In this document: in pieces, positions 1-64,000 of the stretch
How the letters are laid out: every line of letters begins with the position of its first letter
Numbering within the stretch: position 1 is the stretch's first letter
Source of the DNA: Convolutriloba macropyga
Taxonomy: Eukaryota
Reading direction: 5' to 3'
Length of the DNA stretch: 64,000 nucleotides
Assembly: GCF_964194025.1 (NCBI RefSeq)
Contig: NC_134473.1
Coordinates: 72,230,001 to 72,294,000, forward strand
Position numbers and translations under genes: made by a program
Notes under the pieces: generated by a model
Told to the model about the DNA's origin: nothing
Databases searched by the model: none
What the model saw: the letters and a program-made list of their open reading frames with translations, nothing else

Positions 1-2325
1 ACAGCACTATTAGCAAATTAACACCAAATTACTGTCATTCTTCTACCATAAACGAGACAACCCACATTCGAAACTCCCTTTTTGCCTTTAATTGCTCTAC
101 AGAACGGTTGAATCAACATTTCTCAAATTTTAGCGAATTGCTAAATCTTTCCAAACAGTACTCGTATTGTCACAGTCAAATGAAGAAACGCTATCCCAAA
201 TCAAGCAAACAACACCGTCGAAATTTTGCTTTGCAGATGAAGCCGGACCATCAATAGCACCATCCGCGCCTGTAACACCCTCAACACCGGGAACCGACAA
301 CACAAATTTCACCAACACGCCATCTAGTGACGACTTGTACACGGATGCATTCCACTTTGCACTTTCAAAAATCTTTTCGAGTACTTTCAGCCTGACAGCG
401 AAAGATGCCATCCCTGAAGAAGTGAGGGACTGTGTCTGTGTGGACGATCGAATTGCCATTCCCAACTCCATCAAAGATGCGTATGTCAAAGCCATCCTCG
501 CCACACAGTCCGGGAGTTGGTGGATGACAAATATGGCGGAGCACGCATGGTGGCCGTTCATGCATCGGTATCTTCTATCTAAGACGGCCAAGTGTAATCC
601 CTGCGTCAAGATTGGTAAAAATTTAAAGTCCGTCATACCCTCTAGTAAACGGGCACCACTAAAAATATGTAAAGTACCCAATGAGGAAATTCAAATAGAT
701 TTCAACGGACCAATCTATAACGAAAAAAAGGGGTTCTTTTCCTTGTTTGTATAGACCGTTTCTCTAAATTTCCAACAGCAGAAGTATTCGACAGAGCAAA
801 TGCACAAAGTATGTTGAAATTTCTTCAAGACTACGCATTATTGCATGGCATTCCTCGTACGATAAGATTAGATCAAGCACAGTATCAAATCGGTCAGCAA
901 ATTAAAGCTTTTTGTAATCAAAATAATACACAGTTAATTGAGGCTCCAAAACACGATCACAGAGTGATTGGTTTAGTTGAGAAACCAATACAAACAATCA
1001 AGAGTCGATTAGTTTGTATTAAAACCGCCGCGCAAAACAACTTTAATTTGAAAGCCTCAATAGATTTAATTATTTATCAACGTCGTATATGCCGGCAAAA
1101 GACAATCAATCGTTCGCCATTTGAGGCGCATTTTGAACGAAAGGCGAAAAAATTTTCAAGCAATATTTCAACTGAACCTAATCCTAATACTTTAACATGT
1201 GAACCAATTTTAAATATTTAGACCTGGAGACAGTACGCTGGGACGAACTGATATCAGACGAGCAGTGGGATGACGAGACCAGAAGTGCTGTTGATTTTGA
1301 AAAACATCGGGATACAATTAGTAAAGATGCTAGAAAACTTTGCAACGAGAATTCAGATAAAGAGCCCCGTACTATGCCCCATCCAGATATCGGATTGCCA
1401 GTGCCAAGAACAGACGCATCTTTGACGCTTAAACTGGCCAAAAAGAAGCCCAAATCAAAAAGATCCAAGAAAATTTAGACGGATTAGCCGAAAAACTGGG
1501 CCCAGATTCATCAGTCATCAAATCGAATGATGACGCTTCCATAATCAAAGATCCAGGCAAAAGAGAGGTGACAATTAGGAATTTAGACTTTGCAAATTTC
1601 GGCACTAAAGCCGAAAGACGAACAGACCTAAATTGTTAGCCGGAGCGCAGACCAAAAATCCCAACGGGGAAGACCACGGAGGAATTAATCAATCGACATG
1701 CCAAAGATGCCTAACGGAAAATCGGAGGCGACAAAAAAATAAAGCACAGACGCTTCAACGATGATACCAGTTGTGTCTCATCTATTCACTCCCAACGTTT
1801 CTCGAGAGCTACGTGTGAGAACGCCCACCAAACCGAAAAAGATAGTCGTACCCGTGCCGCCAAAACCACCATCGACACAGCAACTGATTTTGCGCTGCCT
1901 ATGACGCTTCCACAAACTTCAATTGTAATTGCGGAACCACCAAGTCGTCCTAAACGCAAGGCAGCTATGAGAGCTACAAAAACAACTCAACCATCACAGA
2001 AACCTAAAAGATCATCGCAATCGATCAACAAAACAGATGAGTCTATGGCATCCACTCAAGCTTGCCTCCCAAATCTGTCGGCAAGCAGCACACTATCCTG
2101 ACAGAAAATCACGAACAGCAAATAATGAACAAATTTATAATCTCTACATATAAGAATACCGCTGCTCGTAATCAAGATACAGAACCATCAGATTTCCAAG
2201 TGGGACCGTGTTCACCTGATCAGCCTTACCCGTCTCAAAAATACGTGTCTCCCATCTATGAAGGTCCAGAAACCCGCATGACGGTTCCCGAGGTGGAATG
2301 CTCTTCAGATTCCGATACGGACTGA
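1..2325 (+). mobile_element. Degenerate Ty3/Gypsy LTR-retrotransposon pol 3' part (integrase Zn-binding + DDE core + C-terminal tail), frameshifted
   Basis: ORF 167-754 has WWP..CxxC (HAWWPFMH...KCNPC) and IQIDFNGP (first D). A frameshift continues as CIDRFSKF into ORF 811-1221 with GIPRTIRLDQ (second D) and GLVEK (E). Several stops and frameshifts follow downstream. Confidence 0.85.
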
Positions 2326-2435
2326 CCATAAACTCGCCACAAAACACCATTGTATTATTATATTAACCAGTATATAAACTTTTAATCTTTTGTTATAAAC
2401 AATACTTCGTCTTTTTTATTTTGCTGAGGTTGAAA

Positions 2436-3543
2436 TGTGGTGGATGGAAATTTCATGGTATCGTTTTGCGGCGCTAAATTCATTAACCTTTTTAAATTTT
2501 AATTTAGTTCTTTTTCTAGTTCAATTTCAACGTTAATTTTATTCACTTCCAATTTGAAGATCATGTCTTGCCGTTCATGCCTTTTTCAATTTGTTTACTA
2601 AAAATTGTGATACATTGTCTGTCCACGTTTTCTACCTTACTGTTTTGCCGCCAATTTCATTTTTAGTTGTAAATGTTGCATGATCAATTTAATGAACAAA
2701 TTCTTTGTCAAATTCTGAATTTCACTCTTGCTAAATCTAATACAGTTTTCAGTTTAATCTCTTTATCCGAATTTCGCTCCGCAAAACGCTCAGACTGAAA
2801 GAGCTACATTAAATTGATATTCGCTAAGCGAATCATTAGACTAAAAGTGAAACCTGTCTTCGCAGAGCGAATACCATAACGTGTCCGCGAATAGAATTAA
2901 TTGATCTAACAAAGATAAGTGTGAATTCGCGTCAAGAATACACAAGAAAATTGGAACAAACAATTTTGGCAAGTCGCCTAGCAATTCAACGAGCTAATTC
3001 AGAATATTGATTTCTCTTTGGCTGTAAGTTCGCTTAATTCGCTTCACAAATTGATCAGTATTTTATCAAGACGTTTCATCCAATTTCAATGACAGTTGTG
3101 ATACAAGATGTCTGTGGTGAGATATTTACGCCATTGTGAGACCATTTGTGGTTAGGGGCGTGAAAACTTTTGATGTATAAAAAGCATGGGAACCTCGAAC
3201 TCGATTATTAGGTAACTTATTTGTGTCAGATTCAACAACTTCAATGAGTTATGTGAAGAATCCTGGGAGTGGTTGAAATACTGGAGAATGGGGAACAAAA
3301 CTGTAATTCAACGTGATTCTGTTACGCAATTCATCTGTTTCTGTCAGACATTTTGCAAACGTTTTGTTGTACACTACTTTTTCAGTTTGTTAAATATTTA
3401 AATACCCACTTTTATTTACTTGCCAAAGTGACAACTGATTCTACCGTCCCAGGAAACTTCTGATAATCGAACCTAGAATAATTGAATGTTCAAAAACCCG
3501 CAGTGGGGTAAAAACAAACGTGACATCTGAGCCTACTTTCACA
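2436..3543 (+). mobile_element. Possible 3' LTR of the Gypsy element
   Basis: Starts TGTGG right after a purine-rich stretch (gaggttgaaa) downstream of pol, contains a TATA-like tgtataaaaa at ~3174 and could end ...TCACA at 3543. No second LTR in the window, so boundaries are unverified. Confidence 0.35.
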
Positions 3544-3957
3544 TCAAACCTCTCATGATTGGACTTCTAATAATTGAAGGTTTAAATACCCACCTTTAGT
3601 TACGTAACATAGTGATATATAATACTACCATCCTATGAAACCTCTGATAAGACTCGACTCAGATTCCTGTTTACAATTTTTGGCATATGAACAGAGACCC
3701 TGACGCTGTAAGTCTCGGCGCAGATTTTTCTTTATTGATCCAAATTGAATTGGGCTGGAATCTCAACCTGTGTTAAGCCTAAAACAGACAAAGTTAACTG
3801 AGAGATAGTTATCGTTTACAGCCAACTTAAGTCAAAGTTTCTTAAACTGAAAACAAGAAAAAAATAAAGAACAAAATTTTCAAGTCTTTAATTGCACCTG
3901 AAAGCATTTTATTTGAAAAGTAAAACAAATGTCAATGTCGAACATCGAATATTTTAG

Positions 3958-4227
3958 ACTTCCCTCCAACATTAGAGGAAAACTTGATGCAATATTACGA
4001 CCCAACATTCGAGGACCTGGCCTCTCAGTTCATAGACACCCAGCAGCTGTTTGAAATAGTAATCTCTCCTCTGAAAGTTTTGATCAAAATGTGTAGGTGG
4101 AAGAACAAAGACTGCTTGAATGATCAGAACTGGAAGTTTATAATGACCCGAAACGTGATGTGTTTGGAGTTCACGCCCCCTGACCGAAAAGTCGAAATGC
4201 CCAGCCAGAATTTACAACTTATGTTTG
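3958..4227 (+). CDS. DEG/ENaC (amiloride-sensitive channel family) gene, internal exon; upstream exons lie outside the window
   Basis: ttttag|...G|gttagt splice sites. Encodes LIKMCRWKNKDC...FIMTRNVMCLEF...NLQLMF, matching the DEG/ENaC CxFxGxxC...CYTFN...GLxL region. Phase 1 joins exon 26622. Confidence 0.8.
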
Positions 4228-5414
4228 GTTAGTCAAACTCACGAGGTAAAAACTTGACTCATTGGTTGAGCTCAGAATCCATCCCAGGTTTAGGCATCAA
4301 CTTATGAAAAAACTCAAAAAATCTAGTGGAGAGGGCTCGCTTATTGACTAAAATTACACAGTCGAGCGTCCCGCTAAAGTCTTTTAAAGGGTCGAGTAAA
4401 AGTCTTTGCATGAGCTTTTGGGCCAAAGCATGCTATTTTCATGGATCGAGAAATACCATTTTAATTGTTGAACTAAGGACAATTCAACGGATGAGCAGGG
4501 TCTTTTCATGCGCAGAGCAAAAGACTTTTTTTTTGATAAGTCTTTCCTAGAAAAATTCGAAACTCTTTCAATATATGCTTCACATCAGTACATTAAGAAA
4601 AAGCAATTCATGTATCACGACTAACGAGCATTGTAACAGAGCACTCCAAATTGAAAGACAGTTGGAAAGTTACAAAATAAATTAAGATTTTTTGTGACTC
4701 TTTAGATAAAGCAGTTATCGCAGCTAGATTACATTGCCACATTACACCTGATTAAATGAATCTAGGCAGTTACATTACGATGCAGAGGTATACCCAAATC
4801 GTCACGGGCAGATATGCCCGATGCGTGTATCTCGTGTTCGTTTTTTACTATGTTAATACATTAAAAGGAAGGGAATATCGTATCCCGTGTTCGCAAAAGT
4901 GTCCTAACTTTAGCCGCGAAATAGAAGTACAAACTTAATAACCTATTTTTCGCGCGAGTTGTATCACGCATCTACTCCATTTATGTATCGATTTTTCGCA
5001 CGCAATGTAGCTGACCTTAATCACTCTAGCCATTATGAAAAAAACGGAATCTTTTAATTGTTTTCCCTTCAAAATTATGAGACGTCATTTTTTCAAACAA
5101 CCAGCTTTTTTGATTGACTACTTCTCTTCAGAAAAGCATTAGTTTAAAAGATCGTACTGAAGTACAGCGTGAGTTTAAATTAATTTTGTGTCAAGCTTAA
5201 GTGCATTATGGTTCTTAACTGCTTCATTAAAAAAATACAAGAGATTTTTGATTCATGATTTTTGATTCATCATCTTGGATTTAGATATTTTGCTCTGACA
5301 AACGCTTAATGAAAACTAGTCGACATTGTTTGGCATGTCTATAACAGCTCTCTCGTAACGGGTTCGCATCACTCCTCACACTTTGAGATCCAATACATTT
5401 CATCTGGCTTTTTC

Positions 5415-8400
5415 TATTTGGTTAGGCGAACTAGTTCGATCTGCGATCTTTTATGCACGTCAGTTCCTTGGCTAGGGTACCAAGCAAAATAAACCCTATC
5501 TAAACCAACGATGAACGAACAAGGGGTGCGTCCTGATTTTTTAGGGTCGTCGTGCAAGATAAACGCTTGAAAATCTGATTATGAAAACTCAAAAGTCTAA
5601 ACGCTAACTCTCGAAATTCTTGAATTATTAGCGGTGCTTACTTGAAATGACGTTCGTTTTAGTTTAAAAAATCGAGACAATCTATAACTAAAATTGAGAC
5701 AATTTTTGGAAGTGAAAACTGAAAAGCTTTTACACTATTCTTTTTTTAGTGGTAGATCGCGTGACTTTGTTTAGCGCAGAGGGTAAAACTGGTGGTGGTT
5801 TTTAGCGATTTAATTTGTTGACTCTATGTTCTGATCAGTAAAAGACTTCTGGTACAACAAATGTTTTCACGCTACTTTTCCTGGAAATGGTTGTTTTTTT
5901 TTTCAAAACAGTCGGGAGAAAAAACAATTCCATGTAAAGTATCTAATTTTTTATTTTTAAAATATGATCACTGGGTGGTATTGTGCTTGTTGTAAACTAT
6001 CAATATAGTGGAAACAAAAGGCATTTTTGTGTGGCGGCTGAAAGAAATTGCGTTCCCAATATCCACTAAGTCTCCCCTGAGTCTAGCTCTATTGAACATT
6101 AATCATAACGATTACCCTCAGTGGAACTATTGTTATTTAAATTGTTTAAAGCAATAACTTCCTTAATTTAAAAAGTTTTATCAGATTTAATGCTTTCAGT
6201 GTCTCTCTAAGTGGGAGAAAACGGGAACTTTGTTCATACCTCTTGCTCTAGGAGTTCTGGGTGGCTTCTCTTCACCTAAAAATTGTCTGAAAAGATTGTC
6301 CAAACTATCAGATATTCGTAGTTTCTATTCTGAGGGAATACTGGTGGCTTACGGAAATATTGTCTCAGTAGTGACCTATAATTGCTATCAGAGGATCAGC
6401 ATCTATGCTTTTGGTGAAGTCGAGTCTATCCCTTTTTGTTGAAGTCGAGATGTGTATCCATGAACTTGACTTATTGACAAGTAAACTCCCTTGTGATGAA
6501 AGCGCAATTGTTTCTGTTTACTCAATTGCTGCTTGATCAGAAAAAAATACTGAATTTATCATTATTTTCTCACAAAGCCGTTGAATTGACATTGAGGTGG
6601 ATGAACTCTGAATTGCTTCATTGTCGATTCTACAGTTTTGTTATTGCTGATGTCTTAAAAAATGAATTGAAACTTCCAACCAGTGTGCTAATGAAGACAG
6701 TAATGTGCATATAGGTGCCACCGCTCCAATGAGTCGCGAGTTGGCACCTATATACACATTACGTAATTTCCCTTTTGTTTTATCCAATATATTTCCCTTT
6801 ATAGTGAGACCGTGTAACTTGCACGTAAAACCAACTTGCGAAAATAACTTGAATAAAAAACCAGCTTAACTCTTTTATAAGTTTTAATTTGTTCGCTATT
6901 ATTTATTTAAAAAACTAATTAACTATAAAATCTAAACTCACCATTACAACCTTTAATACCTCTATCATCAAATGGATCAATAGCTATCTTGTATTGTTCT
7001 TTTGTTTCAAATGATGTTTCTTGCTATCAATAGTGTAATTAGTTACATATTTACTATTTGGTTAGGCGAACTAGTTCGATCTGCGATCTTTTATGCACAT
7101 CAGTTCCTTGGCTAGGGTACCAGGCAAAATAAACCCTATCTAAACCAACGGTGATTGACCAAGGGGTGCGTCCTGATATTTTAGGGTCGTCGTGCAAGAT
7201 GAACGCTTGAAGATCTGATTATGAAAACTCGAAAGTCTAAACGCTACCTCTCGAAATTCTGAATTATTAGCGGTGCTTACTTGAAATGACGTTCGTTTTA
7301 GTTGAAGAAATCGAGATAATCCATAACTAAAATTAAGACAATTTTTGGAAGTGAAAACTGAAAAGCTTTTACGCTTATACTTTTTTTAGTCGTAGATCGC
7401 GTGACTTTGTTTAGCGCAGAGGGTAAAACTGGTGGTGTTTTTTAGCGATTTATTTTGTTGACTCTATGTTCTGATCAGTAAAAGACTTCTGGTATAAAAA
7501 TGTTTTCACGCTACTTTTCCAGGAAATGGTTGTTTTTTTTTCAAAACACTCGGGAGAAAAATAAATTCCATGTAATATATCTAATTTTTTATTTTGAAAA
7601 TGTGATCACTGGGTGGCATTGTGCTTGTTGTAAACTATCAATATAGTGGAAACAAAAGGCATTTTTGTGTGCCGGCTGAATTGCGTTCCCAATTTCCAAT
7701 AATTCTCCCCTGAGTCTAGCTCTATTGAACATTAATCATAACGATTACCCTCAGTGGCATTATTGTTATTTAAATTGTTGACAGCAATGACTTCGTTATT
7801 TTAAAAAGTTTTATCAGATTTAATGCTTTCAAAGTCTTTCGAAGTGGAGAAAACGCGATCTTTGCTCATACCTCTTCCTCCAGCAGTTCTGGGTGGCTTC
7901 TCTTCACCTAAAAATTGTCTGAAAAGATTGTCCAAACTATCAGATATTCGTAGTTTCCATTCTTAGGTACTACTGGTGGCTTCAGGAAATATTGTCTCAG
8001 TAGTGACCTACAAATGCTATCAGAAGATCAGCTTCTATGCTTTTGGCGAAGTCGAGTCTATCCCTTTTTGTTGAAGTCGAGATGTGTATCCCTAAACTTG
8101 ACCTATTGACAAGTAAACTCCCTTGCGATGAAAGTGCAATTGTTTCTGCTTACTCCATTGCTGCTTGATCAGAAAGAAATGCTGACGTTATCATTATTCT
8201 CTCACAAAGCCGTTGAATTGCATTGAGGCGGTGAACTCTGAATTGCTTGTTTGTCGGTTCTACAGTTTTGTTATTGCTGATGTCTTAAAAAATGAATTAA
8301 AACTTCCAACCAGTTTGCTAATGAAGACAGTAATGTGCATATAGGTGCCTCTGCTCCATTGAGTCGCGAGTTGGCACCTATATACACATTACTTTATTTC

Positions 8401-8830
8401 CCTTTTGTTTTATCCACTATATTGCCCCTTCATATTCCCTCAAAATCTATCAATTCCTGTCTCATTTAGTGCAGTCTAATAGTATCGAGTTAAGCTGGTA
8501 ATTAACCGTTATCAGACGGATAGTTCGAATTCTATCCCAATTGTCTTCAGTGGACGTATCCCGGATACTAGTGTAACTAGTGAGACCGTGTAAGAAGCAC
8601 GTAAAACCAACTTGCGAAGATAACTTGAATAAAAAACCAGCTTAACTCTTTTATAAGTTTTAATTTGTTTGCTATTATTTATTTAAAAAACTAATTAACT
8701 ATAGAATCTAAACTCACCATTACAAACTTTATTACCTCTATCATCAAATGGATCAAAAGCTATCTTGTATTGTTCTTTTGTTTCTAATGATGTTTCTTAC
8801 TATTAATAGTGCAATTAGTTACATGTTTAC
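5415..8830. repeat. Tandem duplication of ~1.3 kb host intron DNA plus the element's left terminus and PolB 3' end (copy 1 ~5415-7058, copy 2 ~7053-8830)
   Basis: Collinear near-identical text from ctatttggttaggcgaactag (5415 and 7054) onward. Copy 1 lacks the ~150 bp segment 8430-8578. Confidence 0.92.
8329..8393. other. Terminal stem-loop of the element (20-21 bp arms, 23 nt loop); further copies at 6699-6762 and 26070-26133
   Basis: agtaatgtgcatataggtgcc-N23-ggcacctatatacacattact, one mismatch between arms. Confidence 0.85.
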
Positions 8831-11800
8831 TTTTTGCATCATAAATAGCATTTTTATAGTCTTCAATAGTAATTTGGTTTTTAATAGTAGCTTTGGTTAT
8901 GCCTTTTGACTTTTTCTCTCCTTCTCTTTTAACTATAGTATAACAATATGCTTTTGATTTAAGGAAACGGGCTTCTATAATAGTATCATTATGTAGCTCA
9001 TCCTCCATCTTGCCTAACTCATTATTATGTAATATATCTTTTATCTTATTCACTTCAGTTTCCATATCACTATCTAAAGGAGCATTTATGTTTAAAAATA
9101 CGCTATCAGTATCTGTATAATGATAACTACAATCTAATTTTATCAAAATTATCGTATATAGCTTTATACAAAAATAGTTTAACTTTCTCCAATATAACAA
9201 AACCAACACAATTAAACGTATCAAACTTATTTTAGTTCTTGTTTTATGTACAGCCACTAGTTCATAATCAAACTTCACAGCCTTTTTAAAACTAATATTT
9301 TCTACTAACTTAACTTATCTATCCAAATCATTAACTAACTCTACATCCTGTCTAATATATACATTTTCTATTGTTATTCTATAGAAGGCATTATTCATTA
9401 ACTTAAAGAATACATCACCAAAATTATCCCCCTAGCTTTATCTTCTTCCCATTTCTGAGTATTAAACTCAATATAAGCTTTAACCGCTCACTCTTACTAT
9501 ACTCTATCTTTTGCTTAATTGTAACATCTTCCAACCTTAAACTTTTACTTAAATACCATTCCACCATCTCTCCATCAATTACATAAGGCTTCTTATCTGT
9601 TGAATTCAACATCAACTTCTCATTTTGTTTAAATCCTTTCTTTTTATTTTCATTTTGATTGTCTGTAAACTGATCAATGTTAGCCTTTGTCTTATCTGGA
9701 AAGAATGGATAATTCTTTGTTTTCTGTTTCATCTCATCGGTATACTTTACATCAATGGTGTAGATATTAACCTTTAGTAGAGCTAGAGCTAGTATATACT
9801 ACACTGTTACAAACAATTATCTCAGCAGTAGGTAAAGCTTGCACCATAGCAGAGGAATATAATGAGCTGAAGTCTAAGTATTTTAAATAATTCTCTTTCC
9901 CAGTATACTCAGGATCTATTTCTTTATTTTTATATTTCACATGACAATCACCTAATACTGAAGCTAACCGACCTCTAATACCATGTTGTATTGTATCATA
10001 AATATTAACTGTATTTTCTTCATAATGTTTATGTCTAACATTAGTATATTTCAATCAACATAACCAAGTTAATCCAGGAGTAGAACATGTATAACAAGGA
10101 TCTATTTCATAATATTCTAAACACTCAGCTATTAAACTTTCAAATACATCTACCGATAATAAAACATCAGTTTTTAGATATAACATCATATAATTTTTTA
10201 TTGTTTCACATCCAGACTCTTTCCAACAATCTAACGCTTGCTTATACTCTTCATTAGTAACAACACTTTGTTTCAAAATAGAATAGAATACCTCCTTACG
10301 TGGTAATGATGATTCATTAAGTTTATCTGCACTAACTAACCATTCATATGGGAATATACCTTTACGTCTATCTAACTTAAATTTGTTTAATGTTACACAC
10401 TCTTTATGACTCAATGTTTTACTTATAGCATCAAAGCTAAGTTGATGGAAGATCCTAAACGCATCTTATGCTTTAGCATAACCCATATCAATACAAATGT
10501 AAATCTCATCAGTTTTTGTTAATACTTTAAGTCTAATCTTCTCTGCTAGTTTAGTTATAAATAGGTGATTATCATAATTAGTAGAATTAAATGCATATAT
10601 TGGTACAAAAGCGTTCTTATCTTGGAATTTATACTCATTGAGAGCATATCCTCTAAATTTACCATTTAGGTGATCATGATTTCTAGCAATGTCTTCACCC
10701 ATATACTCGTTACAATAATCACACTCAATACTAGGGTGAATAATACTATCTTCTTTTAAGGGAAAATTTATACTAAAAATCTCTTTAAACAATTTATTAT
10801 AATAACTCATACTACTTATAAACCAATCAACTATGCCATCTCCACAATAACTTTCATACTTATCCTCTAATATATCAGGATAATCAATTTTTATATATAA
10901 CTCACAAGCAATAGGAATATGTTTTCTGTTTTTATTATACATTCAAATTCATAATACGTAGCAAATGGTACGCCATTTTTAAAATGGAACTTATCAAACT
11001 TTAGATAATCATCACGATGGAATGTTCATCTTCCTGTATGGTTCTGTGTATCACACAATTCAAAATGTTTATTTTATGCTTGTTCAGTCAGAAATGATAC
11101 ACAACATTTTCGACATGGATAACATTTATGTTCAGATGAATTTCTTAATGAGAATGATACATCCTTACCTAGCAAATAATGATTATCCCAGTATAAAATA
11201 TTACATCCTTTTGGATCATTATGATTAATTAAAACAGGATTAATAGTTTTTTTTTATTTAGATTAATTACATTAAATAATACTTTATCTTTGTTGAACTC
11301 TTGTATTTTCTGTAAAGCTTTATATCCATAAGGAGGTGGAAGCCTCGGTAATTTTATCTCATTAATATACTCTGGTATTTTTATAATTTCTAACTCTATT
11401 GGGATGGTATTTAGCAGGATGTAGATAAGCAAGTAAACACCACAATAAACATTTATTATCATATTTATGTATATTAATTATATATTTAGACGTGAAGGGC
11501 AATTCATTAGTACAACCACCAGTAGGATAAAACCTGTGTTTATACATAGTTCTTTTAACAAATCTATTCATGCTCCAATCAGATTGTTTCATCTCATGTT
11601 CTTGTATTATAGTCTCATGTTCACAATTGAACATATCCAAGTCATAGGGAACATTATATTGTCTAGTCATTAGTCTAAATGTGAATTCATTTTCTTCTAA
11701 CTTATCATTTGAAGGTTTTGTATACCTTAATACATCAAAGGTGTTAAATTTTTTATGGGGATTCATGTTATACATTGTCTCGAATACTTTCAAGAATTTG

Positions 11801-12681
11801 GGATCTCCATAATTACTACATGTTATCATTATTTGATTATTTTTCATAACACAATCTAATCCTCACTCATTAACTTTCTCTCTCCACTTACCATCAACAA
11901 GTCTTGTCTGTCTAACATTTTCTTTATGATCATCTTAATCTTTGTGTTTATTTTTATTATTATATTTAGTTTTATATATATCGCAAGAACCTGTATTTGA
12001 TGTATGGGTCTTTGATAATGATTCTCTATCTTTAGATGAGTCTCTATCTTTAGATGATTCTCTATCCTTATCTTTTCTTTTAACGTTATCTGGATGCATC
12101 TTTGTTTTTAAATATTGATTCACATTATATTGACTTAGAGTAGTCTTACATGTTACACATTCAAACTTAATCCCATTCTTTATTATTTCTCCACTATTTA
12201 GTCTTACATTATTCCTATGTTTTAATGTTTCTATATGTTTATTATATTCAGTATTTTTATCTAGATACATATCACAACTATCAAAATACTTTATTCCCTA
12301 TAGTTCAGGATAATGTTTATTTTTTTGTTCTATATCTTCAATAGTTTCATTTCTATTATATAATCGCTCATTCGTTTTATGTTTAAATAATTGAATGTAT
12401 CTAGCGTAATTCTTTTGAGTTAACTCTTGATTACAATCTTCGCATCTAGTCTCATTAGTATTATTTTAGGTTTATTAAACATAGACAATATCATCAGATG
12501 AATCTGAATCTGAATCTTTAGATGATTCTCTATCTTTAGATGATTCTCTATCTTTGGATGATTCTCTATCGTTAGATGATTCTCGTTCTTTAGATGGATC
12601 CAAATCTGACTCTAAATCTATAGATGATTCTCTATCTTTAGATGATTCTCGATCTTGCTTCAGTCTTTCGCAATGACTCAT
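8695..12681 (-). pseudogene. polB: Protein-primed-type family B DNA polymerase (Polinton/Maverick-like), unit A, essentially full length (~1330 codons) but broken by stops and frameshifts
   Basis: In order: C2H2-like fingers, NKCLLWCLLAYLHP, CxxC...DH..GKFRG (endonuclease VII-like), YDNHLFI (ExoII), RKGIFPYEW, YLKTDVLL (ExoIII), YLDFSSLY (motif A), FFKLMNNAFY (B), YTDTDS (C), KSKAY, KSKGI. Confidence 0.93.
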
Positions 12682-12994
12682 GCATATCCTCTTCTCGTTG
12701 TTTTAATTTTGCAGTCTGTTTATCATACGACTCCTTTATTTGACAAACATCTGTTCGTTTGTTTTCTTCTTGTAGTTTGTTTTTCTTTAACAACATTTGG
12801 GTTACTATGCTAGTAGAACTAGATTGGGCTTGTCCACTTCCAAATTGAGCTCGCTCACTTTGACATTGGACTTGTCAACTTCCAGATTGGACTTCAATTC
12901 CAGTTTGAATGTTATCGTTGTAATCTTGTGCACTTATTTTTATACGACAACTTTTGAAATAACATTATTTATGTAATTTTTCACATTAAAAATT

Positions 12995-13276
12995 ATTAGT
13001 ATTAAGTGCGATAAATGTAAAGATAAGGCTTGGTGTTGGAGTTGTGATATATGTCAAAGTGAGCCTTTCATATGTTTTGTATGTAAGGAAACTAGAACAT
13101 ATAGAGAGAGGCATGATCATATGTATATACATTATAATGGTCCTAATCAAAATTTAGTATGTAGAAAGTGTCAAGTAAATAAACATATCCCTCACTATAG
13201 ATTTAAACATTTCACTTGTAGGCTATGCTTGTATCTCAATAGATATAGATTTGGTCGTACTAAAAAAGATTTATAG
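12995..13276 (+). pseudogene. Small Cys/His-rich protein, unit A (frame open, start codon lost)
   Basis: Translates ISIKCDKCKDKAWCWSCDIC..., homologous to ORF 21252-21536. Confidence 0.75.
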
Positions 13277-13294
13277 AACATGTAAATAAACATG

Positions 13295-14029
13295 GAGAGA
13301 ACACACCATCTGTATAGGTTAACTTAAATAGTTCACGACAATTCTTTGAAAGTGTACAAGAGAAGTTTATAAATGATTCTCATTTATATAGATTGAAATA
13401 TTATAAATATGGTATAATAAATTATGGTACTATTGGTGACTATTATATTGTATGAGATAAAGATAAAAATTGTGTATATGATTCTAGAAATGGCGATCTT
13501 GAATTTGAGAAGTATATTGATTATACAGAGTTTAAAGAAAAAGAATTTAATATATTAAGTAGTTATTTAATAGATAGAATGGTAGAACCAACACATATGA
13601 AACCAAATGATTTAATGTTCTACTTTGAAGAATATTTAAATTTTAAAGAAACAAACAAACCATTCAATTTTTATAAAACTTATACGAAAGTAAAAAGTAT
13701 ATGTAATAAGATCCATAGTGGATATATTGCTATATTTGGGATAATTACTATATTTGGATTTGCATATAGTTACAATCAAAAATATGGTGACAATAATAAA
13801 AATACTAATAATGATAAAAATTAATGGTATAGATATAAGGAACATAGATAAGGCCAAAATTAATTTCAGAATTGGTAAGAAGGTATCAAAAGGTTCTGGT
13901 GAAATTAATAATAACAATAAAACAATAGATATAAAACGTATTTTAGCCATTAGTCTTATATCTATTTATGCAAACCATAATCTTAATAAATCTACAATTA
14001 AAACTGACGTTAATATAAAGAGAATGTAA
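13295..14029 (+). pseudogene. ATPase gene 3' half, unit A; Walker A/B region deleted
   Basis: Sequence jumps from just after the Cys-rich ORF to the RENTP region; continues into MVEPTHMKPN...; frameshift near 13820. Confidence 0.8.
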
Positions 14030-14618
14030 TATTGAAATTGATGATAGGGGTGATCATTCAGAACATAAATAAATAACACATTGTAATAAGTTACATAATA
14101 TTTTAAATGTAAGATGTATGAAAAGTATGCAAAGACAATATAGTGGTCATCATTTTAGAGATGAATGCAAAGATAATCGTACAGGTTCTATAACATCAGC
14201 ACATAGTTATATTGATTATACTGATATTAATAATAGTGATAGTGATAGTGATTGTAATGATAATATTGATATCAATAAGGTTTTTAATGATATGAAAGAT
14301 AGTATTGTAGAGAATTTAGAATATTACATTGGAAATGAATTTAAAAAAGGTATAAATGAGATAGAAACAGAAATTACAAATGATTTATAAACAGGGGTAA
14401 TATTAAAAGGAAAAGTAAAGAAATTAAAACAACTAGAATTTGTTTTCTAAGCAAAATTGAAACGAATAGAGATTGTTTTTTATAAAACTGGTGGTTTATG
14501 TAAAGAATGTTGTTCAGAAAATGTTCGATGTCCAAAATGTAATATTATGTTAATTAGATCTTCTCTCAGTAAACATATAAAAAGGCCACATAATAGCCAA
14601 AATAGTAATTCTACTTAA
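14005..14618 (+). pseudogene. Zn-finger protein, unit A
   Basis: Homologous to 19569-20084. C-terminal GLCKECC..CPKC..RSSLSKH motifs in shifted frames. Confidence 0.75.
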
Positions 14619-14619
14619 A

Positions 14620-15055
14620 ATTTGGCATTAGATTAAAAACTACAAAAACTACACAGATTATATACAATCCGAGGATAATTCCGCATTATGCGCATAAATT
14701 TTCCGCATATTGCGCACTAAAACTACAAATCACATAGAATAACAGTAGATTACATAGGAAAGCATTAGATTACATAGAATAACATTAAATTACATTGAAT
14801 AACACGGATTAATATATAGCCCAAGATAATTCCGCACGCGTTCAGAATTATCTTGGGCTATATATTAATCCGTGGTATTCTATGTAATCTAATGTTATTC
14901 TATGTATTCTAATGTTATTCTATGTAACCTACTGTTATTCTATGTAATTTGTAATTTTAATGCGCAATATGCGGAAAATTTATGCGCATAATGCGGAATT
15001 ATCCTCGGACTTGTATATAAATTGTGTAATTTTTGTAATTTTTAATATAATGCCA
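14620..15055. repeat. Palindromic junction 1 (head-to-head join of units A and B), axis ~14839
   Basis: ...tatagcccaagataattc cgcacgcgttca gaattatcttgggctata...; arms carry 20-bp tandem repeats (agattacatagaataacatt-like). Confidence 0.93.
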
Positions 15056-15059
15056 AATT

Positions 15060-15662
15060 TTATCTAGAATTATTATTTTGGCTATTATGTGACATTTTGT
15101 ATGGTTACTAAGAGAAGATCTATTTAAGCTAAAATTACATGTTGGACATGGAACTATTCCTGAACAACGTTCCTTACATAAACCCCAGTTGTATAAAAAC
15201 AATCTCTAATCTTTTCAATTTTGCATAAACAGCAAGTTCTATTTGTTTTAGTTTCCTTACTTTCCTTCTTTATATTACCCCCTGTTTTTAAATCATTTAT
15301 AATTTCTGTTTCTATCTCATTTATAATTTCTGTTTTCATTCATTTATAATCTCTCTTTGTAAATTATCTTTCAATTCATTAAAAACCTTATTGATATCAA
15401 TATTATCATTACAATCCTTATCACTATCACTATTATTAATATCAGTATAATCAATATAACTATGTACTGATGTTATAGTACCTGTACGATTATCTTTGCA
15501 TTCATCTCTAAAATGATAACCACTATATTGTCTTTGCATACAATTCATACATCTTACAATTAAAATATTATGTAACTTATTACAATGTATTATTTATTTA
15601 TTTTCTGAATGATCACCCCTATCATCAATTTCAATATTAAATTCACTACATATTAACGTCAG
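15060..15662 (-). pseudogene. Zn-finger protein, unit B
   Basis: ORF fragments 15336-15548, 15154-15339, 14999-15202 (CCLCKIEK..., CKERC..CPTC..RSSLSNH). Confidence 0.75.
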
Positions 15663-16343
15663 TTTTAGATGTAGATTTAATAAGATTATGGTTTGCATAA
15701 ATAGATATAAGACTAATGGCTAAAATACGTTTTATATCGATTGTTTGATTGTTATTATTAAATTCACCAGAACCTTTTGTTACCTTCTTACCAATTCTGC
15801 ATTTAATCTTGGCCTTATCTATGTTCCTTATGTCTATACCATTAATTTTATCATTATTAGTATTGCTGTTATTGTCACCATGTTTTTGATAGTAACTATA
15901 TGCAAATCCAAATATAGTAATTTTACCAAATATAGCAATATATCCACTATGGATCACATTACATACACTTTTTACTTTCGTATAAGTTTTATAAAAATTG
16001 AATGGTTTGTTTGTTTCTTTAAAATTTAAATATTCTTCAAAGTAGAACATTAACTCTTTTGGTTTAATATGTGTTGGTTCTACCATTCTATCTATTAAAT
16101 AACTACTTAGTAAAATAAATTCTTTTTCTTTAAACTCTGTATAATCAATATACTTCTCAAATTCAAGATCGCCATTTCTAGAATCATATACAACCTTTTT
16201 ATCTTTATCTAAAACAATATAACAGTCACCAATAGTACTAAAATTTAATATACCATATTTATAATGTTTAAATCTATATAGATTAGAATCAATTTTAAAC
16301 TTCTCTTGTCATCTTTCAAAGAATTGTCGTGAACTATTTAAAG

Positions 16344-16398
<55 letters not shown>

Positions 16399-16860
16399 GC
16401 TTTTGTGTTCTCTCTTGCTTTAGTATTTAAATCTGTTGCAATATGACCCACACATATTATATTAATATTGTGTTGTCTACCTTTAGAGTATACTGAATCT
16501 AGAGCTGGTAATCTAATGTTTTCGCCCAGATCATCAAATATAATAGCGCTATTAGCAAAGTTATCTATATTATCTAAAAATTTTAAATCATCAATGCCGT
16601 ATGCGTTATAACCCTTCCACTCACTGGCATCAATACAGAATACCTTAACACTATCATACAAACCACAATAATCTTTTATAATTGTTGTTTTGCCTGAATT
16701 AGATGGACCAAAAAAAATAAAGTTATGTTTCTACATTTCAAGTGGTTCTTATAGAACATTCCTATATCCCACAAATCTCACCCAAAAAGCAGAATATTTT
16801 TCATAATCCCAATAAGCAATAATAATAATTTATAATAACATATTAAATAACGGGAAAACT
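15646..16860 (-). pseudogene. A32/FtsK-HerA-type ATPase with C-terminal hydrophobic segments, unit B
   Basis: GPSNSGKT at ~16690-16710, IIFDD, SKGRQHN. Disrupted by a (TA)n tract. Frame reads through ...GDCYIVLDKD...DRMVEPTH... into ORF 15646-16086. Confidence 0.85.
16345..16398. repeat. (TA)n microsatellite inside the unit B ATPase gene
   Basis: Direct read; gives the IYIYIY artefact in the ORF track. Confidence 0.97.
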
Positions 16861-16912
16861 AAATAAATTTTTATTAGGACTAAACTTCAATATTATATTT
16901 CTTTACATGTTC

Positions 16913-17195
16913 TATAAATCGTTTTTAGTACGACCAGGTCTATATCTATTGAGATACCAGCATAACCTACAAGTGAAATGTTTAAATCTATAGTGAGGGA
17001 TATGTTTATTTACTTGACACTTTCTACATACTAAATTTTGATTAGGACCATTATAATGTATATACATATGATCATGCCTCTCTCTATATGTTCTAGTTTC
17101 CTTACATACAAAACATATGAAAGGCTCACTTTGACATATATCACAACTCCAACACCAAGCCTTATCTTTACATTTATCGCACTTAATACTAATAA
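16913..17195 (-). pseudogene. Small Cys/His-rich protein, unit B
   Basis: Nearly identical inverted copy of 12995-13276. Confidence 0.75.
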
Positions 17196-17506
17196 TTTTT
17201 AATGTGAAAAATTACATAATTAATGTTATTTCAAAAGTTGTCGTATAAAAATAAGTGCACAAGATTACAACGATAACATTCAAACTGGAATTGAAGTCCA
17301 ATCTGGAAGTTGACAAGTCCAATGTCAAAGTGAGCGAGCTCAATTTGGAAGTGGACAAGCCCAATCTAGTTCTACTAGCATAGTAACCCAAATGTTGTTA
17401 AATAAAAACAAACTACAAGAAGAAAACAAACGAACAGATGTTTGTCAAATAAAGGAGTCGTATGATAAACAGACTGCAAAATTAAAACAACGAGAAGAGG
17501 ATATGC

Positions 17507-18996
17507 ATGAGTCATTGCGAAAGACTGAAGCAAGATCGAGAATCATCTAAAGATAGAGAATCATCTATAGATTTAGAGTCAGATTTGGATCCATCTAAAG
17601 AACGAGAATCATCTAACGATAGAGAATCATCCAAAGATAGAGAATCATCTAAAGATAGAGAATCATCTAAAGATTCAGATTCAGATTCATCTGATGATAT
17701 TGTCTATGTTTAATAAGCCTAAAATAATACTAATGAGACTAGATGCGAAGATTGTAATCAAGAGTTAACTCAAAAGAATTACGCTAGATACATTCAATTA
17801 TTTAAACATAAAACGAATGAGCGATTATATAATAGAAATGAAACTATTGAAGATATAGAACAAAAAAATAAACATTATCCTGAACTATAGGGAATAAAGT
17901 ATTTTGATAGTTGTGATATGTATCTAGATAAAAATACTGAATATAATAAACATATAGAAACATTAAAACATAGGAATAATTTAAGATTAAATAGTGGAGA
18001 AATAATAAAGAATGGGAGCAAGTTTGAATGTGTAACATGTGAGACTACTCTAAGTCAATATAATTTGAATCAATATTTAAAAACAAAGATGCATCCAGAT
18101 AACGTTAAAAGTAAAGATAAGGATAGAGAATCATCTAAAGAAAGAGAATCATCTAAAGATAGAGAATCATTATCAAAGACCCAAACATCAAGTACAGGTT
18201 CTTGCGATATATTTAATACTAAAAATAATAATAAAAATAAACACAATGATTCAGATGATCATAAAGAAAATGTTAAACAGAAAAAACTTGTTAATGGTAA
18301 GTGGAGAGAGAAAGTTAATGAGTTAGGATTAAATCATAATGTGAAGTATAATCAAATAATGATAGAAGTAATAATTATGAAGATCCCAAAATCTTGAAAG
18401 TATTAGAGACAATGTATAACATAAATCCCCATATAAAGTTTAAGAGCTTTGATGTAGTAAGGTATACAAAACCTACAGATGATAAGTTAGAAGAAAATGA
18501 ATTCACATTTAGACTAATGATTAGAAAATTTCATGGTCCCTATGACTTGGATATATTGAAAAGTGAACTCGAGACTGGAATGCAAGAACAAGCGTGAAAC
18601 AATCTCGTTGGAGCATGCAAAGATTTGTTAAAAGAACTATGTATATACAGAGGTTTTATCCTACTGGTGTTTGTACTACTGAGTTAGCATTCACGTCTAG
18701 ATATATTTTTAATACACATAATAATAAAAATAAATGTTTATTGTGGTGTTAACCTGCTTATCTACATCCTGCTAAAGCCCATCCCAAAAGAGTTAGAAAT
18801 TATAAAAATACCAGAGTATATTAATGAGATAATATTACCGAGGCTTCCACCTCCTTATGGATATAAAGCTTTACAGAAAATACAAGAGTTCAACAAATAT
18901 AAAGTTTTATTTAATGTGTTCAATCTAAATAAAAATAAAACTATTAATCCTGTATTAATCAATCATAATGATCCGGACAGATGTATTATATTATAC
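17507..18996 (+). pseudogene. polB: PolB N-terminal third, unit B, truncated and fused to a terminal-repeat arm
   Basis: ORF 17507-17713 is identical to 12475-12681. Homology to PolB stops after INHNDPDRCIILY at ~18996. Confidence 0.88.
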
Positions 18997-18999
18997 CTA

Positions 19000-19402
19000 T
19001 ATAGATTAAAAATTACAAAAAATATACAGATTATATACAAGTCCAAGGATAATTCCGCATTATGCGCATAAATTTTCCGCATATTGCGCATTAAAATTAC
19101 AAATTATATAAAATAACAGTAGATTACATAGAATAGCATTAGATTACATAGAATAACATTAGATTACATTATATAACACGGATTAATATATAGCCCAAGA
19201 TAATTCCGCACGCAGGCGGAATTATCTTGGGCTATATACTAATCCGTGGTATTCTATGCAATCTAATGCTATTCTATGTATTCTAATGTTATTCTATGTA
19301 ATTTGTAATTTTAATGCCCAATATGCGGAAAATTTATGCGCATAATGCGGAATTATCCTCGGACTATATATAATCTATGTAACTTTTGTAATTTATAATC
19401 TA
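19000..19402. repeat. Palindromic junction 2 (~200 bp arms), axis ~19212
   Basis: ...gcccaagataattccgc acgcag gcggaattatcttgggc...; same 20-bp subrepeats as junction 1. Confidence 0.93.
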
Positions 19403-19412
19403 ATGCCAAATT

Positions 19413-20048
19413 TTAACTAGAATTATTATACTGGCTATTATGTGGCCTTTTTATATGTTTACTAAGAGAAAATCTTTTTAAAATAATATTAAATGTTGGA
19501 CATGGAACTTTTTCTGGACAACAATTTTACATAAAACCCCAGTTGTATCAAAACAATCTCTAATCTTTTCAATTTTTGCATGAACAACAATTTCTATTAA
19601 CTTTGGTTTCCTTGTTTTCCTTCTTTATATTACCCCCTGTTTTTAAATCATTTATAAATTTTGTTTCTATCTCTTTTATATCTTCTTTTTGTATTTCATT
19701 TATAATCTCTATTCGTAAATCATTTCTAATGTAATACTTTAAATTCTCTACAATACTATCTTTTATATCATTAAAAACATTATTGATATCAATATTATCA
19801 TTACAAACACTATCACTATTATTAATATCAGTAAAATCAATACAACTATGTACTGATGTCATAGAACCTGTACGATAATATTTGCATTCATTTCTAAAAC
19901 TAGAACCACTATATTGTCTTTGCATACATTTCATACCTCTTAAAAATAAATTGTTATGTAACTTAATATAATGTATCATTAAATCAAGTTCTGGATAATC
20001 ACCACTATCAACAATTTCATTATAACATTCTCTACATATTAACGTCAT
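19413..20048 (-). pseudogene. Zn-finger protein, unit C (likely start MTLICREC)
   Basis: N-terminal CxxC...H...H, acidic/helical middle and C-terminal CxxC clusters after a frameshift at ~19575. Confidence 0.78.
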
Positions 20049-21202
20049 TTTTAGTTGTAGAATTATTAAGATTATGGGTTGCATAAATAGATATAAGACT
20101 AAAGTCTAATATACATATTATATCTAATGTTTCATTGTTATTATTAAATACACCATAAGCTATTGTTCCCTTCTTACCAATTCTTAGTTTAATCTTGGCC
20201 TTATCTATGTTCCCTATATCTATACCATTTATTTTATCATTATTAGTATTTTTATTATTGTCACCATTTTTGATAGTAACTATATGCAAATCCAAATATA
20301 GTAATTATCCCAAATATAGCAATATATCCACTATGGATCTTATTACATATACTTTTTACTTTCGTATAAGATTTATAAAAATTGAATGGTTTGTTTGTTT
20401 CTTTAACGTTTAAATATTCTTCAAAATAGAACACTAACTCATTTCGTTTAATATGTGTCTGTTCTGCCATTCCATCTTTTAAATAACTACTTAGTATATT
20501 AAGTTCTTTTTCTTTAAAATCTGTTTGATCAACATACCACTCAATATCAAGATCGCCATTTCTAGAAACATTTACAACATTTTTATCTTTATCTCATACA
20601 ATATAATAGTCACCAATAGTACTGTAATTTATTATACCATATTTATAATATTTAAATCTATATAGATTAGAATCAATTTTAAACTTCTCTTGTACTCTTT
20701 CAAAGATATGCCGTGAACTTTTTAATGTAACATATAAAGCTGGTGTGTTCTCTCTTGTTTTTGTATATAAATCTGTTACAATATGACCCACACATATTAT
20801 ATTCATATTGTGATGTCTACATTTAGAGTGTAATGAATCCATATCTGGTAATCTAATGTTTTCTCCTATATCATCAAAAATAATAAGACTATTAGCAAAG
20901 TTATCTATATTATCTAATAATTTTAAATCATCAATGCCGTATGCGTTATAACCCTTCCACTCACTGGCATCAATACAGAATACATTAACGCTGTCATAAA
21001 AACCACAATATTCTTTTATAAATAATGTTTTGCCTGAATTAGATGGCCCATAAATAATAAAGTTATGTTTCTTCATTTCAAGTGGTTCTTGTAGAATATT
21101 CCTATATCCCAAAAATCTCGTCCTAAAATCAGAATATTTATCATAATTCCAATAAGCAATTATAATAATTAATAATAACATATGAAATAATGGGAACACC
21201 AA
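20032..21202 (-). pseudogene. A32/FtsK-HerA-type (virus packaging-like) ATPase with hydrophobic N- and C-terminal segments, unit C (~390 codons reconstructed)
   Basis: Walker A IIYGPSNSGKT, Walker B LIIFDD, arginine-finger-like SKCRHHN, ICVGH. TGA at 20594, then homologous continuation in ORFs 20261-20470 and 20032-20295. Confidence 0.88.
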
Positions 21203-21251
21203 ATAAAATTTTATTAGGACTAAACTTCAATATTATATTTCTTTACATGTT

Positions 21252-21536
21252 CTATAAATCGTTTTTAGTACATCCAAATCTATATCTATTGTGATACAAG
21301 CATAACCTACAAGTGAAATGTTTAAATCCATAGTGAGGGATATGTTTTTTTACTTGACATTTTTTACATAGTAAATTTTGATTAGGATCATTAAAATGTA
21401 TATCCATGTGATCATGTCTCTCTCTATATGTTATAGTTTCCTTACATACAAAACATAAGAAAGGCTCAATTTGACACATATCACAACTCCAACACCAAGT
21501 CCTATCTTTACATTTATCGCTTTTAGTACTAATCAT
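21252..21536 (-). CDS. Small Cys/His-rich putative Zn-binding protein (94 aa), intact in unit C
   Basis: ATG-initiated ORF with repeated CxxC and His residues; frame conserved in all three units. Confidence 0.75.
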   Translation of the reverse strand: MISTKSDKCKDRTWCWSCDMCQIEPFLCFVCKETITYRERHDHMDIHFNDPNQNLLCKKCQVKKHIPHYGFKHFTCRLCLYHNRYRFGCTKNDL

Positions 21537-21539
21537 TTC

Positions 21540-21720
21540 TAATTATAAAAAATTACATAAATAATATTATCTCAAATTTTTTCGTATAAAAATAAGTGCA
21601 CGAGATTCCAACGATAACATTCAAACTGGAAATGAAGTCCAATCTGGAAGTTGACAAGTCCATTGTCAAAGTGAGCGAGCTCAATTTGGAAGTGGACAAG
21701 CCCAATCTAGTTCTACTAAC
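21540..21720. promoter_or_regulatory. Putative divergent promoter between the Cys/ATPase/ZnF block and PolB (copies at ~12810-12990 and ~17200-17380)
   Basis: Non-coding gap between divergent genes with gtataaaaa (~21584) and repeated caat(c/t)tggaagt(t/g)gacaag(t/c)cca motifs. Confidence 0.55.
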
Positions 21721-21911
21721 ATGGCTACCCAAAAGTTTTTAAATAAAAACTAACTACAAGAAGAAAACAAACAAATAGACGGAGAAAGACAAAAAGGAGG
21801 AAGCAGAAAAAGATTTAGAATCAATCAGAAGGTTTAATCAAATAAATGAAGAAATAAAGGAGTCGTATGATAAACAGACTGCAAAATTAAAACAACGAGA
21901 AGAGGATATGC

Positions 21912-24900
21912 ATGAGTCATTGCGAAAGACTGAAGCAAGATCGAGAATCATCTAAAGATAGAGAATCATCCATAGATTTAGATACAGATTCGGATCCACA
22001 TAAAGAACGAGAATCGTCTAAAGATAGAAAATCATCCAAAGATAGAGAATCATCGAAACATAGAAAATCATCTAAAGATTCAGATTCAGAATCATCTGAT
22101 GATATTGTCTATGCTAAAAAGCCTAACAAAAATACTAATAAGAATAGATGCGAAGATTGAAATCGAGAGTTAACTCAAAAGAATTATGCTAGATACATTC
22201 AATCACTTAAACATAAAACGAATGAGCGATTATATAACAGAAATGAAATTATTGAGAGTGCTTATAATGTTGGAGTAAAAGTTACTATTGAAGATATAGA
22301 ACAAAAAAAAGATAAACGGCAAAAGAAAAAGAGGGAATAAAATATTGTGATAGTTGTGATATGTATCTAGATTATAATACTGAACACTATAAACATATAG
22401 AAACATTAAACCATAGGAAAAATGCAAGACTAAATATTGGGGAATTAATAAAGAGTGGGAGTAAGTTTGAATGTGTAACAGGTAAGACTACTCTAAGTCA
22501 ATATAGTGTGGAGCAACGTTTAAAAACAAAGATGCATCTAGATAATTTTAAAGGTAAAGCTGAGGATAAAAAATCATCTAAAGATAGAGAACCATCTAAA
22601 GATAGAGAATCATTATCAAAGACCCAAACATCAAGTACAGGTTCTAGCGATATATGTCATACTAAATATAATAATAAAAATAAACACAATGATTCAGATG
22701 ATCATAAAGAAAATGTTAAACAAAAAATTTGTTGATGGTAAGTGGAGAGAGAAAGTTAATGAGTGAGGATTAGATTGTAATATGAAATATAATCAAATAA
22801 TGATAACATGTAGTAATTATGGAGATCCCAAATTCTTAAAAGTATTAGAGACAACGTAAAACATAAGTCCCCGTATAAAATTTAAAAGCTTTGAAGTAGT
22901 AAGGTATACAAAACCTACAGATGATAAGTTAGAAGAAAATGAATTATTATTTAGACTCAAGACTAGACAATATAATGGTCCCTATGACTTGGATATGTTG
23001 AAAAGTGAACTTGAGACTAGAATGCAAGAACAAGCGTGAAACAATCTCGTTTGAGCATGCAAAGATTTGTTAAGAGAACTATGTAAATACACAGGTTTTA
23101 TCCTACTGGTGGTTGTACTACTGAGTTACCATTCACGTCTAGATTTATTTTTAATATACATAATAATGAAAATAATTGTTTTTTGTGGTGTTTAATTGCT
23201 TATCTACATCCTGCTAAAGCCCATACCAAAAGAATTAGTAATTATAATTAACCAGAGTGTATTAATGAGATAAAATTACCAAGGCTTCCACCTCCTTATG
23301 GATATAAAGATTTACAGAAAATACAAGTGTTCAACTAATATAAAGTTTTATTCAATGTGTTTAATCTAAATAAAAATAAGACTATTAATCCTAATCCTGT
23401 ATTAATCAATCATAATGATCCAAAAATATGAAATATATTATACTCGATAATCATTATTTGCTATGTAATGATGTATCATTCTTATTAAGAAAATCATCTA
23501 AATAAAAATGTTATCCATGTCTAAAATGTTGTGTATCATTTCTAACTGAACATGCATTACGTAAACATTTAGAACTGTGTGATACACAGAACCTTATAGG
23601 AAGCAGAACATTTTATCGTGATGATTATCTAAAGTTTGATAAGTTCCACAATAAAAACAGAGTACCATTTGCTATGTATTTTGATTTTGAATGTCTAAAA
23701 AAAACAGAAAACACATTCCTACTGCTTGTGGGTTTTATATAAAAAGTGATTATCCTGATATATTAGATTAAAAGTATGAAAGTTATTGTGGAGATGGCAT
23801 AGTTGATTGGTTTATAAGTAGAATGAGTTATTATAATAATTTGTTTAAAGAGATTTTTAGCATAAATATTCCATTAAAAGAAGATCGTAGTACTCCACTT
23901 ACTATTGGGTGTTTTTATTGTAACGAGTATATGGGTGAAGACATTGTTAGAGATCATGTGAATTGTAAATTTAGAGGATATGCTAACAATAAGTGTAACC
24001 TCCAGGCTAAGAACAGTTTTGTACCAATATATACTTTTAATTCTACAAATTAAGATCATCACCTATTTAAAACTGAACTAGCAAAGAAGATTAGACTTAA
24101 AGTATTAACAAAAACTGATAAGAATTATATTTGTTTTGATATGGGTTATGCTAAAGCATTAGGTATGCTTAGGTTCTTCCATCCACTTAGCTTAGATGCT
24201 ATAAGTAAAACATTGAGTGATAAAGAGTGTGTAACGAAAAACAAATTTAAGTTAGATAGACGTAAAGGTATATTCCCATATGAATGATTTGATAGTATAG
24301 ACAAACCTAATGAAAAATCATTACCACCCAAGGAGGTTTTCTATTCTAAGTTGAAACAAAGTGGTATTACTAATGAAGAGTATAGGCAAGCGTTAGATTA
24401 TTGGAAAGAAGCTGGATGTGAAACAATAAAAGATTCTATGATGTTATATCTAAAAACTGATGTATTATTATCGGTAGATGTATTTGAAAGGTTAAGAGGT
24501 AAGTGTTTAGAATATTATGAAATAGATCCTTGTTATACATATTCTAATCCTGGATTAACTTGGTTACGTGGATTGAAATATACTAATGTTAGACTTAAAT
24601 ATTTTTAAAAAATACAGTTAATATTTATGATACAGTACAACCTGGTACTAGAGGTGGTTTAACTTCAGTGTTAGGCGATTGTCATGTGAAATGTTAAAAT
24701 AAAGAAGTAGATCCAGAGTATACTGGGAGATAGAATCATTTAAAACACTTAGAGTTCAACTCATTATATTCCTCTGTTATGGTTCAAGCTTTACCTACTG
24801 GTGACATAAGTGTTTGTAACGGTTTAGTATATACTGGCTCTAGCTCTACTAAATGTTATATCTACACCATTGATGTAAGGTATACCAATAAGATGAAACA

Positions 24901-25497
24901 AAAAACAAAGAAGTATCCATTCTTTCCACAAAAGACAAAGGCTAATATTGATCAGTCTACAGATTATCAAAATGAAAATAACAAGAAAGGATACAAACCA
25001 AGCGAGAAGTTGATATTGAAGTTAACAGATAAGAAGGATTATGTAATTGAAAGAGAGATGATGGATTGGTATTTTAATAAAGGTTTGAGGTTGGAAGATG
25101 TTACAAATAAGCAAGAGTTAGAGTATATTAAGAGTGAGTGGTTAAAGACTGATACTGAGTTTAATATTCAGAAAAGGAAAGAAGCTAAAGCTAAGGGTGA
25201 TAAATTTGGTGATTTATTCTTTAAGTTAATGAATAACGCCTACTATGGAAAAACAATAAAAATGTATATAATAGACAAGATAGAGTTATTTAATGATATA
25301 GGTAGATATATTAAATTAGTAGAAAGTATTAGTTTTAAATATGCTGTAGATTTTGATGATGAACTAGTGGCTGTACATAAAACAAGAGGTAATGTTAAGT
25401 TAGATAAGTTTAATTATATTGGTTTTTTTATATTAGAGAGAGCTATACTTTTTATGTATAAAATTCTATATACAATTACTTTCAGAAAAACTTAGAT
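21912..25497 (+). pseudogene. polB: Protein-primed-type PolB, unit C, truncated just before motif C
   Basis: Collinear with unit A PolB: CFYC..VRDH..FRGY, YLKTDVLLSVDVFE, FFKLMNNAYYGKT. Replaced after ~25497 by an inverted copy of the left end. Confidence 0.92.
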
Positions 25498-25499
25498 TA

Positions 25500-26108
25500 G
25501 TTTTAGTTATAACTTATCTCGAGTTCTTAAACTAAAACGAACGTCATTTCAAGTAAGCACCGCTAATAATTCAGAATTTCGAGAGGTAGCGTTTAGACTT
25601 ACGGTTTTCATAATCAGATTTTCAAGCGTTCATCTTGCACGACGACCCTAAAATATCAGGACGCACCCCTTGGTCAATCACCGTTGGTTTAGATAGGGTT
25701 TATTTTGCTTAATACCCTAGCCAAGGAACTGATGTGCATAAAAGATCGCAGATCGAACTAGTTCGCCTAACCAAATAGTAAATATGTAACTAATTACACT
25801 ATTGATAGCAAGAAACATCATTTGAAACAAAAGAACAATACAAGATAGCTATTGATCCATTTGATGATAGAGGTATTAAAGGTTGTAATGGTGAGTTTAG
25901 ATTTTATAGTTAATTAGTTTTTTAAATAAATAATAGCGAACAAATTAAAACTTATAAAAGAGTTAAGCTGGTTTTTTATTCAAGTTATTTTCGCAAGTTG
26001 GTTTTACGTGCAAGTTACACGGTCTCACTATAAAGGGAAATATATTGGATAAAACAAAAGGGAAATTACGTAATGTGTATATAGGTGCCAACTCGCGACT
26101 CATTGGAG
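25500..26108 (-). repeat. Inverted near-identical copy of ~6724-7333
   Basis: Contains the same PolB-3'/host duplication breakpoint (ccaaatagtaaatatgtaac) and the same ~150 bp deletion as at 6800. Confidence 0.92.
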
Positions 26109-26621
26109 TGCAGACACTTATATAAACATTACTGAAGATGTTATTTTTCAAAAGTTGACGACAATTATTGACAAAATAGTGTTATCAAAATAACGAAGCT
26201 TAAATGAAGCAGCAATTTTTGTCAATTTGAAATTAAATTATTTTAGACTTTCAAAAGTAAGAGGACAAAAACGAGGATAAAAAGTTACTATCACCGAAAG
26301 AATTTTGTCCAGAAAAATGAATCATAAAGATTTCCTGTAGGAAAAGGTCTTCTAAAATTCATTTCTTAGACGATTCCTTAAAAAAGACGATTCCTTAAAA
26401 TTAACCGTCAAAAACTATATACTTTTTAAGTTTCTTTAGCGCGTTTTAACCTGTTTTTACAACTATTTCGGTAATGTTTCACAAATTTTCAAAAAAAAGG
26501 TCACGCGTGAAAAGGTTCTTCATAAATTTTCGTTCCAGTTAGGATTTTACAAAAACGTATTTGAGATGCCACGATATTTTGTGCAGATTTTCAGCAACTT
26601 TTACACAGAAGTGTGTTGCAG

Positions 26622-26838
26622 ATTTTGAAGTGGAGAAGGGACTTGGTTACCTGGACATAGGCGGAGGACTGTCTTTCCAGATCTACCTGTACGACCCGGC
26701 GACCACAGTGCTGACTACCCTGGACAAGTCATACTCCTTTGACATAGGACCAGGGAGGAGTTACAAAGTGGGATTGTCTACCAGATCCTTCCAGGATGCC
26801 AGTGGATTCAGTGGCTGCATACAGGAGGGAAAAGAAGG
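26622..26838 (+). CDS. DEG/ENaC exon
   Basis: ttgcag|AT completes G+AT=Asp, giving LQLMFDFEVEKGLGYLDIGGGLSFQIYLYDP...IGPGRSYKVGLS. Donor GG|gttagt, phase 2. An alternative in-phase acceptor exists at 26595. Confidence 0.8.
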
Positions 26839-27513
26839 GTTAGTTGGGCAAAAACTGCCTTCTATAATTTATAAGGTCTACGAAAACAAACATGCAGCCA
26901 ATGAGTTGTATTTAAATCATAGCCTGCTTAACTGATTAAAATACCAAAAAACGCATCATACAACCATAGCAACAATGGTGTACCCTAATCGAGGCCTGTA
27001 TACCCGTATTCCACCGCAATTAGGCGAGAATAAGGGAGTAAAGCATTTCCACTCTTAAATAGAAGGGAAAAGAGTGTAACTTCGAGGAAGTTACACTTTT
27101 TTACACTCTTTACACTCTTTACTCCACTCTTATTACACTCTTAAAAATTCCTTATGATTTTACTCTTCAGTCCAATTTTTAACAGGGAAAAAGAGGTGAA
27201 GAATTTTATTTTCACTACTCAAAGGCGTTCCAAAACCAGAGTAATGTTTTTACTGCTAGGTTTAGTGGTACCTTGAAAAACAATGCTTCCTCTTTTTTTC
27301 ATTTTGAATCACTTTCATCCAGATAAACTGAATGAGACACTTGAGAACGGGCCATCGGCCCAATAGTGCTCTCCCACAGTCAAATATGTGATTGTATTTG
27401 TACAAGTAATTGTGAAGCTACTTAATGACTGATGGAAACAATTTGCTATTATTATTATTAAGAGTGTATTTTATTTTAAAATTACACTCTTAGAAATACA
27501 CTACAATTACGCT

Positions 27514-27737
27514 GTTTAGTCCACCCCCAGTCTAGACCTCGACCTATCACAAGACCATGCTTGACCAAAAATCGGTATGATTAGACCATCCTGGACGCAA
27601 AAGAGCTATGAAAAAACTTTCTCTAGACTTTACGGATTGCCTGGAATTTCGTATAAAAGTACCCTTCTCGACAGATATTAAAAATGGAAAAAGTCTGATC
27701 ATAAAGTCGGGTCCTAGACTTGGGTGTGAACTAAACG
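27514..27737. mobile_element. Small MITE-like element in ENaC intron
   Basis: Imperfect ~40 bp inverted ends gtttagtccacccccagtctag... / ...ctagacttgggtgtgaactaaac. Confidence 0.5.
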
Positions 27738-27751
27738 GGTGACCATTGCAG

Positions 27752-27933
27752 GGTTCTGAAGTACTACAAGAAGGGTTATGCTCACATGCTATGTGTGAGT
27801 GAGTGTTTCACAGAGTCAGAAGAGGCAGAGTGTGGGTGTGTGACTGCTACCCAATATTTCTACCCAAATACCTCCACAGAATGTGGAGCGACTACCCTCA
27901 TCATGTGCCCAGTTGACCACGCCACTTTATTGG
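27752..27933 (+). CDS. DEG/ENaC exon (Cys-rich thumb domain); not in the ORF track
   Basis: ttgcag|G GTT CTG AAG... translates VLKYYKKGYAHMLCVSECFTESEEAECGCV...ECGATTLIMCP (Y..C...C.....CGC pattern). Donor G|gtaaaa; phases fit both neighbouring exons. Confidence 0.88.
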
Positions 27934-29511
27934 GTAAAAAGGCCTCCCCTTAAATGTTCTAACTTGTTCTGAATTTTAAAAAATGTTTTTATTTTGAGTT
28001 CTTGGTTATAAAACAAAAAAGACAACTGTCCCCTTTTTTGCTTTGTTTTGTTTTAAACATAGGAAAGTTGTTTGATATTAAAAGTAATATTAAAAGTTTG
28101 GTATTAATTTGATATAAAAAGTAATAAATTCGTATCGTATAATTGGTTTCAAAATTAAAATCTTTTTGCATTCTTAGATTTTAAATTCACAGAAACGTTA
28201 GTAAATTTAGATTTAAACGCAAAAAATTCCGTTTCACTGTTTATAAACATACGAATGCTTTGTCCACAATGTTTTGTGGCTGTATGCAACAAAGCTGGTT
28301 GAAAAATGGGTGTCACGTAATATATGATTTTCTACCACCGATAAATTAATTTGCTTTCCAAAAGTTGAAAGGAAAAGATCTCTCATTTCTATACGACTAA
28401 ACTATCAACAAACTTATCAACTGACGATAGAGTCGGAGAAGCATCGACAACATATTATTTAACGAAACGGTGCTTTTAGATTGACTGTTGAATTCTAAAC
28501 ACTGAAGGCGACCTGAACTGTTTTTTTTTGTCAAAGTGGAAAAACCAACAAATATTGTCGCCCAATGCGAAGAGACAAGCTGCATGAGATTTGGGATAAA
28601 AACACTTTGATCCCACCCATTGAGAGGGGAGATAGAAAACGGATGCGATATCATGTCTCAAATATCCAGGTGACAGTATCTACGGATAGAGCAAATTGCG
28701 TTTTCTCTTAGTCGAAACGGAGCATTGACAAAATTTGGGCGTAATCGATGTTAAAATGAAACGATTGTTTAGTCTTGTTCATTACGAGTGGTTTGAACCT
28801 AAAATTATGGTGCAAATTTGCATTAATCCGTAAATCAGTGTCACAACCATAATCTTAATAAATAAATGCTCAACTAAGTTACCTTTGTTAACTACTTTTA
28901 CCTCAAATTTAATTGCCAGTTTTTGAAACATATAAGCGAGAAAACGTAAGCAGAGTTCACGACAAATCAGAGTTAAAAATACTTACAGAACATTTTTATT
29001 AGACTTCACGTTCTCAACGTAAGCGTTTTGAAGTGTCCTTCTAAAATGGTAAGTAGATTTCACGCGCATTCAAAGATAGCAAGTACGCTTCATAAATTTT
29101 GGATAGCAAAATTTGCTTAGGGTGAAACGACTCATACTGTCGATTTGATAACAAAATTTTTGTCTATAATTGGCTTGATTGTCTTGAGTAAATAACTTTG
29201 TATTAAATTACACACTTGATCGAGACAATCAGTTTTTGGGAAAAGTTCTGGTAAGATTTATTGATAGTTAAAGGAAGTATGGCATATCTTGTCATCAGTG
29301 TTCTCTAAAAAAAATAGCAAAATCTTTCAAATTAGTGAAATTTTTTAGAATATTTCTAAATTTTCAGGAAAGTTTTGCATCTTTTTTTGTCTCCCTAGTT
29401 TGTTCAGAAGGTTTACGATAAATTACCCTTCAATCAATTTTAAAGCAAAAAACAGTGCTCGTTTATTAACAGAAAGTTAAAATCGTTCCACTAAAATTTT
29501 TCTAACTTTAG

Positions 29512-29894
29512 AATTGTGCATGATGAAATGTACTCCCCAATGCAGCTTCGCAAAGTATGACATGACCACGACCTCAACCAAGTTCCCCACTCGCGACTTT
29601 GCCAAATACCAGAAGTCAATCTTCGGACCGGACTCAAACATGACACATGACTACATGAGAAGAAACCTAGCCGAGCTGAGCGTAAGCATGGCAAGTCTGA
29701 CTGTGAGTCACACGACAACCCTCCCCAAATACGAGATATTCTCAACAGGAAGTGCAATGGGGGGTCTGTTTGGCCTCTTGCTCGGAGGAAGCATGATGAC
29801 CTTATACGAGGTCTCAGAGCTTATAGTCAGTGGTGTCTATCACTGTGGAAAGACCTCAGGATTTTTAACAAGGAAGCGAGTTTCACCAACTTAG
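29512..29894 (+). CDS. DEG/ENaC last exon with TM2 and selectivity filter
   Basis: tttag|AA. Encodes CTPQC...KFP...NLAEL...MGGLFGLLLGGSMMTLYE (GG..GL..GxS...E motif). Stop at 29894; AATAAA near 30021. Confidence 0.92.
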
Positions 29895-30112
29895 CTCTTA
29901 TTGACAAAAATTTATATCACATAAACATCATTAGCCGTTATTTGTTAACATTGCAAAAAAAATTGATGGAAAACTCGGATAGCCCACATCGGTATATAGA
30001 TTGTAGATGTATATATAAAATAATAAAATTTATTTTCAGTTTGTAACTTGTACAATATTTTAGTTACCTATTACTCGGAGTGACGCCGTAGCGAACAGAT
30101 GCTAGAAGGTAT

Positions 30113-30538
30113 GGTGGTGGTCAAGCAAGCCGATACGCAAGCAAGCCGAATTTTGAAAATGAGCTCAAGTAAGCCGAAAAATTTTGGGATACCCGTATTT
30201 TAAGTTGTCCCTGGCGGGCCGGTGGGCGCGCTTCGCGCGCGTCGCGGCTTCGCTGCGATAACCGGCCCGCGGTTTCCGGATTACATCCCACAGCGGATGA
30301 GAGGCATGGCCATGGACAGCGGTCCGCTAAGGCCCGTACCCACTAGATGTCTAAAAATTGACGTATTTTTGTTTCTTTAGTGCATCGGAATACATTATGC
30401 CGTATAATACTACGCGCATTATTGATTGCAAAGGCTAACAATGTATTATTTCTGATAGATTACATAACTGTTACATAACTTTCGGCTTGCTTTTCTGTCG
30501 GCTTGCTTGCCTGCCTATCGGCTTCCTTTGCGTTCGCC
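30113..30538. mobile_element. Non-autonomous DNA transposon (Mutator/Foldback-like MITE) with 9-bp TSD
   Basis: AGAAGGTAT at 30104-30112 and 30539-30547; GG...CC ends; inverted arrays of AAGC(A)AGCCGA / TCGGCTTGCTT. Confidence 0.85.
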
Positions 30539-31978
30539 AGAAGGTATAAAGTGCCTACTTTTAAATATTGCTTATCGGCTGATCAAAGTCAAAGTGTAAT
30601 TGAGGCAGGGAGGGTAATTTTCTAGCTAAAGTCTGTATCAAATCCTTGTTCTGGACGGGTCATTCGAATAAAGACGAGCACAGGAACGCTCCAAAACTTC
30701 GAAAAGTTGAATTTTGGATCATAGTTTATTTGGGTCCTCTTGGGTATGTTCATAAACAAAAGTGGCCTTGAGGAGTGTTTTCTTAGGTTATTTGAATGCT
30801 GACATCAAATTGGGATGATAATGACCTTATCCAAAATGAGAATTCTTTTGTCTATGTGACTGATGTTAACGTTCTTGTGACCAAGACCCGCTTACCAACA
30901 AAAGATGTATTGAACAGTGGAAATTTCTGATCTTCCCAAATTAGAGCATCAATTGTACCAGTATACATTAAAAAAGTTTGAGCCATATTAAAGAAATGAG
31001 TGTAAGTGTATATATATGATAGCACATTCGCGCCATTAGCTTACAATTTGTTATCGTAAAAAAGAAATTCAAAAAAGTTTAACAGTCTCACTTAACCTTG
31101 TTTGAAACAAGAGCTTTGCGATTATCTAAATCTGGTACTGAATGTACAAGGTGCCAGCAGTCTGAGGTCTTGCAACCCAACAAGTTTGACGTTTTGAACA
31201 TCTATCTGCGTGCTTCAAACTCTTTGAAGTTGTTTATAGGTAAATACATGCCAAAAAATACATATATATGATGCATAGATAAAAAAGAGTCTTATGTTTC
31301 GCAGAAAATACTTCAGAGTTATCTAATAAAAGGTCATGTGAAAAAGATCGTGTTAAATAAAAGAAATTTACGCTTTTGCTAAATGTTCTGTCTATTATCA
31401 TTTCCAATGTAGCAGCCCTCTTTATTTTGGTCATCTTCTTTTTATTTCGGAATTTATTTTTATTTGAAAATCTTGAAAATCAACGGTTCTCTAAATATGT
31501 TTGAACATAAATCTTAGCCCACTCTTGTCAGAGCCCAATCTTGTCAAACACACGCGTGTCAGAGGGCTAAGTATATGTTAGAACATAGTTCCGGGAATCC
31601 TAAGGCAACTGAAGCTCAGAACCAAGGGTGCTTGCGCCCGAGGCTGAGCTCAAATTGCGGACGGACTCCCGAAACTTTTTCAAAATTGGGTCGACCCAAA
31701 TTTTGGTGCTTTAGGTAAAAGAGTACCATAGTTTGTTAATACTGTTTGACAAATTAACACACAAAAGTACCTGGAAGAACTCACATTTTGGTTGTTGATT
31801 CAGTTGATCTAGCATAAACCTCAATCTTGAATGGATCTGGTAAAATGAAGGAAAAAATTTACCAAATAACAAGTCTCCTATAAAGAGACGTAGCTAAAGA
31901 AGATTAGCTTAAGAAACGTATGAAGCTTGCCCCCCCCCCCCCCCCCCCCCCCCCCCCAGTGGCTTCATATCATTCGCA

Positions 31979-32320
31979 GGATGTATTCTGTTTCGGCCCC
32001 ACCTTAGTGAGGTTATATTTTTTTCACCTCCAGGAGTACGTGCTATTTTCTTACATAGTAATATGCGGATCTTTTCCGTTTGTGCCCCCCCCCCCCCCCC
32101 AGTACGTTATGCGCCCCCCAGCTATAGAGCGAGTGCAATTACATAGTAAATCATCAAGTATAAATATTGCACGTGCGTCTGGGCGTGCAAATAATATGCG
32201 CCCACTAAGCTGAAGGGGGGGGGGGGCACAAACGGAAAAGATCCTAACGTGCTATGTAACAACATATAATTTGTAGCTGAGGGGCGTAAAAAACAATGCG
32301 GGGGGAACAGAATAGATCCC
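31979..32320. mobile_element. GGATC-family MITE with a second MITE (32067-32244) nested in it
   Basis: Outer ggatgtattctgttt...aacagaatagatcc; inner ggatcttttccgtttgtgccc...gggcacaaacggaaaagatcc, flanked by taatatgc/taacgtgc. Confidence 0.8.
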
Positions 32321-33034
32321 ATTCGCAACCCCCCCCCCTCAACTCACGTGCTGTATTTTTGCATGCTGATTTACTATGTAATGGACCGCACTCTGTAATT
32401 GGGGGAGGCATAACATACTGGGGTGGGGGCACAAACGGAAAAGATCCGTTTTGAGATAGAAAGCCAAGAAAGATCAAAAAGAACTGGTGGTTATTGGACT
32501 TTGCCTTCTCATGCGGTGGGGGGATGGCATGGGTCCAAATAATATGCACCAACTAAGTTGCGGGGGAGGGGGTGTCACAATCGAAAAACAACCCAAATAT
32601 GAAAACATGAGCTAAACTTTTGCAATGACTTCATAAAAGAGAAATCGGGTCTATTTTGTTTTGCCCCCCCCCCCCCCCCCCCTATTGAGCTTATGTTTTT
32701 ACGCCTTTCAAGCGCTCGTGTTTTTTACACAGTAACGTGCTATAAAACAACATATAATTTTTGGGTCTTTCCCATTATAGCACTGCTGAAGCTCAGCTCT
32801 ATTAGTGCATTTTAGAGATTTTTATTAGCAGAAAAATTGGTGTGTAGGTTGGTCGTTCTGCTAAAATTTTTGATATAATATATTCTTAGCGTCTGTTTTT
32901 CTAATAGTTAGCTTTACACGTCAAAGGCACGTGCGAGTGTACTGAAAACTCTTGGCAACGAACTTATTTATAGCAAACACACATCAGGTAAATCGTACAA
33001 GGCAATTTTTTGTTTCAAAGACCTTAAATTAGTA

Positions 33035-33193
33035 GGATCTTTTCTGTTTGTGCCACACCAGCTTAGTGTGTGCATATTATTTTCACCCCCAGACGCACGT
33101 ACTATATTTTTATATAATGATTTATTATGTAATGGCACCTGCTCTATAACGGGGGGTCATAAGGTACTGGGGGGGCAGAAACGGAGAAGATCC
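33035..33193. mobile_element. GGATC-family MITE, 8-bp TSD AATTAGTA
   Basis: TIRs ggatcttttctgtttgtgcc / ggcagaaacggagaagatcc; TSD at 33027-33034 and 33194-33201. Confidence 0.9.
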
Positions 33194-33656
33194 AATTAGT
33201 AAATTATTGTCCCTACCTTATCTGGAAAAAGACCACAACTCTTGGAAAATGTACTGGAGGGGGCGTAAACGGGTCCCATGCATGATGGAAATTGATCAGA
33301 GTGTTTGCTGTTATGGAGTTTGTTAGTTTCCAGTTCTTTTAAAATAAAATTCGGATATATAGCTCCTACCGTGTTGAGAAAATAGCGACGGAATCGTTGC
33401 AAGAAGCGTCCTTTTCCGTTGGATTTTGCAGTTTTTGTCGTTTTTTTATGTAAGAACTGTCAATTATTGTCACTTTTGTCGGTATCGGCTTTCTCGTTCT
33501 TGCAGAGGTGTTATCGGTAAAAACCGTTAAAGAATTGCCCGGATTTTAGTGCTAAAAAGCAAAATTATCTAAGATTAGCGGTGAAGGCATTGAATTTATT
33601 TAATATCTGCGCTTGAGCGTAGGTCGATCTTACATAATTTTGCCTTTCAAAGCGTA

Positions 33657-34010
33657 GTGGCGTGATAGCCGAGAAGAAAGGTGTGTGATTCAGACGCCAA
33701 TTATTGAGAGTTCAATCCTCTGCCTCCGTGCAGCTGTCTGTGCAAGGATGAGCTCTCACTTAAACATAGCTTCAGGATGACCATAGCCTGACCAATGCTG
33801 GCTGCAATAATGGTACCACGTGAAAGTCCCAGACTAAAAAAAGTGGCCATAGTCACCAAAAAAGAGCATTTATGCTCACCAAATGAACAGTCTGAGAGGT
33901 GAGGAATAATTGAAAAAGGACAGCCTGAGAACAGGCTACTGTTAATACATTGCAGACTGAAAGCCTAATGCTGCTCCGCTGCGATTACGCAAACACATTT
34001 ATTTATTTAT
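33657..34010 (+). mobile_element. tRNA-derived SINE
   Basis: A-box-like tagccgag..gg, B-box gagttcaatcct, unique body and (ATTT)n tail; does not fold into a full cloverleaf. Confidence 0.65.
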
Positions 34011-35077
34011 CTAACATATTTTAGCGTTTATTTTAGCGTTGAACTTACATAATTTTGCGTTGAATTTGGCGTAGAAGTTACATAATTATGAGTCAAATTG
34101 AAAGTGAAATTGACGTTTCTTACAATTGAAAACGAAAAAAACGCTGCTTCTTAAGTTTTAAACATACGAAAACCGACGCTTCTTACGTTTCAAAATCGAC
34201 AATAACCGATGCTTCTCATGTTCGAAATCGACGAAAACTGACGAAAACGAAGAAATAAACGTAAGGGCTTTGATTGGTTTTGGCGAAGTAGAAGCGATCA
34301 AAACCGATGAATCAATGTTCCATTACCCCCACCTTAGCGGGAATAGTAACTCTTATGCGCACAGGCGCGCGTGCTATTTTTTACATAATAACATGCTATA
34401 TAACAACACAATAACACATAAATCACTAGGGGCTGAAACAGAAGAGATCCCAAAACTCAATCCATAACCCCCCCAAAAAAAATATGGGGGGAGAGGAGGG
34501 GGGGGGGGGGGGGGGGGGGGGGGTACAATGGGAGATACCCAACATCATGTGTTTTAGTTATTAAAATTAGCCCTATTCAGTGCTAGTCTCTTCCATCAGA
34601 ATATTTTGCTTTATTTGGTGTTTGTTGAAGATAAATTTCCGAATAAATAAATATTTGATGCATTTTTCATGATATGTTGACGATGCTTTCTTATTTATAT
34701 CTATACTTTCAATTACAACACTATCTACTATAACTGCACGTGCACACATTTAGCACACATTCTACGGCTTGATTGTACAACTGTTGATGCAACGCAAAAA
34801 CATAAACAACAGATCTGTTATAATAAATTGTAAAAACATTCAAACCACGTTTATAATATCTCTTGATTTTTTTTATTCAAACTACCATCAAAAAGATAAC
34901 TGCTATTGATTGACATATTCTATTTCCACATATTAGCAAAACAGACCTTCTAAGCAGCGTTAAACTAAAATTGGAAACATTTAAAATTTATTATAAAAAA
35001 ATCAAAATAGCGAAATTCACTAGCTGTTAATTTGACATCAATATAAGTATAAACTAGTAATATAAAAACTGTTAATT

Positions 35078-35251
35078 ATGGAGCGGAAAGGGACGATGTT
35101 CCTGAGGGCAGACCATAATGAGTATGACCTGACAAAGACACACGTGTCCAACTGGAGTCAGATGCGGAGTCATACCCTAAAGACTATGACGTCAAAAAGG
35201 ACAGACCATGGAATCTCAAAAGGGCTACCTATAATCACATGTCCAATCTCG
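35078..35251 (+). CDS. CFAP95: CFAP95/C9orf135-like ciliary microtubule inner protein, exon 1 (1-nt frameshift at ~35167)
   Basis: MERKGTMFLRADH...SNW, then in the shifted frame RESYPKDYD...ATYNHM, resembling the recalled CFAP95 ERKGSL.LR..H...W...RE..PK.YD...STY. Donor G|gtaaga is in phase with the next exon only after the shift. Confidence 0.75.
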
Positions 35252-35558
35252 GTAAGAGACAATGATCATTTTTGGAACTGCTTCCTTAGGACTCCCGCCA
35301 GCCACCCCCACCCCCCCCCCCCCCCCGCCCCCCACGAAATTTATGGTTACGGTAATTGGGAGAAGGGGCTATCTATGACTACTAAGCCAGGGGGCTAGAA
35401 TTATAGAGACCATCCCTTGCAGCATTTATAATTGAGGGAGGTCTTTCCCATCTTCTTACAATAAAAAACAATGAGATTGAAAACAGATCCCAAATCTATT
35501 CTTTCGGCTCCGCGGAATTGTGGGCATATAATTTTTACTCTTCCAAGGCACACATGCT

Positions 35559-35758
35559 NNNNNNNNNNNNNNNNNNNNNNNNNNNNNNNNNNNNNNNNNN
35601 NNNNNNNNNNNNNNNNNNNNNNNNNNNNNNNNNNNNNNNNNNNNNNNNNNNNNNNNNNNNNNNNNNNNNNNNNNNNNNNNNNNNNNNNNNNNNNNNNNNN
35701 NNNNNNNNNNNNNNNNNNNNNNNNNNNNNNNNNNNNNNNNNNNNNNNNNNNNNNNNNN
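35559..35758. other. Assembly gap (200 N)
   Basis: Run of N. Confidence 1.
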
Positions 35759-35901
35759 ATGGTGAAAAATTGAAACGGTTTTTTATTCAAATTGTCAAGC
35801 CCTTCAGCAACGTCAAAACGAACAACAACACAAACCAAACACACCAACATTATTGATTTATTAACTTTATTATTAATTTAATGATTAATTGTTAATATTT
35901 G

Positions 35902-36056
35902 GGATCTTTTCCGTTTGTGCCCCCCAGTACGTTGTGCCCCCCAGTTACAGAGCACGTGCCATTACATAGTAAATCATTGTAAAAATATTGCACGTAGGTC
36001 TGGGGGCGCAAATATTATGGGGCCACTAAGCTGGGGGGCACAAACGGAAAAGATCC
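35902..36056. mobile_element. GGATC-family MITE, perfect TIRs, 8-bp TSD AATATTTG
   Basis: ggatcttttccgtttgtgcccccc ... ggggggcacaaacggaaaagatcc; TSD at 35894-35901 and 36057-36064. Confidence 0.95.
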
Positions 36057-49829: not shown

Positions 49830-52800
49830 AACTTAATATATACAACTATTACTATTTAAAGTTAAAATGTCACCAGTTTCGGCGCACTATCATTTGATTT
49901 TTAATACTAAATTGCCGCCAAATGACTTCAGCTGCTTGATTTTGAGAAAGAGAGAGAACTTAAGATCACGCAAAAGGCAGATACTCAAGCGCGTAAAAGT
50001 CAAAAAACGACCAAGCAAAAATTCTGCACAGAAAAAGCAAACGTTTACAATAATTGCTTCTCTTCAAGAGCAATTAATAAGATTAGTAACGTCAATAGAT
50101 ACAAACGCAAAACTGTACATAATTGGTTAACATTCAACGCAAAATTAAAAGAAACTGCAGGCCCTGAAACTAGTAAAATGTGCGCTTGAACAGATCGAGA
50201 TTCTAGTCTGAAACAGGACGTTGATATTACAAGTGAGGCATTTAATGTGCAGGATAAATGGAAAATCTCATGTCTCAATCGGGTGTTGATTGTGTTCGAA
50301 CACTAATCAAGCAATTACCAATGCAAAATCTGTCGCATTAGTTTGTTCTCAGGGACTAATCGAAACAAAACAAGGAATTTTCCCATTATCCCTCGTACAT
50401 TATTCACTGGGGGCTTCAAATAACCTCACGCTAATATACACCACTATTAATATTTAAAGTGGAAATGTCACCAGTTTTGGCGCACTTTCATTTGATTTTT
50501 AGTACTAAATTGCCGCCAATTGACTTCAGCCGCTTGATTTTGAGAATGAGAGAACTTAAGATCACGCAGAAGGCAGATACTCAAGGTAGTAAAAGTCAAA
50601 AAACGATCAAGCAAAAACTTTGCACACAAAAAACACACGTATACAATACTTGCTTCTCTTCAAGAGCAATTAATAAGATTAGTAATGTCAATAGAGACAA
50701 AGGCAATTACAGTACATAATTGGCTAACATTCAACGCAAAATTAAAAAAAAAAACTGCAGGCCCTGAAATTAGTAAAATGTGCGCTTGAACAGATCGATA
50801 TTCTAGTCTGAAATAGGACGTTGATATTACAAGTGAGGCATTTAATGTGCAGGAAAAAAAGGAAAATCTCATGTGTCAATCGGTTGTTGATTGTGTTAAT
50901 ATAAACCACTATTAATATTTAAAGTGGAAATGTCACCAGTTTCGGCGCACTATTATTTGATTTTTAGTACTAAATTGGCGCCAATTGACTTCAGCTGCTT
51001 GATTTTGAGAATGAGAGAGAACTTAAGATCACGCAAAAGGCAGATACTCAAGGGCGTAAAAGTCAAAAAACGACCAAGCAAAAATTTTGCACAGAAAAAA
51101 CAAGTTTACAGTAATTGCTTCTCTTCAAGAGCAATTAATAAGATTAGTAATGCCAATAGAGACACGCAAAAACTGTACATAATTGGTTAACATTCAACGC
51201 AAAATTAAAGAAACTGCCGGCCCTGAAACTAGTAAAATGTGCGCTTGAAAAGATCGAGATTCTAGTCCGAAACAGGACGTTGATATTACAAGTGAGGCAT
51301 TTAATGTGCAGGAAAAAAGGAAAATCTCATGTGTCAATCGGTTGTTGATTGTGTTAATATAAACCACTATTAATATTTAAAGTGGAAATGTCACCAGTTT
51401 CGGCGCACTATTATTTGATTTTTAGTACTAAATTGGCGCCAATTGACTTCAGCTGCTTGATTTTGAGAATGAGAGAACTTAAGATCACGCAAAAGGCAGA
51501 TACTCAAGGGCGTAAAAGTCAAAAAACGACCAAGGAAAAATTTTGCACAGAACACACACAAGTTTACAATAATTGCTTGTCTTCAATAGCAATTAATAAG
51601 ATTAGTAATGTCAATAGAGAAAAACCCAAAACTGTATATAATTGGTTAACATTCAACGCAAAATTAAAAGACACTGCGGGCCCCGAAACTAGTAAAACGT
51701 ACGCTTGAACAGATCGAGATTCTAGTCTGAAACAGGACGTCGATATTACAAGTGAGGCATTTAATGTGCAGGAAAAATGGAAGATCTCATTTCTCAATCG
51801 GGTGTTGATTGTGTTCGAACACTAATCAAGCAATTACCAATGCAAAATCTATCGCATTAGTTTGTTCTCAGGGACTAATCAAAACAAAACAAAGAACTTT
51901 CCCGTTATTATCCCTCGTACATTATTCACTGGGGGATTCAAATAACATCACTAGAGGTTAATACAAAACCACTATTAATATTTAAAGTGGAAATGTCAAC
52001 AGTTTCGGCGCACTCATATTTGATTTTTAGTACTAAATTGCCGCCAATTGACTTCAGCTGCTTGATTTTGAGAATGAGAGAGAACTTAAGATCACGCAAA
52101 AGGCAGATACTCAAGGGCGTAAAAGTCAAAAAACAACCAAGCAAAAATTTTGCACAGAAAAAACACACGTTTACAATAAATGCTTCTCTTCAAGAGCAAT
52201 TAATAAGATTAGTAATGTCAATAGAGACAAACGCAAAACTGTACATAATTGGTTAACATTCAACGCAAAATTAAAAGAAACTGCAGGCCCTGAAACTAGG
52301 AAAACGTGCGCTTGAACAGATCGAGATTCTAGTCTGAAACAGGACGTTGATATTACAAGTGAGGCATTTAAAGTGCAGGAAAAACGGAAAATCTCATGTC
52401 TCAATCGAGTGTTGATTGTGTTCGAACACTAATCAAGCAACTACCAATGCAAAATCTATCGAATTAGTTTGTTCTCAGGGACTATTCAAAACAAAACAAG
52501 GAATTTTCCCGTTATTATCCCTCGTACATTATTCACTGGGGGCTTCAAATAACCTCACTAGAGGTTAATATAAACCACTTTTAATATTTAGAGTGGAAAT
52601 GTCACCAGTTTCGGTGCACTATCATTTGATTTTTAGTACTAAATTGCCGCCAATTGACTTCAGCTACTTGATTTTGAGAATGAGAGAGAACTTAAGATCA
52701 CGCAAAAGGCAGATACTCAAGGGCGTAAAAGTCAAAAAACAACCAAGCAAAAATTTTGCACAGAAAAAACACACGTTTACAATAAATGCTTCTCTTCAAG

Positions 52801-55800
52801 AGCAATTAATAAGATTAGTAATGTCAATAGAGACAAACGCAAAACTGTACATAATTGGTTAACATTCAACGCAAAATTAAAAGAAACTGCAGGCCCTGAA
52901 ACTAGTAAGATATGCGCTCGAACAGATGGAGATTCTAGTCTGAAACAGGACGTTGATATTACAAGTGAGGCATTTAATGTGCAGGAAAAATGGAAAATCT
53001 CATCTCTCAATCGGGTGCTGATTGTGTTCGAACACTAATCCAGCAATTACCAATGCAAAATCTATCGCATTAGTTTGTTCTCAGGGACTAATCAAAACAA
53101 AACAAGGAATTTTCCCGTTATTATCCCTCGTACATTATTCACTGGGGGATTCAAATAACATCACTAGAGGTTAATACAAAACCACTATTAATATTTAAAG
53201 TGGAAATGTCACCAGTTTCGGCGCACTCATATTTGATTTTTAGTACTAAATTGTACTAAATTGTACTAAATTTTTTAGTACTAAATTTTTAGTACTAAAT
53301 TACTACTGGCAGATACTCAAGGGCGTAAAAGTCAAAAAACGACCAAGCAAAAATTTTGCACAGAAAAAACACACGTTTACAATAATTGCTTCTCTTCAAG
53401 AGCAATTAATAAGATTAGTAATGCCAATAGAGACACGCAAAAACTGTACATAATTGGCTAACATTCAACGCAAAATTAAGGAAACTGCAGGCCCTGAAAA
53501 TAGTAAAATGTGCGCTTGAACATATCGAGATTCTAGTCTGAAACAGGACGTTGATATTACAAGTGAGGCATTTAATGTGCAGGAAAAATAGAAAATCTCA
53601 TCTCTCAATCGGGTGTTGTGTTCGAACACCAATCAAGCAATTACCAATGCAAAATCTATCGCATTAGTTTGTTCTCAGGGACTAATCAAAACAAAACAAG
53701 GAATTTTCCCGTTATTATCCCTCGTAAATTATTCACTGGGGGCTTCAAATAACCTCACTAGAGGTTAATATAAACCACTACTAATATTTAAAGTGGAAAT
53801 GTCACCAGTTTCGGTGCACTATCAATTGATTTTTAGTTTTAAATTGCCGCCAATTGACTTCAGCTGCTTGATTTTGAGAATGAGAGTGAACTTAAGATCA
53901 CGCAAAAGGCAGACACTCAAGGGCGTGAGGTCAAAAAACTATCAAGCAAAAATTTTGCGGAGAAAAAACACGTTTACAATAATTGCTTCTTTTCAAGAGC
54001 AATTAATAAGATTAGTAATGGCAATAGAGACAAACGCAATAACTGTACATAATTGGCTAACATTCAACGCAAAATTAAAAGAAACTGCAGGCCCTGAAAC
54101 TAGTAAAATATGCTCTCGAACAGATTGAGATTCTAGTCTGAAACAGGACGTTGATATTACAAGTGAGGCATTTAATGTGCAGGAAAAGTGGAAAATCTCA
54201 TCTCTCAGTCGGGTGTTGATTGTGTTCGAACACTAATCAAGCAATTACCAATGCAAAATCTACCGCATTAGTTTGTTCTCAGGGACTAATCAAAATAAAA
54301 CAAGGAATTTTCCCGTTATTATCCCTCGTACATTATTCACTGGGGGCTTCAAATAACCTCACTAGAGGTTAATATAAACCACTATTATTATTTAAAGTGG
54401 AAATGTCACCAGTTTCGGCGCACAATCATTTGATTTTCAGTACTAAATTTCCGCCAATTGACTTCAGCTGCTTGATTTTGAGAATGTGAGAGAACTTAAG
54501 ATCACGCAAAAGGCGGATACTCAAGGGCGTAAAAGTCAAAAAACGACCAAGCAAAAATTTTGCACAGAAAAAACAAGTTTACAGTAATTGCTTCTCTTCA
54601 AGAGCAATTAATAAGATTAGTAAAGCCAATAGAGACACGCAAAAGCTGTACATAATTGGTTAACATTCAACGCAAAATTAAAGAAACTGCCGGCCCTGAA
54701 ACTAGTAAAATGTGCGCTTGAAAAGATCGAGATTCTAGTCTGAAACAGGATGTTGACATTACAAGTGAGGCATTTAATGTGCAGGAAAAGTGGAAAATCT
54801 CATCTCTCAGTCGGGTGTTGATTGTGTTCGAACACTAATCAAGCAATTACCAATGCAAAATCTACCGCATTAGTTTGTTCTCAGGGACTAATCAAAATAA
54901 AACAAGGAATTTTCCCGTTATTATCCCTCGTACATTATTCACTGGGGGCTTCAAATAACCTCACTAGAGGTTAATATAAACCACTATTATTATTTAAAGT
55001 GGAAATGTCACCAGTTTCGGCGCACAATCATTTGATTTTCAGTACTAAATTTCCGCCAATTGACTTCAGCTGCTTGATTTTGAGAATGTGAGAGAACTTA
55101 AGATCACGCAAAAGGCGGATACTCAAGGGCGTAAAAGTCAAAAAACGACCAAGCAAAAATTTTGCACAGAAAAAACAAGTTTACAGTAATTGCTTCTCTT
55201 CAAGAGCAATTAATAAGATTAGTAAAGCCAATAGAGACACGCAAAAGCTGTACATAATTGGTTAACATTCAACGCAAAATTAAAGAAACTGCCGGCCCTG
55301 AAACTAGTAAAATGTGCGCTTGAAAAGATCGAGATTCTAGTCTGAAACAGGATGTTGACATTACAAGTGAGGCATTTAATGTGCAGGAAAAATGGAAAAT
55401 CTTATCTCTCAATCGGGAGTTGATTGTGTTCGAACACTAATCAAGCAATTACCAATGCAAAATCTATCGCATTAGTTTGTTCTCAGGGACTAATCAAAAC
55501 AAAACAAGGAATTTTCCCGTTAGTATCCATCGTACATTATTCACTGGGGCTTCAAATAACCTCACTAGAGGTTAATATAAACCACTATTAATATTTAAAG
55601 TGGAAATGTCACCAGTTTCGGCGCACTATCATTTGATTTTTATTACTAAATTGCCTCCAATTGACTTCAGCTGCTTGATTTTGAGAATGAGAGAGAACTT
55701 AAGATCACGCAATAGGCAGATACTCAAGGGCGTGAAGTCAAAAAACTATCAAGCAAAAATTTTGCACAGAAAAAACACGTTTACAATAATTGCTTCTTTT

Positions 55801-58800
55801 CAAGAGAAATTAATAAGATTAGTAATGTCAATAGAGACAAACGCAATAGCTGTACATAATTGGCTAACATTCAACGCAAAATTAAAAGAAACTGCAGGCC
55901 CTGAAACTAGTAAAATATGCGCTCGAACAGATTGAGATTCTAGTCTGAAACAGGACGCCGATATTACAAGTGAGGCATTTAATGTGCTGGAAAAATGGAA
56001 AATCTCATCTCTCAATTGGGTGTTAATTTGGTTCGAACACTAATAAAGCCATGACCAATGCAAAATCTATCGCATTAGTTTGTTCTCAGGGACTAATCAA
56101 AACAAAACAAGGAACTTTCCCGTTATTATCCCTCGTACATTATTCACTGGGGGCTTCAAATAACCTCACTAGAGGTTAATATAAACCACTATTATTATTT
56201 AAAGTGGAAATGTCACCAGTTTCGGCGCACAATTATTTGATTTTCAGTACTAAATTTCCGCCAATTGACTTCAGCTGCTTGATTTTGAGAATGAGAGAGA
56301 ACTTAAGATCACGAAAAAGTCAGATACTCAAGGGCTTAAAAGTCAAAAAAGACCAAGCAAAAATTTTGCACAGAAAAAACACAAGTTTACAATAATTGCT
56401 TCTCTTCAAGAGCAATAAAAAAGATCAGTAATGCCAATAGAGACACGCAAAAACTGTACATAATTGGTTAACATTCAACGCAAAATTAAAGAAACTGCCG
56501 GCCCTGAAACTAGTAAAATGTGCGCGTGAACAGATCGAGATTCTAGTCTGAAACAGGACGTTCATATTACAAGTGAGGCATTTAATGTGCAGGAAAAATG
56601 GAAAATCTCATCTCTCAATCGGGTGTTGATTGTGTTCGAACACTAGTCAAGCAATTACCAATGCAAAATCTATCGCATTAGTTTGTTCTCAGTGACTAAT
56701 CAAAACAAAATAAGGAATTTTCCCTTTATTATACCTCGTACATTATTCACTGGGGACTTCAAATAACCTCACTAGAGGTTAATATAAACCACTATCAATA
56801 TTTTAAGTGGAAATGTCACCAGATTCGGCGCACTATCATTTGATTTTTAGTACTAAATTGCCGCCAATTGACTTCAGCTGCTTGATTTTGAGAATGAGAG
56901 AGAACTTAAGATCACGCAAAAAGCAGATACTCAAGGGCATAAAGTCAAAAAAAACTATCAAGCAAAAATTTTGCGCAGAAAAAACACGTTTGCAATAATT
57001 GCTTCTTTTCAAGAGCAATTAATAAGACTAGTAATGTCAATAGAGACAAACGCAATAACTGTACATAATTGTCTAACATTCAACGCAAAATTAAAAACTG
57101 CAGGCCCTGAAACTAGTAAAATATGCGCTCGAACAGATCGAGATTCTAGTCTAAAACAGGACGCTGATATTACAAGTGAGGCATTTAATGTGCAGTAAAA
57201 ATGGAAAATCTCATGTCTCAATCGGGTGTTGATTGTGTTCGAACACTAATCAAGCAATTACCAATGCAAAATCTATCGCATTAGTTTGTTCTCAGGGACT
57301 AATCAAAACAAAACAAAGAATTTTCCCGTTATTATCCCTCGTACATTATTCACTGGGGGCTTCAAATAACCTCACTAGAGGTTAATATAAACCACTATTA
57401 ATATTTAAAGTGGAAATGTCACCAGTTTCGGCGCACTATCATTTGATTTTTAGTACTAAATTGCCGCCAATTGACTTCAGCTGCTTGATTTTGAGAATGA
57501 GAGAGAACTTAAGATCACGCAAAAGGCAGATACTCAAGGGCGTAAAGTCAAAAAAAACTATGAAGCAAAAATTTTGCGCAGAAAAAACACGTTTACAATA
57601 ATTGCTTCTTTTCAAGAGCAATTAATGAGATTAGTAATGTCAATAGAGACAAACGCAATAACTGTACATAATTAGCTAACATTCGACGCAAAATTAAAAG
57701 AAACTGCAGGCCCTGAAACTAGTAAAATATGCTCTCGAACAGATTGAGATTCTAGTCTGAAACAGGACGTTGATATTACAAGTGAGGCATTTAATGTGCA
57801 GGAAAAATGGAAAATCTCATTTCTCAATCGGGTGTTGATTGTGTTCGAACACTAATCAAGCAATTACCAATGCAAAATCTATCGCATTAGTTTGTTCTCA
57901 GGGACTAATCAAAACAAAACAAAGAACTTTCCCGTTATTATCCCTCGTACATTATTCACTCGGGGCTTCAAATAACCTCACTAGAGGTTAATATAAACCA
58001 CTATTAATATTTTAAGTGGAAATGTCACCAGATTCGGCGCACTATGATTTGATTTTTAGTACTAAATTGCCGCCAATTGACTTCAGCTGCTTGATTTTGA
58101 GAATGAGAGAGAACTTAAGATCACGCAAAAGGCAGATACTCGAGGGCGTAAAGTCAAAAAAAAACTATCAAGCAAAAATTTTGCGCAGAAAAAACACGTT
58201 TACAATAATTGCTTCTTTTCAAGAGCAATTAATAAGATTAGTAATGTCAATAGAGACAAACGCAATAACTGTACATAATTGGCTAACATTCAACGCAAAA
58301 TGAAAAGAAACTGCAGGCCCTGAAACTAGTAAATTATGCGCTCGAACAGATCGAGATTCTAGTCTAAAACAGGACGCTGATATTACAAGTGAGGCATTTA
58401 ATGTGCAGTAAGAATGGAAAATCTCATGTCTCAATCGGGTGTTGATTGTGTTCGAACACTAATCAAGCGATTACCAATTCAAAATGTATCGCATTAGTTT
58501 GTTCTCAGGGACTAATCAAAACAAAACAAGGAATTTTCCCGTTATTATCCCTCGTACATTATTCACTGGGGGGCTTCAAATAACCTCACTAGAGGTTAAT
58601 ATAAACCACTATTAAAATTTAAAGTGGAAATGTCACCAGTTTCGGCGCACTATCATTTGATTTTTAGTACTAAATTGCCTCCAATTGACTTCAGCTGCTT
58701 GATTTTGAGTATGAGAGAGAACTTAAGATCACGCAAAAGGCAGATACTCAAGGGCGTGAAGTCAAAAAACTATCAAGCAAAAATTTTGCACAGAAAAACA

Positions 58801-61800
58801 CGTTTACAATAATTGCTTCTTTTCAAGAGCAATTAATAAGATTAGTAATGTCAATAGAGACAAACGCAATTACAGTACATAATCGGCTAACATTCAACAC
58901 AAAATTAAAAGAAACTGCAGGCCCTGAAACCAGTAAAATATGCACTCGAACAGATGGAGATTCTAGTCTGAAACAGGACATTGATATTACAAGTGAGGCA
59001 TTTAATGTGCAGTAAAAATGGAAAATCTCATGTCTCAATCGGGTGTTGATTGTGTTCGAACACTAATCAAGCAATTACCAATGCAAAATCTATCGCATTA
59101 GTTTGTTCTCAGGGACTAAACAAAACAAAAGGAATTTTCCCGTTTTTATCCCTCGTACATTATTCACTGGGGGATTCAAATAACCTCACTAGATGTTAAT
59201 ATAAACCACTATTAATATTTAAAGTGGAAATGTCACCAGTTTCGGCGCACTATCATTTGATTTTTATTACTAAATTGCCTCCAATTGACTTCAGCTGCTT
59301 GATTTTGAGAATGAGAGAGAACTTAAGATCACGCAATAGGCAGATACTCAAGGGCGTGAAGTCAAAAAACTATCAAGCAAAAATTTTGCACAGAAAAAAC
59401 ACGTTTACAATAATTGCTTCTTTTCAAGAGAAATTAATAAGATTAGTAATGTCAATAGAGACAAACGCAATAACTGTACATAATTGGCTAACATTCAACG
59501 CAAAATTAAAAGAAACTGCAGGCCCTGAAACTAGTAAAATATGCGCTCGAACAGATTGAGATTCTAGTCTGAAACAGGACGCCGATATTACAAGTGAGGC
59601 ATTTAATGTGCTGGAAAAATGGAAAACCTCATCTCTCAATTGGGTGTTAATTTGGTTCGAACACTAATAAAGCCATGACCAATGCAAAATCTATCGCATT
59701 AGTTTGTTCTCAGGGACTAATCAAAACAAAACAAGGAACTTTCCCGTTATTATCCCTCGTACATTATTCACTGGGGGCTTCAAATAACCTCACTAGAGGT
59801 TAATATAAACCACTATTATTATTTAAAGTGGAAATGTCACCAGTTTCGGCGCACAATTATTTGATTTTCAGTACTAAATTTCCGCCAATTGACTTCAGCT
59901 GCTTGATTTTGAGAATGAGAGAGAACTTAAGATCACGAAAAAGTCAGATACTCAAGGGCTTAGAAGTCAAAAAAGACCAAGCAAAAATTTTGCACAGAAA
60001 AAACACAAGTTTACAATAATTGCTTCTCTTCAAGAGCAATAAAAAAGATCAGTAATGCCAATAGAGACACGCAAAAACTGTACATAATTGGTTAACATTC
60101 AACGCAAAATTAAAGAAACTGCCGGCCCTGAAACTAGTAAAATGTGCGCTTGAACAGATCGAGATTCTAGTCTGAAACAGGACGTTCATATTACAAGGGG
60201 CATTTAATGTGCAGGAAAAATGGAAAATCTCATCTCTCAATCGGGTGTTGATTGTGTTCGAACACTAGTCAAGCAATTACCAATGCAAAATCTATCGCAT
60301 TAGTTTGTTCTCAGTGACTAATCAAAACAAAATAAGGAATTTTCCCTTTATTATACCTCGTACACTATTCACTGGGGACTTCAAATAACCTCACTAGAGG
60401 TTAATATAAACCACTATCAATATTTTAAGTGGAAATGTCACCAGATTCGGCGCACTATCATTTGATTTTTAGTACTAAATTGCCGCCAATTGACTTCAGC
60501 TGCTTGATTTTGAGAATGAGAGAGAACTTAAGATCACGCAAAAGGCAGATACTCAAGGGCATAAAGTCAAAAAAACTATCAAGCAAAAATTTTGCGCAGA
60601 AAAAACACGTTTGCAATAATTGCTTCTTTTCAAGAGCAATTAATAAGACTAGTAATGTCAATAGAGACAAACGCAATAACTGTACATAATTGTCTAACAT
60701 TCAACGCAAAATTAAAAACTGCAGGCCCTGAAACTAGTAAAATATGCGCTCGAACAGATCGAGATTCTAGTCTAAAACAGGACGCTGATATTACAAGTGA
60801 GGCATTTAATGTGCAGTAAAAATGGAAAATCTCATGTCTCAATCGGGTGTTGATTGTGTTCGAACACTAATCAAGCAATTACCAATGCAAAATCTATCGC
60901 ATTAGTTTGTTCTCAGGGACTAATCAAAACAAAACAAAGAATTTTCCCGTTATTATCCCTCGTACATTATTCACTGGGGGCTTCAAATAACCTCACTAGA
61001 GGTTAATATAAACCACTATTAATATTTAAAGTGGAAATGTCACCAGTTTCGGCGCACTATCATTTGATTTTTAGTACTAAATTGCCGCCAATTGACTTCA
61101 GCTGCTTGATTTTGAGAATGAGAGAGAACTTAAGATCACGCAAAAGGCAGATACTCAAGGGCGTAAAGTCAAAAAAAAACTATGAAGCAAAAATTTTGCG
61201 CAGAAAAAACACGTTTACAATAATTGCTTCTTTTCAAGAGCAATTAATGAGATTAGTAATGTCAATAGAGACAAACGCAATAACTACATAATTAGCTAAC
61301 ATTCGACGCAAAATTAAAAGAAACTGCAGGCCCTGAAACTAGTAACATATGCGCTCGAACAGATCGAGATTCTAGTCTGAAACAGGACGTCGATATTACA
61401 AGTGAGGCATTTAATGTGCAGGAAAAATGGAAAATCTCATTTCTCAATCGGGTGTTGATTGTGTTCGAACACTAATCAAGCAATTACCAATGCAAAATCT
61501 ATCGCATTAGTTTGTTCTCAGGGACTAATCAAAACAAAACAAAGAATTTTCCCGTTATTATCCCTCGTACATTATTCACTGGGGGCTTCAAATAACCTCA
61601 CTAGAGGTTAATATAAACCACTATTAATATTTAAAGTGGAAATGTCACCAGTTTCGGCGCACTATCATTTGATTTTTAGTACTAAATTGCCGCCAATTGA
61701 CTTCAGCTGCTTGATTTTGAGAATGAGAGAGAACTTAAGATCACGCAAAAGGCAGATACTCAAGGGCGTAAAGTCAAAAAAAAAACTATGAAGCAAAAAT

Positions 61801-64000
61801 TTTGCGCAGAAAAAACACGTTTACAATAATTGCTTCTTTTCAAGAGCAATTAATGAGATTAGTAATGTCAATAGAGACAAACGCAATAACTACATAATTA
61901 GCTAACATTCGACGCAAAATTAAAAGAAACTGCAGGCCCTGAAACTAGTAACATATGCGCTCGAACAGATCGAGATTCTAGTATGAAACAGGACGTCGAT
62001 ATTACAAGTGAGGCATTTAATGTGCAGGAAAAATGGAAAATCTCATTTCTCAATCGGGTGTTGATTGTGTTCGAACACTAATCAAGCAATTACCAATGCA
62101 AAATCTATCGCATTAGTTTGTTCTCAGGGACTAATCAAAACAAAACAAAGAACTTTCCCGTTATTATCCCTCGTACATTATTCACTCGGGGCTTCAAATA
62201 ACCTCACTAGAGGTTAATATAAACCACTATTAATATTTTAAGTGGAAATGTCACCAGATTCGGCGCACTATGATTTGATTTTTAGTACTAAATTGCCGCC
62301 AATTGACTTCAGCTGCTTGATTTTGAGAATGAGAGAGAACTTAAGATCACGCAAAAGGCAGATACTCGAGGGCGTAAAGTCAAAAAAAACTATCAAGCAA
62401 AAATTTTGCGCAGAAAAAACACGTTTACAATAATTGCTTCTTTTCAAGAGCAATTAATAAGATTAGTAATGTCAATAGAGACAAACGCAATAACTGTACA
62501 TAATTGGCTAACATTCAACGCAAAATGAAAAGAAACTGCAGGCCCTGAAACTAGTAAATTACGCGCTCGAACAGATCGAGATTCTAGTCTGAAACAGGAC
62601 GCTGATATTACAAGTGAGGCATTTAATGTGCAGTAAGAATGGAAAATCTCATGTCTCAATCGGGTGTTGATTGTGTTCGAACACTAATCAAGCGATTACC
62701 AATTCAAAATGTATCGCATTAGTTTGTTCTCAGGGACTAATCAAAACAAAACAAGGAATTTTCCCGTTATTATCCCTCGTACATTATTCACTGGGGGGCT
62801 TCAAATAACCTCACTAGAGGTTAATATAAACCACTATTAAAATTTAAAGTGGAAATGTCACCAGTTTCGGCGCACTATCATTTGATTTTTAGTACTAAAT
62901 TGCCTCCAATTGACTTCAGCTGCTTGATTTTGAGTATGAGAGAGAACATAAGATCACGCAAAAGGCAGATACTCAAGGGCGTGAAGTCAAAAAACTATCA
63001 AGCAAAAATTTTGCACAGAAAAACACGTTTACAATAATTGCTTCTTTTCAAGAGCAATTAATAAGATTAGTAATGTCAATAGAGACAAACGCAATTACAG
63101 TACATAATTGGCTAACATTCAACACAAAATTAAAAGAAACTGCAGGCCCTGAAACCAGTAAAATATGCACTCGAACAGATGGAGATTCTAGTCTGAAACA
63201 GGACATTGATATTACAAGTGAGGCATTTAATGTGCAGTAAAAATGGAAAATCTCATGTCTCAATCGGGTGTTGATTGTGTTCGAACACTAATCAAGCAAT
63301 TACCAATGCAAAATCTATCGCATTAGTTTGTTCTCAGGGACTAAACAAAACAAAAGGAATTTTCCCGTTTTTATCCCTCGTACATTATTCACTGGGGGAT
63401 TCAAATAACCTCACTAGATGTTAATATAAACCACTATTAATATTTAAAGTGGAAATTTCACCAGTTTCGGCGCACTATCATTTGATTTTTAGTACTAAAT
63501 TGCCGCCAATTGACTTCAGCTGCTTGATTTTGAGAATGAGAGAGAACTTAAGATCACGCAAAAGGCAGATACTCAAGGGCGTAAAGTAAAAAAAACAATC
63601 AAGCAAAAATTTTGCGCAGAAAAAACACATTTACAATAATTGCTTCTCTTCAAGAGCAATTAATAACATTAGTAATGTCAATAGAGACAAACGCAAAATT
63701 GTACATAATTGGTTAACATTCAACGCAAAATTAAACGAAACTGCAGGCCCTGAAACTAGGAAAACGTGCGCTTGAACAGATCGAGATTCTAGTCTGAAAC
63801 AGGACGTTGATATTACAAGTGAGGCATTTAAAGTGCAGGAAAAACGGAAAATCTCATGTCTCAATCGAGTGTTGATTGTGTTCGAACACTAATCAAGCAA
63901 CTACCAATGCAAAATCTATCGAATTAGTTTGTTCTCAGGGACTATTCAAAACAAAACAAGGAATTTTCCCGTTATTATCCCTCGTACATTATTCACTGGG
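49830..64000. repeat. Tandem satellite, ~604 bp monomer, ~24 copies, runs off the window
   Basis: gtggaaatgtcacc recurs at 50459, 50924, 51382, 51987, 52593, ... 62849 at ~600-608 bp spacing; two units are ~460 bp. Confidence 0.98.

What the first reader, a model, noticed from the sequence alone, without database searches (positions are those of the whole stretch)
6693..26139. Compact capsid-less, integrase-less Polinton-like element apparently integrated as an inverted (fold-back) dimer
Seen: a ~7 kb unit (C plus the PolB tail from A) with only PolB on one strand and Cys-rich, ATPase and Zn-finger genes on the other. The unit has two different ends: an AGT-starting stem-loop next to PolB and a ~200 bp repeat-rich end always found fused to its own inverse. 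Units A and C point PolB outward, so the whole insert begins AGTAATG and ends CATTACT. Known: Polintons are ~15-20 kb with the same TIR at both ends plus retroviral-type integrase, protease and jelly-roll capsid genes. Inference: a linear replicon with one protein-primed end and one hairpin end; copying through the hairpin gives a palindromic dimer with two identical ends that an integrase supplied in trans can insert. I do not recognise this architecture as a described family.
Basis: partly seen in the sequence, partly recalled or inferred. Interest (0 to 1): 0.93.

Follow-up and report, generated by a model that had tools for sequence, protein, structure and literature searches.

The report
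Decayed mirror-image Polinton-derived double element
This is a dead copy of a virus-like transposon built of two mirror-image halves, each with its own DNA polymerase and packaging ATPase but no capsid or integrase gene; it was pasted into an animal genome as one piece, belongs to a family of well over a hundred copies, and hints at how such self-copying elements replicate.

Summary
Window 6699-26133 is one insertion with outward-facing protein-primed polymerase genes, ends AGTAATG...CATTACT and a 5/6 target-site duplication (GAAGAC/GAAGAT). Each ~7-kb arm carries polymerase, a Cys-rich gene, an A32-like ATPase and a zinc-finger gene, and no integrase or capsid gene. Five other loci of one assembly show the same head-to-head palindrome around the same homologous centre. 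One full dimer (L009) and one lopsided one (L005) have perfect 6-bp duplications, so the dimer is the unit that integrates. Arms always resemble their own partner most. A canonical 16-kb Polinton in the same genome (integrase, double-jelly-roll capsid) shares the termini and polymerase module at ~80% DNA identity, and such elements are very abundant, so help in trans is plausible. All window genes but two small ones are broken. How the palindrome is made (copy-back synthesis or a hairpin-ended monomer) is inferred, not shown. I rate it a new variant of a known kind, of moderate to high interest.

The parts
5410..6692 (.). Host flank, copy 1 of the 1.64-kb left tandem duplication (host part); ends with the TSD hexamer GAAGAC at 6693-6698
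   Evidence: 5410-7050 matches 7050-8836 at 93.6% substitution identity; not found in any related locus
6693..6698 (.). Left target-site duplication GAAGAC (a second copy at 8323-8328 arose with the tandem duplication)
6699..7060 (+). Outermost element terminus: duplicated solo terminal fragment holding the 65-bp stem-loop, non-coding DNA and the last polymerase codons
   Evidence: 96.7% identical to the right terminus
7050..8328 (.). Copy 2 of the duplicated host flank, now lying inside the insert
8329..14838 (-). Arm A, from its own terminal stem-loop (8329-8393) to the palindrome centre
8701..12937 (-). Arm A protein-primed DNA polymerase B, broken (at least 5 frame changes, at least 16 stops)
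12950..13267 (+). Arm A Cys-rich gene, broken (at least 1 stop)
13288..13647 (+). Arm A A32-like ATPase, broken (one ~540-bp deletion, at least 2 stops)
13968..14384 (+). Arm A zinc-finger gene, broken (at least 2 stops)
14629..15049 (.). Palindrome centre 1 (axis 14838/14839) with 20-bp tandem repeats and the conserved core motif on both sides
14839..18996 (+). Arm B, a partial arm from the centre to within the polymerase; first copy of the 4.37-kb central tandem duplication (14629-18996 matches 19002-23443)
15324..15698 (-). Arm B zinc-finger gene, broken (at least 2 stops)
16018..16874 (-). Arm B ATPase, broken (at least 1 frame change, at least 4 stops)
16921..17238 (-). Arm B Cys-rich gene, broken (at least 1 stop)
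17251..18996 (+). Arm B polymerase, N-terminal part only (truncated; at least 3 frame changes, at least 3 stops)
19002..19212 (-). 210-bp stub of a left arm; with C it forms palindrome centre 2 (axis 19212/19213)
19213..26133 (+). Arm C, from the centre to the right terminus (stem-loop 26069-26133)
19659..20084 (-). Arm C zinc-finger gene, open
20402..21214 (-). Arm C A32-like ATPase, broken (at least 1 stop)
21264..21542 (-). Arm C Cys-rich gene, no stop in the matched part
21592..25907 (+). Arm C polymerase, broken (at least 9 frame changes, at least 14 stops, and one replacement of coding DNA by host-derived DNA)
25497..26133 (+). Right copy of the outer inverted repeat (partner 6699-7336, 96.4% identical); it reproduces the junction made by the left tandem duplication
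26134..26139 (.). Right target-site duplication GAAGAT (5 of 6 bases match the left copy)

Best explanation
The region is a long-dead copy of a palindromic, non-autonomous derivative of a Polinton/Maverick. Each ~7-kb arm runs from a 65-bp terminal stem-loop through a ~1400-codon protein-primed polymerase gene that reads outward. It continues through a Cys-rich gene, a ~300-codon A32-like ATPase and a ~150-codon zinc-finger gene that read inward, and ends in a repeat-rich inner end. Two arms joined head to head give a molecule with two identical outer termini. Shown: this whole palindrome is the unit that integrates, with 6-bp target-site duplications, and the two arms of a copy were the same when it arrived. 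Inferred: integration, and probably packaging, are supplied by canonical Polintons of the same genome, which carry an rve-like integrase and a double-jelly-roll capsid gene and have the same termini. Inferred: the palindrome is made and kept symmetrical by copy-back synthesis during protein-primed strand-displacement replication. A displaced strand of a palindrome folds on itself, its duplex end is again an origin, and copying round the turn restores the dimer. After insertion this copy was altered by a 4.37-kb tandem duplication across the centre (unit B and a second centre), by a 1.64-kb tandem duplication across the left host/element junction, by a later transfer of 640 bp from the left end to the right end, by arm-to-arm gene conversion, and by heavy decay.
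For: The window's anatomy and a 5/6 TSD are shown. The same head-to-head form occurs in L002, L003, L006, L007 and L009. Their centres are homologous, and variants are mirrored on both arms. Perfect 6-bp TSDs flank the full dimer L009 (AGTCTT) and the lopsided dimer L005 (ACCGGC). In two segments every arm's nearest relative is its partner at the same locus. All dimer DNA is accounted for by the four genes, with no rve or capsid hit. The canonical 16-kb relative L010/L001 has a ~350-bp TIR, a GGTGGA TSD, rve-like and DJR genes, and the same terminus, Cys-rich gene and polymerase at ~80% DNA identity. More than 521 DJR protein clusters and 76 ATPase clusters come from the same assembly. The terminal stem shows compensatory changes. 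A versus B identity is patchy, 88-99.6%, on an even 88-92% baseline, which fits gene conversion.
Against: No intact copy and no free molecule was seen, so replication and dependence on a helper are inferences. L006 has no TSD, and its flanks are themselves a 640-bp inverted repeat, which shows that host-side rearrangement also shapes these loci. The inner module (ATPase, zinc finger, centre) was not found in the canonical elements examined; their ATPase is only 25% identical, so the origin of that module is unknown. The role of a packaging-type ATPase in an element without capsid genes is not explained. The window's TSD has one mismatch.
Confidence: 0.7

Rival explanations
1. One reading: the replicating form is a linear monomer with one protein-capped end and one covalently closed hairpin end. 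Copying through the hairpin gives the dimer as an intermediate, which a helper integrase occasionally captures.
For: All symmetrical dimers turn at one homologous site with only 0-4 unpaired bases at the axis. Arms are symmetrical within each lineage. The polymerase carries a sub-threshold Endonuclease_7-like segment, and a canonical relative has a full Endonuclease_7 gene; this is a type of nuclease that cuts cruciforms.
Against: No monomer was seen. The only all-element contig examined (L012, 7.4 kb) is another inverted form, not a monomer. A palindrome that propagates as a palindrome explains the same data. The nuclease signal is below Pfam's cut-off and also occurs in the canonical lineage.
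Confidence: 0.22
2. Each palindrome was made in place by host replication or repair errors (fold-back or template switching at the short inverted repeats of an ordinary inserted element).
For: In-place rearrangements do happen here: two tandem duplications and the 640-bp end transfer in the window, and inverted host flanks in L006. The origin-dependent inverted-repeat amplification model offers a mechanism (PMC4689423).
Against: TSDs flank whole dimers. Loci differing by up to ~30% in DNA share one homologous centre. No locus shows a single arm continuing into other element genes beyond the centre.
Confidence: 0.05
3. Assembly artefact: chimeric fold-back reads produced false inverted junctions.
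For: Palindromes are a known failure mode of long-read libraries. One related contig ends close to the centre (L004).
Against: The arms differ by 3-16% instead of being identical. The structure recurs on at least six independent contigs at 33-63x depth.
Confidence: 0.02

Closest known systems
Polinton/Maverick self-synthesising transposons (canonical form, e.g. the 16-kb element L010/L001 of the same assembly)
   Same: Protein-primed polymerase B, A32-like ATPase, terminal inverted repeats, 6-bp target-site duplication, AG...CT ends. The termini and polymerase module are about 80% identical in DNA to a canonical copy.
   Different: No integrase, capsid, penton or protease gene. The inverted repeat covers the entire element, so every gene is present twice. 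The inner module is not found in the canonical copies examined.
Butterfly polintons with ~2-kb gene-bearing TIRs (bioRxiv 10.1101/2025.02.07.637071, read)
   Same: The terminal inverted repeats contain genes, giving two copies per insertion.
   Different: There the repeats are ~2 kb, hold capsid and protease genes and flank a unique core. Here the repeats meet in the middle and hold the polymerase.
Snap-back defective genomes of linear DNA viruses (AAV snapback genomes, PMC8235507; adenovirus incomplete genomes, from my own knowledge)
   Same: One genome end is duplicated in mirror image and genes of the other end are lost. They are presumed to depend on a complete helper.
   Different: Those arise anew at variable junctions and are not inherited. 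Here one junction is shared by a diversified, integrated, multi-copy family. Only the lopsided variants (L005, L012) have other junctions.
Hairpin-telomere replicons and their palindromic replicated junctions (poxvirus concatemer junctions, N15/Borrelia telomeres; from my own knowledge)
   Same: A near-perfect palindrome with a few unpaired bases at the axis is what a replicated hairpin end looks like.
   Different: No resolvase or protelomerase gene was found. A closed hairpin end was not observed.
Foldback-type transposons with long, internally repetitive TIRs (Galileo/FB; PMC3573991, listed)
   Same: Very long inverted arms with tandem repeats and unstable structure.
   Different: Those move by a transposase and their arms are non-coding.

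Membership tests
Polinton/Maverick | Protein-primed family B DNA polymerase | tested here: met
   PF03175 scores 53.5 bits (cut-off 25.8) on a relative's piece. The window fragment scores 24.2 bits. A search found 1842 homologues.
Polinton/Maverick | Retroviral-type (rve) integrase | tested here: not met
   No rve hit in any arm ORF. Dimer L009 is fully covered by the four arm genes. An rve-like gene is present only in the canonical relatives.
Polinton/Maverick | Double-jelly-roll major capsid and penton proteins | tested here: not met
   No PF21738 hit in the arms, and there is no room for such genes. The canonical relatives do have it: L011 scores 51.3 bits against a cut-off of 27.
Polinton/Maverick | FtsK/HerA-type (A32-like) packaging ATPase | tested here: met
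   PF04665 scores 36.1 bits (cut-off 22.8) on P0154 and 29.6 bits on the window ORF. The fold could not be confirmed (pLDDT 45).
Polinton/Maverick | Adenain-like cysteine protease | tested here: not met
   No Pfam hit in the arms. None was detected in the canonical copies either, so the test has low power.
Polinton/Maverick | Terminal inverted repeats with AG...CT ends and a 6-bp target-site duplication | tested here: met
   TSDs: L005 ACCGGC, L009 AGTCTT, canonical GGTGGA, window GAAGAC/GAAGAT. The ends read AGTAATG...CATTACT.
Hairpin-telomere linear replicon | Covalently closed hairpin end on a free linear molecule | not testable with these tools
   Only assembled chromosomal copies are available.
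Hairpin-telomere linear replicon | Telomere resolvase or junction-resolving nuclease | tested here: inconclusive
   There is only a sub-threshold Endonuclease_7-like segment inside the polymerase (21.8 bits, cut-off 23.6).
Snap-back defective genome | Mirror duplication of one genome end with loss of the other end's genes | tested here: met
   The arms share the terminus, Cys-rich gene and polymerase with the canonical element and lack its integrase and capsid side.
Snap-back defective genome | Arises anew at variable junctions, not inherited | tested here: not met
   One homologous centre is shared by six palindromes from lineages up to ~30% apart.

The most novel reading that the evidence does not exclude
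Animal genomes harbour a lineage of Polinton derivatives whose heritable form is an obligate palindrome. It would be regenerated every cycle by copying round a defined turn-around site (or through a hairpin-ended monomer). It keeps only its own polymerase and ATPase and lives as a satellite on the integrase and capsid of canonical Polintons. That would be natural evidence for how protein-primed eukaryotic elements replicate.
Probability: 0.3. Interest if true: 0.85.

Novelty: new variant of a known kind. Interest (0 to 1): 0.62.

Why it matters
The replication of Polintons/Mavericks has been modelled but never observed. A diversified, multi-copy family whose every member is a mirror-image dimer, turning at one conserved site, flanked by integrase-type duplications and symmetrical within each lineage, is a natural record of a fold-back step in that cycle. 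It also shows a parasite-of-a-parasite relation: an element that keeps its replication genes but borrows integration and probably capsids. The family gives a concrete set of sequences in which free forms, expression and distribution can be looked for. For annotation, it warns that two polymerase genes in inverted orientation need not be two insertions.

Tried and rejected
1. Alternative genetic codes do not reopen the frames, so the genes are truly broken.
2. Structure prediction of the zinc-finger ORF (pLDDT 34) and of the ATPase with a 16-sequence alignment (pLDDT 45) was too poor to search with, so no fold search was run.
3. Sequence searches of solved structures gave nothing for the polymerase pieces and only P-loop noise for the ATPase.
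4. Rfam gave only the host tRNA and a sub-threshold miRNA hit on the terminal stem-loop. The 285-bp host-derived block could not be named.
5. Hypermutation as the cause of the arms' higher divergence is rejected: transition/transversion ratios are 0.6-1.0 everywhere.
6. I considered 'two dimers side by side plus a deletion' as the origin of A-B-C. I rejected it because the TSD pairs A's left end with C's right end, and the three units cluster together.
7. Four literature searches found no description of a palindromic, integrase-less Polinton.
8. Natural copies served as probes.
Full report
**Observation.** Self-comparison of the window and composition confirm an AT-rich block (25-29% GC in 35-40% surroundings) that holds three copies of one unit.
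- Arm A is 8329-14838, with the polymerase on the minus strand.
- Arm B is 14839-18996.
- Arm C is 19213-26133, with the polymerase on the plus strand.
- A and B meet head to head at 14838/14839 with no spacer.
- C is preceded by a 210-bp stub of its own inverse (19002-19212), which gives a second axis at 19212/19213.
- The element proper runs 6699-26133 and reads AGTAATG at one end and CATTACT at the other.
- Each terminus is a 65-bp stem-loop. Across 11 termini from seven loci the 21-bp stem is 95.7% paired, with four compensatory pairs.

**Host.** A flanking exon is an amiloride-sensitive sodium-channel exon. Its best named relative is from the acoel Convolutriloba macropyga at 55% identity. 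The host is therefore an animal; the phylum is only a hint. All related loci came from one ENA assembly, ERZ25071359. They are integrated copies.

**Genes and decay.** Each arm holds four genes:
- a polymerase of about 1400 codons (PF03175; N-terminal third with zinc fingers and an 18-bp coding repeat);
- a Cys-rich gene of about 120-140 codons;
- an A32-like ATPase of about 300 codons (PF04665);
- a zinc-finger gene of about 150 codons.

No alternative code rescues the frames. Counts against natural ORF pieces of relatives, each searched apart:

| Gene | Arm A | Arm B | Arm C |
|---|---|---|---|
| Polymerase | at least 5 frame changes, 16 stops | truncated; at least 3 frame changes, 3 stops | at least 9 frame changes, 14 stops, one replacement of coding DNA by host-derived DNA |
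| ATPase | one ~540-bp deletion, at least 2 stops | at least 1 frame change, 4 stops | at least 1 stop |
| Cys-rich | at least 1 stop | at least 1 stop | none seen |
| Zinc finger | at least 2 stops | at least 2 stops | open |

This copy is dead.

1. 14629-18996 and 19002-23443 are a direct tandem duplication of 4.37 kb that spans the original centre. That alone turns a simple dimer A><C into A><B plus stub><C.
   - B is evenly 88-93% identical to C.
   - B is patchily 88-99.6% identical to A, with about 1 kb at 99%. This is the mark of arm-to-arm gene conversion on an equal baseline.
2. 5410-7050 and 7050-8836 are an exact two-copy tandem duplication (93.6%) that spans the left host/element junction. 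It leaves a solo terminus at 6699 and arm A's own terminus at 8329, each preceded by GAAGAC.
3. The outer inverted repeat 6699-7336 / 25497-26133 (96.4%) reproduces the junction created by duplication 2, including 285 bp of host origin.
   - C's right end was therefore overwritten from the left end after that duplication.
   - It is younger than the tandem copies (93.6%) and than the match between A's own terminus and C's (90.8%).
   - Related loci show the polymerase tail running straight into the terminal 370 bp with no such block.

**The family.** The window's polymerase fragment finds 1842 homologues. The closest, at 58-72% identity, are short fragments from that one assembly. The ATPase finds 76 clusters with about 230 member sequences, often two on one contig.
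- L002, L003, L006, L007 and L009 are head-to-head palindromes like the window.
- Their axes lie in one homologous core with 0-4 unpaired bases, and lineage-specific variants of that core are mirrored on both arms.
- L009 is a complete 12.9-kb dimer with arms 96-97% alike and a perfect AGTCTT duplication.
- L005 is a lopsided 9.4-kb form and has a perfect ACCGGC duplication.
- L008 keeps one arm and only about 350 bp of the other. L012 is a further lopsided form with another junction.
- In two test segments every arm's closest relative is its partner at the same locus, and the window's three units group together.
- Dimers occur in lineages that differ by up to about 30% in DNA, so the architecture is inherited and not accidental.

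**Canonical relative.** L010 plus L001 form a 16.06-kb element with about 350-bp inverted ends and a GGTGGA duplication on both sides. It carries double-jelly-roll capsid fragments, two rve-like ORFs and a weak A32-like signal.
- Its terminus, Cys-rich gene and polymerase are about 80% identical in DNA to the window's.
- Its polymerase segment nests among the dimers' polymerases (88-90% to L008 and L003), so the polymerase module is exchanged between the two forms.
- The dimers' inner module was not found in it. The ATPase of the canonical type (496 residues in L011) is only 25% identical.
- Capsid-bearing elements are very abundant, with more than 521 clusters.

**Mechanism.**
- Shown: the palindrome integrates as one unit with 6-bp duplications, its arms were alike on arrival, and elements with an integrase and the same termini coexist.
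- Inferred: that integrase inserts the dimers.
- Inferred: the ATPase serves packaging into borrowed capsids.
- Inferred: symmetry is renewed each cycle by copy-back synthesis or by passage through a hairpin-ended monomer.
- Genomic copies cannot separate the last two routes.

The rivals are weak. In-place palindrome formation is contradicted by the duplications that flank whole dimers and by the shared centre. Misassembly is contradicted by 3-16% arm divergence on independent contigs.

**Unexplained.** L006 lacks a duplication, and its flanks are a 640-bp inverted repeat that is more alike (93.6%) than its arms (84-87%). This is a second case, beside the window, of about 640 bp passing from one end of a dimer to the other.

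**Comparison with the literature.** Four searches found no palindromic, integrase-less Polinton. The nearest report is butterfly polintons with about 2-kb gene-bearing inverted ends. I file this as a derivative within Polinton/Maverick that fails the integrase and capsid features and works like a snap-back satellite of its canonical relatives.

- The N run at 35559-35758 was left untouched.
Reference stretches were natural contiguous pieces.
- The look-ups brought in integrated relatives of a virus-like element of an animal. I took this to be comparison of copies, which the brief allows, and I say so here for the record.

Noticed in passing
window 49833-64000: A satellite array with a ~604-bp period (copies 88-96% alike) runs to the window's end, with a related 458-bp sub-repeat at 50432-51815. 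The locus probably lies in heterochromatin.
   Followed up: partly
window 48256-48338: tRNA-Leu (anticodon TAA), 60 bits, just upstream of the satellite.
   Followed up: no
window 29514-29894: An exon of an amiloride-sensitive sodium channel (PF00858). Its best named relative is from the acoel Convolutriloba macropyga (55%). This is the only clue to the host.
   Followed up: partly
window 32066-39172 and 49226-49373; also L001 15885-16072 and L003 16096-16284: A dispersed host repeat of 110-180 bp occurs in both orientations at 70-87% identity. It is shared between the window and the flanks of the related loci.
   Followed up: no
L006 5331-5972 and 19659-20302: The host flanks of this dimer are a 640-bp inverted repeat, 93.6% alike, which is more alike than the arms they flank. 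There is no target-site duplication.
   Followed up: partly
L010 12801-14486 (= L001 3347-5075): The canonical element carries a tandem duplication (~720-bp period, 97%) that doubles its rve-like ORF. Its left terminal stem-loop lacks the outer half, although the target-site hexamer is kept.
   Followed up: partly
L011 9776-13704: A younger capsid- and integrase-bearing element carries a 274-residue Endonuclease_7 gene and a C2H2 zinc-finger gene where L010 has its polymerase. No polymerase lies in the 15.5 kb held.
   Followed up: no
L005 6773-8047 (minus strand): The middle third of the polymerase has a sub-threshold Endonuclease_7-like (HNH) segment, 21.8 bits against a cut-off of 23.6.
   Followed up: no
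window 12514-12656, 17532-17674, 21937-22079: An 18-bp coding tandem repeat (about 8 units, Ser/Lys/Asp/Arg/Glu-rich) sits in the N-terminal part of all three polymerase copies.
   Followed up: no
window 26561-26935: A 124-codon ORF lies in a local GC peak (47-50%) right of the insert and has no Pfam match.
   Followed up: no
between the terminal stem-loop and the polymerase stop of arm A: Arm A's non-coding terminal region holds a ~146-bp GC-richer insertion absent from the other two termini of the window. Part of it looks like a tRNA-type stem-loop, but Rfam gave no hit.
   Followed up: partly
L005 1-1285: A BEL/Pao-type retrotransposon polyprotein lies next to the lopsided dimer.
   Followed up: no

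Follow-up and report, generated by a model that had tools for sequence, protein, structure and literature searches.

A head-to-head axis in a decayed Maverick/Polinton-related element, probably part of an integrated replication concatemer

The site around position 14838 of the analysed DNA (a stretch of 64,000 nucleotides, hereafter the window) is probably, with a likelihood of about 0.6, the head-to-head axis of an integrated and long-dead concatemer of a ~6.7-kb unit derived from Mavericks/Polintons, produced by a hairpin-type turnaround replication. Integrated copies of the element are mirror dimers (tail-arm-axis-arm-tail) or larger even multimers, enclosed by 6-bp target-site duplications. 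They were integrated as units via their tail ends, the arms being identical at that time, and the axis was copied precisely between independent insertions. The same mirror layout was present in every other copy examined, so that the copies look like fossil replication concatemers. In the following, the arm end at the axis is called the head and the far end of the arm the tail.

Layout of the element in the window

The region 8329-26133 is one single integrated element, old and decayed, with a GC content of 25-29% as compared to 35-41% in the flanks. This low-GC block consists of a single long set of inverted and direct repeats (Table 1). Along the element, arm A is followed by axis J1, the truncated arm B, a 210-bp head remnant, axis J2 and arm C. 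An earlier note on this DNA had delimited the feature to 14620-15055. The non-coding head region at this place is real, but the inverted arms extend to 8329 and 26133 and thus measure ~6.5 kb each, far beyond the ~210 bp considered at that time. The left arm of axis J2 is just 210 bp long, which we infer to be the remnant of a fourth arm.

Table 1. Coordinates of the element, its arms, ends, genes and axes in the window. Damage counts for the polymerase and N-terminal parts of the large gene come from overlapping queries and are not additive.
Feature	Position	Strand	Description
Whole element	8329-26133		Decayed multimer of a ~6.7-kb unit: arms A, B, inferred fourth-arm remnant, C
Left target-site duplication	8323-8328		GAAGAC; 5/6 match to right copy
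Right target-site duplication	26134-26139		GAAGAT
Arm A	8329-14838	-	Full unit; head 14838, tail 8329
Arm B	14839-18996	+	Unit cut off: head and about 4.16 kb; inverted copy of the inner 4.16 kb of A
Head remnant	19002-19211	-	210 bp, orientation of arm A; forms left side of axis J2
Arm C	19212-26133	+	Full unit, inverted copy of A; head 19212, tail 26133
Arm A tail palindrome	8329-8393		65 bp; 21-bp stem, 23-nt loop
Arm C tail palindrome	26069-26133		65 bp; right end of element
Tandem duplication beside element	5410-8328		Period ~1640 bp; host flank and outer ~640 bp of arm A
Head regions of arms A and B around J1	14629-15049		Non-coding; 20-bp arrays, inner boxes 14674/14993, TGCGCA dyads
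Axis J1	14825-14852		Box, 6-nt core, degenerate inverted box
Axis J2	19199-19226		Box, 6-nt core ACGCAG, inverted box; arms perfect over 17 nt
Arm A large gene	8701-12937	-	Broken by numerous stops and multiple frameshifts: 12 stops and 4 frame changes in polymerase part, 16 stops and 1 frame change in N-terminal part
Arm A packaging-ATPase remnant	13288-13647	+	Broken; about 40% of gene left, 2 stops
Arm A small Cys-rich (CxxC) gene	14004-14591	+	Broken; 4 stops
Arm B Cys-rich gene	15056-15653	-	Broken; 1 frameshift, 1 stop
Arm B ATPase	16018-16874	-	Broken; 1 frameshift, 4 stops
Arm B large gene, start only	17251-18996	+	Broken; polymerase part 20% present, 2 stops; N-terminal part 2 frame changes, 7 stops
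Arm C small Cys-rich gene	19440-20084	-	Broken compared to relatives, 4 stops; 171-aa frame open at 19569-20084
Arm C A32-type packaging ATPase	20402-21214	-	Pox_A32; 1 stop; 202-aa frame open at 20594-21202
Arm C large gene	21592-25907	+	Zn fingers, HNH insert and protein-primed polymerase B; broken; polymerase part 6 frame changes, 15 stops; N-terminal part 6 frame changes, 11 stops

The details reported earlier for the head region were recovered. The arms of J1 join at 14838/14839, and folding of the region as single-stranded DNA left the same 12-nt tip (14833-14844) unpaired. The 20-bp tandem repeats, announced as three to four per arm, are present in 3.7 copies at 14732-14804 and again at 14876-14948, and a third array of 3.3 copies is located at 19103-19169. 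The TGCGCA dyads were found at 14689, 14711, 14961 and 14983. Two boxes had been attributed to each arm of J1: three intact copies of GATAATTCCGC exist (14674 and 14825 on the plus strand, 14993 on the minus strand), but the right copy at the axis is degenerate, with 2 mismatches in the 17-mer. J2 has kept its four boxes intact (plus strand, 19048 and 19199; minus strand, 19216 and 19347). For the 17-mer surrounding the box, 8 matches were counted in the window as compared to 0.14 expected, and none of 100 shuffles gave as many. A second use of the same point at 19212 had also been proposed. The axis does exist, with arms joining at 19211/19212, but it is best read as belonging to the same multimer after one internal deletion, rather than as the same point used independently a second time. 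Comparison of 14819-14858 with 19193-19232 revealed four differences, all in the central 10 nt, two of them being CpG-type transitions, and the 30 flanking nucleotides are identical.

Both outer ends of the element, which reads AGTAATG...CATTACT, close in an exact 65-bp palindrome. This palindrome folds far better than its shuffles (z = -4 to -8). Compensatory changes across subfamilies were observed in 5 of the 21 stem pairs, and 94% of the cells are paired, compared with at most 45% for slid partners. The orientation of the tail loop relative to the arm is the same in 12 out of 12 ends. Target-site duplications sit at the tail ends, none at the axis; at five loci, perfect 6-bp duplications (TTCTAG, ATAAGA, AAAATT, TGTAAC, TACTCC) surround the whole palindrome.

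An extra tail palindrome (6699-6763) lies within the tandem duplication adjoining the left end of the element, and a similar border duplication was seen in L001 at 3873-5175 (L numbers designate the loci described below). In some subfamilies, the subterminal tail harbours an extra block of ~200 bp (L002 5000-5250 and 11700-11900, L003 4680-4900, window 8400-8560) which resembles an inserted short repeat.

The host surroundings in the window include a DEG/ENaC channel exon at 29514-29891 (E = 5e-17), whose sole named relative is from the acoel Convolutriloba macropyga (55% identity), a CFAP95-like exon at 39988-40260 and a tRNA-Leu(TAA) gene at 48256-48338. This tRNA was the only Rfam match in the window and the loci. 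The host features identify the window as animal DNA. Satellite DNA repeating every ~604 bp, with units 88-96% alike, extends from 49833 to the window end at 64000; its period is 458 bp at 50432-51815. Positions 35559-35758 are a run of 200 N. In L013, the element is adjoined by the start (18506-20480) of a very long host ORF, called at 2618 residues and encoding an RZ-type zinc finger.

Gene content and relationship to Mavericks and Polintons

Each unit carries three genes occupying about 6 of the 6.7 kb, a large gene read tailward, and a packaging ATPase and a small Cys-rich gene read headward. All gene copies in the window are broken. The large gene combines zinc fingers, an HNH/endonuclease-VII insert and a protein-primed polymerase B. 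Its full-length relatives have about 1250 residues, with N-terminal C2H2 fingers followed by the protein-primed family B polymerase, which thus carries a long N-terminal extension. Matches to DNA_pol_B_2 were obtained for an ORF of the window (E = 2e-5), for an ORF of a relative (E = 2.4e-11) and for P0120 (E = 1.7e-20). The Endonuclease_7/HNH domain is inserted between the exonuclease motifs one and two of the polymerase. It was matched with E-values down to 5e-8 in full-length relatives and independently labelled 'endonuclease VII' by PHROGs, and its Cys..Cys..His.His..Gly..Arg-Gly core is invariant in 22 sequences sharing just 21-35% identity. A profile search of the nuclease region against solved structures (PDB) gave no match. 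The structure of the ExoI-HNH-ExoII segment of the decayed window copy, predicted with the help of 21 relatives, had a pLDDT of 69, and the fold search returned no significant match, HNH enzymes and T4 endonuclease VII appearing among the non-significant hits only. The ATPase matches Pox_A32 (arm C, E = 6e-7; family, down to E = 6.5e-9). The small Cys-rich (CxxC) protein has no family match.

The element is a non-autonomous relative of Mavericks/Polintons: genes, ends and duplications fit this class, but integrase and capsid genes are missing. Features in common are the protein-primed polymerase B, the A32/FtsK-type packaging ATPase, the low-GC island, the 6-bp target-site duplication and the 5'-AG...CT-3' ends. 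Duplications of Polintons measure 5-8 bp and typically 6 bp. The HNH insert in the polymerase is likewise shared with Polintons of the pPolB2 class (PMC10748475). In contrast to Polintons, the unit contains no integrase, capsid or protease genes. No arm ORF gave a family match to an integrase (rve); capsid and protease genes are absent from the unit, which offers no room for capsid or integrase genes, and the ATPase is all that represents the packaging/capsid module. Another difference is that the inverted repeat is the entire body, i.e. two mirror arms of 6.7 kb without a unique centre. Tail-to-tail junctions, multimers and a polymerase with N-terminal C2H2 fingers also set the element apart.

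The earlier note had seen a resemblance to parvoviruses or poxviruses, which did not hold for an element of Maverick/Polinton type. No HUH (Rep/NS1) nickase or SF3 helicase was found in any ORF, the unit yielded no RuvC-type resolvase and no cut-and-paste transposase, and parvoviral or poxviral genes were not found beyond the widely shared ATPase family.

Recurrence of the mirror layout and relative age of the arms

Relatives of the ATPase form 75 clusters with 59-80% identity in the aligned part, four of which alone comprise 127 members, and polymerase clusters have up to 173 members. These sizes point to a family of several hundred copies. The 11 ATPase places looked up all belong to a single ENA assembly (ERZ25071359). 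A spider and a scallop have annotated polymerase relatives, and further full-length relatives occur on contigs of 4-9 kb. In IMG/VR, searching with the axis pattern returned three unrelated short hairpins and no relatives, and the protein-based scan returned none.

Eleven loci, corresponding to 10 places, were fetched and mapped onto a natural reference arm (L004 11899-18655). The sample represents 9 loci of several hundred copies, some of them picked for having two ATPase genes on the contig, and all copies were seen as integrated, assembled DNA. Every informative place (the window and 8 loci) showed two arms head to head with the tails pointing outward. Clean mirror dimers of 13.2-13.6 kb were found in L004, L005, L012 and L013, and head-to-head pairs also in L002, L006, L010 and L011. 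Without exception, an arm is most closely related to the other arm or arms of its own copy, from which it differs by 4-12%.

One could think of an ordinary transposon inverted-repeat end, or of two independent elements landed head to head. The subterminal repeats agree with such an origin, and nothing else does. The earlier note had named as its own counter-case a head abutting host DNA as an ordinary terminal inverted repeat with target-site duplications. Such a head was found at none of the 10 axes in the 9 informative places, the duplications lie at the tails instead of the axis, and the axis is precise and identical between insertions, which makes this explanation extremely improbable. The same applies to an assembly artefact made of chimeric fold-back reads and to an endogenous parvovirus or poxvirus. 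Two contigs end near the head axis and a Pox_A32-type ATPase is present; however, arms differing to the extent given above are not mirror copies made at the level of reads, the structure recurs on 9 contigs with a coverage of 15-88x, and that ATPase, of a widely shared family, was the only gene found in common with such viruses. The contigs of L001 and L003 end 600-850 bp short of the head axis, suggesting that the assembler breaks at the palindromes of the element.

The neighbourhood of the axis is organised in the same way throughout the family. A terminal box (RRTAATYCYGC) adjoins the axis in every subfamily, and iteron-like arrays with a period of 10 or 20 bp, as had been postulated from the window, flank it at a distance of 25-90 bp in all subfamilies. 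This layout has outlasted the turnover of its sequence; the subfamily of the window is the only one with the inner box and the TGCGCA dyads. At the centre of the axis, 2-6 bases break the symmetry. L006, L011 and L012 are independent insertions with the same 28-bp axis, including the asymmetric core, apart from the strand. This identity indicates that the junction was templated and not end-joined. The earlier statement that the site is not a random inversion is therefore well founded, the head-to-head axis being family-wide and precisely inherited. The arms are equivalent about the axis and the choice of strand is arbitrary, so flip and flop would look alike at the head axis. In L002, L010 and L013, one head has lost 75-190 bp with one edge of the deletion on the axis, as commonly happens to long palindromes in host genomes.

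Multimers beyond the dimer were also detected. On contig ctg35372 (L006 with L003), arms 1 and 2 are joined head to head, and arms 2 and 3 tail to tail, with one 65-bp palindrome common to both arms at the latter junction; the contig stops inside arm 3. The three arms are equidistant (site patterns 65/72/58), as are three head-proximal arm pieces in L011 (17/16/9). In the window, the first 600 and the last 700 aligned columns show equal distances among arms A, B and C (33/26/33 and 32/33/45, respectively). Between columns of about 1800 and 3600, A and B are near-identical (118/11/16). The corresponding segments 11824-13293 and 16895-18364 are 97% alike and both unlike C, which indicates gene conversion between the two arms once the element had been inserted. 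The idea that arm B is a late copy of A, taken from overall identities, was dropped, as the site patterns describe a star-like mosaic with one conversion tract. At the level of substitutions, the three other heads all lie equally far from the 210-bp remnant. The equal ages of the arms in the window, L006 and L011 fit arms that were born identical and already joined when inserted.

The window probably received a tetramer, made up of A, B, a fourth arm and C, from which one internal deletion removed ~9 kb including the tail-to-tail junction. A tetramer with one internal deletion accounts for the window, and likewise for L011. A very early local rearrangement in the window is a possible alternative to a tetramer remnant. 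More specifically, J2 and arm B might have been made in place by fold-back and template switch at a fragile palindrome, as in inverted triplications. The junction 18996/19002 displays a microhomology of 2-3 bp, and the axis-anchored deletions in L002, L010 and L013 together with the border tandem duplications elsewhere illustrate that these palindromes are unstable in the host. A later local event, however, should nest B inside A over its whole length; the equidistance of A, B and C outside the single conversion tract, the equidistant remnant, the equal-age pattern in L011 and the multimer preserved in L006 all contradict this, so that an origin of J2 in place appears doubtful.

Known systems and the mode of replication

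[quoted passage not shown] The element shares with them short hairpin-capable palindromes at the very ends beside the duplication. Unlike the element, they live in protist hosts, mostly have no protein-primed polymerase and possess ordinary unique bodies. A text search of this preprint for such terms returned neither whole-body palindromes nor head-to-head/tail-to-tail multimers, and no description of either for the Maverick/Polinton class was found in the literature searched. The repeats of bidnaviruses are stated as not forming hairpins (PMC4061559). Foldback transposons (FB/Galileo), which have long inverted repeats made of tandem subrepeats and are moved by a cut-and-paste transposase, differ from the element, whose arms are gene-bearing unique sequence with tandem repeats of ~70 bp per head, and in which no transposase was found.

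The likenesses to parvoviruses and poxviruses are functional analogies. Rolling-hairpin replicative forms of parvoviruses (dimers and tetramers) have a unit of a few kb, terminal palindromes, alternating junctions sharing one palindrome and even multimers. By analogy, the element resembles them in its few-kb unit, terminal palindromes, alternating head-to-head and tail-to-tail junctions, both of which are present in L006, and even multimers. It differs by the absence of an HUH nickase, an SF3 helicase and a parvoviral capsid, and by encoding its own polymerase; its tail shows no flip/flop, and its head has no terminal palindrome separate from the arms. Hairpin telomeres of the poxvirus/asfarvirus type give rise to a mirror concatemer junction with few unpaired central bases, which is processed by a RuvC-like resolvase. 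A mirror junction with few unpaired central bases, an A32-family ATPase and a candidate structure-specific nuclease may be seen as the counterparts in the element. In contrast, its nuclease is a His-Me/HNH insert and not a RuvC-like resolvase, and the element is ~30 times smaller and integrates with target-site duplications.

Giant palindromes can also be made by the host, as in the rDNA of Tetrahymena or in inverted-triplication CNVs (PMC4689423, PMC10766186). A short inverted repeat near a DNA end or fork can act as the seed of a long palindrome. Centre-anchored deletions and arm-to-arm gene conversion are common to both. The mirror form of the element, however, is inherited by transposed copies at unrelated sites with their own target-site duplications, and it is thus a property of the element and not of one locus.

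A more serious competitor is a frozen snap-back, in which a single ancestral strand-switch generated a palindromic non-autonomous Maverick and the 13.4-kb dimer became the heritable genome. The dimer would be protein-primed from its two identical tails, the axis would have no function, and tetramers would be rare by-products of self-priming at the tail. The protein-primed polymerase with its long N-terminal extension and the Polinton-like ends and 6-bp duplications (PMC10748475) are in agreement with such a history, as are the tail loop that never inverts, the failure to see any free head end and the homology of the axis sequences across subfamilies. On the other hand, sister arms were found in every copy. 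In L006, head-to-head partners differ no more than tail-to-tail partners, which implies that no arm-specific differences are inherited and that the arms are made identical in each generation. The iteron-like arrays and the terminal box also keep their layout at the axis despite sequence turnover. Taken together, a frozen snap-back is considered rather unlikely.

The preferred reading is a replication by turnaround. At the head, arm one would serve as template for arm two, with the few asymmetric bases of the axis acting as the loop. An occasional and rarer turnaround at the tail palindrome would generate tail-to-tail junctions and tetramers. Integration would be limited to molecules with tails at both ends, presumably by an integrase provided in trans; such a restriction would explain the even number of arms and the heads never touching host DNA. 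Copying of the turnarounds, and their nicking or resolution, would most readily be ascribed to the strand-displacing polymerase with its inserted nuclease. In the window, arms A and B would later have exchanged sequence by gene conversion.

Several points argue against a turnaround. The orientation of the tail loop is constant, and a symmetric hairpin transfer would mix orientations. Of the concatemer junction with hairpin ends proposed in the earlier note, the first part gains from the tail-to-tail junction of L006 and the equal age of the arms; as to the second, no flip/flop orientations appeared at the tail. Gene conversion in situ could add to the pattern of sister arms. From a polymerase of the protein-primed type, one would expect a terminal protein, and not a hairpin, as the primer. 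HNH inserts are also found in the polymerases of ordinary Polintons, whose inverted repeats are normal (PMC10748475), hence the nuclease is not specific evidence for junction resolution.

For the host genome, the palindromes of the element are sources of local instability, evident as duplications at the borders, deletions anchored at the axis and gene conversion. At 13-27 kb, such palindromes cause assemblies to break and could mislead repeat annotators. The replication of Mavericks/Polintons is largely inferred and not observed, and the layouts of several hundred copies constrain its mechanism from sequence alone. Tentatively, and at somewhat less than even odds, the family may represent an animal Maverick/Polinton lineage which abandoned the usual layout of unique body and terminal protein for a small ~6.7-kb unit turning around at hairpin-like ends. 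If this is true, the integrated dimers and tetramers would preserve, for the first time in this virus-like class, intermediates of replication, and the element would be a living link from protein-primed replicons of Polinton type to the hairpin/concatemer strategy found in parvoviruses and in large nucleocytoplasmic DNA viruses.

Follow-up and report, generated by a model that had tools for sequence, protein, structure and literature searches.

A predicted membrane-anchored A32/FtsK-type ATPase retained by capsid-less, palindromic Polinton satellites

The ATPase described here is one gene of the A32/FtsK-HerA type, carried by an element that is a non-autonomous Polinton derivative, a satellite, and not an autonomous Polinton. 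The protein is predicted to have a single N-terminal membrane anchor, and it is the only ATPase that these capsid-less derivatives retain, under selection. We put the probability at roughly one in two that the protein serves to tether or pump free DNA of its own element at a membrane inside the cell, a reading that draws on sequence comparison and a structural model; the identity of the parts is highly probable, and for the step in which the pump would act the odds are close to even. Polintons have been described with one soluble packaging ATPase, lost together with the capsid genes, and some of those in this genome carry a second, anchored paralogue. The anchored form is also present in environmental contigs and is multicopy in one or more other assemblies. 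It would point to a step at a membrane in the life cycle of Polintons, either transport of free-phase DNA or assembly of a membrane-containing particle.

The element occupies 17.8 kb (8329–26133) of the window, the 64,000-nucleotide stretch that was analysed, where an AT-rich island at about 8.3–26.1 kb contains three ATPase units. It is a decayed, palindromic derivative of a Polinton with a single additional arm inside, bounded by the ends 5′-AGTAAT...ATTACT-3′ and by flanks that match at 5/6 bases, a decayed target-site duplication. At the left terminus, the terminal inverted repeat starts with a 65-bp hairpin (8329–8393, + strand) and contains a conserved, covarying stem-loop motif (8459–8594, +) that may be a structured RNA or ssDNA signal. 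The left arm holds an outward-pointing type A protein-primed DNA polymerase B (8784–12874, −), recognised by Pfam DNA_pol_B_2 and tblastn and broken by stops and frameshifts; the same Pfam family matches other copies. Zn5, a small Cys/His-rich zinc-finger-type ORF (12977–13276, +), lies upstream of ATPase unit A, and Zn3, a Cys-rich ORF (13962–14390, +), lies downstream of it. Palindrome centre 1 (14668–15009, axis near 14838) corresponds to the conserved central hairpin found in other copies. The extra arm is an inverted copy of the left arm, 95% identical, with Zn5 and a truncated polymerase at 16895–18996, and it leads into centre 2 (19002–19402, axis near 19212). Unit C then has its own Zn3 (19569–20105, −) and Zn5 (21252–21542, −), followed by a broken right-arm protein-primed polymerase B (21640–25495, +) and the right terminal inverted repeat and terminus (25497–26133, −). 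The left flank and the start of the terminal repeat are tandemly duplicated at 93% identity (5410–8430), which creates another left terminus at 6699. Tandem repeats of 18 bp that code for DRESSK-like units (12001–12676, 17486–17713 and 21891–22160) lie in the N-terminal region of the type A polymerase, and in other copies this polymerase also has an endonuclease-VII-like domain.

The same palindromic layout recurs across the genome. A search of the 1.18-Gb assembly for the ATPase gave 151 matches from the best 150 of 2401 candidates, so that copy counts are lower bounds; 80 of the best 150 hits form converging ATPase pairs and none diverge. Twenty-four ATPase loci were fetched with up to ~10 kb per side, one of them single-sided and one ended by its contig. 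Eighteen have the mirror layout, in which polymerase-Zn5-ATPase-Zn3 is followed by a centre and its mirror image; the remaining six comprise two with inverted parts, two interrupted by a gap or the end of a contig, one monomer and one tandem array. Palindromes range from 10.8 to 15.5 kb, with the window element at 17.8 kb (median 13.9 kb, n = 15). The elements end in 5′-AGTAAT...ATTACT-3′ with a terminal hairpin, and in the 15 elements with both ends found the 6-bp target duplication is perfect in 11, matches at 5 of 6 bases in 2 (the window element being one) and is absent in 2. In one element (L090:6823 and L091:8314) the flanks are mutual reverse complements and not a target duplication.

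Sequence at the centre is kept between distant copies. Polymerases are either of type A, pointing outward, or of type B, pointing inward, and both arms of an element carry the same type (19/19). Private variants are common to partner arms in 11 of 19 pairs, as compared with 5% of 2682 non-partner pairs, which indicates that the arms were copied from each other, in replication or by later conversion. This test took the place of a nearest-neighbour arm test, which was uninformative (19/38). GA/TC 'flip-flop' centres were rejected as evidence because they merely reflect the orientation of the palindrome. Two sites (L100-L101 at G000:C3:11.24 Mb, and L139) hold a non-palindromic satellite of ~7.5 kb with an ordinary right terminal repeat after Zn3, possibly an intermediate form. 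Another (L102-L104 at G000:C7:58.59 Mb) is a head-to-tail array of the Zn5-ATPase-Zn3 module with 5 ATPase copies.

Capsid, protease, soluble ATPase and integrase genes were found at none of the 24 loci and nowhere in the window by tblastn with helper queries, and the satellite arms leave no unassigned room for capsid, protease or soluble ATPase. The first-pass annotation had described an element with no capsid; this holds for the element, at the 24 loci and in the window, but not for the genome, which also contains capsid-coding Polintons.

Unit C (20032–21226, −), on which the finding rests, is a pseudogene of an A32/FtsK-HerA ATPase of ~390 aa that is predicted to be membrane-anchored. It has no start codon, a stop at 20594–20596 and a frameshift near 20265; Walker A, Walker B and the N-terminal hydrophobic run are present, and Pfam Pox_A32 matches above cut-off (E 6.9e-07). 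Unit A (13288–14029, +) is a 3′ half only, missing the first ~155 N-terminal amino acids, with a stop at 13453–13455 and a frameshift near 13820. Unit B (15646–16900, −) is open across the IV* site to the C-terminus and has stops and an (AT)n run upstream. All three are thus pseudogenes, none of them intact. The annotation had taken B to read through where A and C share an in-frame TGA, and B indeed has no stop at that position (20594–20596 in C, 13453–13455 in A).

Across the genome, the IV* site is sense in 73 of 80 distinct copies that cover it, a stop in 5 and gapped in 2. The five stops are TGA in window units A and C and TAA in 3 unrelated loci. Since TGA occurs among the 80 copies in A and C alone, the stop is local, and we rejected the idea that it is an inherited subfamily trait. 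Its presence in A and C, though B is the unit closer to A (93% overall, against 90%), may reflect local conversion or recurrent mutation. Uninterrupted copies continue for ~184 aa beyond the site, close to the ~190 aa originally proposed, for a full length of ~390 aa, and distant homologues at 30–39% identity retain the join. Intact homologues therefore keep the fusion, and two genes split at IV* were rejected, with 73/80 copies open and the join retained in distant relatives. A natural copy with an uninterrupted frame (L002) served as the query protein.

In unit C, the ATPase core (20594–21070, −) includes Walker A (21026–21049), Walker B, an arginine-finger motif and a His at the usual Gln-sensor position, and is followed after the IV* site by a conserved C-terminal helical domain (20400–20593, −) under purifying selection. 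Membrane segments were called by prediction, from hydropathy (19-residue Kyte-Doolittle mean) and AlphaFold helices. The N-terminal hydrophobic helix (21149–21208, −) is a predicted single-pass anchor conserved throughout the family: its hydropathy is 2.42–3.26 in 25/25 copies, and 2.3–3.7 in 17/19 distant homologues, a set that leaves out one protein without Walker A. The two misses look N-truncated because a cluster mate has the N-terminal stretch. In contrast, the first (20276–20329, −) and second (20080–20121, −) C-terminal hydrophobic stretches are marginal and lineage-specific, with best means of 0.78–1.56 (n = 26) and 1.19–1.79 (n = 22) in the copies, and they are absent from all 16 distant homologues that could be measured (best 0.98 or less). 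A multi-copy anchored-ATPase lineage on long ENA contigs (P0198, P0286 and P0298-P0312) likewise has the N-terminal anchor and no C-terminal hydrophobic stretch; close counterparts of P0198 and P0300 were not found in this genome.

Selection was assessed by comparing variants private to one element with those shared by four or more, in 52 elements. Within the ATPase core, N/S falls from 4.14 for private to 0.81 for shared variants (p = 4.8e-06), and the helical domain also shows purifying selection (p = 0.001). Selection was not detectable in the two C-terminal hydrophobic regions (p = 0.58 and 0.39) or in amino acids 1–45 (p = 1, with few variants). By the same comparison the polymerase (p = 3e-24, in a set of 19, one of them a helper), Zn5 (p = 0.0015) and Zn3 (p = 0.036) are under selection. 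Pairwise dN/dS values of 0.60–0.75 were dropped in favour of this test, as they hang on one divergent copy. Purifying selection in a capsid-less family means that the ATPase was functional there, and its persistence while the capsid-less element spread argues that it worked with no capsid gene in cis.

Strong N-terminal hydropathy, set against marginal C-terminal values with no selection on the C-terminal stretches, places the anchor at the N-terminus and makes it single by prediction. Membrane anchoring of the ATPase, as first suggested, is thus upheld at the level of prediction, by way of the N-terminal run. That run in unit C is real, and begins near 21208, just beyond the end that had been given for it. 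The C-terminal stretches that had been proposed as anchors would be weak ones: their hydropathy is marginal, distant homologues lack them, and no selection on them was detected. The stretch ILAISLISIYA occurs as described in units A and B, and unit C reads ILDFSLISIYA.

The AlphaFold model used was built on a 75-sequence alignment (an earlier run with pLDDT 53 was set aside) and has a mean pLDDT of 79, with the core above 90. A helix at residues 4–21 precedes a confident core and helical domain extending to ~275, then a long helix to 315 and a low-confidence segment. The top fold match of the core is the STIV2 packaging ATPase B204 (Z 15.9, rmsd 2.7 over 163 residues), followed by VirB4 (Z 15.0), TcpA (14.0), FtsK (12.0), Zot (11.6) and TrwB (10.8). 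B204 also ranks first with Foldseek on the PDB, and A32-like proteins dominate the matches in a viral structure library. A PDB sequence search with the ATPase gave no match below E 0.04, and ESM Atlas look-alikes, Zot among them, all score under 0.9 and serve as leads only. A full HMMER search returned 207 relatives, the full-length ones at 27–39% identity.

The family has Walker A, Walker B, an arginine finger and the FtsK-HerA fold, and several copies match Pfam Pox_A32 above cut-off. Nine positions are invariant across 19 aligned members, and the His at the sensor position (H142) is invariant in 19/19; A32/FtsK proteins usually carry a Gln sensor after the arginine-finger strand, and the soluble ATPase of the helper Polintons has Gln. 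The protein thus shares its fold, Walker motifs, arginine finger and Pox_A32 match with the A32/B204/P9 ATPases (STIV2 B204, poxvirus A32, virophage), but differs from them in its predicted N-terminal membrane helix, its C-terminal helical domain and its sensor-position His, and in being retained where there is no capsid. An N-terminal membrane anchor ahead of an FtsK-HerA motor is also the layout of TcpA, TrwB and FtsK/SpoIIIE, and Streptomyces TraB is a membrane-anchored FtsK-HerA translocase too. Unlike these, the protein has a single predicted helix and belongs to the viral A32 lineage, in a eukaryotic host and an element without conjugation genes. By analogy, the ATPase may work like the anchored translocases without being a member of their group.

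A metagenome scan found the gene on three short environmental contigs (1.3–3.3 kb), each time beside a zinc-finger-type ORF; no capsid gene was seen next to it within these 1.3–3.3 kb. IMG/VR scans yielded no family member and one distant virophage-like ATPase. A function other than genome movement, such as replication-membrane remodelling, countering of host defence or interference with the helper, is a further alternative. The ATPase accompanies zinc-finger ORFs in every context seen. The invariant sensor-position His and the conserved extra helical domain, which set off a distinct subfamily, fit such a role, and FtsK-HerA folds include the protein translocases EccC and VirB4; however, the closest folds are viral DNA-packaging motors, and we consider this alternative decidedly unlikely.

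Capsid-coding Polintons are numerous in the genome (126 scored, the best of 1792 candidates), and some share their ends with the satellites and encode the functions that these lack. In each of the seven capsid loci fetched, the anchored ATPase is present and followed by a zinc-finger ORF, and in 6 of the 7 a soluble ATPase adjoins the capsid genes; an integrase is likewise found in 6/7. What we take to be the protease and minor capsid genes of these helpers were labelled from familiar motifs and position and not by Pfam. At three loci (L070:4236-5735, L063:8570-9802 and L074:1628-2857) the soluble ATPase lies in one frame behind a protease-like domain and a DN-rich linker, and this domain has no Pfam match. 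One capsid-coding Polinton (G000:C8:12098898-12115009, L057-L059) has a perfect target duplication and both ATPases, with no integrase match; its polymerase and ends are common to the type A satellites.

The satellite ATPase aligns with the helpers' anchored paralogue from the anchor through the helical domain, at 26% identity over 295 aa (E 6e-26), as compared with E 6e-07 for the soluble ATPase. A tree of 28 cores places the soluble ATPases on a long branch that separates them from the anchored forms of satellites, helpers and environmental contigs; it leaves one virophage-like outgroup unplaced and does not resolve the satellite form as sister to that of the helpers. By these sequence comparisons, the anchored ATPase and the soluble one in the capsid block are distinct paralogues. 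With only 26% identity and no sister relationship to the helper paralogue, a direct capsid-coding ancestor of the satellite ATPase was not found in this genome. Which helper ATPase packages is a matter we infer from gene position; since Pox_A32 matches the anchored helper ATPase above cut-off and not the soluble one, the roles could be reversed or shared.

Leaving aside the block bounded by integrase and soluble ATPase, satellite arm and helper are collinear, and the soluble ATPase was lost together with the capsid block. Type A arms are 91.6% identical to a capsid-coding element over 4.5 kb, with an end that is 96.8% identical over 652 nt; in type B the terminal repeat is 77% identical over 210 nt and the polymerase region is 92% identical to another capsid-coding Polinton. 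Collinearity and these identities indicate that the satellite is a mosaic of a helper left end and the ATPase-Zn3 module of another lineage.

The presence of a homologous anchored ATPase in capsid-coding Polintons implies that the anchor predates capsid loss and that the protein is not a converted packaging motor. The earlier proposal that a packaging ATPase turned to extrusion when the capsid was lost is not supported, given that the capsid loci already carry the anchored paralogue in 7/7 cases. In its fuller form, that proposal has the ATPase gain several membrane helices after capsid loss and act as a Zot/pI-like channel exporting DNA into vesicles. It would suit the one fused ORF, the lack of a capsid in cis, the purifying selection, the moderately hydrophobic C-terminal stretch of the helpers' anchored paralogue (1.48–1.75) and the appearance of Zot among fold and language-model look-alikes. 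Beyond the 7/7 result, the C-terminal stretches are marginal in the copies, absent in 16/16 distant homologues and without a sign of selection (p = 0.58 and 0.39), and the model gives low confidence to the segment that separates them. At E 0.1, Pfam Zot matches neither the window nor the reference copy, and a single distant homologue scores against it, below cut-off. The conserved membrane helix of pI/Zot is C-terminal to the ATPase domain, whereas the anchor here comes before it. Inovirus pI/Zot belongs to the same superfamily (Z 11.6), but the element has a dsDNA Polinton context, and its ATPase is not a Zot/pI member. A Zot/pI-like layout is not supported, and export through such a channel is very improbable.

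Like Polintons/Mavericks (Polintoviricetes, adintoviruses), the element has a protein-primed PolB, terminal inverted repeats, 5′-AG...CT-3′ ends, a 6-bp target duplication and an A32/FtsK-type ATPase, and its gene order is collinear with that of capsid-coding Polintons of the same genome. It differs in lacking integrase, capsid proteins, protease and soluble ATPase, in being as a whole one palindrome with a conserved hairpin centre, and in having as its ATPase an anchored second paralogue. Nine Polintons without a capsid gene are reported, in the part of PMC4028283 considered, to have lacked protease and ATPase as well; retention of the anchored ATPase here sets it apart from the capsid module. 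Nematode Polintons have exchanged two polymerase classes (10.1101/2023.08.22.554363), as the polymerase has been swapped here, and the portion of that paper covered has no match for transmembrane or palindrome. Membrane-active accessory proteins, one of them an FtsK, appear in the passages from PMC8502044. Neither a second anchored ATPase nor whole-length palindromes occur in the passages drawn from PMC4028283, 10.1101/2023.08.22.554363, PMC8097293 and PMC6431247, nor in those from 10.64898/2026.06.19.733378, PMC8502044 and PMC11131425. Among the titles and starts of abstracts listed, none is on a second anchored ATPase or on palindromic Polintons. The novelty of an anchored second ATPase together with palindromic satellites is provisional.

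In the mechanism we propose, the element would leave the chromosome and, in the form of a ~7-kb duplex, fold or replicate via its central hairpin, relying on the protein-primed polymerase that it encodes; a fold-back replication model exists for Polintons. The integrase of helper Polintons would re-insert it, the ends being common to both, and helper mobilisation is suggested because target duplications are present although integrase is not. In the free phase its anchored ATPase would serve as a ring translocase whose motor faces the cytoplasm or the nucleoplasm. The satellite would borrow integrase, and perhaps capsids, from its helpers.

Borrowing of capsids is central to the main rival account, in which the anchored ATPase belongs to virion assembly, as a membrane-bound partner or a specificity subunit for the packaging of membrane-containing particles; the satellite's version would steer its DNA into helper capsids, and palindrome doubling brings a 7-kb replicon to capsid size. 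The median palindrome of 13.9 kb (n = 15) approaches the 15.5 and 16.1 kb of the two helpers measured, a half-size monomer (~7.5 kb) turned up at just 2 loci, against converging ATPase pairs in 18 of the 24 fully viewed loci, ends are common to satellites and helpers, and the best fold match is a packaging ATPase from a membrane-containing virus. Satellites such as PICI/SaPI keep packaging-redirect genes, and in copy-back defective genomes and self-complementary AAV a half-size genome is doubled into a palindrome of about helper size with the helper ends kept. The element departs from those in that selection has maintained a polymerase and accessory genes of its own, that its insertions have target duplications, and that an animal genome passes it on as a family. 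A palindrome could be favoured by hairpin self-priming alone, and in the short environmental contigs (1.3–3.3 kb) the gene is surrounded by zinc-finger ORFs and no capsid gene is seen; on balance this account is possible but doubtful.

The near-helper size of the palindromes counts against membrane tethering or pumping of the element's free DNA, the reading we prefer, and in favour of the helper-capsid account; the doubling points to use of helper capsids at least as much as to extrusion into vesicles. A bolder version, in which the satellite kit of polymerase, two zinc-finger proteins and an anchored FtsK-type pump moves naked DNA across a membrane with no virion, between nucleus and cytoplasm or from cell to cell, would if true be a eukaryotic counterpart of single-protein plasmid transfer, and we think it unlikely. 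The palindromic satellites offer a natural test of whether Polintons replicate via fold-back intermediates and, because they have doubled to about helper size, of Polinton particle formation.

A stem-loop of ~135 nt occurs in two diverged versions in the terminal repeats of satellites and helpers, at 8459–8594 in the window, at L032:3537-3674 and 3792-3929, and also in L057, L060, L068 and L070. It has changes on both sides in 4 of 16 predicted pairs, and matches Rfam RAGATH-11 weakly (E 0.0014, 31 bits, far under the gathering score of 79). Elsewhere in the window, a satellite DNA array with a ~603-bp unit in over 20 copies fills 49750–64000, with shorter relatives at 43758 and 44747.

Follow-up and report, generated by a model that had tools for sequence, protein, structure and literature searches.

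Our reading, to which we give a probability of roughly 0.8, is that the window (the whole 64-kb stretch of Convolutriloba macropyga DNA analyzed here) contains a rearranged copy of a ~14-kb palindromic Polinton family without integrase or capsid genes, inserted at the hexamer GAAGAC likely by the integrase of complete Polintons and leaving a 6-bp duplication. The element is one copy of an abundant palindrome family, a point that the original prediction had missed. Members of the family have AG...CT ends, target-site duplications (TSDs) of 6 bp, a palindromic plan with a fixed centre, and a reduced gene set, and they have termini and a pool of protein-primed PolB (pPolB) genes in common with complete Polintons; for the window copy, the empty site is visible as well, in paralogues of the host repeat. 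The family is best read as a snap-back, helper-dependent Polinton satellite.

Ends, target duplication and empty site

The AG...CT unit extends from 6699 to 26133 (19,435 bp) and is free of N. Direct reading confirmed the hexamers of the original prediction, GAAGAC on the left, found again at 8323, and GAAGAT on the right (Table 1). The chance of a match of at least 5/6 at the right flank is ~0.004, given the local base composition, and the mismatched position is a T followed by G, likely a product of CpG decay. The right junction (26079-26506 or longer) is bridged with zero differences by contigs from three of four public read runs, which may derive from the source individual.

Table 1. Features of the window copy and its left flank (window coordinates)
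Feature	Position	Strand	Remarks
Host flank, source of later duplication into the element	5410-6698	+	Old low-copy repeat
Outer left target hexamer GAAGAC	6693-6698	+	Read directly; followed by AGTAATGTG, 6699-6707
Derived left terminus	6699-7049	+	Without 148 bp present at 8431-8577 and in other copies; enters host sequence at ~7050
Duplicate of host flank 5410-6698, inside the 19.4-kb unit	7050-8328	+	1.28 kb
Second GAAGAC	8323-8328	+	Precedes AGTAATGTG at 8329; predicted to have come with tandem duplication of host flank and left end
Family-type left terminus	8329-8836	+	Continuous with pPolB 3' end, as in other copies
Arm 1: broken pPolB and its upstream ORF, outward-reading	8701-12742	-	PF03175 on one fragment, E 2.4e-5, below cut-off
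Arm 1: Cys/His-rich ORF, A32-type ATPase, C-terminal extension, small ORF; inward-reading	12977-14423	+	
Palindrome centre 1	14668-15009	.	Axis 14838/14839; 20-bp tandem repeats on both sides
Arm 2	14839-18996	.	Truncated in N-terminal part of pPolB
Tandem duplicate of 14629-18996	19002-23443	.	Includes centre 2, axis near 19212
A32-type ATPase domain, open frame of 210 aa	20597-21226	-	PF04665, E 6.9e-7, above cut-off
Arm 3: broken pPolB	22206-25495	+	Truncated at ~25497
Right end: inverted copy of 6699-7336	25497-26133	-	Includes 286 bp of host flank
Right target hexamer GAAGAT	26134-26139	+	5/6 match; preceded by AACATTACT, 26125-26133

The prediction of Polinton-type AG...CT ends is borne out by the relatives of the element. 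A search of the 1.18-Gb genome with 6699-7050, in which 40 of 1549 candidates were scored, gave 30 loci, and all 26 intact ends among them begin with AG. Elements examined in full number 37, namely 28 palindromes (the window copy included) and nine complete Polintons. TSDs were scored in the 32 that have both ends, which leaves out five palindromes with one damaged end and includes four elements with a second terminus type. A perfect 6-bp TSD is present in 26 of the 32, a 5/6 match in three (the window copy, C1:31.46 Mb, and C16:41.64 Mb), and one is ambiguous within a G run; two have no TSD. Mean flank match in the 11 elements tabulated is 0.95 at k=6, compared to 0.27-0.35 at k=3-5 and 7-9. 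The 6-bp length agrees with the Maverick signature given in the available text of PMC8097293 (6-bp TSD, with (AG)3 or (AGT)2 end motifs).

The original prediction had also offered a second parse, a perfect 4-bp AAGA around CAGT...ACTG. These letters are indeed present on both sides of the window copy, because the hexamer begins with G and ends with C, and they would suit a transposase of the cut-and-paste kind that acts on CAGT...ACTG ends and duplicates 4 bp. Copies moved by such an enzyme should all have C in front of AGT and a duplication 4 bp long. Of the 23 intact termini lying outside the window, only seven have C in front of AG, so that the end is AG and not CAG, and the family duplicates 6 bp. 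We therefore ruled out the 4-bp parse and regard a transposase of this kind as scarcely credible.

Each end terminates in a 66-bp hairpin, at 8329-8394, at 6699-6764, and, in decayed form, at 26068-26133 (z = -7.7, -6.3, and -4.1, respectively). Among 19 ends, both-sided changes occur at 6 of 21 pairs and 94% of cells are paired, with shuffles that do not control for the relatedness of the ends. The original account of ends and flanks holds, with one correction: the inverted repeat is ~640 bp long (6699-7336 versus 25497-26133, 97%), and the unit includes 1.28 kb of host flank.

The empty site expected to join 6698 to 26140 is shown by paralogues of the host repeat. Seven paralogues of the left flank were found, and the right flank alone had zero other matches in the genome search; in four of the seven, BLAST placed right-flank similarity directly after the left-flank match. 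In an alignment of the four paralogues that reach the junction (three of the BLAST four plus L050), a single hexamer position is followed by sequence like that from 26140 onward. An empty allele of the window locus itself was not seen in the public read contigs. The right-junction contig has a depth of 28, about one haplotype, compared to 26.6 + 28 just downstream in X1, and no contig of the other haplotype is among those listed.

We note some further features of the window. A high-copy repeat with very high summed contig depth adjoins the element on the right (26950-27650), and an assembly gap of 200 N lies outside the element (35559-35758). The sole Rfam match is a single tRNA gene at 48256-48338 (RF00005, 60.4 bits). 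A tandem array of >20 units of ~604 bp, 90 to 97% identical and without an Rfam match, occupies 49800-64000.

Local history of the window copy

Pfam matches were obtained for 3 of 20 ORFs in the window. Broken pPolB copies, ~60 to 80% identical to the pPolB of complete elements, lie in both outer arms, and most of the N-terminal domain of the arm 1 ATPase is deleted. The arm 2 ATPase is interrupted by an (AT)n microsatellite (16340-16403). As originally reported, the insert has no integrase: the entire 64-kb window was searched with probes taken from the complete elements of this genome, and none for integrase, capsid, or protease gave a match at E ≤ 0.05.

The original prediction treated the whole 19.4-kb array as the product of a single integration event, which would require that it was formed outside the chromosome and then entered between 6698 and 26134. 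The ends at 6699 and 26133 do form a pair in that they have a 148-bp deletion in common, both run into 286 bp of host flank, and their ~640 bp at 97% identity are bracketed by the 5/6 hexamer. However, the array contains a copy of the left flank of its own target, hexamer included, 5410-6800 being matched by 7050-8430. We rejected the idea that this duplicated flank is element sequence, as it is missing at the other 27 loci of the search with 6699-7050 and the host paralogues run on into the right flank. The host part of the duplicate is 6.6% diverged, compared to ~11% for arms 1 and 3, and so the duplication is younger than the divergence of the arms. Full-length agreement with other family copies is found at the 8329 end, which runs on into pPolB, and not at the 6699 end. 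Finally, a comparison of the right end with the 6699 copy gives seven differences in the outermost 25 bp and none in the next 396 bp (25713-26108), which fits a later conversion. A single-event origin of the array is not supported, and we regard it as very unlikely.

We infer instead a local history of four rearrangements after insertion, reconstructed from sequence comparison. The centre and an arm would first have been duplicated in tandem, most of one ATPase would then have been deleted, and the host flank and left end would have been duplicated in turn. Last, sequence of the 6699 copy would have replaced the right end up to, but not including, its outermost 25 bp and the target hexamer; an identical interior with 7 of 25 tip bases differing fits such overwriting in place, with the original tip and hexamer kept. 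By arithmetic, undoing the rearrangements within 8329-26133 leaves ~14 kb, the size of the family. We also discarded a derivation of arm 3 from another family member: all three trees place the window arms in a single clade.

Comparable events are seen elsewhere in this genome, with a parallel duplication of flank plus end at C3:29989/31501 and an inverted flank copy at C1:395937. In Galileo, ends are rebuilt and TIRs extended by repair from the other end (PMC3573991, available text), and such rebuilding of one end from the other fits the right end of the window copy. Polinton-driven local rearrangement has been described in C. elegans, in the available part of PMC11414722.

A palindrome family and complete Polintons with the same terminus

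With the window ATPase as query, the best 150 of 2444 candidates were scored. ATPase pairs among these 150 matches comprise 39 in convergent orientation, 1.6 to 3.8 kb apart, and none in divergent orientation. All 10 paired and all 10 unpaired matches that were fetched, the latter chosen for having no listed partner, lie in palindromes with long inverted arms, and inside those 20 palindromes there was no match to integrase, capsid, or protease. Including five copies found by TIR similarity, two by the terminus on C1, and the window copy, 28 of 28 copies are palindromes, typically of 12 to 15 kb, and there is no monomer with this ATPase cassette among them. Both arms of a copy encode pPolB and the A32-type ATPase, a conserved hairpin lies at the centre, and the probes for integrase, capsid, and protease matched none of the 28. 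With the best 150 of 2444 candidates scored, a complete element carrying this type of ATPase may therefore exist. Three near-identical ATPase copies, ~58 kb apart (G000:C8:39084298, 39142134, and 39199670), probably sit in a segmental tandem array.

From the centre outward, each arm has a small ORF, the ATPase with its C-terminal extension, and a Cys/His ORF, all reading inward, followed by an ORF and pPolB reading outward and then by the terminus. This is the gene order of a complete Polinton minus the protease-capsid-integrase block. The palindrome ATPase is only 22 to 32% identical to that of complete elements. Among the matches listed in sequence databases, 81 and 111 are relatives of this ATPase, and in many relatives the ATPase and its extension are a single gene; the extension gave no usable Atlas match. 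A 27-base motif beside the centre has 44 exact genome matches. In 20 of the 20 loci returned, it sits at the palindrome axis with the same short loop, in some with a one-sided deletion, and the diverged centres of the window copy retain a similar GCAC-NN-GTGC-like core. Median length is 13.8 kb for palindromes (n = 16; 10 of 26 were set aside for damage or for large duplications within the element) and 16.3 kb for complete elements (n = 8).

A second palindrome type, represented by 4 of the 20 (L091-L092, L095-L096, L099-L100, and L179-L180), has the same central ATPase cassette with an inward-reading, distant pPolB, a AGTAATTG hairpin end, and 6-bp TSDs. One further element, L093-L094 (G000:C10:2280903-2295685), has two pPolB arms of different ancestry and a perfect TSD and is a recombinant dimer.

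The original prediction called for a helper enzyme, and a search for integrase-coding elements with the same terminus identified nine complete Polintons, with integrase, capsid, and pPolB genes, each end of which is the hairpin terminus of the window element. Exact matches to the 16-base terminus number 833 in the genome, up to four per element, compared to 0 for a control. Among elements picked by TIR similarity, two of seven are complete (C13:3006976-3023665 and C3:53175707-53191974), with TIRs of ~530 to 550 bp. Both encode an rve integrase, a double-jelly-roll capsid protein, an A32 ATPase, and a protease-like ORF, and in both the pPolB is split over several frames. The integrase probe matched PF00665 (E 8e-7, just below the cut-off), and the capsid probe was confirmed as MCP by PF21738; the protease and minor-capsid ORFs of complete elements are presumed to be such from their position and motifs. 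Picking by the terminus alone on C1 gave seven complete gene sets and two palindromes among nine elements.

A search with the integrase gave 135 scored matches of 86 to 100% identity. Eight of these elements were fetched: one has the window-type pPolB and seven a different pPolB (six of them with AGTAGTGG ends), and thus one integrase-capsid backbone carries several replication ends. In the complete Polintons of this search (L157-L172), the backbone is ~90% identical while the pPolB and terminus modules differ, and five of six scorable elements have 6/6 TSDs. The window element has its ends in common with integrase-coding elements of the same genome, as a non-autonomous derivative would. The helper postulated originally thus has candidate sources, and common ends and TSD length point to probable mobilization in trans by the complete-Polinton integrase.

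In the tree of the ATPase extension, arms group by element in all 14 elements with at least two rows, 12 of these groupings being starred; a further two elements are represented by a single row. In the pPolB trees, complete elements nest among palindrome arms, and one element (C10) has arms of different ancestry. The window arms have the longest branches of the trees, and so the window copy is among the oldest sampled. Because arm-to-arm conversion has occurred in the window copy, a sister relation between arms does not prove that an element inserted with two identical arms. Values of dN/dS between elements, from pairs that are not independent, are 0.33 (pPolB), 0.56 (ATPase domain), 0.88 (ATPase extension), and 0.84 (small ORF); between arms of one element they are 0.71 to 1.23. 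These values show that the extension and the small ORF are under little constraint. The low value for pPolB may reflect capture from complete elements.

Two other accounts of the palindromes were weighed. The first supposes that monomeric deletion derivatives integrated and that palindromes then grew in the chromosome, in the manner of Galileo, by TIR extension and arm-to-arm conversion. TIR extension from the other end is known for Galileo (PMC3573991, available text), and the window has conversion tracts of the kind expected, with 0 differences over 25713-26108 and 97 to 100% identity between arm 2 and arm 1 over 12138-13338; the inverted flank copy at C1:395937 is also in keeping with it. 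We nonetheless consider growth in the chromosome unlikely, as the 28 cassette copies include no monomer even among the 10 partnerless matches, the same central loop occupies the axis in 20 of 20 loci and its core is common to the diverged centres of the window copy, and complete Polintons with the same ends retain short TIRs. The second account takes the palindromes to be assembly or amplification artefacts arising from fold-back reads. Fold-back artefacts are a known failure mode, and some loci have gaps and near-identical tandem copies. However, the arms differ by 2 to 15% and by indels, host flanks and the 6-bp duplication are particular to each element, the same centre recurs at independent loci, and the right junction of the window copy is bridged by contigs of three runs, possibly from the source individual. 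We judge the artefact explanation very unlikely.

Origin, relation to known systems and meaning

The family of palindromes is known here from integrated copies alone, and the following scheme is a proposal for its origin and replication. An arm would derive from a complete Polinton that lost all that separates the ATPase at the left end from the Cys/His ORF at the right end, the left terminus being replaced by a fold-back. Replication would probably proceed via a free hairpin or dimer. Protein-primed strand displacement would release a strand, which would fold back to pair with itself as a ~7-kb hairpin duplex bearing a single intact origin, and copying round the hairpin would restore a dimer with two integrase-ready ends. 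Packaging in helper capsids is possible, to judge from the length of the palindromes, the constraint on the ATPase domain, and an analogy with helper-dependent adenoviral vectors, for which a minimum length is required for stability (PMC7226970, available text). More tentatively, and at somewhat under even odds, the family may be a lineage of true satellites of animal Polintons. Its self-complementary genome, with a packaging ATPase of its own and a fold-back centre that is conserved, would swap replication end modules with its helpers (two terminus/pPolB types are seen); its ~7-kb half, doubled to near helper length, would fit their capsids, and integration would go via the helper integrase.

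The ends and target duplication of the window copy are textbook for a Polinton, and the target duplication alone is ordinary. With Polintons/Mavericks, the element has in common AG...CT ends within TIRs, a 6-bp TSD (5/6 in the window), a protein-primed PolB, and an A32-type ATPase. It differs in that it has no integrase, capsid, or protease match, and its family in being inverted repeat throughout, with two pPolB and two ATPase copies and a terminus of AGTAAT plus a 66-bp hairpin. In the literature searched we found no whole-element palindromic Polinton, and none is described in the available text of PMC8097293, PMC11296320, PMC6431247, PMC3014272, and PMC3671162.

Integrase-less integrated Polinton-like viruses of the Ca_PLV1 type are similar in being integrated without a detectable integrase, and integration in trans has been proposed for them (PMC11296320). 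Unlike the window family, they retain morphogenesis genes, and the available text of PMC11296320 mentions no palindromic genome; for the window family, common ends name a candidate helper. Halocafeteria virophages and Polinton-like viruses have short palindromes in their TIRs beside the TSD, but there, in the available text of bioRxiv 10.64898/2026.07.28.741278, these occur mainly with non-pPolB replication genes and in complete elements, whereas in the window family terminal palindromes occur with pPolB and the whole element is palindromic too. Galileo/Foldback elements also have one end rebuilt from the other in the chromosome (PMC3573991, available text), but with a P-type transposase, a 7-bp TSD, and no replication genes.

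Hairpin or palindromic derivatives of terminal-protein replicons occur in phi29, yeast pGKL1, and Streptomyces plasmids. As in snap-back defective genomes, described for RNA viruses in the available text of PMC6140465, a fold-back would yield a genome with two copies of one end, and all 28 copies are palindromes; unlike them, the window family is heritable, integrating, and high-copy, and it has a centre that is fixed and an ATPase lineage of its own. Hairpin-capped inverted dimers have been described in yeast chromosomes (PMC10766183, available text).

Surveys that require an integrase and a pPolB within 4 to 40 kb, as in the method given in the available text of PMC8097293, are blind to such palindromes. 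The family bears on the likely action of an integrase in trans on common ends and on the exchange of pPolB/terminus modules. It also bears on whether animal Polintons replicate in free linear form and make particles; such particles had not been observed according to the available text of PMC8097293. Integrated giant palindromes with a fixed fold-back point are the product that strand-displacement replication would predict, and they name a specific molecule to seek. If the satellite lineage is true, it would be indirect evidence for a free, packaged, and parasitizable stage of animal Polintons.
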